A stretch of 64,000 nt of DNA from Lytechinus pictus. Its lineage: Eukaryota. Of this stretch, positions 1 through 64,000 are shown in pieces. The notes under the pieces are model-generated. The model worked only from the letters and a program-made list of their open reading frames with translations, was not told where the DNA came from and ran no database searches. A program made the translations under genes and the position numbers. The first letter of the stretch is position 1. Each line of letters starts with the position of its first letter. The stretch covers positions 10,356,001 through 10,420,000 of the forward strand of contig NC_087250.1 in the NCBI RefSeq assembly GCF_037042905.1, given 5' to 3'.

Positions 1-2420
1 TGTTCTTGCATTCTGAACATTAATCTATTACCAAACATAAATTAGTAGAAAAAAAATATTGGGAAGTAATTTTTTTTGGTAGGTGTGAACATTTCCATTT
101 TGAAATTTCCGTCCGTGATGAAAAAAAAATATAAAAAGTTTTTTTATTTTTTATCAGAATAGAAATAAAAAATAAAAAGGTGTAGAGGTATCTCACTAAA
201 CACTGTACATCATTTTATTTGAACATAGCTGAAATCCATACATTTTATCCATATCATAAACTCAATCAAAAATGATCATGGACGGACAATGTAAATTCAC
301 TCAAATTCAATTCACTCTAGTTTTATTGTTTTCAAAGCTACTCCAATTTGGTTTGGATTTTCTTGTACTCTAAACATTAATCTATCATCAAACATAAATT
401 AGTAGAAAAAATATGGGAAGTAAATTTTTCTGGTAGATGTTAACATTCCATTTTGAAATTTCCATCCGTGATGAAATTAATGGCCGTCCGTGATCATTTT
501 TATTGAGTTTATGATATGGATAATATGTATGGATTCAGCTTTTTATTCTTTATCAGAATAGGAACAAAAATAAAAGTGTGCAGAAGCATCTCACTAGACA
601 CTACATCATTTCATTTGAATATAGCTAAAATCCATACATTTTATCCATATCATAAATCAATCAAAATAATCGCAGACGGACATTAATTTCATCACGGACA
701 GACAATGAGCAAATACTGAGCAGATTATGAATTTAATTTTAGTTCCAATTTGCAGTGAAAAATGGTACTGAGAATTATTCAGAACTCAAATGGATGGAAA
801 CCTACAACTCTTCACAATTTTTTGTGTAATTTTTCTTTGGCTGTTATTGGGGCTTAATTGTTGTCAGGAAATTTTTTTAAAACATAATTGGAATGCAGAT
901 AGAGTTGGAAGCTACATGTATGCCAATAAGCAGGAAATGAAATAGAGCAAGAATAAGTCAAAAGCTGTATATTTCATCAATTGAAGCTTGCAGAAAGTGA
1001 TGGAAAAGAAGAAAGTAGAATGCATACCGGGGTATTCTGATAAGCAGGAAAAAAAAATCATTTTTTCCATGTGCAAACCTATGGATTCACAATGCTTCTA
1101 ACAGAACATGACATCACGTCCTTGAGGCTTGTGAAAAGTACATAATTCCTTTTTTTAAAGTCCATTTTGGAGCTAATTTTGAGCAAATTGCTGATCTGGT
1201 AATCTGAAAATGCATACAATTCATAAAAAAAAATTGCACTGCAGTGTTTATAAGTTTAATTGGTATCTGATTTCAATTTTGGATTTGGTCAGTGCCTAAA
1301 TACATGAGGGCTGTTGATATGAAGGTGTGTCTCCACTTTAATATGGACAAAAGATGAATTTGAAGAGAGCCTGGACAAGTGTTGTGGTCATACTTGATCC
1401 ACCAAACAAGCATAATGATCAGCAACCTGTGAATCTTTTGGATTTACTTAATAATGGACATAAAAAAAAAATATGTGCTCTTCGAAAATTGATGCCTAAA
1501 AATGTATGAACATTTATCATCATGATAAGAATCAACATGATCATTGATCCACTGGATGTTGATTTGGTACCAACTACAGTATTCTCTAAATTGAAAAGAA
1601 GACAATGTGCATTAGGATATTTGATTTTGAAAAGAACTGTCTTTAAAAGCAATCATATGGCTAGATTATTTTGTGTGTCTAGCATAGAAATCATGTTGCT
1701 ACAACTTAAATCAAGTTGTAGCAACTTGATTGAAGTTGTAGCAACTTGATTGTGCAACTAATATTGTTTAATCATATTAAAAAAATGTACAAATCATCAA
1801 TACATTAGCATTTGTTCCCCCAAACAAGTAATAAGAACTTCTTACAAGGTACTTCCAATGTATTTTATTTGTGTCCGTCCGTGATGTCCGTCCGAGATGT
1901 CCGTCCGAGATGGAAAATATTTGCAATTCTCTCAGAAGTTTGATATTGGTTAAGAATTCAATATGCTGAACATAGAAGCTAACATACCCGAGTGTAAGTT
2001 GCATTAACAATTATTTAGATAGAAACAATAAAAATGTTTAAAAGTTCTGAAAACCACATTTCTATCGTGTCCGTCCGTGATATGGCACATTTAGTGGCTA
2101 CCTATGTTTGTAGGTAACCATGGCAACAAACTTTTTTCATCATTCAGCATACTTTGTCCTACCCTTCACTATAAAACACAAAGGAACCATGTTCATCTTA
2201 TTCCTAATTTGTTACAAGCCTTCAAAGTTTTCAAAATCTATCAAATGTCCGTCCGTGATGAACCGATCACGCTCCTTTTCAAGTCAACTTTTTGATCTAA
2301 CATCGCTGCAAAGATATATCTTATTTTAATATAGTGCTGAATGTAGAAAATTGATTTTTAAAACTTTCTAGAATATTGTTAGTGGCAGATCTTGGAAAAG
2401 TTGTTATCGCCCGAATTCCT
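1..2420. repeat. Degenerate DNA-transposon-like region with dispersed (G)TCCGTCCGTGAT motifs and a ~360-bp tandem duplication (1-270 vs 360-680)
   Basis: Motif at ~108, 484, 690 (rc), 1873-1910 (x3), 2070, 2248; direct similarity of 1-50 with 361-410. Confidence 0.5.
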
Positions 2421-4435
2421 TCAACTTTAGAGGCAATTTGGATTTCATGAGGGAAATTAAAGATTGCTCATTGCCTACATGTACAGTGTATTTCTTACAC
2501 TGAACCTTTGCATTTTAAAATTCTTTATATATAGCAGGCACTTTAATGAAAAAAAAAATTACTGTAAAAATTTGTTGGTTTTTATTCTGTCCTACTCTCT
2601 CAAGAACAGGGGAAATATCTTGATAATCTGTAAAGTCATGCATTACTTTATAGTTTATACAAAGTTGAAGTACGCATAGTTCTGTGAAACACTCCCTACC
2701 ACTGACTCACCATGGGCAGGAAGACAAAAAAAGTTCCAGCTTTCACAAAGCCACATCATGATTCCATTTGAGAATAAAATCCTGTATTAATAAAAAAGAA
2801 GAAAAGACAAAAATGACACACTGCACAGGCAATCATCCATTTTTTTCCTCCAATCATTGAGGTAAAAATCTGCACAATCAAAATTTCATGATAAAATACA
2901 AAACACAATGTTTCCCCAAAGTAATCCAAAATATAACTTTTGTATTCGTTGTCTCATTTTGATCACATTTTCTGTGTTTTGTTTGTTAGTCTGATTTTCC
3001 TTTTATCTGTTAATATACACTGTTGAAACATTAGATGAATTGAAAAATGTATTCAGACGGTGATAATGTACTTCTACATGTAGGTTGTATCTAGAGAGCT
3101 GATATCTAATTAATTACCTGTACAAATTTATATGTACCCTGCATACAAATTCCTTGGTAGATTGTAAATTCATAATCAACATTTCACAATTCACTTTATA
3201 TATAATCCTCATCAAATCCCTTGACCTTTATACATCTCTAAACTTCAATTTTTTTTTTGAAGATTAAATAAATTTTATATGTTTATAGTAGGTAACTATT
3301 ATGCAAGCAAATGGTCAATGGAATTAATATTTACACATGGTTGGTACAATAAAGATGCATCACTGAATCGCAGAGATCAAAGTCAGAACAATATTGAATC
3401 CTTCATATTTCACTCAAAATTGAAAGCAAACAAAATGCCAGACATATTTTTCCTGTGAAAGTCAAACATTCTTCACAGTGGGGAAGACACGAAGTAAAAA
3501 AGACTGCATAAGAACGTGCAAGCAGATCAATGCATTCTTTTGAATACAGATCATTTGAGTGTGATAATGCTATTGTTGCCAGTCTTTTCAAGAACTCTTT
3601 GATAATAAATAGGCTTTGATGCATAAATCTCTCGAAGGATAGGACGCATTAGTGATGGTTACATCGGAAGCAGTCAGAATTTGAGAAATTATACATTGTA
3701 CATGTTCATGTATGTGATAGGGCTGTGTAATAGCTGATATACATGCCTACAGGTTGCACGGGCCTATTAACAACAGGAAGGCATTTAAAGATATTCATTC
3801 GAGCCAACCCATTCTCTTTTTTTTTTCTACATATGATTGACAAAGTGTATGAATATATGATTGTCCATCTAACACTGAATCTAGATGGAAGGTAACTACT
3901 GAACTTTCTTTTCCAATATTGGGAAAAAATAATACCAACTTTGGAACTATATTTGACTAGCAGAAGGATTAGGGCTTTTTTACAAAATTACTGTTTTGGG
4001 TGATGTCTTCATACATGTAAATGCTGATTAACTTTTAAAATAGCCAGTTGAGGGATCCTTTTCTGGTCAGATATGGATTGTCAGATATACTGTAATCCTA
4101 TCCACTGGTAGTAAACATTTGACCCCCGAATTTCATCCTTATTTTTATAAGGATTTTTTTCAAAGTGCCAGTTTAACACACGAGTCTATGGGAAATGTTA
4201 AGGCCCGTGTACATATAGCCTACATATGTATAGCCTACATGTAGGTCAAAACCAATCTCCTTTTGCTTGTCAAATTGGCAACACTCATAAGTTTTCTATT
4301 CATTTTCATACATTATGGATACATCATGTCTCAAAACTACATGAATACAGTCAATGCCAATCAAAAAATCGTGATGTTGTCTTCATCACATTCGTTATTT
4401 ACCCTATACATGTAATACACAGAAATGGCACCATT

Positions 4436-4466
<31 letters not shown>

Positions 4467-4776
4467 GCTTCCAGTACATTTTTCACTAAAAAGGGGTAAA
4501 TAAACAAATCTATAGAGAAAAAAATATCAGACAAACACATCACTGAAAAGTTATCAAAATCAGACGGAATTTTATGACATCTTAAAGATTTGCATTTGGG
4601 GTATTACACAGCATTTGCTCCTGCGACGATTGTTCCAGGCTTGTACTACATGTTGGTCCTCTAGGGCATGGAGCTTCTACATGGAGCTCCATGGTTTTAG
4701 GAATACAATAGGGCTTTGGTTTTTTTATAATAGGGATCCATGTAATCAAATCCAGGGTTGAATTAGTCGCTTCAGT

Positions 4777-5150
4777 AGGGCCGTCTGCACCAGCCCAAGT
4801 TTTCAAATTAGCGCGCTATTTCTGATCCGGCCAATTATCCCGATCTGAACAATCTCGAGATTATTTGTAATTGAGATGCAATCATCGTGCTAATTGAGAT
4901 GCAATCCCAAGTCAACTTGGGATTATTTGCAAAATAGCGCATTATTTTACGAATTATCCCGCTAATTCGCAGGTGCAGACGCACTCGGGATTATTTATTC
5001 ACGGCGTCGGACCATAATGCATTGATGCCTTGCTCGAGCATGAATCGCTCTTCTTGCGTTGGTGGAGACGGGATTTCTTGAATCTCGAGATTAATCGCGA
5101 AGAGGGCCGTGCGGGCTAAAATCTTGAGATTAAGCAAACTCAGGCTCGTG
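4777..5150. mobile_element. Small non-autonomous palindromic element
   Basis: gtctgcacc (4783) / ggtgcagac (4972) inverted pair; repeated taattgagatgcaatc and tctcgaga motifs; CpG-rich. Confidence 0.4.
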
Positions 5151-5993
5151 CAGCACTGACTATAAAAGTGTGGAATTTACAGTTGTCACTGGAGCAAATG
5201 TCATGGAACCGCAATTTGGTCAATCATTACGCAAATGTCGCATGATAATTCATTGATTGCTGCAAGAAATGGGTCTCTGTGTCAAGACTATTTCTGAACG
5301 AATCCATTACTCAGAAGATATAATTTCCATTGAAGCATTTAGTAAACATGCAATACAATATGGCATTCTACTCTGTTTGAGTGAGTAAACACAATTATGG
5401 CGATCCATGATTGTTCATTGCATTGAGAGTCACAGAGTGCTATTCTTTTCCCAAACTCAATTGAGAGACAATTGACAGCTAAAGTTACATGTACAGTACA
5501 AGTCTGCCCTGTAATTTCCTTTTTTTTTTGTGTGTGCGAATAGGCTGCCTCTTGAAAGTTGCATATTGTTCTGGTTCATGTGTGAAAAACAAAAGAAAAA
5601 TTACAACTTTGTTATGAATCCATTACCTACATGTACATTACATTGTACGGCATAATTGTTACATGTACAAACTGTCCAATTTAAAAATCAATTCAGCTAA
5701 GTTTCCAACAATGCACTTTAAATACAGAATCATGTTTAAAGTAATTTTCATAGTATCTCGCGTCACAAATTAGCTGTACATTTTTTAAGACTTCTAATAT
5801 AGAATATAAAACATCTTTTCATTAGATTTTTACAACCTTAGACAAGAGAACTCTTCTCTCTTTACATGTACATGTACTTTGATAGGCAACTTTGTATCAA
5901 TTTTTATAATACAGCTTTTTTTTTGCTCCAATCTTCCCTTTCCTCCCCCTTTTTTCTTCTCATTTTAAAGATTTTTTTCACTACTTAAATAAT

Positions 5994-6399
5994 CGGTTAC
6001 ACTTCGTAAAATTTTCCGAAGGTTCGTAATTCCAAAGGTTCTTTATTCCGAAGGTTCGTAATTCCGAAACACGTAAATTGCCTATACCTCAATGTTTGTT
6101 AATCCGAAAACGTAAAAGGGTTCGTTAATCCGAACATTTGTGGCATTATTCCGAAGGTTCGATAATCCGAAGGTTCGTTAATCCGAAAACGAAATAAGGT
6201 TCGTTAGTCTGATAACGAAATAATAATAACGAACCTTCGGAATTACGAACCTCATTTCGTTTTCGGACTAACGAACCTTCGGAAATACGAACCTTCGGAA
6301 TAACGAACCTTCAGAATATCCGAACCTTCGGAATATCCGAACCTTCGGAATATCCGAACTTTCGGAATAACGAAGCTTCGGAATTACGAATGTATGCGG
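5994..6399. mobile_element. Foldback-like element built of CCGAAGGTTCGT units that switch orientation midway
   Basis: Left arm ccgaaggttcg repeats, right arm cgaaccttcgg repeats; imperfect terminal IR; AATAAT on both flanks. Confidence 0.7.
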
Positions 6400-6593
6400 A
6401 ATAATCATAGAGGGGGAAGGGGGTGTACCCCTGGAAATACGGCACCAGTTTAATATAAGAAATAAAAATAATTGGTTATTCTTGTTTTTTTTTTATTAAT
6501 CTGTTCTGGGAAATAACTACTTTGTAACCCTTGAAAGAAGCTATTGACAGTATCCATCTTGAGTTCTAAGAAATTCAATCAAGTTTATAAAGG

Positions 6594-6859
6594 CAGGGGC
6601 AGATCCAGGATTTTCCAAAAGGGGGGGGGGGGCACATTTTTCCAAGAAAAAATATGACAAGCAAAAAAAATATTTAAAAAAAAGGTTTTTAACAAAAAAT
6701 TAATGATATTTCGTCCCCAAACAATATTTGACAAGCAAGGTCATCACACTTCTGTTATAATGGCATTTTTAGTTTTACATTACAAATTTTCATTTTACTT
6801 TACAAAAGGGGGGGAGGGCCGGCTGAGCCCCCCCCCCCCCCCCACTGGATCCGCAAGTG
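6594..6859. mobile_element. Poly-G/poly-C MITE (GGCRGATCCAG...CTGGATCCGC); related opposite-strand copy at ~23455-23670
   Basis: Terminal inverted repeats with G and C runs. Confidence 0.6.
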
Positions 6860-6891
6860 ATAAAGGTACATTTACATGTAGATCTAGATCT

Positions 6892-7078
6892 GGTGGGTGT
6901 TTCATAAAGCTGTTCGTATGAAAGTTTAAAGTGACTTTAAGAACAACTGGTGAACCTTTCGTACCCGCTAAATAATCACCAATGAACATTTAATGGTGAA
7001 TTTCATAATACCACAAAGGTTCACCAGTCATTCTTAAAGTCACTCTTGAATTATGAACAGCTTTATGAAACAGCCCCC
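6892..7078. mobile_element. ~190-bp hairpin MITE (PIF/Harbinger-like); copies at ~28618-28788 and ~34445-34626; relative at ~26283-26526
   Basis: TIR gtttcataaagctgttcgta / tacgaacagctttatgaaac; CWG flanks. Confidence 0.75.
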
Positions 7079-7184
7079 TGGTAAATGTGCATTATGTTAA
7101 ACTTATCTTTGTGAAGTCATGAAAACTTTGCTAAAATTCTGTGCTTATTTTGCTCATTTCTCAGCAATTACGCATATTTACCCA

Positions 7185-7433
7185 GGGAAGAGGCTTCAGT
7201 TCTGAAAACTGTTCTCCCAGCGGGCCCTGCTATTATTACCCCAGCTTTAATAGCTTTGGCGCTCAAAGCATTCAAGGAATTTCTTCCTACTGGGTACCCA
7301 TTCACCTCACCTGGGTTGAGTGCAGCACAGTGTGGAAAAATTTCTTGCTGAAGGAAATTACGCCATGGCTGGGATTCGAACCCACAACTCTCTATTTCAA
7401 AATCAGAAGACTAATCCACTGGGCCACAACGCC
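7185..7433 (-). mobile_element. tRNA-derived SINE family 1 (Gln-like head)
   Basis: A/B-box head ggcccagtggattagtc...ggttcgaatccc followed by shared body; further copies at ~28920-29050, 31020-31130, 34200-34365, 34915-35110, 40527-40730, 43567-43810. Confidence 0.8.
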
Positions 7434-8143
7434 TTCTCTTCCAGAGCCAATTGGCACATATTTTTTACTTACAAATACAAATAGGAACACTTGGGTGGTA
7501 ATTTTACTGGATTGTGTTCGAACTCATTTAGAGATCGTTACCGCAAGTTCACAACTGGAATTTATCTTTATAATCAAGTTTATAATTCATCATATTTTGC
7601 TCACAATGTTATCTTTACGTCAAGTTTTCCTCATTTTTTTGCTGCATTTACTGTACACGTGCCGAGCTTTCCATGCAGTTGTGTACATTGTATGTTTGCT
7701 AGAGAAATGTCAAGTGATACCCTTCAAGTCAACTGAACTTTAAAATCATTGGAACGCACCATCACATTTCTATGGCGACATCTGAAAACCAGAAAAACAT
7801 GTTGACAGTGCTAATATTATCATTCATATTATTACTCGCATATAAACCACATTTTGACACACTCAGAGATTTCAGTTTTGGTACCGGTCACTGAACCTGC
7901 TTTAACTGGAGGGGAGGATGGGGGGGGGGGGGGAGAATGAAGGGGGGGGGGGGGCACTGCCACTACATGGGGGCCACCATACTACATGTACACAAAATCA
8001 TGTAAAACTTGTGTTTTTTTTCCGGCCGGGCAATGCACAGTACTGAACACACATGCACATGTACAATTGCCAAAATCAGGAAAACACTTTAATAATCAGG
8101 ACTTTGGAGATAAAGAAAATAAAATTTTGGAGGCATTATTTAA

Positions 8144-8724
8144 AGGGGAATGAAACCTTTGGAACGAGTAGGCTTCTCTTGAAACAGAAAAATCAAAGAA
8201 TAAGAACAAAGAAAGTTTGAGAAAAATCGGACAAATAATGAGAAAGTTATGAGCATTTCAATATATTGCAATCACTAATGCTATGGAGATCATCCTATTG
8301 GCAATGCGACAAGGATGTGTGATGTCACATGTGAACAACTTTCCCTTTGATGGACTATAAAATACCCCCAAAATGTCTCTTTTTGCTTTTTCTTATGGTG
8401 ATACAAACTCTTTATCCATGATGTATTCTTTAAAAATCTGTATTACATGCCCTCCTATAAAAACATGATCTACTGATACATGTGATTAAAGAGGCAGTTT
8501 AAGTGACATATACACTAAAGTAATGGGGAGAGTTGTTCACAAGTGACATCCCACATCTTTGTCGCATTGCCAATTTGAGGATCTCCATAGCATTAGTGAT
8601 CGCAATATTCAAATGCTCGTAACTTCCTCATTATTTGTCCGAATTTTCTCAAACTTTCGTTGATCTGTTTCTTTGATTTTCTGTTTTCACACAAGCTATC
8701 TTGTTCCAAAGGTTTCATTCTCCT
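8144..8724. mobile_element. Non-autonomous TTAA-target DNA transposon (Kolobok-like, AGG..CCT termini)
   Basis: TTAA on both sides, long TIR aggggaatgaaacctttggaac / gttccaaaggtttcattctcct; degenerate relative at ~18530-19190. Confidence 0.8.
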
Positions 8725-9188
8725 TTAAGGTGTCGTGGGGGAAATCATGTCAAAACACACGTACTGTGCATGTAGGCCTACCTGACTGTGCACTTGAATG
8801 ATGTGTACAGGCATGCACCGTTATAACAAATAATTATTTTCTTGGAAATTTTAGCCTACAATGTGACAATGTACATGTATGTATACGCCTACAAGTAAAC
8901 ATTCAGCCTGATAATTGCTACATGTATTCAAATCTAAATTGCTTTATCAATTGAATTGATTATGTATTCAAAAGACAAACCCTGTACATTACTACCGGTA
9001 CATGTATGTACTTTGTCCAATAAACCGAACAATAAATTCAGAACATGAAGCTTCATTGTATATAATTTGCACTAGTTGCATGAGTCATTCATGAGTAAAC
9101 AATTGTGTGTATGTATATAGGGAGTAGGCTATACCTGTAATTACCAAAAGTTATACAAAATCATGATCCGTGACATTTAAAATTTTTA

Positions 9189-9601
9189 GGCCCGAATTCA
9201 CAAAGGTGGTTTTGAAAACCCACGGTTGAGTCCATGGTTTATGCAGATTTCCTGTATAAATTATGCTTAATTTAGCGCGTATCTGGTGCGTGTATAAAAG
9301 ATGTCCAATTCTGATGCACGCTTTTGTCACAGTGCGCCAAATTGACGCCTGTTACCATGGTAAGATACGCTATTTTATTCATGAGTCCACTCTTCAAACA
9401 GTGGACTCATGAATAAAATAGCGTGGATAACCATGGTAACAGGCGTCAATTTGGCGCACTGGACAAAAGCGCGCATCACCATTTGACATGTTTTATACAC
9501 GCGCCCAATATGCGCTAAATTAAGCGTAATTTATACAGGAAATCTGCATAAACCATGGACTCAACCGTGGGTTTTCAAAACCACCTTTGTGAATTCAGGC
9601 C
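9189..9601. mobile_element. ~410-bp near-perfect palindromic MITE (PIF/Harbinger-like); copy at ~35181-35579, fragment at ~32400-32480
   Basis: TTA on both flanks; arms pair almost to the centre. Confidence 0.85.
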
Positions 9602-9804
9602 TTAGAGTCTATAAGATTTTATATAGCCAGGTGTATTGGACTTTGTTTCCATTGTCATGACATACATGTACATATAATAATGGGTGTATCAATGTCACTA
9701 TATATTCATTATTTTTATTTAAAAAAAAAAAATCACACCCTATCTGTGTAAAATGTCATTCATATTGTTTCTCGAGAAAACTCTATGCTGAAAATGAAAC
9801 TTTA

Positions 9805-10490
9805 TATTTTTGTCAGTGATTTTATGAACTGGCTCAAAGCCTCAAACCTAATTTTCGGGCAGATTTTCTAAAAAAATTTTTTTTTGCATATTTTGAAAGC
9901 CCATGATTTACTGTATTGATTTGCCAAATTTCAGATCAAAATTTGTATCATTTATTGAATAAGAGCATATTTATATTTTTTACGAACCGGCTCAACCCCC
10001 TTCTTTGATTTTACGAACTGGCTCAAACCATTATACTTTGTGTACTATTAAGTCTCTGGAGTGGCGCGCTCAGGTCAAAGACCCGACCTAGATGCTGTGC
10101 GTACATGCCGCGTGTACATGTATGTGCTTTGTGCAGGGTTTGTGCCTCTAAAAAAATCATGCGCGTGGCATGAATGAATACGAACTGGCTAAAAAATCCC
10201 TGTATTGGGGAAAAATTAGCAGCTTCTATTTAATGCATACATCCGCTTCATTTCAAATATTTAATAGAGAACCATATGATACGAATTGTGGACAAAATTC
10301 TATATACATGTAGAATAGAATATGTTTGCTTAATTGGTACGGTATACAATAATTGATATGGTTTCTTTAATACAAAGCGTGAAGTAATGAGGGTCTGAAA
10401 AACATTCAAACTTTGAACGCCTATCAGTTGAAATCATGTTTTGGAGACCAGGCGAGAATTGAGCCAGTTCGTAAAAACACTGACGAAATA
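9805..10490. mobile_element. Non-autonomous DNA transposon with ~30-bp TIR and internal repeats of the TIR core
   Basis: gtcagtgattttatgaactggctcaa / ttgagccagttcgtaaaaacactgac; ttacgaactggctcaa repeated at ~9980, 10011, 10179. Confidence 0.65.
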
Positions 10491-11139
10491 TAGGCTATAT
10501 GTATACATGTACATGCAGTCTACATGGAAAACAGTGCCTATAAATCAGATCATTGATTATAAAAAAGGAATTATTAACTTGTAATCTTGAAAGGTATTTT
10601 TATTTTTAAATAGTGGAGGCATTTTTTATTTATAAATATATTGGCAAATGGCATTAAAGCACTGACATGGTCCCACAATTTATACACTAGACAGTCTACA
10701 GGTACATGTATACACAAAATGCATTTACCGACCATGAAATCTCAGTGTACAAGATACACCAGAAAACTGTAGGCCAACATGTACATTGTATACTGTATAC
10801 ATGTATGTGTACATGTACATATATGTCTGAACACTGCTTTCAGCAATCTGTTTACAAAAATCTGCTGTTAACACTTGCACCCCCTTTCAAGCCCCTTCCG
10901 AATCACTTTTTTCAACAATTGAAACCCTTGAATAATGACAAACCACTCAAGCTTCTACTGATCACGACAATGTAGGGTCTTCACTGTAGGTTGGAATCAG
11001 GGGGGACACTTAAAATAGAAATCTTTTGATAAACTGGTCCTCATTCTCTAAGTATTTGGAGGCTCATTCGCACAGGAGCAGAATCAGTATATTCATTGCT
11101 TTTTTTCTGCTCTCTCTCTCTCGATCCTGTTATTATTAT

Positions 11140-11400
11140 TTTTTTTTTGAGCTGTACATTATATATCATTTGTACATCATTCAATTTACCAAAATACCAG
11201 CCTTCATATAGTGTCTGCTCATCATCTGATGCTCTATTGCTCCAGACACCCAGAACAAAACACAAATGGGGGTACCATGCATTGTCTGTTATAGGACCAA
11301 AGCTATGGAATCAATTGCCTTAAGATCCAATTATGCCAAATTTCATCACCAGAAACATTCAAGTCCCAACTGAAAACTTACCGGTATTTGTTCTCCCGTT
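11140..11400 (+). mobile_element. LINE (L2/CR1 group) ORF2 C-terminal remnant
   Basis: Peptide YQPS..SSDALLLQTPRTKHKWG..ALSVIGPKLWNQLP has the PxLWNxLP motif typical of L2/CR1 3' ends. Confidence 0.7.
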
Positions 11401-13391
11401 AACAGTTTAATAATAGTGTGTTCATTCAGGAGAATTCAAAATTCTATTAGTTTTCGTTTCCTATTATTGTTTGCGTGTTTATTTTTCTTAAGGCGTCATT
11501 AACACCGAAAGGTGGACGATATAGCCACCATTATTATTATCTCTAGGATATTACATGTACTGTAGGACCTTGGTTGGACCATATTTTAAATTTGTGACAT
11601 CATAATGCAAACTTGTACATGAATAGCTCCCCCATATTAATTTCCAGTTTTAATGGAACATCTCTTTTTAGAAGGGGGCATAAAATGATGCGTCTGATGA
11701 TGCATGTATCCCCCATGTACTGCATACATCACAAAATCAAAACTTTAGAAATTCACAAAGTTTTTTCTTTGACATATTTTCATCAAACCTTCACCAATAT
11801 TTATCTTTAATTTTTTTAATGCTTAAATTTCAAAACCAATTTTTTCGTCAGGGTGAACTTCCCCATTATTACATTTTACATAATGGCAAGGGAACCAAGG
11901 AAACTCCATGATAAATGGGTATAACAGGAGGTCAAGAAGGGTGATTATCTCTTTTCATTTCTTTCCATTTCTTTTTTCTATTTTAAATCAAAACCCCCTC
12001 CAAACCCTTGATGATAACTAATCCATATTAATTCTAAAACCAGTGGCTTATCATGGAATCCACCAGACATGTACAAATACCACACAGGACTGTATTTTTG
12101 TTGACCCTCCCAAAACACCCCCCCCCCCTTTCATGGAAGACGACCCCCCCCCCCCACCCTCAACCTCAATCTCGATCATGGCTTGGCATTAAAAATGTTC
12201 TCAAAGTCTCTCTTCTTTTTTCCCCCCCGAAATTCCTTTTTCCCCTTTTCAATTCAAACTATTAAAAAAAACCATAAATAATTCATGAAAGAACATACAA
12301 AAGCAGAAAAACAGAAAATCTTACAGTATTATGGGGAAAAACACTAAATATAAAGAGATAAAAGATGATACATAACAATAAATAACATGTATTACTTCTA
12401 AGACAGGAATTGTACATAGTATACTGTACATGTACAGCCTAGAAATGACACAAGACTTGCTAGGTTTTTGTAAATTGTAGCGTCAGGTAATTAATACTGT
12501 ACTACATGTACAAGCAAGGGTAGAGGTGCAGCCTCTGCCTAGCTACATGTGCATGCAAGCTCCTCAGTACACTGTAGGCTACACCTTCTGGAGAGAAATC
12601 CCCTGCTAACAGCTGGGAAGAACTCACTATAAAAGAGGTTTGGACATCAGTCCAATCGGTCAATTATCGATTCTTGTGCCTTGATAGATGCATACTATTA
12701 AAGTTGTGTAAATTGGCTATCCCAAACCACCAAGGTCAGTTGAGTTCCTCCCATTGTTCTCCATTGCGGAGAGACTTGACCGATGACAATAGATCGCTGA
12801 CCACATGCCCTGACCGATGATAGGTCGGTCTATTGGTCCAGACCAATGATTTATTTCTCAGAGGTCAGTTACATTCATACTTGAGACAGTTCATCAGAGA
12901 ATTTGGAAATTAAAGGTAAAAGAATCAAAGTAATTGCACAGCAAACGATTATTTCAGGAGAAAGCCTTTAAAATCAAGTTTAATTCCCACCATATTGAAA
13001 TGAAATAATAGCTGAAAAACGATAATTCCGATGATAACTAAAAACACAAAAAGGCATACGTGGGAAAGTGTATTATATTGTTTGGAAAATGGAATTCCTT
13101 GCTTTATACAGTATGCATTTTGCTCATTTCTCAGCAATTACACAACAGAGCTCTTTGGCACAAACAGTATAAACACTTGGGTGGTAATTTAATGTTGGAT
13201 TCTGTTCAAACTCGTTTTGAGATCGTTACCACAACTAGAATTTATCTTTATAAAGCCAAGCTACAAATTACATACATGTACAGTACATAATGAGCCAAAC
13301 AAAAAAAATGTAGGGGGCATGACAAAGATATTGTACGGGGCAAATATAAAATTCTGAGGTAAGTGAGTTTCTGTACCTACACCTTAATTAA

Positions 13392-14518
13392 AGGGATCGT
13401 TTAACTTTGTGAGCAGCTGATTAAAAAAATTCTCAAACTGAGTTGAAATGTGCGTATGAGTGCCTGTATTTGTCCTCAAAAACCCTGAAACAGACCACAA
13501 TATAGGATGAAAAACTCTAATTTAGATACAAGAAGCAATTTATTAGCCTGATTTTGAGAACCGTCTAGTAGACGGGTTCAGCTTGTGACCAGTTTTCTCC
13601 AATTCAAAAAGTCCGTTAGCTATTTTGACTGCCTTCTGTTGTGTATATCTCCTATACACACACTATTAGCTGCACTGTACATTCAGTGTATACCTTGTAC
13701 ACACTGTATGTAGGTCATGCTGTGTTCATCTAGAATTAATGTGTTGTGGTGCACAGATTCCCTGTATACACAATTACCCTTTTTACACAGGATTTTCTTA
13801 ACCCCGGACTATCGCTAACCCCGTACTATCCTTAACCCCGTACTATTTTTTTTCCTTTTTACACATGCCAAATTGTTATTGCTAACCCCGGATAAGGAAT
13901 GATTGCTTTTCACACACGAAACTCGCTAACCCCGGACTAGTGGTTTTTGTCGATCATTCGTAGTACAAGTACTTCACTCGTACCATTTAACACACGCTAC
14001 AATTTCCTTAACCCCGTACTATAGGTGGGGCCAAATTGCCATTTAGCCCCACCTATAGTACGGGGTTAAGCTTAGCCCACTTTCGTTTTACACTAGCAAT
14101 CTTAACCCCGTACTATCGCTCTTAGCACCGCAATTGCTGGGATAACCCTGCTTTTTTGCAGGGCCAAATAATCCCGTACTAAAGGTGGGGTTAGCCCACT
14201 TTGCAAAAATGCTGTGTAAAAAGAAAGTGGGCTAAGCTTAACCCCGTACTATAGGTGGGGCTAAATGGCAATTTAGCCCCACCTATAGTACGGGGTTAAG
14301 GAAATTTTAGCGTGTGTAAAAAGGGTAATAGTCATTGAAACCAACTCCCAATTATTTCAAACTTTGGTTTACATCTCCAAGGTTTTAAAATTGATCCTGT
14401 AAATATAATACTTTGAAACTTTTGGGATGGTATTTTTACACTATAAGCCTAATGTTTAGCCCATTTTCAGGAACCAAAAGGATAATTTTTTAAATCAGAA
14501 CAAAGTGAAATGATCACT
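13392..14518. mobile_element. Kolobok-like TTAA element hosting a nested insertion; related opposite-orientation copy at ~15450-15838
   Basis: TTAA|agggatcgttt ... aaatgatcact|TTAA. Confidence 0.6.
13777..14325. mobile_element. Nested MITE with TAACCCCGTACTAT internal repeats
   Basis: TIR ccctttttacaca / tgtgtaaaaaggg, TA/TWA flanks; internal ~75-bp inverted duplicate (14008-14080 vs 14226-14305). Confidence 0.75.
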
Positions 14519-17500
14519 TTAATACAAAATATTTTTTTATCATAGATTTCATAACACCATTTTCCTTTCCTTTTCTCTCTTTTTCTTTGTCATAAAATTT
14601 ATTGGAATTATTATTTCTATAAATTTGTATTATTATTATTTTTTTTTTTTTTTGGGGGGGGGGTCCGTGCCCCCCCCCCCAATATGTAGCCTTACATCTG
14701 TACACCAGTCAGTGCAGTATTTACATAAATGTACTGCAAACAATGATCTTTAATATTAGAAAGTCTTTATTGCAGGTTAATCGTCATCATACTTGTAAAA
14801 ACTGGAAAACCACAAACTCCATTGTCAGCTATTGCAAAAATCACGAGTTGATGGAACTCCCTGATGCATTAAAATAATCCTTTTAGGTTTTGAAATGTCG
14901 GAATGTTTTCAGATTTCATGGAGCATGCGAAAAATTTGCACAATAAATCTGTCTTGCTCTTGATTACATGCATGATGCACCTGTATGTCAATAACAGCTA
15001 CCGGTACATTAATTTCTATCTATTGAAACATGTCAATTGTTTACACACACACGTGATGCACAAAAAAGAAATCAAATGAATCTAAATTTGACAGAAGAAC
15101 AGATATCTGTCAGTTTCTGGAAGTGGGGAAAAAAAAGACTTGCATTTTGTTTTTCAATATGCAAATGACATGTAAGTCACAAAGCTGTGCATGATCTAGT
15201 TTTTTTCCGGGGGGGGGGGGGGATGTGCTACTTGAATGGGCCGCCTTTACTGATCATTTTTTTAACTTCACATACAATGTATGGATAGTGTAAGGTTGAG
15301 AAATTTGCCAATTTGTTCGACGTTTGGGACTAAAAATGTGTGTGTGACGATGAGATTTTGAATTTTATAACAGATTCTTATTGATTCTTCTACTAGTACA
15401 GAACTTTTTTTATTATTTACATGTACATTGTAAATTGCTATTAATATCCTTAAAGTGATTGTTTAACATTGGTTTGACTTTAAAAAAATCTGAGCTAGAA
15501 GGTCACACTTGTCACCTGTGTCTGTGATATAAATGTTACAAAAATGAAGCCCAGAAAAAATTGCGTTCGAAAATAATTATTCAGTGCTTCAAAAATTGAA
15601 ATATACAGTGACCGAAAACACCATCTTAATTTCATCCCATGCACTTATGTGTACTATTTAGGCGTCTATAAGACGCCTATTTACAAAATCGGGGTTTGTC
15701 TTGTAGTTTTAGCTTTTCATTCTCAATAATGGTTGTTTTTAGGGTTAATTAGTTCTAATACATGCACTTGTACACATGTTTCATCTTGGTTTGAGAATTT
15801 TTTAATCGGCTGCTCACAAAGTTAAACAATACCTTTACTGAACCGTACACGTAGTACATTGTAGATGTCCAATAAATTGGCAAACTGTACACTAGGCAGT
15901 GAAACTCTCCACACAAAATAAGCCCCCCCCCCCCCCCACCTTAGAAGTCCCTGCAATGAATGCAGATTACACCAGTATCTAAAAACTATATGGCCAAAAA
16001 TCACCCCCAAAAATGAGAGCATATATGAGTTCGAACAGAAACCAATGAAATTTACCACCTGTGTTTGTATACATGTATATTAAATAAAAAATATGTGACA
16101 AATACATACATGTAGTTCTGGAAGAAAATGTACGATTGCTGAGAAATTTAATAGCAAAATAAGCACGGAATTCCATAAAATGTCCGGTATTTTTCGAAGC
16201 AATATTAATACACTGTCCCACATTGTATGCTTCTCTGTATAAAGTGATCATCAGAATTGATTTTGATTTGAGCTACATGTACATACATGTATTGAGATTT
16301 CATACAACGATACCTGTAAGTTTACTATTAATGTACAAGATCTACACTGTACATGTACATGTAGATGTTTGGTATTTTTATTTTGAACTTTAACCTTGAT
16401 TAAAAAACTTTCTCAGATTTAAAAGACTTTCTAATGAAATAATTGTTTTCTATTGAGAATCCTATATGGGGAAATGCACGCTTTAGTGTATGTGAAGTGA
16501 ACTGGTACCCATTGTGGTTTGTGGCACAGCTCAGTCGGTCGTGCCTGGTATAGCGTGGAAATTATTCAAGTTCAAGATACCATAGAGATTAATCATGAAT
16601 AGTGCAATGACATTCCACGGATATTTCCCACAGTATGAGTGGCATTAGATGGAATGTGCGACAATGTACCAGGGTCTTAGAGCGACTTGAACTGGTTTTA
16701 TGACAAAGAGTTCAACGTGCTAGAGAGAAAAGCTATTCAACAATATTAAAAAGGAGTTTTCATTTTATAATACTGGTATTAGAGATGTGACAAATTGTGG
16801 TTCAAATTTTTTTTTTTTTATGAAGGAAGGGAATTGTATATTAAATTCCTTTCATGGAGCTACATGTATGTGCAAATTTGCTGAAAAATGTTTAAAGAGT
16901 ACATGAACTTGTAAAACCTGTGACTGTACAATCAAGTTCACATGTCGATCACAGAAATTACCGGGTAGTCTGCAAGTACAGACTCATATTTGACACTTAA
17001 GTTTTAATAGTTAGTTAGTTCAGTTTAGTAACATTTGTCTAGACTAGAGTACATGTATACCAGGGGGGGGGGGGGCAAATTTCACAACGAATAGTTCTTT
17101 TCATTTATTATGCTCCCCCTAATAACAACCGACTACTACATGTACCATGCCTTGAAAATATCCCTAGCTGAAGATGGTAACTCATAATATTTTAACTAAA
17201 ATGGATATCTTTATGGAATGAAAAAAAAGGGAAGGACAAGGACAGGGGCTTATAATCACAAAGAATAGAAAACAAGCTTTGTAAAGGTTCAGTTCCCTCC
17301 AAAGCAAACTACTGGATCTATCTATATACCCTCCACGTACAATATGATGCATACCATGAATAGCTTGAGGAATATTCATGAAGCCATACAATTTTGCTGT
17401 TATAATAGTGTAGCCAGCTCAATGGCTGGCTTGCAGGAATTTCAATAACTCATCGGGCAAAGAATTGAGATTTATATGTTTGGTTTCTTTTTAGTCCCCA

Positions 17501-17879
17501 ATGTCTGTGGTTTCTTTATGAACAAGTCTCTGATTGTCAAGTATTAGAAAAGTATACCCTTTTCTTATGGTGGTTTGACTGGTTTCTTAACCAATAAATT
17601 TTTTCATGTTTATGTTCCTAAACTAATTTCCTTTGTTTCCATTTGCAGCGCAGATATTACCTTTTCCATTTCAAAAAATTGTCTTTTCCGTTTCTGAAAA
17701 TCTGTTTATTCCGTTTCAACTTGATCTAAAAATGGAAATTCCGTTTTGTCACTGAAAATGTACCCAACAAAAAACCTGAATTCCGTTTTGCAAAGGTGAA
17801 TTCCATGAATGTTTACATTTTTTTTACCTTGATTTACCTTGATGTTGGGCATAAAGTATAGAAGACTTATTTGCCCCTC

Positions 17880-18240
17880 TGCATCTTCTTAGAACTTGTC
17901 CTCAGTTATAAACGTAACAATTTCACATGCATGTGTGGGTTTGGACGATTTGTGAAAATTCTGTGTCTGGGTCGAAGCGATTATACTTGGTTTTCCAGGC
18001 CTTCTCTAGATTTGATTTGAATGAATTTATACTGCTACTGTTTACGACCTCAGAAGGTAGGTCATTCCATAGGTTGATTACTCGTTGCGAGAAATCCCGT
18101 TGCCTAAGTGTTAAATGTGCTCTTAGCTTGATTATTTTTCGAGAATGTCCTCTTGTCCGAGGTTGAGTGTCAAGTTTGAAGAAATTTGTACAGTCCAAAT
18201 CATCTACGCCCTGAATAATCTTAAACGTTTGATCATATCA
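17880..18240 (-). mobile_element. CR1-type LINE 3' end remnant
   Basis: ORF 17923..18198: TRGHSRKI...FSQRVINLWNDLPSEVVNSSSINSFKSNL, characteristic CR1 ORF2 C-terminus. Confidence 0.85.
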
Positions 18241-19608
18241 TACATGAAAAGTGTAAGAACCAAACAGAATTTCTTTTTTATTTACCGGTAAACGGAAAAA
18301 TAAAGAAAAATATAAAGCTGATTCCTCAATACATACAGTAAGTTTTATTCAACAACACCCATGCTCTGGTAAAAAAAAAAATTTAATCACAGAATGTGTA
18401 GAGCAGCATGAGGTTACAGACAGTTTTGACCTCGATGATCACAAATTTTGGTTTGGGAGAATTGCAGTGTTGGGTGGTATTTTGTTTTGTTTGTTTGTTT
18501 CATTTTTTTTTTCGTTGTCTTTAGACATTTTAAGGAGAATAAAACCAAGGGAACAAATTAATGAAATTCTCAGAAAAATTGAACAGATAAGAGAATCACT
18601 AGCATTCAAATTTTGACGTCATTAATGACGAGGACATACATGTACATGTACTCCCATTCGCAATGCGACCAACATGTGTGATGTCACACAAGTGCAACTC
18701 CCCAGGCCCAATTACTTTCCCTTATAAATATTTTCCTACATGTATATAAAAAAATTCACTAATATAAACCGGTAGTAATAAAAGTCTGTTCATCATAGAT
18801 CATGTGTTTGTTTTGATTTTTTTTCATGAGGACATGAAATTGAGGTTTAACAAAATTGAAATATATCATAGGCAAAGAGTTTGCTATAGTTGAGTATCAC
18901 AATGAGCAAACATTTGGGGGTTACTACAGCTACATACAGTATATTATATTTTCAGTGTACGAAGGGGAGAGTTGCACTTCTGTGACATCACAATTCTTGG
19001 TGGCTTTGCCAATGAGGATATCCACCACATCATTAGTGCAGTGATTTAAACTTTCTTATTGTTTTCAACTTTGTCCAATTATTCTCAAACTTTCATTTAT
19101 CCTTTTATCATTTTTTTTCTGTTTTCATACGTGTAGGCCTACCCATACTGTATGCTCAACTTTTTTCAAGGGATTCATTGATTCTCCTTGCATGTCTCGA
19201 TTTTTCTTTTCTCATACTAGACTGATACCTGATACTACAGTGTACATTTAATCATCCACCTCTGGGTTTTCATTCAGTTTTTCTGGCCATTTTCTGCTTA
19301 TTCCCCTCATCGAGGAGTTAGATTTTAATAATAATATGGGTTCAAACAATTTCCTCTCATCATTAATTATCATCATCATCATGACATCATCATTGAACAG
19401 TTGAATGGCAATATAAATTTAAAATCAAATGTAAAATTAAAGCTAAAAATATGATCTAACGTTACCCTACTGTACAAAATAAAATAGTATAACATTTATA
19501 TTTAGTAATATTAAATGTTAGAATTGTACTCAGATCCTAATTTGAACATGTTGAATATTGAAAAAAGTGATGACACAAAAAATGAAAAAATCATCTAGAT
19601 ATACCAAG

Positions 19609-19800
19609 GTTTTTACCTGACTGCTAAGAAAGCACGAATGCCTGTGAGCAAGCAACCAGGGGACCGACGGCTTAAAGTCCTCTCCGAGGGACCTGGTAAT
19701 GAGGATAAATGCCTTACCAAAGGGCACTAGCGCACCACTTGGGAATCGAACCTGGGTCACCGGAATACAAAACCCCTGCTCTACCGACTGAGCTACTATC
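19609..19800 (-). mobile_element. tRNA-derived SINE family 2; copies at ~32500-32695 and ~60853-61050
   Basis: Head gtagctcagtcggtagagc...ggttcgattccc followed by a body shared by all three copies. Confidence 0.8.
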
Positions 19801-20160
19801 TCATCTGAATTCTGATCATCATTTTGAGAAAGTGAGAATTTTGTCATTATTTTTTAATTGGCCTGTGCACAATGATGACCGAGTGCATCTGCTGGTGCTG
19901 TAATATTTCCATGGATTTATACAGATATTGCAGTGCAAATCAAGTGCTTAGCATCAACATTGATCAGTAAAGTCTTGAATTCAAATTAAAAAAAAGCTCG
20001 ACTCATTCACACAACACAAGCACTTTTCAGCGCAGCCACAGTCACAGACATGCACACAGTCATCATTAACTAGCTCAGCCTCAGGCTCCGGCTCAGATGA
20101 GAAGACTTCGAGTTCGATTTTCAGATTCTTGTATTTTTCGTATTTATCTTTACTACTTAC

Positions 20161-20430
20161 CATCTTACTCAATATCAGCAAGCTCGGTCCATCTTTCAAT
20201 CTATTCGACTACTTAGCTTCCTTACAATGTTACTATCCCTGTATCCCAAAAGATCTTTCGACTAGTTCCAATCTCGTCCGTCGTCGTTGGGAGACGCAAT
20301 TTCGTTTATGCCGACATTATTACCGCATGAGGCGTTTACATCGGATACAATTACTGCCACTAGATCCAAGATCCAATGAGCATTATGTCGAAAGTAATAT
20401 CCGATATAGTATTCACTCCATCTGCATCAC
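20161..20430 (-). other. Probable first exon (5' leader + ATG only) of a second minus-strand gene; identity unknown
   Basis: Repeat-free, CpG-retaining stretch ending gtaagATG|GTAAGT (A at -3, consensus donor). TSS position is a guess. No downstream coding exon found in the window. Confidence 0.5.
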
Positions 20431-20432
20431 AG

Positions 20433-20444
20433 CATGACGTCATG
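20433..20444. promoter_or_regulatory. Full CRE (TGACGTCA) in 12-bp palindrome CATGACGTCATG
   Basis: Exact motif just upstream of the putative first exon; function is inferred. Confidence 0.45.
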
Positions 20445-23400
20445 TGGGAGGTGGTTATGTGTTTTATCGGAGCGAATCCTTTTCATAGAAGTGGTCATTG
20501 AGTGGGTGTGGCCATCCGGCGATCAAAATATATATATACTACAGAGTTAGTATTGTTTGAATAAGTCAATGTTATTAGTCACATTTCAGATATGTGACGA
20601 ACTGACCAAATAATCTTTGAACTCACTGATTAAAAAAGTAAATACCGGTAATTGACTGATATCATATTGCACTATATTCATAAATAATAGCAATCCTTAT
20701 CATGCTTATTTGTCATGTGTCATGTCTGGATAAACAAAATGAATTTCTTTATTAAAACAATGAAAACAAATCTGATTGAGAAGAAGGTGATCGACATATT
20801 AAATCAGTGGCATGATCGATGAGCCAAAAATCGTGCACAATATTGGCCTATTAGGCCTGACTTAGGGTATATAGTGAAGAGAGTAATATCATTATTTTGG
20901 TATTAAGGCATAAATAAGATACAATAGTTTCGTCTTTTCCTTTATTCATTTGTTAATATTTGATTTATTTCAATATGATTTCATCTATTTATTTATTTGT
21001 TTATTTATTTATTTATTCATTTTTTTTTTTGGGGGGGGGGGCGCATGGTAGTGGAACATGGGGGGGGGGTTACCCTCGATCCATGTGGGATGTGCGGGTG
21101 TGTTTATTTTCATTTTTCTTCTGTATTATAATATTTCTTAATTTCTTTCAGTGAATTGGAAAATGAATGGATTGATTCATAATTTTTATGAATTGCATTA
21201 TTTATGAAGTTATTACGATGCATCGTTCATAAAGTTATGAAATTTATGGAATCAGTTTATGTTTGTATATTCACTGGAAGAAGCAATAAAAGAATACTAA
21301 AATAAACGTTTAAAAGTATATCGTCAAAGACACGTTTGAGTATGAAGACAACGACTCATCAACTCAGCCGGGATAAGAGCCAGGGAGAAAGCTTCAGTGT
21401 TTTCTGCCCGGGGGGGGGGGGGGGGTACGTACTCATGAAATAAGGCATACGGGGATGTGCCGCAGCTGGAATGGGTCGATTTTTGGAAATGAATCCCTAA
21501 ACATGGGTATATGGTTTTATGCTGGAAAGTCCCTAAACATGCCCCCAATTTTAGATACTGGCTTAAACATATGGTTCCATTTTCTCATCAAATTTTGGGT
21601 GATAACCTTTTTTTTTGCTTGTCAAATTTTAATAGATCCCTAATAATGGGTACCTCTTTAGCCAAAATGACCCGTAAATATGGGTATGGTTTTTAAACCT
21701 TCAGCCGCACACCCCCGTCCAAACCAAATCTAAGGTTCTGTACATTGGTCGTTCCCCTGAACTACGTTGGCTCCGGATAGTTTGTCAGAAATTGTCCAGA
21801 AACTATATACGGTTATTCCTGTCTAGGAACTAGCAAGATACTAGGGCCGCAGGGTCGCTTGCCGGGGGGGGGGGGGAGCCGCAAATTCTGGTCATATCAT
21901 GGTACAGGCAGTGATTTTTAAATCTTTTAAAAAGAGTTGCGAGAGAGCGAAGCGAGCGAGCAAAAAGTTTGACATTTTTATTACAAAAATCCAATTTTGT
22001 GATAGATTTTGACGAATATTCAGAAAATAATCATAATAATAATCATATTTCACCCCTACCTCCTATATTTTCTTTTATTTCCCCTTGGGTGTGGAACCAA
22101 ACGGACCCCCCGCCCGTTCGCCAGTGATTGAATGTAAAGCTTAATGTAGGAACTAATATAGGGGGGCGTTATAGAACCCATTGAAGGTTACAGATGAAGA
22201 GCCCCTATACTGCGCGGAGTCTGGGGCAGAGCCCCGATTGCGACCGTTATTGTATACAACTTCGAAATCTTATAAAGGGCTTATAACGCGATTTTACAAG
22301 CAGTCCATCTTTCTTCCCGTTCTTTATTTTCAATCGACGGGCTACGTGTTATTAAATTCTTCTTTCTTTCTTTTTTCTTGTCCCTTTTCTTCGATTTCCA
22401 GTCTAGCTTTTTGGCATTCCATTCTACCTTCATTTCCCGCTATTGCTTGCCACTTTATCATCTTTTGAATTATACTTAGTAGGCCTATTTCAGAACGAAT
22501 TTTTCTTTCTCACAATCTTGTTCTTCCTTCGTTCCTTTCCCCGCTTTCCGTTTTTATGTTTTTTCCCCTTACTTTTCTTATAACTTTTCCTTTTCCCTTT
22601 CTTTCTCCCACCCTTTTCTCTTTATCCCCTTTTAAAAAAATTATTTCCCGGTGAAATCCACCGGGGGGGGGGGGGGGGGGGCTGTTACGCCACTGAAGAT
22701 AATATACAGAAAGAAACGATTAAATCACGACTAACATGACAATTAAAAAGAAAATAAACAAATGAAATAATAGGCCTAATAATAAATCGTCTAAACTAAA
22801 TATCAGGACAATATAAGCTCAACTTTTGATTAATTTCTAACCAACAATGTCTTAACCAACAAAATTTACCAAAAGATAAGAGTACGTTTTTTTCCCCTCT
22901 AAGTTTATTGCTTTTATTACCCAAAAAAAGACAAAAAAAGAGAAAAAAGAGAAAGAAATAGAAAGTAAAACTCTACCCCCCACATTTGGCTGGATTTTTT
23001 ATTTGATATACCTAAAGATTTTAGTAGGGTTATTTTGTTTAAGATGTAAAATGCATACAGTATATATGGTGTCGAAAAGCTATCCTAAACTTTTATAAAT
23101 ATATATATTGTTTTTTTTTTTTTTTTGGGGGGGGGGGGGGGGGGAGGAGTACGTCAGCTTTTGGCGGGATTTCACTTTTCTTTTTTGCTGAAAGAAGATG
23201 TGAAAAATCCCGCCACAAGAGGGTGGTATACAATTTAATTGGCAATAGTTTTGATTTCAGCATCATGTCCTGTAAGGATGCTTACATTGTTATCATGATT
23301 TTGATGAAAATCATTGTGATTAAGAATTTAAACATTAATATGAATATTTGATTGTATTACACATATTCTATTGTTATCATGCATATTTAACATTTTTATA

Positions 23401-23784
23401 ATCATTGTTCTATCATTATTGCCATTATCAATTTTCATTATCCTTATTATTCATTGGCAGATCGAGGGGGGGGGGGCATATTTTATGTAAATATGCCATT
23501 TTATCACAAGTGTGCCCCCCCTTTTGAGAGCGAGGACTTTTTTTTTTGCTTGACAAATTTTCCGTGGATGAAATGACCTTGAATTATGGGTGAAATCTTT
23601 TTTTTTTTGGCTTGTCAAATTTCCCTTGGGAAAATGTGCCCCCCCCCCCCCTTGGAAAATCCTGGATCTGTTCCTATTATTATAATTATCCATCAGTTGA
23701 GTTTAATCAGATCGAAACTCTTTGTAAGACAGACCCCTGATCTCATTGAATCAGAGTCATCTCACATAGAATTAATTCTATTAA

Positions 23785-24265
23785 AGGGGAAGTTCAACTT
23801 GACAAAAAGTTAATTGTAAAAATAGCAGAAAAATAGTACGAAAAAAAGGTGAAGGTTTGAGAAAAATCTGTCAAATAATAAAAAAGTGATTAGAATTTAA
23901 ATCATTTGATATGTGACGTCATAGGCGAGCGGCTTTTCTACATATCGTATGGTATAAAATCAATAAAAATTCATTTTCTTAGGAAATTTAAAAGTGTTTT
24001 ACCGTATCAACAAATATATTTCACACTCATTCTTATAAAGAAAACAAGGGTAAGTCATCTCAAATCATTTTAAAAATTTAAATTTATGCATTTTATATTA
24101 CAGAACATGTGGGGGAGCTGCTCGTTTAAGACGTCACGAATCAAAAACTTACGATTCTAATAACTCTCTTAATCTTTAATGGATTTTTCTCAAACTTTCC
24201 CCAATATTTAGATTATTTTTTCTGATAGCTTTAAAACAATTTTTTTTTCAGGGTGAACTTTCCCT
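23785..24265. mobile_element. Kolobok-like TTAA MITE
   Basis: TTAA|aggggaagttca ... tgaactttccct|TTAA. Confidence 0.7.
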
Positions 24266-24329
24266 TTAATTCACCAAAGTGACCCATCAATCCCTGGTAC
24301 CCCTGAGTCTAGACTTATGATAAAAACAA

Positions 24330-24810
24330 ACATCCAACAATAACACACATTTGTCTCATACATGGTTTCATTCAAATCTGAATTTAATCATCTCTTCATG
24401 ATGCAAAAATATAGATAAAATATTTCATCTCCTATATAAATAGAAAAATATATCTGGCAATAAATATTCAGTCTTGCTATAATGATTCCATTAATTACAC
24501 GCAAAAATAAATTATCAACTCACAGTTGTTTCTCAAATGGTTTCATTCAAATATGATTTTTATTCTTGACTTCATGATAAAAAAATATAGACTAAATATG
24601 TATTCTATCTCCTCTCTAAATAATTAAAAATCTAGCAAGAAATGTTCCGTCACACACACACACACACACACAAATCCACACTAACACACACTTGTTTCTT
24701 GTATGATTCCATTCAAAGATAAATTAATTTCATGATGTAAAATATATATGCTAAATGATTTTTTGCTATCCACTATAAATAATTAAAAAAACATGCCTGG
24801 CAAGAATTTT
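24330..24810. repeat. Degenerate ~175-bp tandem repeat (about 3 units)
   Basis: atggtttcattcaaa-type anchors at ~24362, 24537, 24703. Confidence 0.5.
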
Positions 24811-25066
24811 TTTCGGGTCTCGTTTTAACAATTACATTCATTGAAGATGATCAGCTGCTTTGGAAATTATTCATTATATTGCTCCAATAAAATATATTCT
24901 TACTTTCACAAAAAAAGTAAAATAATGCTGAATACTTCAATACCCGCCTTTTTCAAAATTATTTCTTCACAAGCAAATAATCTTATTGAAGACTTTATGC
25001 CGGTATCGGCAAATCTAAAATAATCCATACACATATTATTTGCAAGAATTTTTTCCAGATATCATA

Positions 25067-25447
25067 TCGGTTGTTGGCTCAGTCGGTAACGCGTCTGCCT
25101 GTCGAACCAAAGATCGTGGGTTTGAGTCCACCCAGGGCGGATGACTGAAGCCAGTGCGTTGTGTGTAAACGTCTCTCCCATGTTTCATAGATGCAGGCTA
25201 TGTTACAATGGAAAACACTCCATCCCTCGGATAGGACATTAAATGGAGGCCCCGTGTAGAGGAGAGTCACCACCTTTGCACGTTAAGAACCCACTGCACT
25301 ATTCATATAAGAGTAGGGGGAAACCCCTGTGTAGTGGTCCACCTGCATTCCCCCCAATCAGTTATATCGGGAGGAGAGACCTGCGGGTCATAGTGATTCA
25401 GTTCGCTTTTCGCCTCCCAGGCACAGGTGACGCCAAACAAAAATAAT
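25067..25447 (+). mobile_element. tRNA-headed SINE with Deu/Nin-like central domain
   Basis: tRNA-like head (ggctcagtcggtaacgcg...gggtttgagtcc), then ctcggataggacattaaa..gaggcccc..cacgttaagaacccactgcactattc..agagtagggg resembling the remembered DeuSINE/AmnSINE1 core; A-rich tail. Confidence 0.7.
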
Positions 25448-26684
25448 ATTTCTAAATAGCATCAATACATTCATTTTGAAAGGATTGGGTAATTTTTTCA
25501 AATCAAAACTTGACAATCAGAAATAAAGATAACTAATAATAAAAAAATAAAGATATGCTGTAATTTTATTGAAATGATAAATAACATCAATGATTATTTG
25601 TTATTTTCACTGCCATGTAATATAATATCAACTGCATTCATAATCATTTTCTTTTCCGAAAATGAATTAATAACTACTGACGCATTTTGTCACCATGATT
25701 CCAATAAGTCAGTTAATTACTATTTTCTTTTCTAAAATATTTTTCTTCAAAGATTCCTTTACCTTCATTAAAAACAAACATTGATTGAAATTATAATCAT
25801 TTCCCCCTTATCAGTTTATTATTATTATTGTAGCCTAATAATAGCAGAGTTTCTTCATTTCTTTTCCTCTACGATTTTTCTGTTTATCACCAAGTATCAC
25901 CATATTCAATTTTAACAAGCCTTTTTTATGTTTCTTCAATACTGTAGTAAATCCCTTATTCTAGTCACAGCAGTTTATTATAAGAGCGATTCATCAATTT
26001 CTTTTCCTTAATGATTTGTTTGTTCATCAATGCAGTATCATCATATTCAGATAGCAATCTCTTTATTTTAGTCCTCTGATGCAGCCTGGTCATTGCCTGT
26101 TAGCAAATGAAACAAACATTCAATTAGCATACACAGGGTCTGTTTCATAAAACTTGTCATTAATTGCAAGTTACAAGTTATGTAATAAGCTACTGAAATG
26201 ATAGCATTTGATCGGACGAGAAATACATTATGAGTGAATTCCAGCAGTCATTATTGACTACGCACTTAATGATGTGTCACCAGGGGGGTGTTTCACAAAG
26301 ATTTAAGTGTGAATTAGAGTTGCACTTATATATGCATATATATATATATGCACTTATACATGCATAGCTGCATGCGGTATAAAAGACATTACGGCACTGG
26401 TCAGATCAGATCACAGGACGCGCACTACTGCATACTGATCAGTAAGATTGAGCATTGCATATCGTGTATGCGTCGACATCAAAGTGCGACTCTTAAGTCG
26501 TACTTAAATCTTTGTGAAACACCCCCTAGGTATTGCATTAAAGCCTAAACAGCTTAAAAAGCAAATAGATTTTTTTCACCAACTGAATCAAGAGGCATTT
26601 CAGATATGAATATTAATACTATAAATTAGACAAAGACTGTTAACTTTGATTTGTTAATTCAATATCAATACAATTGTCAAAACG

Positions 26685-27070
26685 GTGTATTTTCAATTGG
26701 TCTAATGCCAATTCATCCAATCACAAACTCGTCTAATATCACTTGGTCTACCATCAGTTCGGCCACTATCCACATGGTCTAATTGCCATTTCGTCACTCA
26801 CGATTTCGTCTAATAACTTGTTGGTCTAATAGCCATTTAGTCCATGTAACATTTGGTCTAATTGGCCGAGGTAGGAATTTATTGGGTGAAATGAATGAAA
26901 ATAGAATGGGTATTACACGAACTGTTTATGAGACGAAGTGGTCATAGATGCACTGGTGAGTAGATGAAGTGATGATCGGATCAAATGGTTATTGGACCAA
27001 ATGGTTGTTAGACGAAATGATGGACGGAATGGCATTAGACTAAATGAAATGAGTGGACGAGTTGGCAACA
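26685..27070. mobile_element. Foldback-like element of short GGTCTAAT/GACGAA units; related copy at ~45160-45582
   Basis: Short motif arrays that invert around the centre; the two copies are reverse-complement similar. Confidence 0.6.
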
Positions 27071-27151
27071 GATGATTATACATATACATTTACTTGGGAA
27101 GGAAAAATCATAACAGCTGCCAATTTGAGGATCAAATGCAGCATGCAATCA

Positions 27152-27360
27152 TTAATAAAGTTGTGTCCCTGTCCGGGACCCAAACCCACCAAGCATATTT
27201 TGTCCGGCATCTGAGGCATTATCTTCGGCAGCTTTCTTGATTCCTGAGTTAGGTCGCGACCTCTGTTTCGAGGTTGCAGGTTGACTGGGAGGTCGAGGGG
27301 TCAGGGACTCCTTGATCTTAGGCATAGTGGCAGCAGGCTTCTGGTCATCAACCGGCTCTT
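27152..27360 (-). CDS. terminal coding exon X (EEPVDDQKPAATMPK...GFGSRTGTQLY*)
   Basis: ttctcag acceptor, phase 1, ends at TAA stop. Confidence 0.8.
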
Positions 27361-30300
27361 CTGAGAAGTGGTGGAGAAATAAGAAATACATATTTGAGGA
27401 AGGGTCCATTTTCTCTTGAACTGGATTGAAAGGTGACACATGTTACAAATCAAAGTTAGGACAAGCTGTGCTATGGACCTTGCGAATCATCCCCCCCCCC
27501 CCCCCCCCGGGTTCAAGTGAGGAATGGCCAACCTGGCTGTCTTAATCGCCTACGGTCTGGAACAGGACCGTGCAAAGTCCTTATTCAGAAATGGGGCTTC
27601 AGCAGGGATGGAGGCGCTGCCTGCGACTATGGGGAGAGAATCAGACGAGGCAACATCTTGTGGTCTGCCCCCTCCTACCAGAGCTGTGCACTGCCAAAGA
27701 TCAGGGCCCCGTCTTTCAAAGAGTTACGATTGATCCAATCAATTGCAACTCTATGGAAATCCATCAGTGTCATAATTTTTTCAACAGGAAATTTGCACAA
27801 TGTCCTGTTTGAACAAAGAGAAGCGCAGTGAATGCATGAATATACATCATAGCTAGAAAATATTTTGGACACACATGCATAATAGATGTTGATGCAGACC
27901 TGCCAACCTCTGGGAATGAAAAACTGTATTCTGTGATAAAAAAACTGTATTTTTCCCAAAAAAAGTGTATTTCATAATAAAATGCTTGGCGCATTCGCTC
28001 GTCGCGGCGCTCAAGCTGCATGCAAGCTAAAATGCGCACTGCTCTTGCAGATGAAATAAACAACATTAAAACATGTGTATATCTTCACCCTGGTTTGAAC
28101 AAAATGATTGAAAAAAAAAACAAGTTACCTGAAATTACATTGATCTAATAACCATATTTGTGCACGTTTTATGAAATAGAGACATATAGAGATTATTTTT
28201 CTCAATAAATTACGATTTAGTTTTAATTTTTATTATTTTTTTATTATTTTTTTTATACAAGAAACGTATTTTTCAAAGAAAAAAACGTACTGCCGTATTT
28301 TTGTTGCAAAAACGTACTAAATACGGCTAAAACGTACTACTTGGCAGGTCTGTTGATGTTGCTGGCCATCCATAATTGTGATTGATTGGATCGATTGCAA
28401 CTCTCTGTGAGACGGGCCCCTGGAGTCTTGTACCCTCCACTGGACAGGAATTGTTTAGTGCCCCGAGAAGATGAAGAATAAGTTAGGAAAATAATTTCAA
28501 AGAGCATGATCCCATGCCATGACCTAACTTGTTTGTACCAATGATAGTCAAAAGCACAGGAGTCTACATACTGTGTAATTCATCTAACTGAAGAGCAGTC
28601 ACAATTTGAGATACCCAGGGTCCGTTTCATAAAGCTGTTCGTAATTTAAGAGCGACTTTAAGAACGACTGGTGATCGTTTTTACGCTCTAAACCATCGCC
28701 AATGAATCTACCATTTACCACAAGAAAGGATCACCAGTCGTTCTTAAAGTCGCTCTTAACTTACGAACAGCTTTATGAAACACCTACCTGCTATTTCCAA
28801 TATATTTTCCATTGTTTTATCGAAAGGTATATGAATCAAGACTACTCTACAACACAAAAGCTTACTATAAGATCCATTCTGTGTAATTAATAACAATAAT
28901 ATGCAAAATTTATATAGCACTTAATACAAGCACTGCATACTATTACCCCAGCTTCAGCACGGCAATCCTGATCGGACGCACGAGGAATTCCTTCCTACCG
29001 GTTATCCACTTACTACACCTGGGTGGAGAGTGGCAATTGTAGGTAACGCCTTGCCAAATTACTACTTTGTACCTGTTGCTTGTTGGGTACCGCTGGATTT
29101 CTTCTTCCCGACTTTCTCCTTGCTGGATCTTTTGTTAGTCACGCTCTCCGTAGACAGGCGCTCCATCCGGTTTTCTTTCTCCAGGGATGCCCGACGCGGC
29201 AGCAGCCTTTCGTTGGAGCTACGATGATTGACAAGAACCGAAGAGCTACCTTTGGAGGTTGGAAGGGTTGGGTTTGACACGGCTGCAGAGGAAAAGGAAG
29301 ATAGAGGATTACCGTCAAGGGCTAAATATTTAGGCAATCAAGATTAAAATTGTGATAACAATTGACTTGTAAGAAAAAAAAAATTGTTTGTTCTATTTTT
29401 TTTCTTCCTTTTTTGCTTTTCCTCCATCACCTCCTGCTTCATCATCCTAATCAGTCTATTCCTCCTCACTCTCTTCCTCCCCCTCTCTCTCTTTAGTGTT
29501 TTCCATAATCATCATCATCATCACTCCTTAGTTGAAGCATTTGCACTGGTTACCAGTTGACAAGAGAATTTCTTACAAAGTTGCACTGTTAGTTTATAAG
29601 TGTATGCACAAAATGGCACCCGAATACATCTATAGTTTACTTAGATCACCACACCGGCCACATTACAGACTTCGTTCTAGTGAAGACACTACAATTTTAC
29701 ACATTCCTAGAGTCGTTTCAAAAGGGGGGGGGGGGAAGCTAGTTTTGATTTTTGCGGTCCCAAATTATGGAATAGTTTGCCAATTCACCTTCGATTATGT
29801 ACTTCTGTTAAATCGTTTTAAAAACATTTGAAAAAATACTAATTTTTGTTGTAGTGTAATTGTAATATTGGAGAGCAATTTGTATAAAGTGCATAGAGCA
29901 ATTTTAATTGATTATGCGCTATATAAGCAGACCTGCCAACCTCTGGGAATGAAAAACTGTATTCTGTGATTAAAAAAACTGTATTTTTCCCCAAAAAAGT
30001 GTATTTTATAATAAAATGCTTGGCGCACTCGCTCATCGCGGCGCTCAAGCTGCATGCAAGCTAAAATGCGCACTGCTCTTGCAGATGAAAGAAAAAAACA
30101 TTAAAACATGTGTATATCTTCACCCTGGTTGGAACAAAATGATTGAAAAAAAAAAAAAGTTACCTGAAATTACATTGATCTAATAACCATATTTGTGCAC
30201 GTTTTATGAAATAGAGACATATAGAGATTATTTTTCTCAATAAATTACGATTTAGTAAAAAAAAACTTTAAATACGGCTAAAACGTACTGGTTGGCAGGT

Positions 30301-33300
30301 CTGTATAAGTACCAATTTATCATCATCATTATCATCATCATCATCATCACCACCACCACAACCACCACCATCACCACCATCCTCAGCATCAATATCATCA
30401 TCATCAACATCAAAACCATCATCATCATCATCATCAACATCATTAGTCATCACCACAATCATCTTCATCACCCTAACCACCATCCTCAGCATCAACATCA
30501 AAACCATCATCATCATCAACATCAAAACCATCATCATCATCGTCATCATCAACATCAAAATCTTCACCATCATCATCTTCACCAATTCATATTATTCTTA
30601 TCATCATCAACCTACCTTGAGTTCCAGATGGTTGCCTGACTCCACGATGACCCGACTGAGTGGAACCCGACGGCTTGATACCAGAGGGAGGTCTAGGCGT
30701 GATCACGCTACCACGGCTCCCGTGCTTGGTCCTGGAAGTCCGCGACATTCCAAGCTCTGTCGCGCTGATCAGACTGGCCTGATTGCGAGACGCACGTCTG
30801 CTGGAGGAGGTCGACTTGGACGGCTTGGTGGGAAGGATTTGATATCCACTTACTGAAAGACCAGCAGAGCTTCCGTACGCACTCTTGACCTAAGGGGGGG
30901 GGGGGAGGAATTCATTAATAAATATAATAAATATCATTTATGAGAAGGCAACGATTATCTAGTTACCTATCTGATGGCACAATATGTATAACGATGGCGC
31001 AATATGTATAGCTCCAGCTGGTAAAGGCGCTTGGTGCATTCAAAGAATTAATCCTACCGCATACCCGTTTACCTCACCTGGGTTGAGTGCAGCATAATGT
31101 GGATCAATTTCTTGCTGAAGAAAATTACATCATTAGAAAGGGGTACACAAAGTGACAGCCAATCCAAGTTACAGTTGGTCAGTCTTGCCATAATAACATT
31201 TTGTGTGTGGAAGTGTAAGCGTGTCAATATAAGATACTTTATTATGCATTATAATAATAATAATAATAATAATAATACATATGATTTATATAGCGTCTTT
31301 TTCATTTTGATTAAATGCTCAAGGCGCTTAAATTACAAAAATGTCTGTCTTATACATGTATGCTTCCTGTTCAAAGATCAAGGATTCACTAAAAAAAAAA
31401 ATGCTATAGTATAAACACTTTGCAGGAGAGGTATTCTTTAGATAGGGGTATACAATCAAAGGTACAAATGGGCAGTTTTGCTGTAATCACATGTTTAGGT
31501 GTGTAAGGGTGTCTAGATGAGGCATTTTACTATTATGTATCCTGTCTTATAAAGATCAGGGATTCCTGTTTGAAAAATTGCTAGAGAATACAAGCACAGG
31601 GACTGCCAGGAGAGGATGATTGCTTTCTAAAACTTCCAGGGAACAGAAGCAAAACTAGGACCCCAAGCCCTTGGGAATTGCTTGTAGAGAGCAGCATTTG
31701 TGGAACTCAAGAACCCAAAGAAACAACGAGAAGAAAGTAAGCGGGGAGTGACTGTCCACGCTAATGCTCCAATCATTGTTGCATACTAACCTTGCCAGCT
31801 GACTGGCTCGACACGGTAGACTTCCTACGCGGGGAAGAAATCCGCTTGTGGTTGGACAGCCCCGCCCGACTGTTCCGCACAGATGCTGGAGCCTTAGGAC
31901 TCAGGGCACCGTGCCTCCCTTTCTCTGAGGTGGACGTCACCGATTTGACTGTCTTAGATCCTGCAGGTGTCAACGAATGACCAGTAATGGTCATAGAATG
32001 GGACCCTGAGGGACTCCGATCTGATGGCGGCCTCACCGTCGGGGGCATGGGCCGTTGACTAGCCTGAGAAGCGCAGCTTCCCGACTGACTAGGCACCCCG
32101 TATGCTCGGCTAGAAGATGACGAGCTTGGTGTTCGTGGGGACTGCAGCTGGCTCGTACGGATAGAGGGAAGACGGTCGGGTGATTTGGCGCCGCTGTCGG
32201 TGTTTGAATTGTTGCTGTCGTTCTCGACTTGCAGCGGGCGTTCTGGTGGAGTCTCGGGATTTGAGGGATCTTTAGCGTGCGGATCATCTTCAGATGCTTC
32301 AGCTGCAAGACATGAAAATTAAATCAGGAATTACAAAGACTAACAATTATTGTATTTCAAATTGACCGTGATAGGTTAAATATATTCATTTAGGGTTTTA
32401 GGCCCAAATTCACAAAGTTTCTTTTGATTCTGTGATTTGAATCTATAGCTAATGCAAATATCTTGCATTAATTATGCTCAATTGGTAAATGGTGTTGAAT
32501 TTTTACCTGATTACTAAGAAAGCATGACGCTTGTAAGCAAGCAACCAGAGGACTGACGGCATAAGGTCCTCTCCAAGGGACTTAGTAATTAGGATAAATG
32601 CTTTACCAAAGGGCAGTAGCGCACCAATTGGAAATTGAACCCAAGTCACTGGAACCTAAAACCCCCGCTCTAACGACTGGGCTACTGCGCCTCCCAATGC
32701 AGCAAGTATATTGAGAACGCATTAAATAATGAATGCACTCTTTTTTAAGAGCATGCTAAATTGATGTTTTTTACTAAGGGTAATCGCAATAATTAGTTCA
32801 CTGTTTTGAACGAAGGACCCCAGCCTACATGCGGGCTCCACCTCTAACGACTTAAGAAAATAAAATTGATGTTTGAGAGGACTTGCATTCAAGTGAGGCT
32901 CCACGTACCTTGTTTTTCCTCTTGAACTTCCTTTTCACCTGGAACCCCATCGGTATTCTCAGCTGATTCGGTGTTTTCATCTGCACCTTTAGTCTCCGGC
33001 TCAGGTGTTTCTTCCTCAGGGGCGTGTCCATCAGTTTCCAAGGCAACAGAGCTCTCATCTTAAGGAGTTAAAAAGTTGGAGAGGAAACCACATAATAAAC
33101 TAGAATAACCATAAAAGACTGAATTGCACAGGGTAAAAACTTACACAAAAACCTCTAAATATGTTGGTAATGGATTCACATTTTTATTATATTTATTTAT
33201 TATTTTTTTTTTTCTCTCTCTCTTTGTAAACTGTGTAAGCCCTTTCCCTGTTGTACGGTAATCAGGGGGATACATTGTGATAGGCCAATGGCTTTCTGTC

Positions 33301-36300
33301 TTTCCCCCACATCCGCCGTACAGCGGAAATCATTGTTTTTTTTTATTGTGTTTAACTATCTATTTATGACTACTTATACTTTATACTTGTCAATATCTGT
33401 TCTGTTGTATGAGAATTTTATTTGTATTTATGTATTTTTGTGAATTTTAAAGAGGTGTGAAATAAATGAATCTGTAATCTGAAACATTACCATGTGGAAC
33501 CGCCAAGCCCCCCAAATCAAAGTCAACTCGATATTAAAAAACCGATTTATACAAATATGGGACCAAAATTACTCGAGTTTGAAATTTGAGTTATGTTCAG
33601 GGGAACTCTTTCTGCATAAAAACCTATAAATGAGTTTGTTATGGATTCACATTGACCATGTGGAATTGCCAAGTCCACGAAATCCAAGTCAACTCGACAC
33701 TGAACCGATATAAATACAAATATGGGACCAAATTTACTCGAGTTTGAATTTTGAGTTATGTTCAGGGGAAATCTTTCTGCATAGAAACCTCTAAATGAGT
33801 TACTTTGTAATGGATTCAAATTTACCATGTGGAATTGCCAAGTCCACAAAATCCAAGTCAACTCGATACTGAACCGATATAAATACAAATATGGGACCAA
33901 AATTACTTGAGTTTGTATTTTGAGTTCTGTTCAGAAGAACTATTTCTGCTTTGGCGGCTAATCTCGAGTCTACAGGTTTTTTTCTTTTCTTTTGTGACAT
34001 TACCTGTTGCTTTTGTAATCTCATTTTCAGCAGAAGGAACTCCAGCCTCATCTGTGGTGGCCATTTCCATGACAAAAGCTTCGGCCTTGGTATCTGATTC
34101 CATGACAACAGCCTTCTCTTGCTGATCAGTAGGTGGCGCTTGCTTTTCTTCTGTAAAAATGAATAGCAATACCCCATTTAATTATGATGATAATAATTAT
34201 AATAATAGCTGGATTTATTAAGCGCTTTTTGCCCAAGGATACAGAGCGCTGCTATTATTACCCCAGCTTTAGCTGTGCTGCCAAATAGGGGCTGAAGTAT
34301 TCAAGGAATATCTGCCTACCGGGTACCGATTCACCTCACCTGGGTTGAGTGCAGCACAAAGTGAAACACTCACCAGGTAGTCCCTGTACAAAGCCTATGG
34401 GAATCACAGCATTCAGTATTCAAAACACATTTCTTACTAGACCTGGTGGGTGTTTCATAAAGCTGTTCGTAAGTTAAGAGCGACTTTAAGAACGACTGGT
34501 AAACCTTTCGTGTGGTAAATGGTATGTACCAAAATGTCCATTGACGATGGTTTAGCACGTAAGAAAGGTCACCAGTCGTTCTTAAAGTCGCTCTTAACTT
34601 ACGAACAGCTTTATGAAACGGCCCCCTGGAACCATTTATTTTTTCGTCCTAAAATGAAGATGAGTGCAATATTGGCCTAACGAGTGTCATATTTATGAAA
34701 TACCATCCAATATAATCACCATCGCTATTATATCATTGTTCTCTAGACCATGCACTGCACCACAAAAATGAACAGCATTGTTTTGTACCTAAGTCTGTGG
34801 GTAACTAGTCATATTTCTGTGAATCATTCAATACGCTCTGTTATTGCAGTCAAATCAGACAGACCAAAACACGGTTTTAACTCATTGGAGACGGACCCTG
34901 CATATATGCGTAGTTTCCTTCAGCAAGAAATTTATCCACATTGTGCTGCACTCAACCCAGGTGAGGTGGATGGGTACCTGGCAGGAATTTATTCCTTGAA
35001 ATGCCGAGCGCTGGAAAATCTGCTTGAGCTTCAGCCGGGGTAATAATATCCAAGTCCTTTGGAAGCGAATAGAGACGTTATTCATAATGTGTTATGCGCT
35101 ATACAAGAACTGACTATTATCATTATCATTATTATGCAGACTGGAGTCTATGAAAAACGTGTGTTATAGCAAAACCATTGGCCCGAATTCACAAAGGTGG
35201 TTTTGAAAACCATCGGTTTAAGTCATGGTTTATGCAGATTTCCTGTATAGATTAAGCTTATTTTCCACATATATAAAAAAAAAAGTCCAATGCTGATGCG
35301 CTCTTTTGTCACAGTGCACCAAATTGATGCCTGGTTGCCATGGTTAAGTACCCTATTTTATTTACGAGTGCACTGTTTGGAGAGTGGACTCATGAATAAA
35401 ATAGCGTGGATAACTAGGGCGACAGGCGTCAATTTGGCGCACTATGACAAAAGCGCGCATCAGCATTCATTTTGACATTGTTTAATATACGTGGTAAATA
35501 AGCGTAATTCATACAGGAAATCTGCATAAACCATGGGTTCAACCGATGGTTTTAATAACCACCTTTGTGAATTCAGGCCATTGAGTCTCCAAAGGGTTAA
35601 TGCACCAATGAAAGCCTCTATCCAGATAACACTCACCTTCATCCTCTCCTGCAGGCGCATCTTCTCCCGTTGCCAAAGCCTCGGAACTGGCTTCCTCGAC
35701 ACCTTCCCGAACCGGACCATCACCTTTCGGATTCTCTGTATCAATGACCACCTCATCGTCATCATCGTCATCATCGAGGGTTGGATCTTGGAGCATCGCA
35801 GGAATGGGCGTCTTGGGTCGGTGGGAGGCGTAGATACTCTCTCTCCTGGCTGGAGGTTCGATGGTCTTCGATGTGAAATGGACGCTGGCGCCGTGATGAA
35901 TGCTAGAGCCGCGTTGGATGCTGGAATGTTGGAAGTTGCTCGAGTCTTGGTGCAGGCCGACAGAGGAAGGTTGGCTTACCTCACCTGACATCATTAATGA
36001 TAAAAAAAAATCCTTATTTCATTGTTTGAAACAAAAATCAGAAACAGAAATTCTCAGAAAATTTGTTTTGCCCGATTAATTGTGGGCCTGGCAGCCACTG
36101 TGATGTAGCTCTATCCTATGTGCCAAACAGGGTAGCAGCAACTCCCAGCTTTTAACACCTTTTGGTCTAACGCGGGCCACGCGGGCGGGGTTTGATGGTG
36201 ATGGTGGGTGAGGGGGGCGGGGGGGGGGGGGGTAAGGTGTTGAATTCAAATACATGCACCATTTATTATTACATGGTAGGTAAAAAGATCTGTATTAGAA

Positions 36301-39300
36301 TGTTTTCTTTCGGACACATGTAATTAACAAACATTTTCAAAAGTTTCTGTTCAATTTCCCATTTAAAGCTAAATTACAGTAGTTGCAGTAAAACACTAAT
36401 TTCGTGAGAAAGTCTGTAAAACCAAAGTTAAGTATGACTATATCATCGTGGATCTAGATCTGGTACAGTTACATAAACTGAACTTTGTGAAATCATAAAA
36501 TCTAAGCTGAAATACGATCACACTGAAGATCGCCAACACATATAGGCACACGTGGGACAGTGTATTATTATTGCTGGAATAAAGACCCGACGGAAGTGAC
36601 CGAATCCGCGCTTATTTTGCTTTTTTCTCAGCAATTACACAATTTTTTCCAGAATCCTTTGGCACATATTTTTTATTCATACAAACAGACACTTGGGTGG
36701 TCATTATATTAGATTCTGTAAAAAGTCATTTTGAGATCGTTACCAGAACTGGAATTTACCTTTAAAAAAAATCTTACAGTCATAATTTTATTTTGTTATG
36801 GTGATGTATTTGATATATTTTTTTAAATAATGTAATACCCGAACTGTTCATATGATGAATGTACATTTGAATGTTTTTATTAAATGGAATGAATAAACAA
36901 ATTGAATTAAATTGAATTAGACTGATAGTTGTTATTGCCATAATGGGAGGTTGGCTTTACTAATTAACTAATGACTACTGGGCAGAATAGCAGAAAAGTT
37001 TGACAAGATTTTCATGATGGTAACTTGCCTTCAATTTTAAGTAACGTGGTAACAATGTTCAACTCGACAGCTCATAAAAATAAAGTTGACACTGAATGAA
37101 AAACTACCATTACAATCCTTCATACTGTCAGTCACCTTCCCCTATAAGATATCTAAAGGGAATATTACAAAATATGGGGGGGGGGGGGGAGGAAAGGAAA
37201 GAAGATGGATAAGAGTAGTCTGTATGTCCCCTTCCCCTCCATGATATTTTAAAGAAATGATTGATAAATATGGGGAAAAAGAAGAAAGGGAAATATTGTT
37301 GAAGGAACGAGCCGTCTCGACAATGGTCGGTTGTGAAGGTAATATAATACCAGTGGTTTTTTAAGAGACATGAAAATGAAATCATTTACAAGCCGTCTCC
37401 CGGCCCTTGTTCAACCCAAGTATTCTGTGACTTACTGCTAGGTGTTTCCTCGGGTGCCTGTGTACCATCTGACAAAGCCCCGGCTGTAAATCTCTCAATG
37501 CTCTTCTTCGATGACCGCCGACTAGCCGGTTCCGACGAGCTTTCGTGAGACGGGATGCTGGCGCTGGACTTGCGTGTCCCGGAAAAGACATGGCTGATGC
37601 GAGAGAACAGCCCGCTCAGCCCGCCCGAAGACTTCACCTTCTTCGATTTCCGACCCTTGCGGCTTTCGCCGTCCTCTCCGGAGCTGCTATCGGCGAGGTT
37701 CGGGGAGGCGTCGACAGAGTGCGTGGAGACCTCGCGCCTTGTGCTTTCTCTCTCTGCGGAGAGCGCCCTCTCTTGTGCCTCTTCAGCCGACTTGGATGAT
37801 GGAATAACCTGTTGCTCAGTATGATATGAAGTGGTAGCTTTCGGACTCTCTTCCGTTGCTGATACTGCAGCATCTGCACCACCTGTGCCATCAGCATCCA
37901 CCAAGGTATCCTGATGATCACCATCAGACTTGGTAGATCTACCTTCTGAGGTCTTTGCTGAGTGGACACCTGTAAGATACAGTATACAAATAATGCACGT
38001 AAGCGCGTGCATGCAAGGCCAAATAATGAACGATGTGCGAGAAGAGCCAATGGATATAAGTACCGCACCGAGGTCCGCAGGACCGATTGTGGTATATCAT
38101 TTGATGAGTCGAGCACAGAGTTCATTATTTAGGTCCTCTATGCACAAGAATGCTTACATTGTTTGTTTTATACAACCTCTCCCCCCTCCCCCATGTTACT
38201 GAGTTGCCCCAAATGCTATATTTGATCTTAATTCTAGATAATTCCAGACCTTGCACTATCCTGCACTCTACATCAGAGTGCAGGATGGTGCATTTTGGAT
38301 GCCAAAGTGCAATTCGCTGAATATCATGTGATCCAATTTGGACCAATCAGATTACAGAACATTCTTGGGAGTTGTATACATGTAATACAAATTATCACCC
38401 GTATCAGACATCTGAGCTGGTCATTAACAAAGTCGTATTGCCCTGCATTTTCTGAATATCAGGAAAGGATAGGTATATTGTTTGTATTTTCCTCGGTCTC
38501 AATGCGTGTATTGACTTTGCACGCACAGACGACGCAAAATATACCTTTGTATTTTCCCTGGTCTCACATCCGGGCCTTTGAGGATGCGAATAAAGTGATA
38601 CGCTCGATACGCTTCAAATGTTCCGCGCACCAACGATCTACGTCATAATAAAGACAACGCTGGATCTGGGCGCTTGCAAGTACGTCATAATGGTAAAGTG
38701 CAGAACCTAGACACTGATAGATCATGACACAACAGAACTCTATTCTTAAAAGATATCACTGTTATCATGATTTTTGCTCTAGATATCTGATTTGGATGAT
38801 AATAAAAGTATTGACTGCCCTTCTTTCGGGGAACATCAAATATATTGCCCTTAAAAGACCCATATTGCCCTCGTCTAAAGACTCGGGCCAATATGATTCT
38901 TTTGCTGGCAATATATTTGATGTTCCCCTCAAGACCAGTCAATATTATACAAATATCTCTAACCAGCATGTTGTTAATGCGCTGCCCACTGAAACTACTT
39001 GGTCCTTTTACAAAGCCAAAGTTGATTACAGAATTAAAGGGATGGTCCGGGCTGAAAATATTTGTATCTAAATAAATAGAGTAAAATTCACAGAGCAAAA
39101 TGCTGAAAATTTCATCAAAATCGGATAACAAATAACGAAGTTATTGAATTTTAGAGTTTATCAATATTTTGTGAAAACAGTTATTTGCACATCATCATGA
39201 GTATTCATTAGGTGGGCTGATGATTTCACATCCCCACTTTCCTTTCTCTTATGTTTGAATACATGAAATTATAAATGTTTCATTATTTCATACATGTGTA

Positions 39301-42300
39301 AATGATGTCTCCATTATGATGAAATAAGTTGTGGCAATAAATAACTAATACATTTAATCAGTTGTCAATCCAATTGTTTTAGTTCTTGGTAGAAAAATTT
39401 TGAAAAAAAACCACCTAATTTCATGTAATAAAATACAAAAGAACAAGTGCAGATATGACATCATCAGCCCACCTAATGAATATTCATAAAGACTTGCCTA
39501 GAACTGTGTCACCAAAATAATGCAAATCTTTAAAATTTCAATAACTTTGTTATCCGATTTTGATCAAATTTTCGGCATTTTGGTATGTGGATTTTACTCT
39601 ATTTATTGAGACATAAATATTTCCTGCCTGGACCATCCCTTTAAAGCATCTTCACTCACACATGCACACAGGTATGGGAAGCAAGTGTGAAGTAGAACTC
39701 TCAAATGGTCTTTTAGTTATCATGAGAACAATATATTTTCAAAGCGTATGCTCACCTCTGTATCAACTAGGGATGCCAGTTGGAATTGATCAGAGGGCCT
39801 GAAAATCACCTAGAATACAATATTTTGTACACAAAAATGCTAAAACTATGGCCTGAAAATAAAGTGCCAGAGCCTGATCAACTTTCATACCTCCTTGATA
39901 CCTTGATACCTCAAAATCTAATATGATGATATCAACTCATATAAAAATTCTTTGACTAAGTACGAGGTTGATCTGTCAAACACTCCTTTAGTTATTACAA
40001 CAAAATCGAGACAGATGAATGGACAACCTGAAAACATGTCTTTGGCAACCATCTACGGGCAAGGGAGGCATAAAAATGCTGCTAAGGTTGACTCGATGAT
40101 AAAGTAGTTCTCTAAAACCCAAGATAATCTTAGACATTGAATAGGAAATGCTTCCTTTTTTCAACGAGGTTTTGTTTCTATGGTTATTTGACAGATTCTA
40201 AAAGTATAAGACACTGACCATCATTACCAGGAGTGTCACTCGATTTCTTCTCAACTTGTTCTGGCTCGGCGTCAAGACCTGTCCTGGCCTGAAGTGGCTC
40301 GGAGGCAGGTGTGCCCTCAGCCTGGACCGACTCAGAAGCTAAAGTTGGCTCGGTGGCAGGAACTGTCTCAGTCTTGACCGGCTCAGTTGAAGGAGTCTCA
40401 GTCTGGACCGGATCGGGAGCAGGTTTGGGTCTCCTCTTGGTTGGCAGGTAACAAAGTCCCTCTGTTTCCTCCACGCCGACAAGAGCCTCGTCCGAATGCT
40501 TCTCCATGATGTCCTACAAGAGAACAGTTAGAGGGTCATGGGTTCAAATCCCAGCCATGGCGTGATTTCCTTCAGCAAGAAATCGATCCACGTTGCACTG
40601 TTCTTGACCCAGGCACAGTGAATGGGTACACAGTAAGAGAAATTCCTTGAATGCACTGAAGGCTGCTGATTAAGAGGTAATCGAGTTAAAGACTCTGGCA
40701 AAAAGCGCCATATAAATCCAGCTTTTATTATCATTAAAACAGAATTGTTATTGTCAAAGGAATTGATTCACTTTGATGAATGTAGAAAAAATTGTTTTTG
40801 AATTGTATGGGAGAAATACAGGATTCTCACTGTTAAATTGACCTCCCTTGCAGAAAGCCGTTCTTAGTAATAAGTAAACATTTAACGATCTGCATTATAC
40901 TGGAATGCTGTTCTAAAATACAAATCTTGCAAAGTGTAGCAACAATTACCATTTTTTCACACAAGCTGATTCTATGAAAAATGTGAGATTATGACTTTGA
41001 AAAGCTATAATACTTACTTGCTCCTCCTTTTCCAAAACCTCACAGACCATGTCCATCCCTGTCGGCAGACTGGCCGTGTGGCGGCTCGAGATGTCTTTGA
41101 CCAGGGTATCCCGAAGCATCCTGGCTGAACCCTGACAGTACGTCATGTCTGGACGGAAGATGTTCCTGAAGGAGTTCCTGGCAGCACACTTGCTCTTGCT
41201 GGGGAACTTCCCATCTGCCTCGGGTTTCATGGAGATCGCCGAGAGATGCGACTCCACCATGTGTCCTCCGACGTTGATCAGGTTCTTCTGGTAGATCGGG
41301 ATGATCGAGGAGTGGTCTTCGGGGATCTCCTCGCCTTCGTCTTCGGAGCTGCTTGATGAGGGCGCTGCTGGTTCCTCACGGGTCAGTCCGCTGCGGGAAC
41401 TTGATGCCTGATTGAAAACAGTTCGGACATGACGTCACCACTTACATGCCAGAATCTTGGGTCTTTTTATGGTGACACAACATTTGCTACGATCTTAATA
41501 TCTCAGGGGGTATAGGGTTAGAGTAAGGTCTGAAGAAGAGTTTTTGGGTTAGAATAATGTAAAGATAAGGATTAGGGTTTATTTAATTAATTTGGGAGAT
41601 CAGGTTTTAGGCTCAGCTTAACGTGCAGATTTTCCATCAGAGCAGTTATCGCCGGAACAATTGTCATGGAACCCTTTATATGAAGGCTTCGTATCAACAA
41701 ATTTCAATAACAAATTTTCAATCAGCCAATCAGAGGCTGACTGGAACTCTCCTTAGGGTGACATTGGATAGAATTGGCTCCTTGATTGTCTGCATGCCAT
41801 GATTTCTATCAACCAATAAAATTTAAAAGTAAAGGAATGTATTAACAGCAAACAATTATTTCAGGAGAAAGTCTATAAAATCAAGGTTAAATGCCACCAT
41901 ATAATGATAGATCTAGATCTGGTACATTGAAATAATCTTATCTTTGTAAAATCATGAAATATTTACTGAAAACCAATTATTTTGATGATCACTAACACAA
42001 AAAGACATACCCGGTTTGTGGAACTGTGGATAAATATTGTTTGGGAAAATACCAGACATTTTATGGAATCCGTTGCTTATTTTGCTCATTTCTCAGCAAT
42101 TCCAATTTTTTTTCCCCAGAGCCATTTGCAACAGAGTTTTCATTTATTTATACATACAAACACTTGGGTGGTCATTTTATTGGATTCTGTTCGAACTCAT
42201 TTTGAGATCGTTACCAGAACTGGTATTTATCCTTAAGAATATCAGTAGTTTCTAACAGTTGTTGGTGTAGCCTTACCCCTGACAAACTGCCTGAAACCCT

Positions 42301-45300
42301 CTCCAAGGTGACATCGGATAGAATCCTCTCAGTGATCGTCTGCGTGTCGTGTTCAGCAGTCAGCACAGCGCCCTCCATGACCAGGTGGCCGTCATCGGCC
42401 TTGTGCATGACCACGTGCAGGCCCTCGTCAACGTCGGTATCGCCCGAAGGGCCTCCGGCATGCTGGATCTCGTCCATGAGGATTGGGTTTTCCACGATGC
42501 CGATGACAGTATCGCCCTCTTCTTCGGCTTCGCTCTCGCTTTCACTTGAGGCTTGGGTGTGCGTGATGGACGGGATCGAGTCAACAGGTTCCTGATCAAT
42601 GTGAGAAAAGAACAGAAAGAGATAACTTGACGGGTGCTTGAGTGCAAGTGGCCAAAAACTATTCCTGCGCCACAGCCATTTCTAGTGAGCAAGACGCAAT
42701 GGACAAATGCCTACTTCAATTTACGGAAGCTTTAAAGTGACATCGACTTGTCGAGATAATTTACCTCGCCAATTTGACATATAAAAAGTAAATGGCAAGA
42801 ATATTTTTATCCACAGCTCGATCTATAGCACGCCATGCCACAACCAGGTTTCGTTTCAAACAGGAGGTGGTGCATGCACAACGTGGATGTCACATTAAAT
42901 CTCGCCATTTACTTTTTATAATCACTTTTACAACTTCTCATTGGTCGACTTGGCATCTTGACAAGTTGTTGGCACTTTAAAGCTTCCATTCAAATTTTCA
43001 AAGAATCGTCTGTTTACCTTAAAGATTTCAATGATGGATGAGAGATCCACTGCCTCGTCGGTCTCTTCACCAAGCCGGTCATCTAAATCATAGGATCTTT
43101 GACCTCCGTCACCCACTTCTTCTGCAGTCTGGATACGGGTTAGTGCGCCCTCTATGGCAGATGAGACAATGGTTCTGGCTAGCTCGGACGATGAAGGTCG
43201 CTAGTGTAAGAAAGTATGGTAAATGACATTAATTATAGTTTTTGTTTATATGCCACTTGAGTACTTATCCAATTGAAAAACAAAGAATAGGTTGCGGAAT
43301 AAAAAGTGGATAGAAATGGAGATGAATTGGAAAAGGACGAAAAAGTGGAGATTTTAAAGTAGATTATTCTTATCAAAATGAGTGTAGTCCTTAAAGGACT
43401 GTAAACGAGGAGGATTGGAAAGCCGTGTAGTAGACAAGCTTTCTCCACTTTCTCGCCTTTCCATTTCATCTCCATTTCTATCCACCTTTCCTATCTCAGT
43501 CCTTCCAGGACTTTACACATGGTGTTCCGTAAACCACCTCCGCAATTGTTCATACCACCATGCAAACCCAGTGGATTAGTCTTCTGACTTTGAATCAGAG
43601 GGTCGTGGGTTCAAATCCCAGCCATGGCGTAATTTCCTTCAGCAAGAAATTTATCTACATTGTGCTGCACTCGACCCAGGTGAGGTGAATGGGTACCCGG
43701 CAGGATTAATTCCTTAAATGCATGAGCGCTGAAAGGCCGGGGTAATAATAATAACGTGCCTCGGAATAGAATATTTCTAGATAGATGGCGCTATATAAAT
43801 GATTATTATTATTATTAATCTTTGCCAACTTATGTATCAGGTGACGAAACATATCGCTGCAGTTTACCTCATTCTTCACCATCTTCACAGGACTCGATGG
43901 ACGGACAATCTCAATGGCGCTTTCTAGAACTTTAGAGACGATAGACTGAGCCCTTTCTTCAATCGTGGAAACCTACCACAAAAGGAAAGAAGAAAATCGG
44001 CTCATACTCTTATAAATTAGGCTCATTTTTATATGCGGAAGGCATGACCAGATAGAATGATGAAGTGCGCCCTCCTAAACTTAAGATACAATAGATGGAG
44101 TCCTTTCTTCAATAGTGGAAACCCAACACAAAAGGAAAGACAATACCTGGCTCATGGTCCAAAAAGTAGACTCATTTTTAGGTTATGAAATGAAAATGAG
44201 GAAGAGATGACATAAGACGTTTTAAAATATGATGGAGTGGCCTCAACTTAAGAGGCTGTGTTGTTTTTTATATAATTTATATCGATATGATAAAGTGACC
44301 AAAGATTCTTCTTTATCCTGGATAAAATATGATTTTCCTTTCTACTTATTTTCATTTTACCTATTTTCTATCACTATTTGCAAATCTATCTACGATGGAA
44401 TCTGCAGCACAAGGTCAAAGTCAACCTTTCATAAAATCAGAATAATTGCGTAAACTGCGGTTTTCGCAGCAATCTAGGACAATCTAGTCCTGATAAAAAT
44501 CTTCTACGGTTCATGCAAAATTCTCATGAAGTTTTTCTGAATGCCGTGTGTATCTTTGATCATCGATAAACTTACACAATAAACACCGAAACAAGTGAAT
44601 AACATGACAGTTCCCATAAGAAGTCAATTCCACCCCTCCCCCTCAGAAAAAGGTAGATTTAAGTAAAACAGAAAAAAAATCAGCAAAGCATAATGCTGTA
44701 AATTTTGTCAAAATTAGATGATCACAAAAAAAGGTTATGGATTATTAAAGTTTTGCTAATTTTCACATAAGAGTTTACACACACAACATGGGCAATATGC
44801 AAATGAGAGAATCAATGATAACACACAGTTGTGGACAAAAGGTTAAAATAAAAACAATTGCCAATTGTTCAAGGAGGGATCCAATTTTTGTTTCACATGA
44901 TAATGAGGGGGAAAAATGTTATATACAATAAAATACAAAATAGTTAGTGGGGGACATCATTGGTTCCATAACTGGCATATCAACTGGTACATGTATGTGC
45001 ATATACCAGTTTTGTTAAATCTTGTTTTGTTAAATTTCAAAATGTCTTAACTTTTTTTTATTTCACATCCGATTTGGATGAGATTCTGTGTGTTAGCTTG
45101 TTTGATTTTTCCAATATTTAAATCAAATTTTGGTTTGGGTGAACTTGCCCTTTGAATATGGTAAATTATCAATTCCTCCACTGCCAACTCGTCCACTCAC
45201 CACATGGTCTACTTTCATTTAGCCTAATGCCATTACGTCCATCAACATTTCATCTAAACAACCGTTTGATCCAATAACCATTTAGTCCAATCATCATTTC

Positions 45301-48300
45301 GTCTATTCACCATTTCATCTATGACCATTTCGTCTCGTAACCAGTTGGTCTAGTATCCATTTCATTTTCATTCATTTTGTACAATTAACACTTACTAGCC
45401 CAATTGGACCAAATGGAACACGGACTAAATGGCTATTGGACCAACTGGTTATTAGACAAAATGGTGAGTGGACGAATTGGCAATTAGACCATGTGGATAG
45501 TGGACGAACTGATGGTAGACCAAATAATAGCAGACGAGTTGGCAATTGGACGAACTGGCATTAGACGAATTGGAAATAAACCTTGCATACATACCTGCAT
45601 CAAGGAAGGTTGCGTGTCTTCTACCTGGTTCAAGACATTCTTCAAAGCATCGGCAACCATCAGGCTAGCGTAAGGACTGACCTCACTCGCCTAGTAAGAG
45701 CAAGAAAAACAAGAATAGACGGTCAATATTCATCTGGGGGGGGGGGTATTTAACAAGGACTTGAGTGTGCGTTAAGGCCACCGCACACCTTACGATCCGT
45801 CTGGCCTACGACTGGCTTGCGACTGAGTGAGTAGAGATGAATCGCAAGGCAGTCATAATCATAAGCCTCGACACTGCACATCTTGCGATCCGACTGCCAT
45901 GCTGTCTGCGACTCACGCACGCGCTTTATGCTTTTTGCCATAGCAACTGAGAAAATGGCGCTTACGACTGTGTATGCACGTTGTACACCATAAACATGTA
46001 TGCGTCGTGCAACTCTGCTGTGTGATTGGCTGGAAGTTGGATTGAGCTTGCGATCCAGTCATAAGGATTCGACATGTCAAATCCTTACGATTTTCCTTGT
46101 GGCTTGTCTCTGACCGGTCTGCGACTCTCAAGCTGACAAGAGCTGTGACGTCACTCAGTCGCAAGCCACTCGTAGACCAGTTGGGTCGTAAGGTGTGCGG
46201 TGGCCTTTAAAGTCATGCTTAAATGCTAATGCGCACAAGATATGTAAAATGCATATTATTCATGAACTCTTTCTTATTCGCCGTTTGTATAAACAGAAAT
46301 GCGACAAATATTTTGTAAGTCATGCAGATGCTTTTCTGCAAAAATAAATTGTGTGATTTTAGATGAAAGAAAGTTGTTCCAGTATCAGGTACCCTTTTAA
46401 CAAGATACTTACATCAATGAAGACATCAGGACCACCAGACCTATAAAAGAACAAAACAAAAAAGAAATTACAATTATTTGAATGACGTATGCGTGAAGAG
46501 TAGTTATTACTACTTCTACTACTACTTATTTTACTACTTTTTTGTTTTGTTTTTACTACTCAATCACAAAAGGTTATTAAAATCAATAGCAAGTGGTAAG
46601 GAAGGAATCAAACCTAGTGTCACATTAAAATGAGGAAAGAAAAAAAAAAAGACATTTCAATGCAAAACTTAAAAATTAAAACTAAGCAGAACTTTGAAAT
46701 ATAATAACCATTTTCAAAATCTTACATTAGGAATTTTGATGGAATATTCAGCATTAGGCATATTGTAAACTGCAGGCAAGCCGGTCTTAATTAAGCCAAT
46801 GAAAGTTGGGACGGGTGGGTTCATAGATTTAAGCATATATTTATCCATAAAAGATAATTGAAAACCAATATTAGTTAAAAATTTTAGTTAAGCAAAATAC
46901 TGAATAAAATACTGAATATTCTGATTTAAGTATCGGATTGAATGTTGGCCCGGGGATTGCTGGAAAAGCAAATTTGAAGTGGGTAAATAAAATGTTATTA
47001 TCAATTAATGTTTTCACCACCTCTCTGATGGAGATCGATCCTTCTGTCCATCCATCTTCCATGTGCCATCGTTTCCCTCTTCCCATTCCACGTCATCGAA
47101 CTCTGGATCAGATTTCAGCTCCTTGAAGACGCCGGTGACGAGTTGCCTAGCAACCATGGTGAAGGAGTCCAGGACCTCTGGCATAGATACAGGAGCATCC
47201 CCCATAGACACAACTGAGATATTAAAAATAAAATAAATAAATGAATAAATACATGAGATTTGTATAGCGCACTTTCCATCTTGATTAGATGCTTGAGAGC
47301 AGAACAACAAAAACTATTTACATATAATACATGTCTGAACAATAAGTCAATGTCTATAAAAAAAAAACACTCTTATACAGGTATGTTTTCAGGTTGCCCT
47401 TGAAGGTGGTCACTGAAGTCTGGGTTTTCAAACTCTGTGGGAGAGAATTCCACAGGCTAGGCCCGATCCCCGCATGATTTCTTAGCAACTGGAATTTGTA
47501 AGAGATTAGATGATGAGGATCGAAAATTTCTTGAGGGTTAGTAATTATGCATCAAAGACCTATTGTAAATACCAGTTGTGGTAAAATCTCAAAATGAGTT
47601 TGAACATAATCCAATAACATGACCACCCAGGTGTTGGTATGTATAAATACAATATATGGGCCAAATGACTGGAAGAAAATTTGTAATTGATGAGAAATGA
47701 GTAAAATAAGCACAGAATTCAATCAAATGTCAGGCATTTTCCCAAATAATATTAATACTGTCCTACAAATGCTTTTCTGTGTTAGTGATCATGAGAATTA
47801 TGGGTTTTGAGCTAAGATTTCATTTCACAAAGAGAAGTTTACATTACTGTACCAGATATAGAAATATGATAATACGGTGACAATTAACCTTGATTTAAAA
47901 GACTTTTTCAGGAAATAATTTTTGTTGCAACTTTCTTTTATCTTTAAAGAGAAATAATGCTGCCAATTTATGCGTTTTGTTATACATGGCACACTAACAC
48001 TCATTATGAAGTTCTTGTTATACAGATAAATGATTAATCCTTATTCTTCCCGCATTGTGATGTCACTCTTTCACATTCATCTAGTGAGACTGGGCGACGT
48101 CATCATCAACACCATCGCATCACAGCCATCATCTCAATCATCGTATCATTGTGTTCATTATCATCATCATTATTATTATCATCACCATCGTCACAATCAA
48201 TGTATCACAATCATTACCACCATCATCATCATCACCGCCATCATCGTCATCATCATCGTCAACATCATAACCATCATCATCATGATCACCACTATCATCA

Positions 48301-51300
48301 TCATCACTATTACCATCATAATCATCAAGATGTTGCCTGTAGTCCCAGGCTCAAACTCTTCCACAATGGTCATCATCACTATCAACATCATCACTGTCAT
48401 CAACCTCATCATCACCGTCATTATCATCATCATCATCACCATTATCATCATCATCATCATCATCGTCATCATCGTCATCAATTATCATCACCATCATCAT
48501 CATCACCATTATCATCATCATCACCATTGTCATCATCACCATTATCATCATCATCATCATCATCACCTACATCATTATCACCACCATCATCATCATCACT
48601 ATTACCATCATCAAGACGTTGCCTGTAGTCCCAGCCTCAAACTCCTCCACAATGGTCATCATCACCATCATCATCACTGTCATTATCCTCATCATCATCA
48701 TAATCAAGATATCACCTACCTGAAGTCGGAGGCTCAAACTCCTCCACTATGGTGACAATCTCCTTGGAAAACTCTAAAAAGATGATAAATAAACCCACAA
48801 AAATATAAAAAAAGGAGATAGAAAATGCTATAGAATTTTTGCTTGTATGATCATACAGACAATATATGTCATAGAAAATAAAGAGGCATTAATAGGAGGA
48901 AATTATAATTTGTAAACAAATTTTCGGCATTACTCCTATGTGGAATACCACTGGTTCCATTTTTTTCTGACTTATGATTCTCATTACAAATCGAGCATGC
49001 GATCTTAAACACATAGGAGTAATGCCGAAAATTTGTTTACAAAAAATAATATATGTCATCATAAAAGTGAAATAAATGAAATAAATGAAGTGAATGAATG
49101 AACAAATGGAGAGGGAAAAATTAAATTAGGCAATTCTATACTGAAACCATTTATTTTTTCCTGGTTGGAAGTTGAATTCCAAAGATTTGCATTATTTCTG
49201 TGAAACAGTACTAGGCATGTCTTTATGAATATTCATTAGGTGGGCTGATGATGTCATATCCCCACTTGTTCTTTGTATTTTATATGAAATTAGGTTTATT
49301 GAAAAATTTTCTACCAAGAACTTAAAACAATTGGATTGAAAACTGATTAAGTGCATTAGTCATTTATTGCCGCAACTTATTTCATCATAATGCAGACACA
49401 TAATTTACACAAGTATGAAAAAATTGAACATTTATTATTTCATGTAATAACATAAGAAAAGGGAAAGTGGGGATGTGACATCATCAGCCCACCTAATGAA
49501 TATTCATGATGATGTGCATATAAATGTTTTCACAAAATATTGATAAATTTTAAAATTCAATAACTTGGTTATTTGTTATTCGATTTTGATGGAATTTTCA
49601 GCATTTTGCTCTGTGAATTTTACTCTATTTATTTAGATATAAATGTTTTCAGCCCGGACCATCACTTTAAATGATCAATGTGTTACCTGAGGATTTAACA
49701 GAAGGTAGAGAGGATGTTTCATAGATGACAATAGAGGGCGGGCCACTGCGACGTCTGTCTACTCCTGATTCATCTGAAAACGATCACAAAATGAAAATGT
49801 TAAAGCGACAATCACAATAGATGGTGGCCCATGACGGTCTTCAAACTGCCATAAACTGTGCATCATCATCATCATCATTCTCACCATCCTCACCGTCATC
49901 ATCATCATCATCATCACCACCACCACCATCATCATCACTATCACCATCATTATCATCATCATCATCATCACCATCATCTCAATTACCATCAACATCAGCA
50001 TAACCATCATCATCGCCATCATCATCATCATCACCATCACCACCATCACCATCACCATCATCATCATCATCACCATCACCATCATCATCATCATCACCAT
50101 CATCATCATTATCATCATCCTCATCACCCCCACCTGAATAGATGATTGGAGGAAGCTTATCAGTACTAGTGGTAGTGGATCCCGTCTCCTCTTTCTCCTT
50201 GCAGAGTTTCTCTTTCACATTCCATGTTGTCATGTTGGTTGTCAGCTTGGGATTGATCGGTGGAAACCTCCTCCTCCCGCCTAATGGTAAGAAAGACAGT
50301 AGAGTACAGGGCCCTGTCTCACAAAGAGTTACGATTGATCCAATCAACCACAACTATGGAAAGCCAGCAACGCCAATATCTATAATACATGTTTGTTCAT
50401 ACATTTCCTAGATCAGCTGTGTATTCATGCATTCATTGCTTTCTTGAAAATTTGCCGTGCTCCTCTTTGTTTACAAATGACACGGTGCAAATTTCCTGAA
50501 GAAAAAAAATATGTTGATGGATTTCCATATACATGTACTTGAGGTTGATCCGAGCAATCGCAACTCTTTGTAAGACAGGGCCCCGAAGTATGGCATCACC
50601 AATTTTCCTTTATTTTGCATTTTTCCATTCTTTATACCAAATTTCAGTAGAGCATGATGAAAAACCTCCACAACACAAATTCGGTGGGAATCGGTCCATG
50701 ATGTCTCAAGATATGAATTCATAGTTTATAGCCCCGCAGAAGCCAATGTATCATTGGCCTGTACAGACCGCACAGAAACGTTTGTTAGCACTTACAACAC
50801 ACCAACAGAGGCCCTGTTACAATCGGTAATGTCGCAGCGATGCCTTATGCCACAACAATGCGTTACTTACATCTTGGATCAAAGTTTAGCTTAAAGGACA
50901 AGTCCACCCCAACAAAAAGTTGATTTGAAAAAAGGGAGAAAAATCCAACAAGCAAAACACTGAAAATTTCATCAAAATCGGATGTAAAATAAGAAAGTTA
51001 TGACATTTTATAGTTTTGCTTAATTTCTCAAAATAGTTATATGCACATCCAGATCGGTATGCAAATTGGCAGACTGATAACGTCATCCACTCACTATTTC
51101 GTTTGTATTTTATTATATGAAAAATGAAATATTCTAATTTTCACCTCCTTGTCAAGTGACACAAAGTTTTATTTCTGCCTGAACATGTGGAATTACCATT
51201 ATTTTAATAGTTTATGGTTAAGTTAAGTTGGTCCTTATTGTCAAATCTGTAAAAATTGAAATATTGTATTATTCAAACAATAAAATACAAAAGAAATAGT

Positions 51301-54300
51301 GAGTGATGGACATCATTGACTCTCTCATTTGCTTATCACTGAGTTGTGCATTAACTGTTTTGTGAAAAATAAGCAAAACTTAAAAATGTCATAACTTTTT
51401 TATTTTACATCCGATTTCGATGAAATTTGCAGCGTTATGTTTGTTTGATTTTTCTATATCGATTCAAATGAACAATTTTCTGGGGTAGACTTGACCTTTA
51501 ATTATCTGATAGATGTGACTGAACCTACTGTTAGCGATCTGTTAGGCTAACAGCGTTTCCGTGCGGCCAGTACTGGTTCATAAGAGGCCAATAATACATT
51601 GCTTTCAATGGGGCTAATTACATGCATGTCTTCATGGTTCCAATCTTGGGTCCACATGTCCTTTTCATATTCCTGTTCTGCACCGAGGTGTTAATTTTTT
51701 ACCTTGTTATATTTCTACAATTTTGCAGTGGTATTTTTTTTTTTTTCTAATGCATCTCAAGATTATCTAATTAATTATTTTGGCACCCTTTTCAGTATTC
51801 CCTTTTTTGACGTGCAATATTTTGTGTAAGAGTATTTATATATTTTATTTATGTCTTGGGAGCGGCATGTGTGGGGGCTCATGCCTTCGGGCAACAGTGA
51901 TGGATTTCGCTTTTGTGCCCCCTGACCCACATGCCGTTCCCGCATTTCTTTGCATGTTCATGTACTGTAATTTTTTAATTCTAATGTAATGTGTATGTAC
52001 TTTTTATATTGGTCAAATAAATAATAATAATAGTAAGGTTTTGAATTTATAACGTTATATACGAGCAGGTACCCCATATATCTCGTAATATGATTTCCAT
52101 AAATTCATTTTTTTAAATGAAACATGATGAATAAAGATATTATATAGAAGGGAGTATAAATGATGTGCCTAGCGATGTAACTTTTTAAAGTGAAATAACT
52201 TTCAATTTATTGAGAAAATTGAATTATGAGGAATTTATATCTTACAAAGTTACGATCGATCCAATCAATCATAACTATGGAAATCCATCCATGTCATATT
52301 TTTATCTACAGTTAATTTGCAAAATGTCCTTTGTAAACAAAGGAGAACACACCAAATTGTCAAGAAATCAATGAATTTATGGATATGCATTCATACATAG
52401 AAATTTCTTTGAACAAACATGCATTTTATATGTTGACTTTGCTGGCTTTCCATAGTTGCGATTGATCGGATCGATCGCAACTCTTTGTAAGATGGGGCCC
52501 AGTATTACAAAGAATTACGATTGATCCAATCAACTTAAAGTCTATGGAAATCCAACCATGTCATGATTTTTATCTCCAGGAAATTTACATGTCTTGTCTA
52601 AATAAGGAAAAGCACACTGAATTTTCGAGAAAACAATCAATGCACATCATATCAGTAAAATATTCTGAACAAACATGCATTTTAGATGATGACATTGCTG
52701 GCTTTCCATAGTTGTGGTTGATCGGATCAAGCATAACTCTTTGTAAGACGGGACCCAGAAAATCTAAATTCTTAAAATTTGTAATTCCATTGTTCTTAGA
52801 TAGATTTTCATCAGGTATTCACCAATATCTATTTTTTTTTTCTTCATTTTTCTGCATTAATCACGGTGAACTTCCCCTTATGAGTCAACTTCCAAATACA
52901 GCCTGACCCCTTTCATACTTACGTTTCGGTCCTGCGGTGTATTTACGGCACAAGTCCTCTACTTTCTTCTCAAGTCGCTCACCAACGAAGACCTCCTTTC
53001 GTAAAGCCGACTTTTGTCTATATTCTCTAATACTGGTGAGATAATCTGCGAACAGGAAAACAACATGACTTTTTGTTCTTTATCACAGCACCCTACATGG
53101 GAATCGGTGATACAACATTTGCTCCTGCAACATTAGTCCAGATTGGACCTTGTTGTTTGGAAGTGCCCTTTTCAAAAGCTAACATAGAGGGCACATGTCT
53201 CCCAATCTCTAATCAGCGCCAATCCACTCATCTTGGGGAGGGAAGATGAGTGGATTGGTGCTGATTAGAGATTGGGAGACATGTGCCCTCTATGTTAGCT
53301 TTTGAAAAGGGCACTTCCAAACAACAAGGTCCAATCTGGACTACTGCAACATTTGCTACAGTCTTAATATCTCAGGGGCATATGGTTAGAGTTAGGGTTG
53401 AAATAGAGTTTTTGGTTCAGAATTATTAAGGATTGGGGTTTATCTAGTGGTGGAGGTTAGGTTTTAGGTTCGGCTTAACGTGCAGATTTTCCTTCGGAGC
53501 AATTGTCGCCAGAGCAAATGTCATGGAACCTGGAAATCAATGGCCTGCGCCCAGTGTTGCGTTATAACAGGGGAAATGAACTATTCTCGTCTTCTATTTG
53601 AATTCATCTCTTACTTTGTATTCATTTATTATTTCATTGCATTATGTATTTCTCTATCAATTCAATATTTTACCTTTTCACTTACTCATTAGTAGTTCCT
53701 TTGTGTATCGATCTTAAATCTATCGTTTATATTTTATTTCATTTATCTATCTTTCTGGTGAATTCTCTTCTACATTTACTCAAGTACTAGTGTGGGTTTC
53801 TGTTGATCAGTTTTAAAGTTATATATAATTCTAAAACTTAGAATGATCTCTATCAAAGTCAATAAAAATCTCAAAATTCATTTTGGTGACTTATTGTAGC
53901 TTTGAGGTGGCAGGTCACATATTTTTTAACATTAGTGTTTGCTCAGTAGAGCATTCAAGCCCCGGCGGCATCAAAACAAATTGTTAAAATATGGGAAAAT
54001 TATTGCTACCCTGTTTGGTGTTCAACGATTTAAAGGAGAATGAAACTCTTGGAGCAAGCTAGCTTTTGTGAAAGCAGAAAAATCAAAGAATAAGATCAAC
54101 AAAAGTTTGAGTAAAATAGGACTAGCAATAGAAGAGTTATGAGCATTTGAATGTCGAGATCACTAATGCTATGGAGATCCTCCGATTGGCAATGCGACCA
54201 AGATCTATGATGTCACAGATGAACAACTCTCCCCTTTTGGACACTGAAAATATACCCCAAAACATCTCTTTTTGCTCATTCTAATCATATGACAAACGAT

Positions 54301-57300
54301 TCATCAATGATATAATGTTGTGAAACCTCTGTACTTGTCCTCTCATAAACAGAACACCTCACCTTGTGATAGACTCTATAAAAGTGAGAATATAAGTGAA
54401 ATAAGTACTAAAGTAATGAGGGAGTTGTACGTGTGTGACATCACAGATCTTGGTCGCATTGCCAATGGGAGGATCTACAAGGCATTAGTGATCTCGACAT
54501 TCAAATGCTCATAACTTTCTTATTATTCATTCAATCTTCCTCAAACTTTCAACAATATGTTTCTTTGATTTTTCTCTTTGATATGGATTCAGCTGGTTTC
54601 AAGGGTTTCATTCTCCTTTAATATCTCAGGGGCATATGGTTAGAGTTAGGATTGAAATAGAGTTTTTGGTTCAGAATTATTAAGGATTAGGGTTTATTTA
54701 GTGGTGGAGGTTAGGTTTTAGGTTCGGCTTAACGTGCAGATTTTCCTTCGGAGCAATTGTCGCCAGAGCAAATGTCATGGAACCTGGAAATCAATGGCCT
54801 GCGCCCAGTGTTGCGTTATAACAGGGGAAATTAACTATTCTTGTCTTCTATTTGAATTCATCTCTTACTTTGTATTCATTTATTATTTCATCGCATTATG
54901 TATTGCTCTATCAATTCAATATTTTACCTTTTCACTTACTCATTAGTAGTTCCTTTGTGTATCGATCTTAAATCTATCGTTTATATTTTCTTTCATTTAT
55001 CTATCTTTCTGGTGAATATTCTTCTGCATTTACTCAAGTACTAGTGTGGGTTTCTGTTGATCAGTTGTAAAGTTATATATAATTCTAAAACTTAGAATGA
55101 TCTCTATCAAAGTCAATAAAAATCTCAAATTTCATTTTGGTGACTTATTGTAGCTTTGGGGGTGGCAGGTAACATATTTTTTAACATTAGTGTTTGCTCA
55201 GTAGAGCATTCAAGCCCCGGCGGCATCAAAACAAATTGTTAAAAGATGGGAGAGTTATTGCTACCCTGTTTGGTGTTCAACGATTTAAAGGAGAATTAAA
55301 CTCTTGGAGCAAGTTAGCTTTTGTGAAAGCAGAAAAATCAAAGAATAAGATCAACAAAAGTTTGAGTAAAATAGGACTAGCAATAGAAGAGTTATGAGCA
55401 TTTGAATGTCGAGATCACTAATGCTATGGAGATCCTCCCATTGGCAATGCAACCAAGATCTATGATGTCACAGATGAACAACTCTCCCCTTTTGGACACT
55501 GAAAATATACCCCAGAACATATCTTTTCGCTCATTCTAATCATACATGTATGACAAACGATTCAGCAATGATATAATGTTGTGAAACCTCTGTACTTGTC
55601 CTCTCATAAAGAGAACACATCACCTTGTGATAGACTCTATAAAAGTGAGAATATAAGTGAAATCAATCAGTGTCATAATTTTTTCAACAGGAAATTTGCA
55701 CAATGTCCTGTTCGAACAAAGAGAAGCGCAGTGAATGCATGAATATACATCATAGCTAGAAAATATTTTGGACACACATGCATAATAGATGTTGATGCAG
55801 ACCTGCCAACCTCTGGGAATAAAGAACTGTATTCTATGATAAAAAAAAACTGTATTTTTCTCCAAAAAAGTGTATTTCATAATAAAATGCTTGGCGCACT
55901 TGCTCATCACGGCGCTCAAGCTGCGTGCACGCTAAAATGCGCACTGCTCTTGCAGATGAAAAAAACAACATTAAAACATGTGTATATCTTCACCCTGGTT
56001 TGAACAAAATGATTGGAAAAAAAAAAAAAGTTACCTGAAATTACATTGATCTAATAACCATATTTGTGCACGTTTTATGAAATAGAGACATATAGAGATT
56101 ATTATTATTTTTTTTTAATCAAAAACGTATTTTTCAAAGAAAAAAAGTACTGCCGTATTTTGGTTGCAAAAACGTACTAAATACGGCTAAAACGTACTGG
56201 TTGGCAGGTCTGCAGAGGCTGCTGGGCCAATGATCAATTGGACAAAGGGAATTTTGAAAGGATTTATGTTTCTGATTTCTATCTCCAAAAAAATAAAATA
56301 TGTTTTTTTTTCTTTGTTTTATGGAATTAATAATGATAACTTAGTCATATATACCGCTTTACAATGTAGAAATTTGAAATATTCAAACAAAAGTGATTTA
56401 GAAATTATGTAACAATAAATTTTAAAAACATCAAGGTCACTGTAAATGGAGCTATGAATATGCCTTTTCATGAGATAAGTCTTTGAATTGGATCTGAACA
56501 ATGTGATATTGGGGATGCAACGAACGGAAGAGTATTTCAAAGATGTGTGCAAAGCTTGAAAAGGACCTATCACCAAAAATATGTAGTTTTTGCTTCTCCG
56601 ATAGTTAAGTAATGAAGGGACATACTGGGAATGTATGCCAGGATTAATTCAGAGAGATATTTTTTTGGAGCATGTCCATGAAGAGATTTGATTGTTTGAA
56701 GAACGTTGAACTGTATGCGTGATTTGATGGGGAAGCCAGTGCAATTGTTTAAGAGAAGGTATTATATGCAGACCTGCCAACCTTTTACAAAAAAAAAGTA
56801 TTCTTAGAAGGAAAAAAGAGTATTTATTGGCAAAAAAAGGTATTTTTAAAACTTTGTCTCAATGTAACGATCGCCAGCCTGTTGTAGTGAGATCGGTAAA
56901 AAAACATGTGAAATGACTCTACAGGTGTACTTGAAAACTTGATAATTCACCCTTTTAAACATGTGCTCGTACGCAAGAATTTACTTGTTCTTTTCATGCA
57001 ACAAGTTACTGGCCCGACAGTGATTTTTACCGGTCTGGGACCGTCGGACCGGCGCTAGTGTCACGCACTGTGTATAATACATACTCCATGATTGGAAAAA
57101 TAACAAATCATACAAAAAAAGTATTGGTGTATTCATAGCAAAAAAGAGGAACAAATACTCTATAAAGGGAACGGTTGGCATGTCTGTATGTGGTCATGTT
57201 CTTTAGTGAGGGAAACTAGACGGGCTGCCGAGTTTTGAAATCTCTGCAGCCTTGAATTATACAGAAGTGCATGGTCACCTTCCTGCGTTTCCCATTGCTT

Positions 57301-59336
57301 AGCAACCATTTCCTCCCTCCTTAGCACTCGCTCTTGCATCTCCTCTTTCTTCTGAGCCTCCAGGAGTTTTTCTCTCATCATCCTCTTCGCCCGGGCGAGT
57401 TCTCGACGAGTCCATTGGTCTTCCAACTGTAAAGTCACGACAGGCAAAGAAAAATATTTTTTTATTTTCAGGGGCTACTTTTAACAACCTACTGCCTAAC
57501 TCTGCAACATTGGACAAGCATTAACATGGCAGTGAATAGGCATTATTCCGAGGCTTTATTTAAAAAAAGAAATTTCCATGGCTTGTTGCTCATTTTTTTT
57601 TTAAATTAGATTTTTCTTAATTTGATTTCTTTTCTTTTCTTTCTTTCTTTCTTTGTTTTTTTCTTTCTTTCTTTCTTTCTTTATTTAATTAATTATTTAT
57701 TTATTTATATATTTATTTCATTATTTATTTATTTATTTATTTATCTAACTATTCATTTATCTAATTAATTGATTTTCATTTATTAATTTTTTCTTAATTT
57801 GATTTATTTATTTACTTAATTCATTTTTTTTTTTTTTTTTTTTGGGGGGGGGGGGCGGGGAGGGAATCACCCCGAGCCCTTCGGGACAATTTTTCCCCTG
57901 GTCAGGGGGAGTTTGTAAGAACAGTTGCATTACTCTAGCTTTTAATCCAATTAGTCCACTGATCTTCAACTTTGACAATGTTTACATTGCCCCCAAAATG
58001 GATAACAAACAGAGGTTTGAACCCTTACTGAAACACCTTTAAGCCTCAAAATGGCAACACTAGCATTTACATTCATCGCTGCATATTATCCTTAATTTTC
58101 ATGATGGTGCTATAAATTTGAATTAAAAAAAATCAATTGCTTCCTGATTATTTTGAATTACCCTTTTCTCCTTTTCCTCCTCCTCCTTTTCATGTTGAGC
58201 TTTCAGTTGCTCCTCTCGTCTGATCTCCTCCGACGTTCTTTTAGCTTTGATCGAGTTCTTCTTTAATTGAGCCTGTTATGATTGAGAGTCAGGGTTGAAA
58301 AAACAATTGTACATCTAAGTTGCATTCTCTATTCTCTTAAAGGACAAGTCCACCCCCCAAAAAAATTGATTTGAATAAAAAGAGAAAAATCCAACAAGCA
58401 TAACACTGAAAATTTCATCAAAATCGGATGTAAAATAAGAAAGTTATGACATTTTAAAGTTTCGCTTATGTTCACAAAACAGTTATATGCACATCCTGGT
58501 TTATATGCAAATGAGGAGACTGATGACATCATCCACTCACTATTTCTTTTGTATTTTATTATATGAAATATTCTAATTTTCTCCTCATTGTCAAGTGAAA
58601 CAGTGATTAATTCCTCCCTGAACATGTGGAATTAGCATTGTTTGATAGTATATGATTCAGTCAAGTCGGTCCCTACGGTCAAATCTGTAAAAAATGAAAT
58701 ATTGTATAATTCAAACAATAAAAAACAAAAGAAATAGTGAGTGATGGACATCATCGACTGACTCATTTGCATGTCACTGAGTTGTGCATTTCATTGTTTT
58801 GTGAAAAATAGGTGAAACTTTAAAATGCCATAACTTTCTTATTTTACATCCGATTTTGATGAAATTTTCAGTGTTATGCTAGTTTGATTTTTCTCTATTT
58901 ATTCAAGTCAACATTTTGCTGGGGTGGACTTGACCTTTAAGTATCAATAAAATGGGTAATGGCCAAACAGTGTCTCATTTTAAGAGAGCAAATATTGAGT
59001 AAAACAAGACACTATTTTATGAGTAAATCATTTTAATGCAAGGGTTGACCAAGGTTTATTTTCATTTTTTTTTTCAATGTTCTTTTGAATTCTTTTTTTT
59101 TTATATACACTGTAGCTCATGACCACAACATTCATAAAATTGTTTAAAAAATAATGAAATATACATTATATCTACCGGTAATCATCACAACCATCACCGC
59201 CATTATGACCCTCAACATGCCACTATCACTTTACTATCATCAAAATCAAAACTATCACCACCACTATCACTATCACAATCATCATCATTACCATCATCAT
59301 TATCATCATCACTGCCATCACCAACTTCACCATCAC

Positions 59337-59377
<41 letters not shown>

Positions 59378-59390
59378 CCATCATCATCAC

Positions 59391-59423
<33 letters not shown>

Positions 59424-59579
59424 ACCCATCATCATCATCACCACCATCACCATCATCATCATCACCATCATTTATCATCATCATCATTATCATCATCACC
59501 ATTTTCATCACTACCACCACATCATCACCATCATCATCATCACTGCCATCACCAACTTCACCATCACCATCATCATCAT

Positions 59580-59611
<32 letters not shown>

Positions 59612-62600
59612 CATTCACAAATCAACACCACTATCTTTATCACCACCAAGAATATAATTATCATCACTGCATCCACAACTATCATCACCACATCACCTTC
59701 ATTATAATCATCATCACCATCACTGCCATCACCATCATCATCATCACCATCACCATCATCACCATCATCATCATCACTGCCATCACCATCACTGCCATCA
59801 TCATCACCATCACCACCACCACCATCGTCGTCATCATCATCATCATCATCAATGCCATTACCAACTTCACCAGCATCATCATCATCATCGCCCTCATCAA
59901 CTTCACCATCATCATCATCATAATCATCACCACCACAACTATCATCACTTCATTATAATCATCATCACCAGCACAATCAACGTCAACACTGCTACTACCA
60001 CTATCACCACCACCACCCTATATCATCCTCCTCCTCACCTCCTCTTCCAGTGTTGCCCTGATGTTGTGATGCTTCTCCTCGCTCTCCTTCCGTCTGCTCT
60101 GCTGGAGCGCCTTCTTCTTACGTCGCTGGTCCAACAGCCTCATCATCGTCTTCCTGTAGTCATTCTGGAGCTTACGAGATAACCTATCATAGAGCGAAAC
60201 AGTAATTATTTATTTGAAGAATCATTACTTTGGGTGATCTTACTATCGTTGTTATCATCATGGACACTTTATACTATTTTTTCTTCTTAACTTTGTCCTT
60301 GAGAAAATGTTCCTCCTTAATGAGAGAAACTTTGATTAACAAATCTCTCTCTCCCTCTCTAAATTATTCTTTCTTGATATCTTTCTTCCCTCTCTCAATA
60401 AGAAATGCAATATCTATTACAAACTTCAAAACTTAACTAAGAACCTACCTTTTTTCAAGAGTTTCAAGAAATAAGTGACTTTTTGAATACTATGATTTTT
60501 AGAGATAGTAGGCTACCCTTTTCCAGTTGAATTGTACTCTTGTGTACATTATTTATCTTGCTTACTATTTTACGTTTTAAGTATTGTAATGCGCAGTTGA
60601 GTATATACATGCACAAATAAAAATTACGCAGTATAAATGTAAAATTACTATTATTATTATTATTTTTATTCTGCATAACAAAAGACTTTAATATCTAACA
60701 GATCTTTCTCATTGGAATTATATCCTTGCAAATATGCTGTTTGCACCAATCATGCTTCCCTTTTTCTCTCTTTCTTCCTCGCTATTAAACTTTCTCCTGC
60801 TTTAAATGAAAGAATGGATATTTCTATTTAAATCACTTTATGGTTATGACATTTTTTACCTGATTGCTAAGAAGGCATGAATGCTTGTAAGCAAGCAACC
60901 AGAAAACCAATGGCTTAAGGTCCTCTCGGAGGGACCTGTTCATGAGGATTAATGACTTGCCAAAGGGCACCAGCGCACCAAGTGGGAATCAAATCCGGGT
61001 CATCGGAATCCGAAACCCCCGCTCTCCGGACTGAAGCTATCGCGCCTCCCTTGCATAATATGTAGGCCTATTGCTGTTTTTCTTTTCAATCCACTCCCAT
61101 ACTTCTTTCTTTATTTCTCTCTCTCTAACTTTCTTCTGGTTAGTAATTAATACGAAAAATTCATGTTAAAGTACATCTTCCTTGCCAGGAGTAAACGCTT
61201 ATGAAAAATATGCTTTGTTTGCAACTCCACCCCATACTTCTTTCTTTCTCTCTAACTCTCTTTACAAAAATAAAAATAAAGAGTCTTTCATATGTATATC
61301 TTCCTTGCGGAATTCATAAAACCTTGCAAAAAAAGGCTTTGTTCGTACTGCCCCCTTCCCCTACTTACTTTTTTCTTTCCTTCTCCCTAGCTTTCTTCTG
61401 CTTAATGAGAGAATCTTTGATAAGCCGGTCTCTCTCGCTAACATCTTTGCGGATGCTCTGTTTGCGCTGCCGGTGGAGCCGGTCTCTGTCCTTGAGCAAC
61501 TTGGGGACGGAAAAAGACGGCGAGAGAAAATGGGTAGACAGGTAGAGAGATGGAGATATAGAGAAAGAGAATGAAAGGAGGAGAGAGATAATGACAGAGA
61601 TAGAATGAGTACGAGGGAAATGATAAAGTGAGGAAGGAAGAAAGAGAGAAGAGAGAGAGAGAAGTCAGAGAGATAAACAATAGAAAAAGGGAAAAGCAAG
61701 AAACAGATTTAGAGATGGGGAATGTTGAAGCACCCATAAAGGAAAAGAAATGATTTATGTATGTGTATAGCAAGAAAAGAATGGAAAATAGAAAAGGACA
61801 AGATCACAATGTGTGACATAACATTCCACACGGTAATAACAGACAGAAAAGGAAAACGTGAGGTACAGAACATGTATGGGTTGAATGAAGCCAGTGATGT
61901 GGTCAGACCCGTAACGCGACATTTGCTCCTGCGACAATTGCCCGGGGGGGGGGGCAGTCAAATATATTGCTGTACACACGTGTGACCAAAAAACGTGTTT
62001 AAAGGGGTGTTTTTTTTTCAGTTTTGGACGCGGTCTGCGCATGGACTCGTTAAGGGTATCAAAAACACAGATTTTCAATAAAAAGGGTGGTTTTGAAAGA
62101 CTGGTCAATGGTCAATCGCGGGGTCAAACGTATTTAGGGTATTTTTTTCTCTAAGCTTTTTTCAAAGACTCGCCAAACGTGTTTAAAGTATGTTTTTTTT
62201 CACAAGCTTTTTCCCCAAGGTCATATTTTGGCGACAACTTGTTTGGGGGCCGAGAATGTGTAAATAAAGCCCGCGAAAAACTTGTTTAGGGGGCTATTTT
62301 GCACACAGAGAAAAACTCGTTTAGGGGGTGTTTGGAAATTCCTTGGTCACGCGTGTGTACAGCAATATATTTGACTGGCCCCCCCATGGACAATTGCTCC
62401 ACCGCTAATTTCTCTACAGATAGAGGGTGGGAGTAAGGGTGCTGTGGCAGGGTTTTGTTCAGGATCATATGGGGATTAGGATTTAAAAGTTAAGCTAAAA
62501 TGCGAAGCTCGGGTTTATGTTTGGCTTAAAGGTAAAAGAATGTAGCTGCAGTCAACAGTTATTTCATGAGAAAGTCTTTAAAAATCAAGGATGATCGTAA

Positions 62601-63581
62601 CCATATCACGGTAGATCTACATGTACCTGTAGATCTGGGGCCTGTTGAAGAAAGAGTTGCATTTAAACGCACATCAAAATATCAAACGCAAGTCCCGAAT
62701 ACGGTTGCTTCATTGGCTGAAAATCAAGTTGCGCAAGATCATGGTGTGTGCTCTGCAAAGGCTGGGCTAATTTTAGCACTTGCATGTATTAGACTACCCT
62801 ACTGGGTGCAGTGTATGCTTGCTCATGTCTGTGTTTTAAGGATATGCCTCTCGCATCAATATGAAATGTGCAAAGACTTAAAGGACAAGTCCACCCAACA
62901 AAAAATTGATTTGAATAAAAAGAGAAAAATCCAACACTGAAAATTTCATCAAAATCGGATGTAAAATAAGAAAGTTATGGCATTTTAAAGTTTCGCTTAA
63001 TTTCACAGAACAGTTATATTCACATCCTAGTCAGTATGCCAATGGGGAAACTGGTGACGTCTTCCACTCACTATTCATTTTGTATTTTATTATATGAAAT
63101 ATGAGATATTCTTATTTTCTCCTCATTGTCAAGTGCAACAACAATAAATTCCTCCTGACGATGTGGAATAATTATTGTTAAATACTATATGGTTCAGTCA
63201 AGTTGGTCCTTATCGTCAAATATGTAAAAAATGAAATATTGTATAATTCAAACAATAAAAAACAAAAGAAATAGTGAGTGAGGGACATCATCAACTCTCT
63301 CATTGGCATGTCACTGAATTGTGCATACATGTATAACTGTTTTGTGAAAAATAAGCGAAACTTAAAAATGTCATAACTTTCTTATTTTACATCCGATTTT
63401 GATGAAATTTTCAGCGTTATGCTAGTTTGATTTTTCTCTTTTTATCCAAATCAACATTTTTCTGGGGGGGACTTGACCTTTAAAAGCTCACCATTCTCTT
63501 CCGTTCCTGTGTGATCTTTTCAAGTTGTACAGATTTCAGATACTGGTGATAATCGTTGAACTCTTTCAGTGTACATTTGAC
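27152..63581 (-). CDS. FSIP2: Multi-exon gene, 5'-truncated by window edge: FSIP2-like coiled-coil / low-complexity scaffold protein (25 exons seen, ~1674 aa)
   Basis: 25 exons with GT-AG boundaries join in one stop-free frame with matching phases. Exon peptide VKCTLKEFNDYHQYL resembles the FSIP2 N-terminal motif (recalled as VVCTLRELNKYRQYL), followed by an E/K/R coiled coil. Structure confidence is high; the name is moderate. Confidence 0.65.
27702..28422. mobile_element. ~270-bp Harbinger-like MITE (split by a nested element); copies at ~50308-50585, 52240-52502, 52497-52757
   Basis: TIR gggccccgtc..aaagagttacgattgatcc / gattgcaactct..agacgggcccc. Confidence 0.75.
27895..28352. mobile_element. 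Non-autonomous element with CAGACCTGCCAA TIR and 6-bp TSD (TTGATG)
   Basis: TIR and TSD read directly; nested in the MITE above. Confidence 0.85.
29073..29282 (-). CDS. exon W (AVSNPTLPTSK...LPRRASLEKE...GTQQAT)
   Basis: ctgcag acceptor, gtacaa donor, 210 nt, phase 1-1. Confidence 0.85.
29517..29920 (+). mobile_element. L2-type LINE 3' end remnant
   Basis: HITP.LKHLHWLPV..RI.YKVALLVYK...APEYI..LL...LRSS motif typical of L2 ORF2 C-terminus. Confidence 0.85.
29928..30303. mobile_element. Second CAGACCTGCCAA-TIR element, 6-bp TSD TATAAG
   Basis: TIR and TSD read directly; internally deleted relative to 27895-28352. Confidence 0.85.
30316..30610. repeat. Imperfect (CAT)n microsatellite
   Basis: Direct reading. 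Confidence 0.95.
30616..30889 (-). CDS. exon V (VKSAYGSSAGLSV...RQPSGTQ)
   Basis: poly-C tract + ttag acceptor, gtaggt donor, 274 nt, phase 0-1. Confidence 0.85.
31791..32302 (-). CDS. exon U (AEASEDDPHAKD...RRKSTVSSQSAGK), Ser/Pro/Arg-rich
   Basis: ttgcag acceptor, gttagt donor, 512 nt, phase 1-0. Confidence 0.9.
32909..33058 (-). CDS. exon T (DESSVALETDGHAPEEETPEP...VQEEKQ)
   Basis: ccttaag acceptor, gtacgt donor, 150 nt, phase 1-1. Confidence 0.8.
33148..33950. repeat. ~167-bp minisatellite, about 3 units, first unit interrupted
   Basis: atgggaccaaa anchors at ~33557, 33722, 33891. Confidence 0.8.
34004..34150 (-). CDS. exon S (EEKQAPPTDQQEK...EITKAT)
   Basis: tttacag acceptor, gtaatg donor, 147 nt, phase 1-1. 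Confidence 0.85.
35637..35984 (-). CDS. exon R (SEVSQPSSVGLHQ...poly-Asp...APAGEDE)
   Basis: tgtcag acceptor, gtgagt donor, 348 nt, phase 1-1. Confidence 0.85.
36367..36761. mobile_element. Kolobok-like TTAA MITE family; copies or fragments at ~6862-7572, 12910-13255, 15980-16260, 41825-42236, 47560-47946
   Basis: TTAA flanks; shared core tttctcagcaatt...acacttgggtggt...tttgagatcgttacca..ggaattta. Confidence 0.75.
37436..37969 (-). CDS. exon Q (GVHSAKTSEGRST...APEETPS)
   Basis: cttacag acceptor, gtaagt donor, 534 nt, phase 1-1; lies in ORF 37386..38012. Confidence 0.9.
39038..39640. mobile_element. Kolobok-like TTAA MITE; opposite-orientation copy at ~49135-49666
   Basis: TTAA|agggatggtccgggc ... 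ctggaccatccct|TTAA. Confidence 0.8.
40219..40513 (-). CDS. exon P (DIMEKHSDEALVG...PEPV-type Pro/Glu/Thr repeats...DTPGND)
   Basis: ttgtag acceptor; donor G|gtcagt (alternative same-phase G|gtaatg at 40228); phase 0-1. Confidence 0.85.
41018..41407 (-). CDS. exon O (ASSSRSGLTREEP...VCEVLEKEEQ)
   Basis: aatcag acceptor, gtaagt donor, 390 nt, phase 0-0, GC-rich. Confidence 0.9.
42277..42591 (-). CDS. exon N (EPVDSIPSITHTQ...LERVSGSLSG)
   Basis: gatcag acceptor, gtaagg donor, 315 nt, phase 0-0, GC-rich. Confidence 0.9.
43018..43200 (-). CDS. exon M (RPSSSELARTIVSSAIEGALTRIQ...SIIEIFK)
   Basis: cactag acceptor, gtaaac donor, 183 nt, phase 0-0. Confidence 0.85.
43868..43972 (-). CDS. exon L (VSTIEERAQSIVSKVLESAIEIVRPSSPVKMVKNE)
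   Basis: tggtag acceptor after pyrimidine tract, gtaaac donor, 105 nt, phase 0-0. Confidence 0.85.
45595..45690 (-). CDS. exon K (ASEVSPYASLMVADALKNVLNQVEDTQPSLMQ)
   Basis: tactag acceptor, gtatgt donor, 96 nt, phase 0-0. Confidence 0.85.
45775..46206. mobile_element. Harbinger-like MITE
   Basis: Perfect 21-bp TIR aggccaccgcacaccttacga, TTA on both flanks. Confidence 0.8.
46413..46440 (-). CDS. 28-nt microexon (R-SGGPDVFID)
   Basis: ttttatag acceptor, gtaagt donor; phase 2-0 is exactly what is needed to join exons J and K. Confidence 0.75.
47021..47213 (-). CDS. exon J (VVSMGDAPVSMPEVLDSFTMVARQLVTGVFKELKSD...RSPSE)
   Basis: tctcag acceptor; donor AG|gtggtg (alternative in-frame donor 3 nt on, exon end 47018); phase 1-2. 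Confidence 0.8.
47255..47560 (-). mobile_element. Degenerate L2-type LINE 3' end
   Basis: Minus-strand GPSLWNSLP..L......FK..LKTYL-like remnant and gcgctatacaaat tail. Confidence 0.55.
48095..48712. repeat. Imperfect (CAT)n microsatellite containing two exon-derived inserts
   Basis: Direct reading. Confidence 0.95.
48720..48773 (-). CDS. exon I (EFSKEIVTIVEEFEPPTS)
   Basis: tttttag acceptor, gtaggt donor, 54 nt, phase 1-1. Confidence 0.75.
48909..49043. repeat. 135-bp element with perfect ~34-bp inverted repeat
   Basis: tttgtaaacaaattttcggcattactcctatgtg and its reverse complement. Confidence 0.7.
49687..49773 (-). CDS. exon H (DESGVDRRRSGPPSIVIYETSSLPSVKSS)
   Basis: ttttcag acceptor, gtaaca donor, 87 nt, phase 1-1. 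Confidence 0.8.
49858..50128. repeat. (CAT)n microsatellite
   Basis: Direct reading. Confidence 0.95.
50134..50280 (-). CDS. exon G (RGRRRFPPINPKL...DKLPPIIYS)
   Basis: cattag acceptor, gtgggg donor, 147 nt, phase 1-1. Confidence 0.8.
50895..51497. mobile_element. Kolobok-like ~600-bp TTAA MITE (family aggacaagtccacccc)
   Basis: TTAA flanks, TIR; similar to 58341-58936 and 62882-63479; degenerate copy at ~44630-45152. Confidence 0.85.
52923..53045 (-). CDS. exon F (DYLTSIREYRQKSALRKEVFVGERLEKKVEDLCRKYTAGPK)
   Basis: tcgcag acceptor, gtaagt donor, 123 nt, phase 1-1. Confidence 0.85.
53134..53343. mobile_element. 210-bp hairpin MITE with 9-bp TSD (CTGCAACAT), Mutator-like
   Basis: Two 101-bp arms, one mismatch seen, 8-nt loop; TSD at 53125-53133 and 53344-53352. 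Confidence 0.85.
53364..55663. repeat. Tandem duplication, 1254-bp period, second unit truncated
   Basis: 53364.. matches 54618..; duplicate ORFs 53480 and 54734 in the ORF track. Confidence 0.9.
54034..54617. mobile_element. Kolobok-like TTAA MITE (truncated duplicate at 55289-55663)
   Basis: TTAA|aggagaatgaaac ... gtttcattctcct|TTAA; related to 8144-8724. Confidence 0.85.
55798..56212. mobile_element. Third CAGACCTGCCAA-TIR element (flanks not matching)
   Basis: High similarity to 27895-28352. Confidence 0.85.
56220..56765 (-). mobile_element. Degenerate LINE 3' remnant (probable)
   Basis: Minus-strand LKQLHWLP-like remnant (cttaaacaattgcactggcttcccc) and gcggtatat tail. Confidence 0.45.
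56769..57186. mobile_element. Different element with the same CAGACCTGCCAAC TIR; flanks TATATG / TATGTG
   Basis: TIR cagacctgccaacc / ggttggcatgtctg; 6-bp TSD with one mismatch. Confidence 0.7.
57279..57426 (-). CDS. exon E (LEDQWTRRELARAKRMMREKLL...KQWETQE)
   Basis: ttacag acceptor, gtgacc donor, 148 nt, phase 0-1; lies in ORF 57160..57447. Confidence 0.8.
57625..57860. repeat. (TTTC)n/(TTTA)n low-complexity tract with poly-T/poly-G
   Basis: Direct reading. Confidence 0.85.
58162..58272 (-). CDS. exon D (AQLKKNSIKAKRTSEEIRREEQLKAQHEKEEEEKEKR)
   Basis: aacag acceptor, gtaatt donor, 111 nt, phase 0-0. Confidence 0.85.
58341..58936. mobile_element. Kolobok-like ~600-bp TTAA MITE
   Basis: TTAA|aggacaagtccacccc ... 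ggggtggacttgacct|TTAA. Confidence 0.85.
59180..60030. repeat. Long imperfect (CAT/CAC)n microsatellite
   Basis: Direct reading. Confidence 0.95.
60039..60183 (-). CDS. exon C (LSRKLQNDYRKTMMRLL...IRATLEEE), coiled coil
   Basis: gatag acceptor, gtgagg donor, 145 nt, phase 2-0. Confidence 0.85.
61369..61499 (-). CDS. exon B (LLKDRDRLHRQRKQSIRKDVSERDRLIKDSLIKQKKAREKERK)
   Basis: pyrimidine tract + ccccaag acceptor, gtaagt donor, 131 nt, phase 0-2. Confidence 0.8.
61941..62388. mobile_element. hAT-like MITE with ~45-bp TIR and 8-bp TSD (GACAATTG)
   Basis: gggcagtcaaatatattgctgtacacacgtgtgaccaa and its reverse complement; TSD at 61933-61940 and 62389-62396. Confidence 0.8.
62882..63479. mobile_element. 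Kolobok-like ~600-bp TTAA MITE, 12 nt from exon A
   Basis: TTAA flanks and TIR. Confidence 0.85.
63492..63581 (-). CDS. FSIP2: FSIP2-like gene exon A (VKCTLKEFNDYHQYLKSVQLEKITQERKRM)
   Basis: ctacag acceptor, gtgagc donor, 90 nt, phase 0-0. Confidence 0.85.
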
Positions 63582-63711
63582 CTGTAGGAACAAACAAAGG
63601 GGAACAAAAGTGCATCAACTTTTTTTCATCTGTCCAACTATCTAGTCATTTCATATAAATCCATCATTTTCAGCCTGCCAGAACATCAAGAGAAGCTGGT
63701 TTAATGAGACT

Positions 63712-63943
63712 ATCCAACCATCCATGCATGCATGAATCCATCCATTCGTCCATCCCTCCATCTCTCAATCTATCTATCCATCTCTCCATCCATCCATCTT
63801 CTCCCTCCCTCCATCCCTCTCTCCATCCATCCATCCATCCATTCATCAATTCTTGTCTATCTATCTATCTATCTATCTATCCATCCATCCATCTTCTTCC
63901 TCCCTCCCTCCATCCCTCTCTCCATTCATCCATCCATCAGTTC

Positions 63944-64000
<57 letters not shown>
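63712..64000. repeat. (ATCC)n/(ATCT)n microsatellite
   Basis: Direct reading. Confidence 0.95.

What the first reader, a model, noticed from the sequence alone, without database searches (positions are those of the whole stretch)
43018..47213. Four AKAP-like amphipathic helices, one per exon: a candidate multivalent PKA / D-D-domain scaffold
Seen: exons J, K, L and M encode TMVARQLVTGVFKEL, PYASLMVADALKNVL, TIEERAQSIVSKVLESAIEI and SELARTIVSSAIEGALTRI. All fit A-x-x-hydrophobic-V-x-x-[AV]-hydrophobic-x-x-[ALV]. Known: this is the RII docking-helix pattern (Ht31 LIEEAASRIVDAVIEQV; AKAP-IS IEYLAKQIVDNAIQQA), and the L and M helices align closely with those peptides. Inference: this FSIP2-like protein may anchor several PKA regulatory dimers or R2D2 proteins (ROPN1/ROPN1L/SPA17) itself, instead of only binding an AKAP as described for mammalian FSIP2-AKAP4.
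Basis: partly seen in the sequence, partly recalled or inferred. Interest (0 to 1): 0.78.

Follow-up and report, generated by a model that had tools for sequence, protein, structure and literature searches.

The report
Repeated AKAP-like helices in urchin gene
Four small exons of a sea-urchin gene each encode a short two-faced helix of the kind that anchoring proteins use to hold protein kinase A and related proteins, and relatives in other echinoderms carry up to 17 such helices in a row, but whether they bind those partners could not be tested here.

Summary
The four peptides lie in four canonically spliced minus-strand exons of a single-copy Lytechinus pictus gene (RefSeq "mucin-2-like"). 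RNA-derived contigs of three runs show the exons joined. Each helix is hydrophobic at all eight published AKAP face positions, and urchin orthologues keep this at 46 of 48 positions.

New here: the helices are diverged copies of a family-specific module, a Ser/Thr/Pro cap followed by a five-turn helix. L and M are exon duplicates. Relatives carry 0 to 17 copies in tandem. The family is restricted to echinoderms and a hemichordate. Its link to FSIP2 is weak (sub-threshold Pfam hits).

Likeness to published anchoring peptides is mostly generic. With the amphipathic pattern held fixed, only M stands out (P=0.015, lost after correction). The best PDB matches are designed helical repeats. Variable copy number and a predicted isoform that lacks only M favour independent docking modules over a fixed bundle.

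The parts
27155..64000 (-). Part of the gene that lies in the window: the 23 exons of model P0002 (60146 down to 27155) plus further 5' exons. The gene continues beyond the window's high end.
   Evidence: Exact exon map of P0002. tblastn of the Diadema N-terminus on the window and on the next 10 kb, L005.
47021..47213 (-). Exon J (193 nt, aa 260-324). Helix J 17-mer SFTMVARQLVTGVFKEL = aa 276-292 = 47116-47166.
   Evidence: Joint to the mini-exon seen in 2 of 3 runs. AF2 calls aa 276-294 helical at low pLDDT. 8 of 8 face positions hydrophobic.
46413..46440 (-). 28-nt mini-exon (SGGPDVFID) between J and K. It restores phase 0.
   Evidence: Joints on both sides seen in 2 of 3 runs.
45595..45690 (-). 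Exon K (96 nt, phase 0-0, aa 334-365). Helix K 17-mer YASLMVADALKNVLNQV = aa 340-356 = 45622-45672.
   Evidence: 8 of 8 face positions. Marginal similarity to L and M (P=0.04 and 0.017).
43868..43972 (-). Exon L (105 nt, phase 0-0, aa 366-400). Helix L aa 368-388 = 43904-43966 (17-mer RAQSIVSKVLESAIEIV).
   Evidence: Best window of P0002 for Ht31. Duplicate of M.
43018..43200 (-). Exon M (183 nt, phase 0-0, aa 401-461). Cap RPSSSE, then helix M 17-mer LARTIVSSAIEGALTRI = aa 407-423 = 43132-43182. The short conserved helix LSSIIEIFKE lies at its 3' end.
   Evidence: Repeat-unit HMM hit at aa 400-428, i-E 1.5e-4. Best window of P0002 for AKAP-is. One copy in the genome.
43128..43146 (-). Internal acceptor-like site in exon M (CACTAACCCGTATCCAG|ACT). 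If used, the exon would start at 43128 and only aa 401-424, the cap and helix M, would be removed.
   Evidence: Sequence. L. variegatus model P0003 joins exactly there, and S. purpuratus P0005 also lacks M. Not seen in the L. pictus contigs: the long form is in 3 of 3 runs.
42277..42591 (-). Exon N (315 nt, aa 462-566): an acidic stretch that opens the conserved region.
   Evidence: M-N joint in 3 of 3 runs.
41018..41407 (-). Conserved core exon (aa 567-696), with the family's invariant motif RNSFRNIFRPDMTYCQGSA. It is the site of the weak FSIP2 Pfam match.
   Evidence: Pfam PF15783, E 6e-4, 18.3 bits, below the cut-off of 27. Invariant columns.
61398..63581 (-). Two 5' coding exons missing from model P0002 (63483-63581 and 61398-61490). 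They encode part of the conserved N-terminal domain.
   Evidence: tblastn with Diadema P0006: 73% and 71% identity.

Best explanation
The four peptides are real, spliced, exon-encoded amphipathic helices. They sit in an acidic stretch with little other predicted structure, inside a single-copy gene for a protein family restricted to echinoderms and a hemichordate. That family is weakly FSIP2-like. The helices are diverged copies of one family-specific module: a Ser/Thr/Pro-rich cap followed by a five-turn helix built of hydrophobic-hydrophobic-x-x repeats. L and M arose by exon duplication. Relatives carry from none to 17 copies in tandem. I think they most likely work as independent docking helices, each offering its A/I/V-rich face to the groove of a dimeric four-helix-bundle docking domain of the RIIa or Dpy-30 type (PKA RII or RI, SPA17-like and similar proteins). 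That would make the protein a multivalent D/D-domain-interacting scaffold, presumably of cilia or sperm flagella. Shown: the exons, their splicing, the helix pattern and its excess over chance, conservation of the hydrophobic face, the repeat nature, and the presence of candidate receptors in the genome. Inferred: that the helices dock at all, which partner they take (M, then L, are the best RII-type candidates), multivalency, and the cellular site.
For: (1) All four helices are hydrophobic at positions 2, 5, 6, 9, 10, 13, 14 and 17. These are the face positions given in PMC12083921. The helices span five turns, which PMC12203939 says R subunits need, and have no charged residue on the face. 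They are built of the hydrophobic-pair repeats described for RIIa-binding helices in PMC3494852. (2) The excess over chance is strong: 4 hits against a shuffle mean of 0.011, and 5 against 0.10. Strict frames occur 36 times in 27,819 family residues and 0 times in 18,928 residues of 53 RII proteins. (3) Hydrophobicity is kept at 46 of 48 face positions between L. pictus and S. purpuratus plus Diadema. (4) L and M have A/I/V at 7 of 8 face positions, like Ht31 (8) and AKAP-is (7). Within P0002, M is the best window for AKAP-is (score 30; mean 3.3, SD 5.9) and L is the best for Ht31 (32; mean 5.5, SD 6.1). M exceeds pattern-preserving shuffles at P=0.015. (5) A profile of 44 repeat units, built without any AKAP sequence, scores AKAP-is (P=0.025) and AKB-RII (P=0.014) above class-preserving decoys, and aligns AKAP-is in the same register. 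(6) Several features point to modularity and away from a fixed fold. Copy number runs from 0 to 17. Array-rich and array-poor paralogues occur in two clades. The urchin linkers are long and rich in Pro, Ser and acidic residues. A predicted isoform removes helix M alone. (7) AlphaFold2 calls four separate helices with no confident packing (pTM 0.19); this is weak evidence. (8) Candidate receptors exist in the genome: 5 RIIa-type exon matches above the Pfam cut-off, including PKA RII, which is confirmed by named homologues, and 5 Dpy-30 exon matches.
Against: No binding test of any kind was possible. With amphipathicity and composition held fixed, likeness to six published anchoring peptides is ordinary for J, K and L (P=0.24, 0.42, 0.75 against RII-type peptides; 0.08-0.40 against RI-type). 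M's P=0.015 does not survive correction for 8 tests. The unit profile does not favour Ht31, RIAD or AKB-RI (P=0.54, 0.16, 0.44), and none of the six tests survives correction. The best PDB sequence matches to helix M are designed helical-repeat proteins (8f6r at E 0.015, 5cwp at 0.021). No AKAP peptide appears, and helix L has no hit. M has a low hydrophobic moment (0.19, against 0.39-0.50 for the published peptides). The 17-mers carry net charge 0 to +1, against -1 to -3 for the published peptides. Some polar positions of the unit are fairly conserved (R at 3, D/N at 12, E/D at 16), whereas AKAP polar faces are said to be poorly conserved. The arrays of P0069 and P0070 have a regular period of about 34 residues with short linkers that are 32-38% hydrophobic, which would suit a folded repeat. 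Patiria-1 and Acanthaster have only one 7-of-8 helix each, and P0010 and the Ptychodera protein have none. There are no tissue or localisation data. The FSIP2 link is sub-threshold. Echinoderm sperm have no fibrous sheath (PMC11276731).
Confidence: 0.4

Rival explanations
1. The helices pack against each other, within one molecule or between molecules, to form a helical bundle or helical-repeat structure with a structural or oligomerising role. In that case the AKAP-like pattern is simply the signature of helix-helix packing.
For: The best PDB matches to helix M are designed helical-repeat proteins, which share both the PSSS-type cap and the A/I/V helix. Likeness to AKAP peptides is not above pattern-matched shuffles for J, K and L. 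M's polar face is made of small residues (S, S, T, G) and its hydrophobic moment is low, at 0.19. The P0069 and P0070 arrays have a regular period of about 34 residues with short, partly hydrophobic linkers. Some polar positions of the unit are conserved. The K-L and L-M spacings are similar in Lytechinus and Diadema.
Against: Copy number varies from 0 to 17, and some members have a single helix, which cannot form a bundle alone. Models lacking only helix M exist (P0003, P0005). The J-K linker is about 45 residues long, acidic and poorly conserved. AlphaFold2 found no packing (pTM 0.19), though at low confidence. P0069 has no PDB sequence match at E<=1. There is only one hydrophobic face per helix.
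Confidence: 0.3
2. They are docking helices, but for a partner that is not a D/D domain. Candidates include another flagellar or cytoskeletal protein, or the family's own conserved core.
For: The same evidence for modular, conserved amphipathic helices applies. The D/D-specific evidence is weak. Conserved polar positions R3, D/N12 and E/D16 suggest recognition beyond the hydrophobic face. The invariant core itself contains a helix of the same general kind. Mammalian FSIP2 is described as binding AKAP4 and AKAP3, not D/D proteins (PMC11276731; PMC11506864).
Against: No candidate partner is indicated by any result here. AKAP3 and AKAP4 are said to appear only with the fibrous sheath, which echinoderms lack. 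The face positions and A/I/V make-up of L and M fit the D/D-binding frame closely.
Confidence: 0.17
3. They are membrane- or lipid-binding amphipathic helices, arranged like the proline-punctuated tandem helices of apolipoproteins (a comparison recalled from general knowledge).
For: They are tandem amphipathic helices of about 20 residues, separated by Pro- or Gly-containing linkers.
Against: The faces are rich in Ala, Val and Ile, with few large aromatic or Leu residues in L and M. The flanks are acidic and not basic, and mean hydrophobicity is low. No signal peptide or membrane feature was seen in any Pfam search.
Confidence: 0.05
4. The helices have no specific function: they are residual secondary structure in a fast-evolving low-complexity protein.
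For: The region evolves fast: only Lytechinus proteins passed the word-based search. AlphaFold2 confidence is low.
Against: 0 of 20,000 shuffles reach the observed count. 46 of 48 face positions stay hydrophobic across urchin lineages. The module is kept and amplified in several echinoderm lineages.
Confidence: 0.03

Closest known systems
PKA-anchoring helices of AKAPs (Ht31 of AKAP-Lbc; the synthetic AKAP-is)
   Same: A five-turn amphipathic helix, hydrophobic at positions 2, 5, 6, 9, 10, 13, 14 and 17, with an A/I/V-rich face. M shares 7 of 17 residues with AKAP-is, and L shares 8 of 21 with Ht31.
   Different: Binding is untested. Net charge is 0 to +1 against -1 to -3, and M has a low hydrophobic moment. 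The likeness is not above pattern-matched shuffles, except nominally for M.
[quoted passage not shown]
   Same: Helices built of hydrophobic-pair repeats in a non-kinase scaffold, with a presumed ciliary or flagellar setting. The class is defined by binding RIIa or Dpy-30 domains, not PKA itself (PMC12203939; PMC3494852).
   Different: There is no sequence relation to RSP3 or to the named DDIPs. There are four helices here, and up to 17 in relatives, against one or two. Localisation is unknown.
Multivalent AKAPs (AKAP220, SKIP)
   Same: More than one anchoring helix per polypeptide (PMC12083921).
   Different: Those have two validated sites of independent origin. Here the sites are tandem duplicates of one module, one per exon, and none is validated.
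Vertebrate FSIP2 (Pfam PF15783)
   Same: Weak matches of the conserved core to one stretch of the FSIP2 profile (positions 581-654), seen in three family proteins. The N-terminal domain's top atlas hit is a cluster named FSIP2, at 0.89. The Holothuria member is named FSIP2 by its depositors.
   Different: All Pfam scores are below the cut-off (18.3, 16.6 and 9.7 against 27 bits). No vertebrate protein is among the 20 hits of the profile search. The protein is about 1,600-2,500 residues long, against 6,907 for human FSIP2 (length from PMC11276731). FSIP2 is described as binding AKAPs, not as being an anchor.
Designed helical repeat proteins (PDB 5cwp, 8f6r)
   Same: The best PDB sequence matches to the cap plus helix M (E 0.015-0.02).
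   Different: Those are compact two-helix repeats with fixed short loops. Here there is one helix per unit, with variable linkers and variable copy number.
Earlier scan note e1-7469083 (arthropod-type FSIP2-like gene with about 13 tandem AKAP-like helices)
   Same: The same kind of feature, in a gene also called FSIP2-like, and also with binding untested.
   Different: It is in another genome and phylum, and lies in one large exon, not one helix per exon. It is an unchecked AI note, and I could not examine its sequence.

Membership tests
AKAP (PKA-anchoring protein) | An amphipathic helix of 14-18 residues (five turns) with hydrophobic pairs at positions 2, 5, 6, 9, 10, 13, 14 and 17 | tested here: met
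   All four helices score 8 of 8, with no proline in the 17-mer. Positions are from PMC12083921. Turn number is from PMC12203939. AlphaFold2 calls them helical, at low pLDDT.
AKAP (PKA-anchoring protein) | No charged residue on the hydrophobic face (a negative determinant for PKA binding) | tested here: met
   Faces are FVALVVFL, AMVALVLV, AIVVLAIV and AIVAIALI. The rule is from PMC12203939.
AKAP (PKA-anchoring protein) | Sequence likeness to validated anchoring helices beyond generic amphipathicity | tested here: inconclusive
   Pattern-preserving shuffles give P = 0.24 (J), 0.42 (K), 0.75 (L) and 0.015 (M). Unit profile against decoys: 2 of 6 peptides at P<0.05, and none after correction.
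AKAP (PKA-anchoring protein) | Direct high-affinity binding to the D/D domain of RI or RII, lost on proline substitution or Ht31 competition | not testable with these tools
DDIP (D/D-domain interacting protein of cilia and flagella) | A helix that binds a non-kinase RIIa-type or Dpy-30-type domain, in an axonemal or flagellar setting | not testable with these tools
   Candidate receptors are present: 5 RIIa and 5 Dpy-30 exon matches. Binding and localisation are unknown.
FSIP2 (Pfam PF15783) | A match to the FSIP2 profile at or above the gathering score of 27 bits | tested here: not met
   18.3 bits (window exon), 16.6 bits (P0068) and 9.7 bits (P0005). Six full-length proteins give 0 families at E<=0.1. 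The six-frame search of the genome gives 0 hits, but the tool's control genomes did not ring either.
FSIP2 (Pfam PF15783) | Detectable homology to vertebrate FSIP2 outside the Pfam region | tested here: inconclusive
   The atlas's top hit for the Diadema N-terminal domain is a cluster named FSIP2, at 0.89, which the tool calls a lead only. The profile search of aa 236-722 found 20 proteins; all those with a name are from echinoderms or a hemichordate, and none is from a vertebrate. No vertebrate FSIP2 sequence was available to me for a direct comparison.
Alpha-helical repeat (solenoid) proteins | Regular units whose helices pack on each other into one fold | tested here: inconclusive
   Array periods are 26-36 residues. 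The fold of the urchin stretch has low confidence (pLDDT 34.4).

The most novel reading that the evidence does not exclude
FSIP2-family proteins are ancestrally polyvalent scaffolds for D/D domains. Arrays of 4 to 17 AKAP-type helices, grown by duplication of exons or units, would cross-link dimeric RIIa- or Dpy-30-type proteins (PKA R subunits, SPA17, ROPN1L and others) into a flagellar lattice. On this reading, the mammalian fibrous sheath (AKAP3 and AKAP4, R2D2 proteins, FSIP2) is a derived form of that lattice. In urchins, an alternative acceptor inside exon M would tune valency by removing one site.
Probability: 0.15. Interest if true: 0.8.

Novelty: new variant of a known kind. Interest (0 to 1): 0.55.

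Why it matters
How FSIP2 works is still called inadequately understood, even though its loss causes severe sperm-tail defects (PMC11506864, passages). If the helices of this family dock D/D domains, the family would be an anchor in its own right and not merely a partner of AKAPs. It would also be the most multivalent anchor yet described, and it would exist in animals whose sperm have no fibrous sheath. That would give the origin of the AKAP/R2D2 network of sperm tails a concrete, testable starting point in L. pictus. Independently of the mechanism, the work defines a previously undescribed repeat module and an unnamed protein family in echinoderms and a hemichordate. It also shows that the current gene model is truncated and misnamed "mucin-2-like".

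Tried and rejected
- Complex prediction (RII D/D x2 against aa 360-430, using alignments A1 and A2) was not available, and nothing was folded.
- AlphaFold2 of aa 236-722 with 8 sequences gave mean pLDDT 34.4 and pTM 0.19. That was too poor for a fold search, so none was run.
- The atlas search with aa 262-430 gave no usable hit.
- PDB sequence searches: helix L gave 0 hits, and P0069 gave 0 hits at E<=1.
- The look-up of sequencing runs: no RNA holder listed.
- The raw-read RNA run X21 had no depth on the exons, with about 6% of the run read. I do not use this as evidence.
- PF15783 against the genome gave 0 hits, but the tool's control genomes did not ring either, so this is uninformative.
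- The word-based homologue search of aa 255-470 found only Lytechinus proteins.
- Scan notes by place (near and relatives) and by sequence gave nothing.
- ARAGORN found no tRNA in 42-48 kb. Rfam gave only two plant-miRNA hits far below their gathering scores, which I treat as chance hits on foldback repeats.
- The relaxed 7-of-8 helix count is not specific (2.52 per 1000 residues in the family against 1.85 in RII proteins), so I dropped it as evidence.
- A calmodulin-type basic amphipathic helix was considered and rejected because the helices are neutral and their flanks are acidic. This rests on general knowledge and was not tested.
- The header line printed says 5000 shuffles; the script ran 3000.

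Full report
**What is there**

The window is sea-urchin DNA. An exon translation matched the Lytechinus pictus protein P0002 ("mucin-2-like isoform X2", 1588 aa). P0002 then mapped letter for letter onto 23 minus-strand exons, from 60146 down to 27155. The finding's limits are the low end of exon M (43018) and the high end of exon J (47213). All exons in the region have canonical AG/GT sites: J 47021-47213, a 28-nt mini-exon 46413-46440, K 45595-45690, L 43868-43972, M 43018-43200 and N 42277-42591. K, L and M are phase 0-0 exons of 96, 105 and 183 nt.

Contigs of three public runs from one study carry the spliced joints M-N, L-M and K-L (3 of 3 runs) and K-mini and mini-J (2 of 3 runs), always with GT..AG ends on the minus strand. 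Exon M matches only one place in the 812-Mb assembly. The intron-less form is therefore RNA-derived and not a retrocopy in this assembly.

The model is truncated at its 5' end. Two further exons in the window (63483-63581 and 61398-61490) and two more in the next 10 kb encode the conserved N-terminal domain seen in Diadema and starfish orthologues.

**The observation**

All four peptides are present, one per exon. Shuffles give a mean of 0.011 hits, and 0 of 20,000 reach four. A stricter pattern gives 5 hits against a shuffle mean of 0.10.

In the 17-residue frame of PMC12083921 (passages read), each helix is hydrophobic at all of positions 2, 5, 6, 9, 10, 13, 14 and 17, and has no proline. 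AlphaFold2 calls aa 276-294, 339-359, 367-388 and 404-426 helical, in a stretch with little other predicted structure. Its confidence is low, however: mean pLDDT 34.4 and pTM 0.19.

**The family**

Six full-length members hit no Pfam family at E<=0.1. A profile of aa 236-722 found only 20 proteins among 1.84 billion representatives. The named ones come from echinoids, asteroids, holothuroids, crinoids and the hemichordate Ptychodera, and none is from a vertebrate.

The FSIP2 link rests on four weak items:
- Sub-threshold Pfam hits to one stretch of the FSIP2 profile in three proteins (18.3, 16.6 and 9.7 bits, against a cut-off of 27).
- An atlas lead at 0.89 for the N-terminal domain.
- The depositors' name for the Holothuria protein.
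- My recollection of the human FSIP2 N-terminus, which I do not count as evidence.

I therefore call the protein FSIP2-like only with reserve.

**A repeat module**

Reading P0069 and P0067 showed that the helices are copies of a tandem module. An HMM seeded from those two proteins finds 18 units in P0069 (17 in the array and one in the conserved core), 14 in P0067, and 13 in P0070, which was not in the seed. It finds none in 53 RII proteins.

In the urchin protein it detects M (aa 400-428, i-E 1.5e-4). K and L are marginal (0.43 and 0.95), and J is not detected. It detects none in Diadema, the crinoids or Holothuria, whose helices are too diverged for it.

Over 44 units, the consensus is a cap R-K-T-P-S-N followed by h-A-R-x-h-[AV]-x-D-[AV]-h-x-[DN]-A-x-x-[ED]-L.

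L and M are duplicates. The L. pictus L-M local score is 37 (P=0.002). Diadema L-M scores 54, and L. pictus M against Diadema L scores 56; for both of these, 0 of 2000 shuffles reach the score. K is marginally related (P=0.04 and 0.017). J is not detectably related.

A tree of the core places array-rich and array-poor paralogues together in two clades, with supports of 93/94 and 89/96 (P0080 was dropped because it lacked the anchor motif). Copy number is therefore labile. Strict frames per protein range from 0 to 6.

**Conservation**

Between L. pictus and S. purpuratus plus Diadema, 46 of 48 face positions stay hydrophobic, and 27 of 48 are identical. Polar positions are identical at 25 of 54. 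In starfish only an M-like helix aligns, at 7 of 8 face positions.

**Are they AKAP-like in a specific sense?**

In favour:
- L and M have A/I/V at 7 of 8 face positions, as do Ht31 (8) and AKAP-is (7).
- Within P0002, M is the best window for AKAP-is and L is the best for Ht31 (peptides from PMC4526808 Table 1).
- The unit profile scores AKAP-is and AKB-RII above class-preserving decoys (P=0.025 and 0.014).

Against:
- With the amphipathic pattern held fixed, J, K and L are ordinary (P=0.24, 0.42 and 0.75). M's 0.015 does not survive correction for eight tests.
- Four of the six peptides are not favoured by the unit profile.
- The best PDB matches are designed helical-repeat proteins.
- M's hydrophobic moment is low, and the helices are less acidic than the published peptides.

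Sequence alone therefore cannot tell a D/D-docking helix from another packing helix. PMC3494852 makes the same point for RSP3.

**Partners**

The genome has five RIIa-type exon matches above the Pfam cut-off. One is PKA RII, confirmed by named homologues. Two others look like SPA17 and RI; I named these from recall. There are also five Dpy-30 exon matches.

**Mechanism**

I favour independent docking helices for D/D dimers, at confidence 0.4. The reasons are:
- The frame fits exactly.
- The face is conserved.
- The urchin linkers are long, acidic and variable.
- Copy number is free to vary.
- RefSeq models P0003 (L. variegatus) and P0005 (S. purpuratus) lack helix M alone. P0003 joins at an internal CTAAC...CAG acceptor that L. 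pictus also has at 43129/43128.

None of these features is expected of an obligate bundle. The packing rival (0.3) is kept alive by the designed-repeat matches and by the regular, short-linkered arrays of P0069 and P0070. A non-D/D partner (0.17), membrane binding (0.05) and no function (0.03) follow.

**Known and new**

Multivalent AKAPs exist, such as AKAP220 and SKIP. So do ciliary D/D-interacting proteins (PMC12203939). The kind of thing is therefore known.

I found no paper that links FSIP2 to such helices. The searches were:
- FSIP2 with "amphipathic helix": 1 irrelevant paper.
- FSIP2 with "docking and dimerization": 0 papers.
- FSIP2 with ROPN1 and RII: 5 papers, none making the claim in its title or abstract.
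- FSIP is not mentioned in PMC12083921, PMC8339350, PMC12203939 or PMC12167957.

Only the Creative Commons part of PMC and bioRxiv were searched. Brown et al. 2003 and Fang et al. 2021 were seen only as citations.

I found the arrays in echinoderm relatives and related unnamed (ENA) proteins before reading that note, and I could not check it.

Noticed in passing
window 60039-60185, 61398-61490, 63483-63581; L005 189-362 and 1877-2032 (just beyond the window's high end): The RefSeq-type model P0002 starts at 60146, but the gene continues upstream. At least four more coding exons encode a conserved N-terminal domain, 71-76% identical to Diadema. The model is truncated at its N-terminus and is misnamed 'mucin-2-like'.
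   Followed up: yes
window 43128-43146 (minus strand, inside exon M): An internal acceptor-like site, CACTAACCCGTATCCAG|ACT. Using it would remove only the cap and helix M (aa 401-424). L. variegatus P0003 joins exactly there, and S. purpuratus P0005 also lacks M. The L. pictus contigs show only the long form.
   Followed up: partly
window 45774-46207, 43302-43489, 45167-45529: Three foldback or MITE-like inverted-repeat elements in the introns (57-nt arms at 91% complementarity in the first). Contig depth is very high at 43568-43738, where a tRNA-like B-box motif sits but ARAGORN finds no tRNA. Rfam gives only sub-threshold plant-miRNA hits.
   Followed up: partly
window about 30270-30860, 48030-48760, 49760-50350, 59140-60180: Long triplet microsatellites in introns. 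They give long open frames made of His, Asp, Met or Ile runs on both strands. These are not coding exons of the gene model.
   Followed up: no
window 37434-37967 (exon, aa 796-973): A family-wide conserved C-terminal motif: GLSGLFSRISHVFSG here, with similar copies in Diadema, starfish, P0067 (twice), P0069 and P0010. It is another short amphipathic stretch of unknown role.
   Followed up: no
window 43018-43050 (3' end of exon M) and 41018-41407 (core exon): A short hydrophobic helix, LSSIIEIFKE, is conserved as far as starfish (ILLANVMNILEE). The invariant core motif (...RPDMTYCQGSARMLRDTLV...) contains a helix that the repeat-unit HMM also scores in P0069.
   Followed up: partly
P0072 (Holothuria leucospilota) aa 2228-2276: A Pfam Gp5_trimer_C match above its cut-off (33.6 against 30.9 bits) in the tail of the sea-cucumber family member. 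It is probably a low-complexity repeat and not a phage domain.
   Followed up: no
P0001 and P0004 against P0002 and P0003: Lytechinus databases hold two sequence variants of this protein per species. They differ, for example, in helix M (SSEQAKTIVS... against SSELARTIVS...). Exon M has only one copy in this assembly, so P0001 may be an allele or may come from another assembly.
   Followed up: partly
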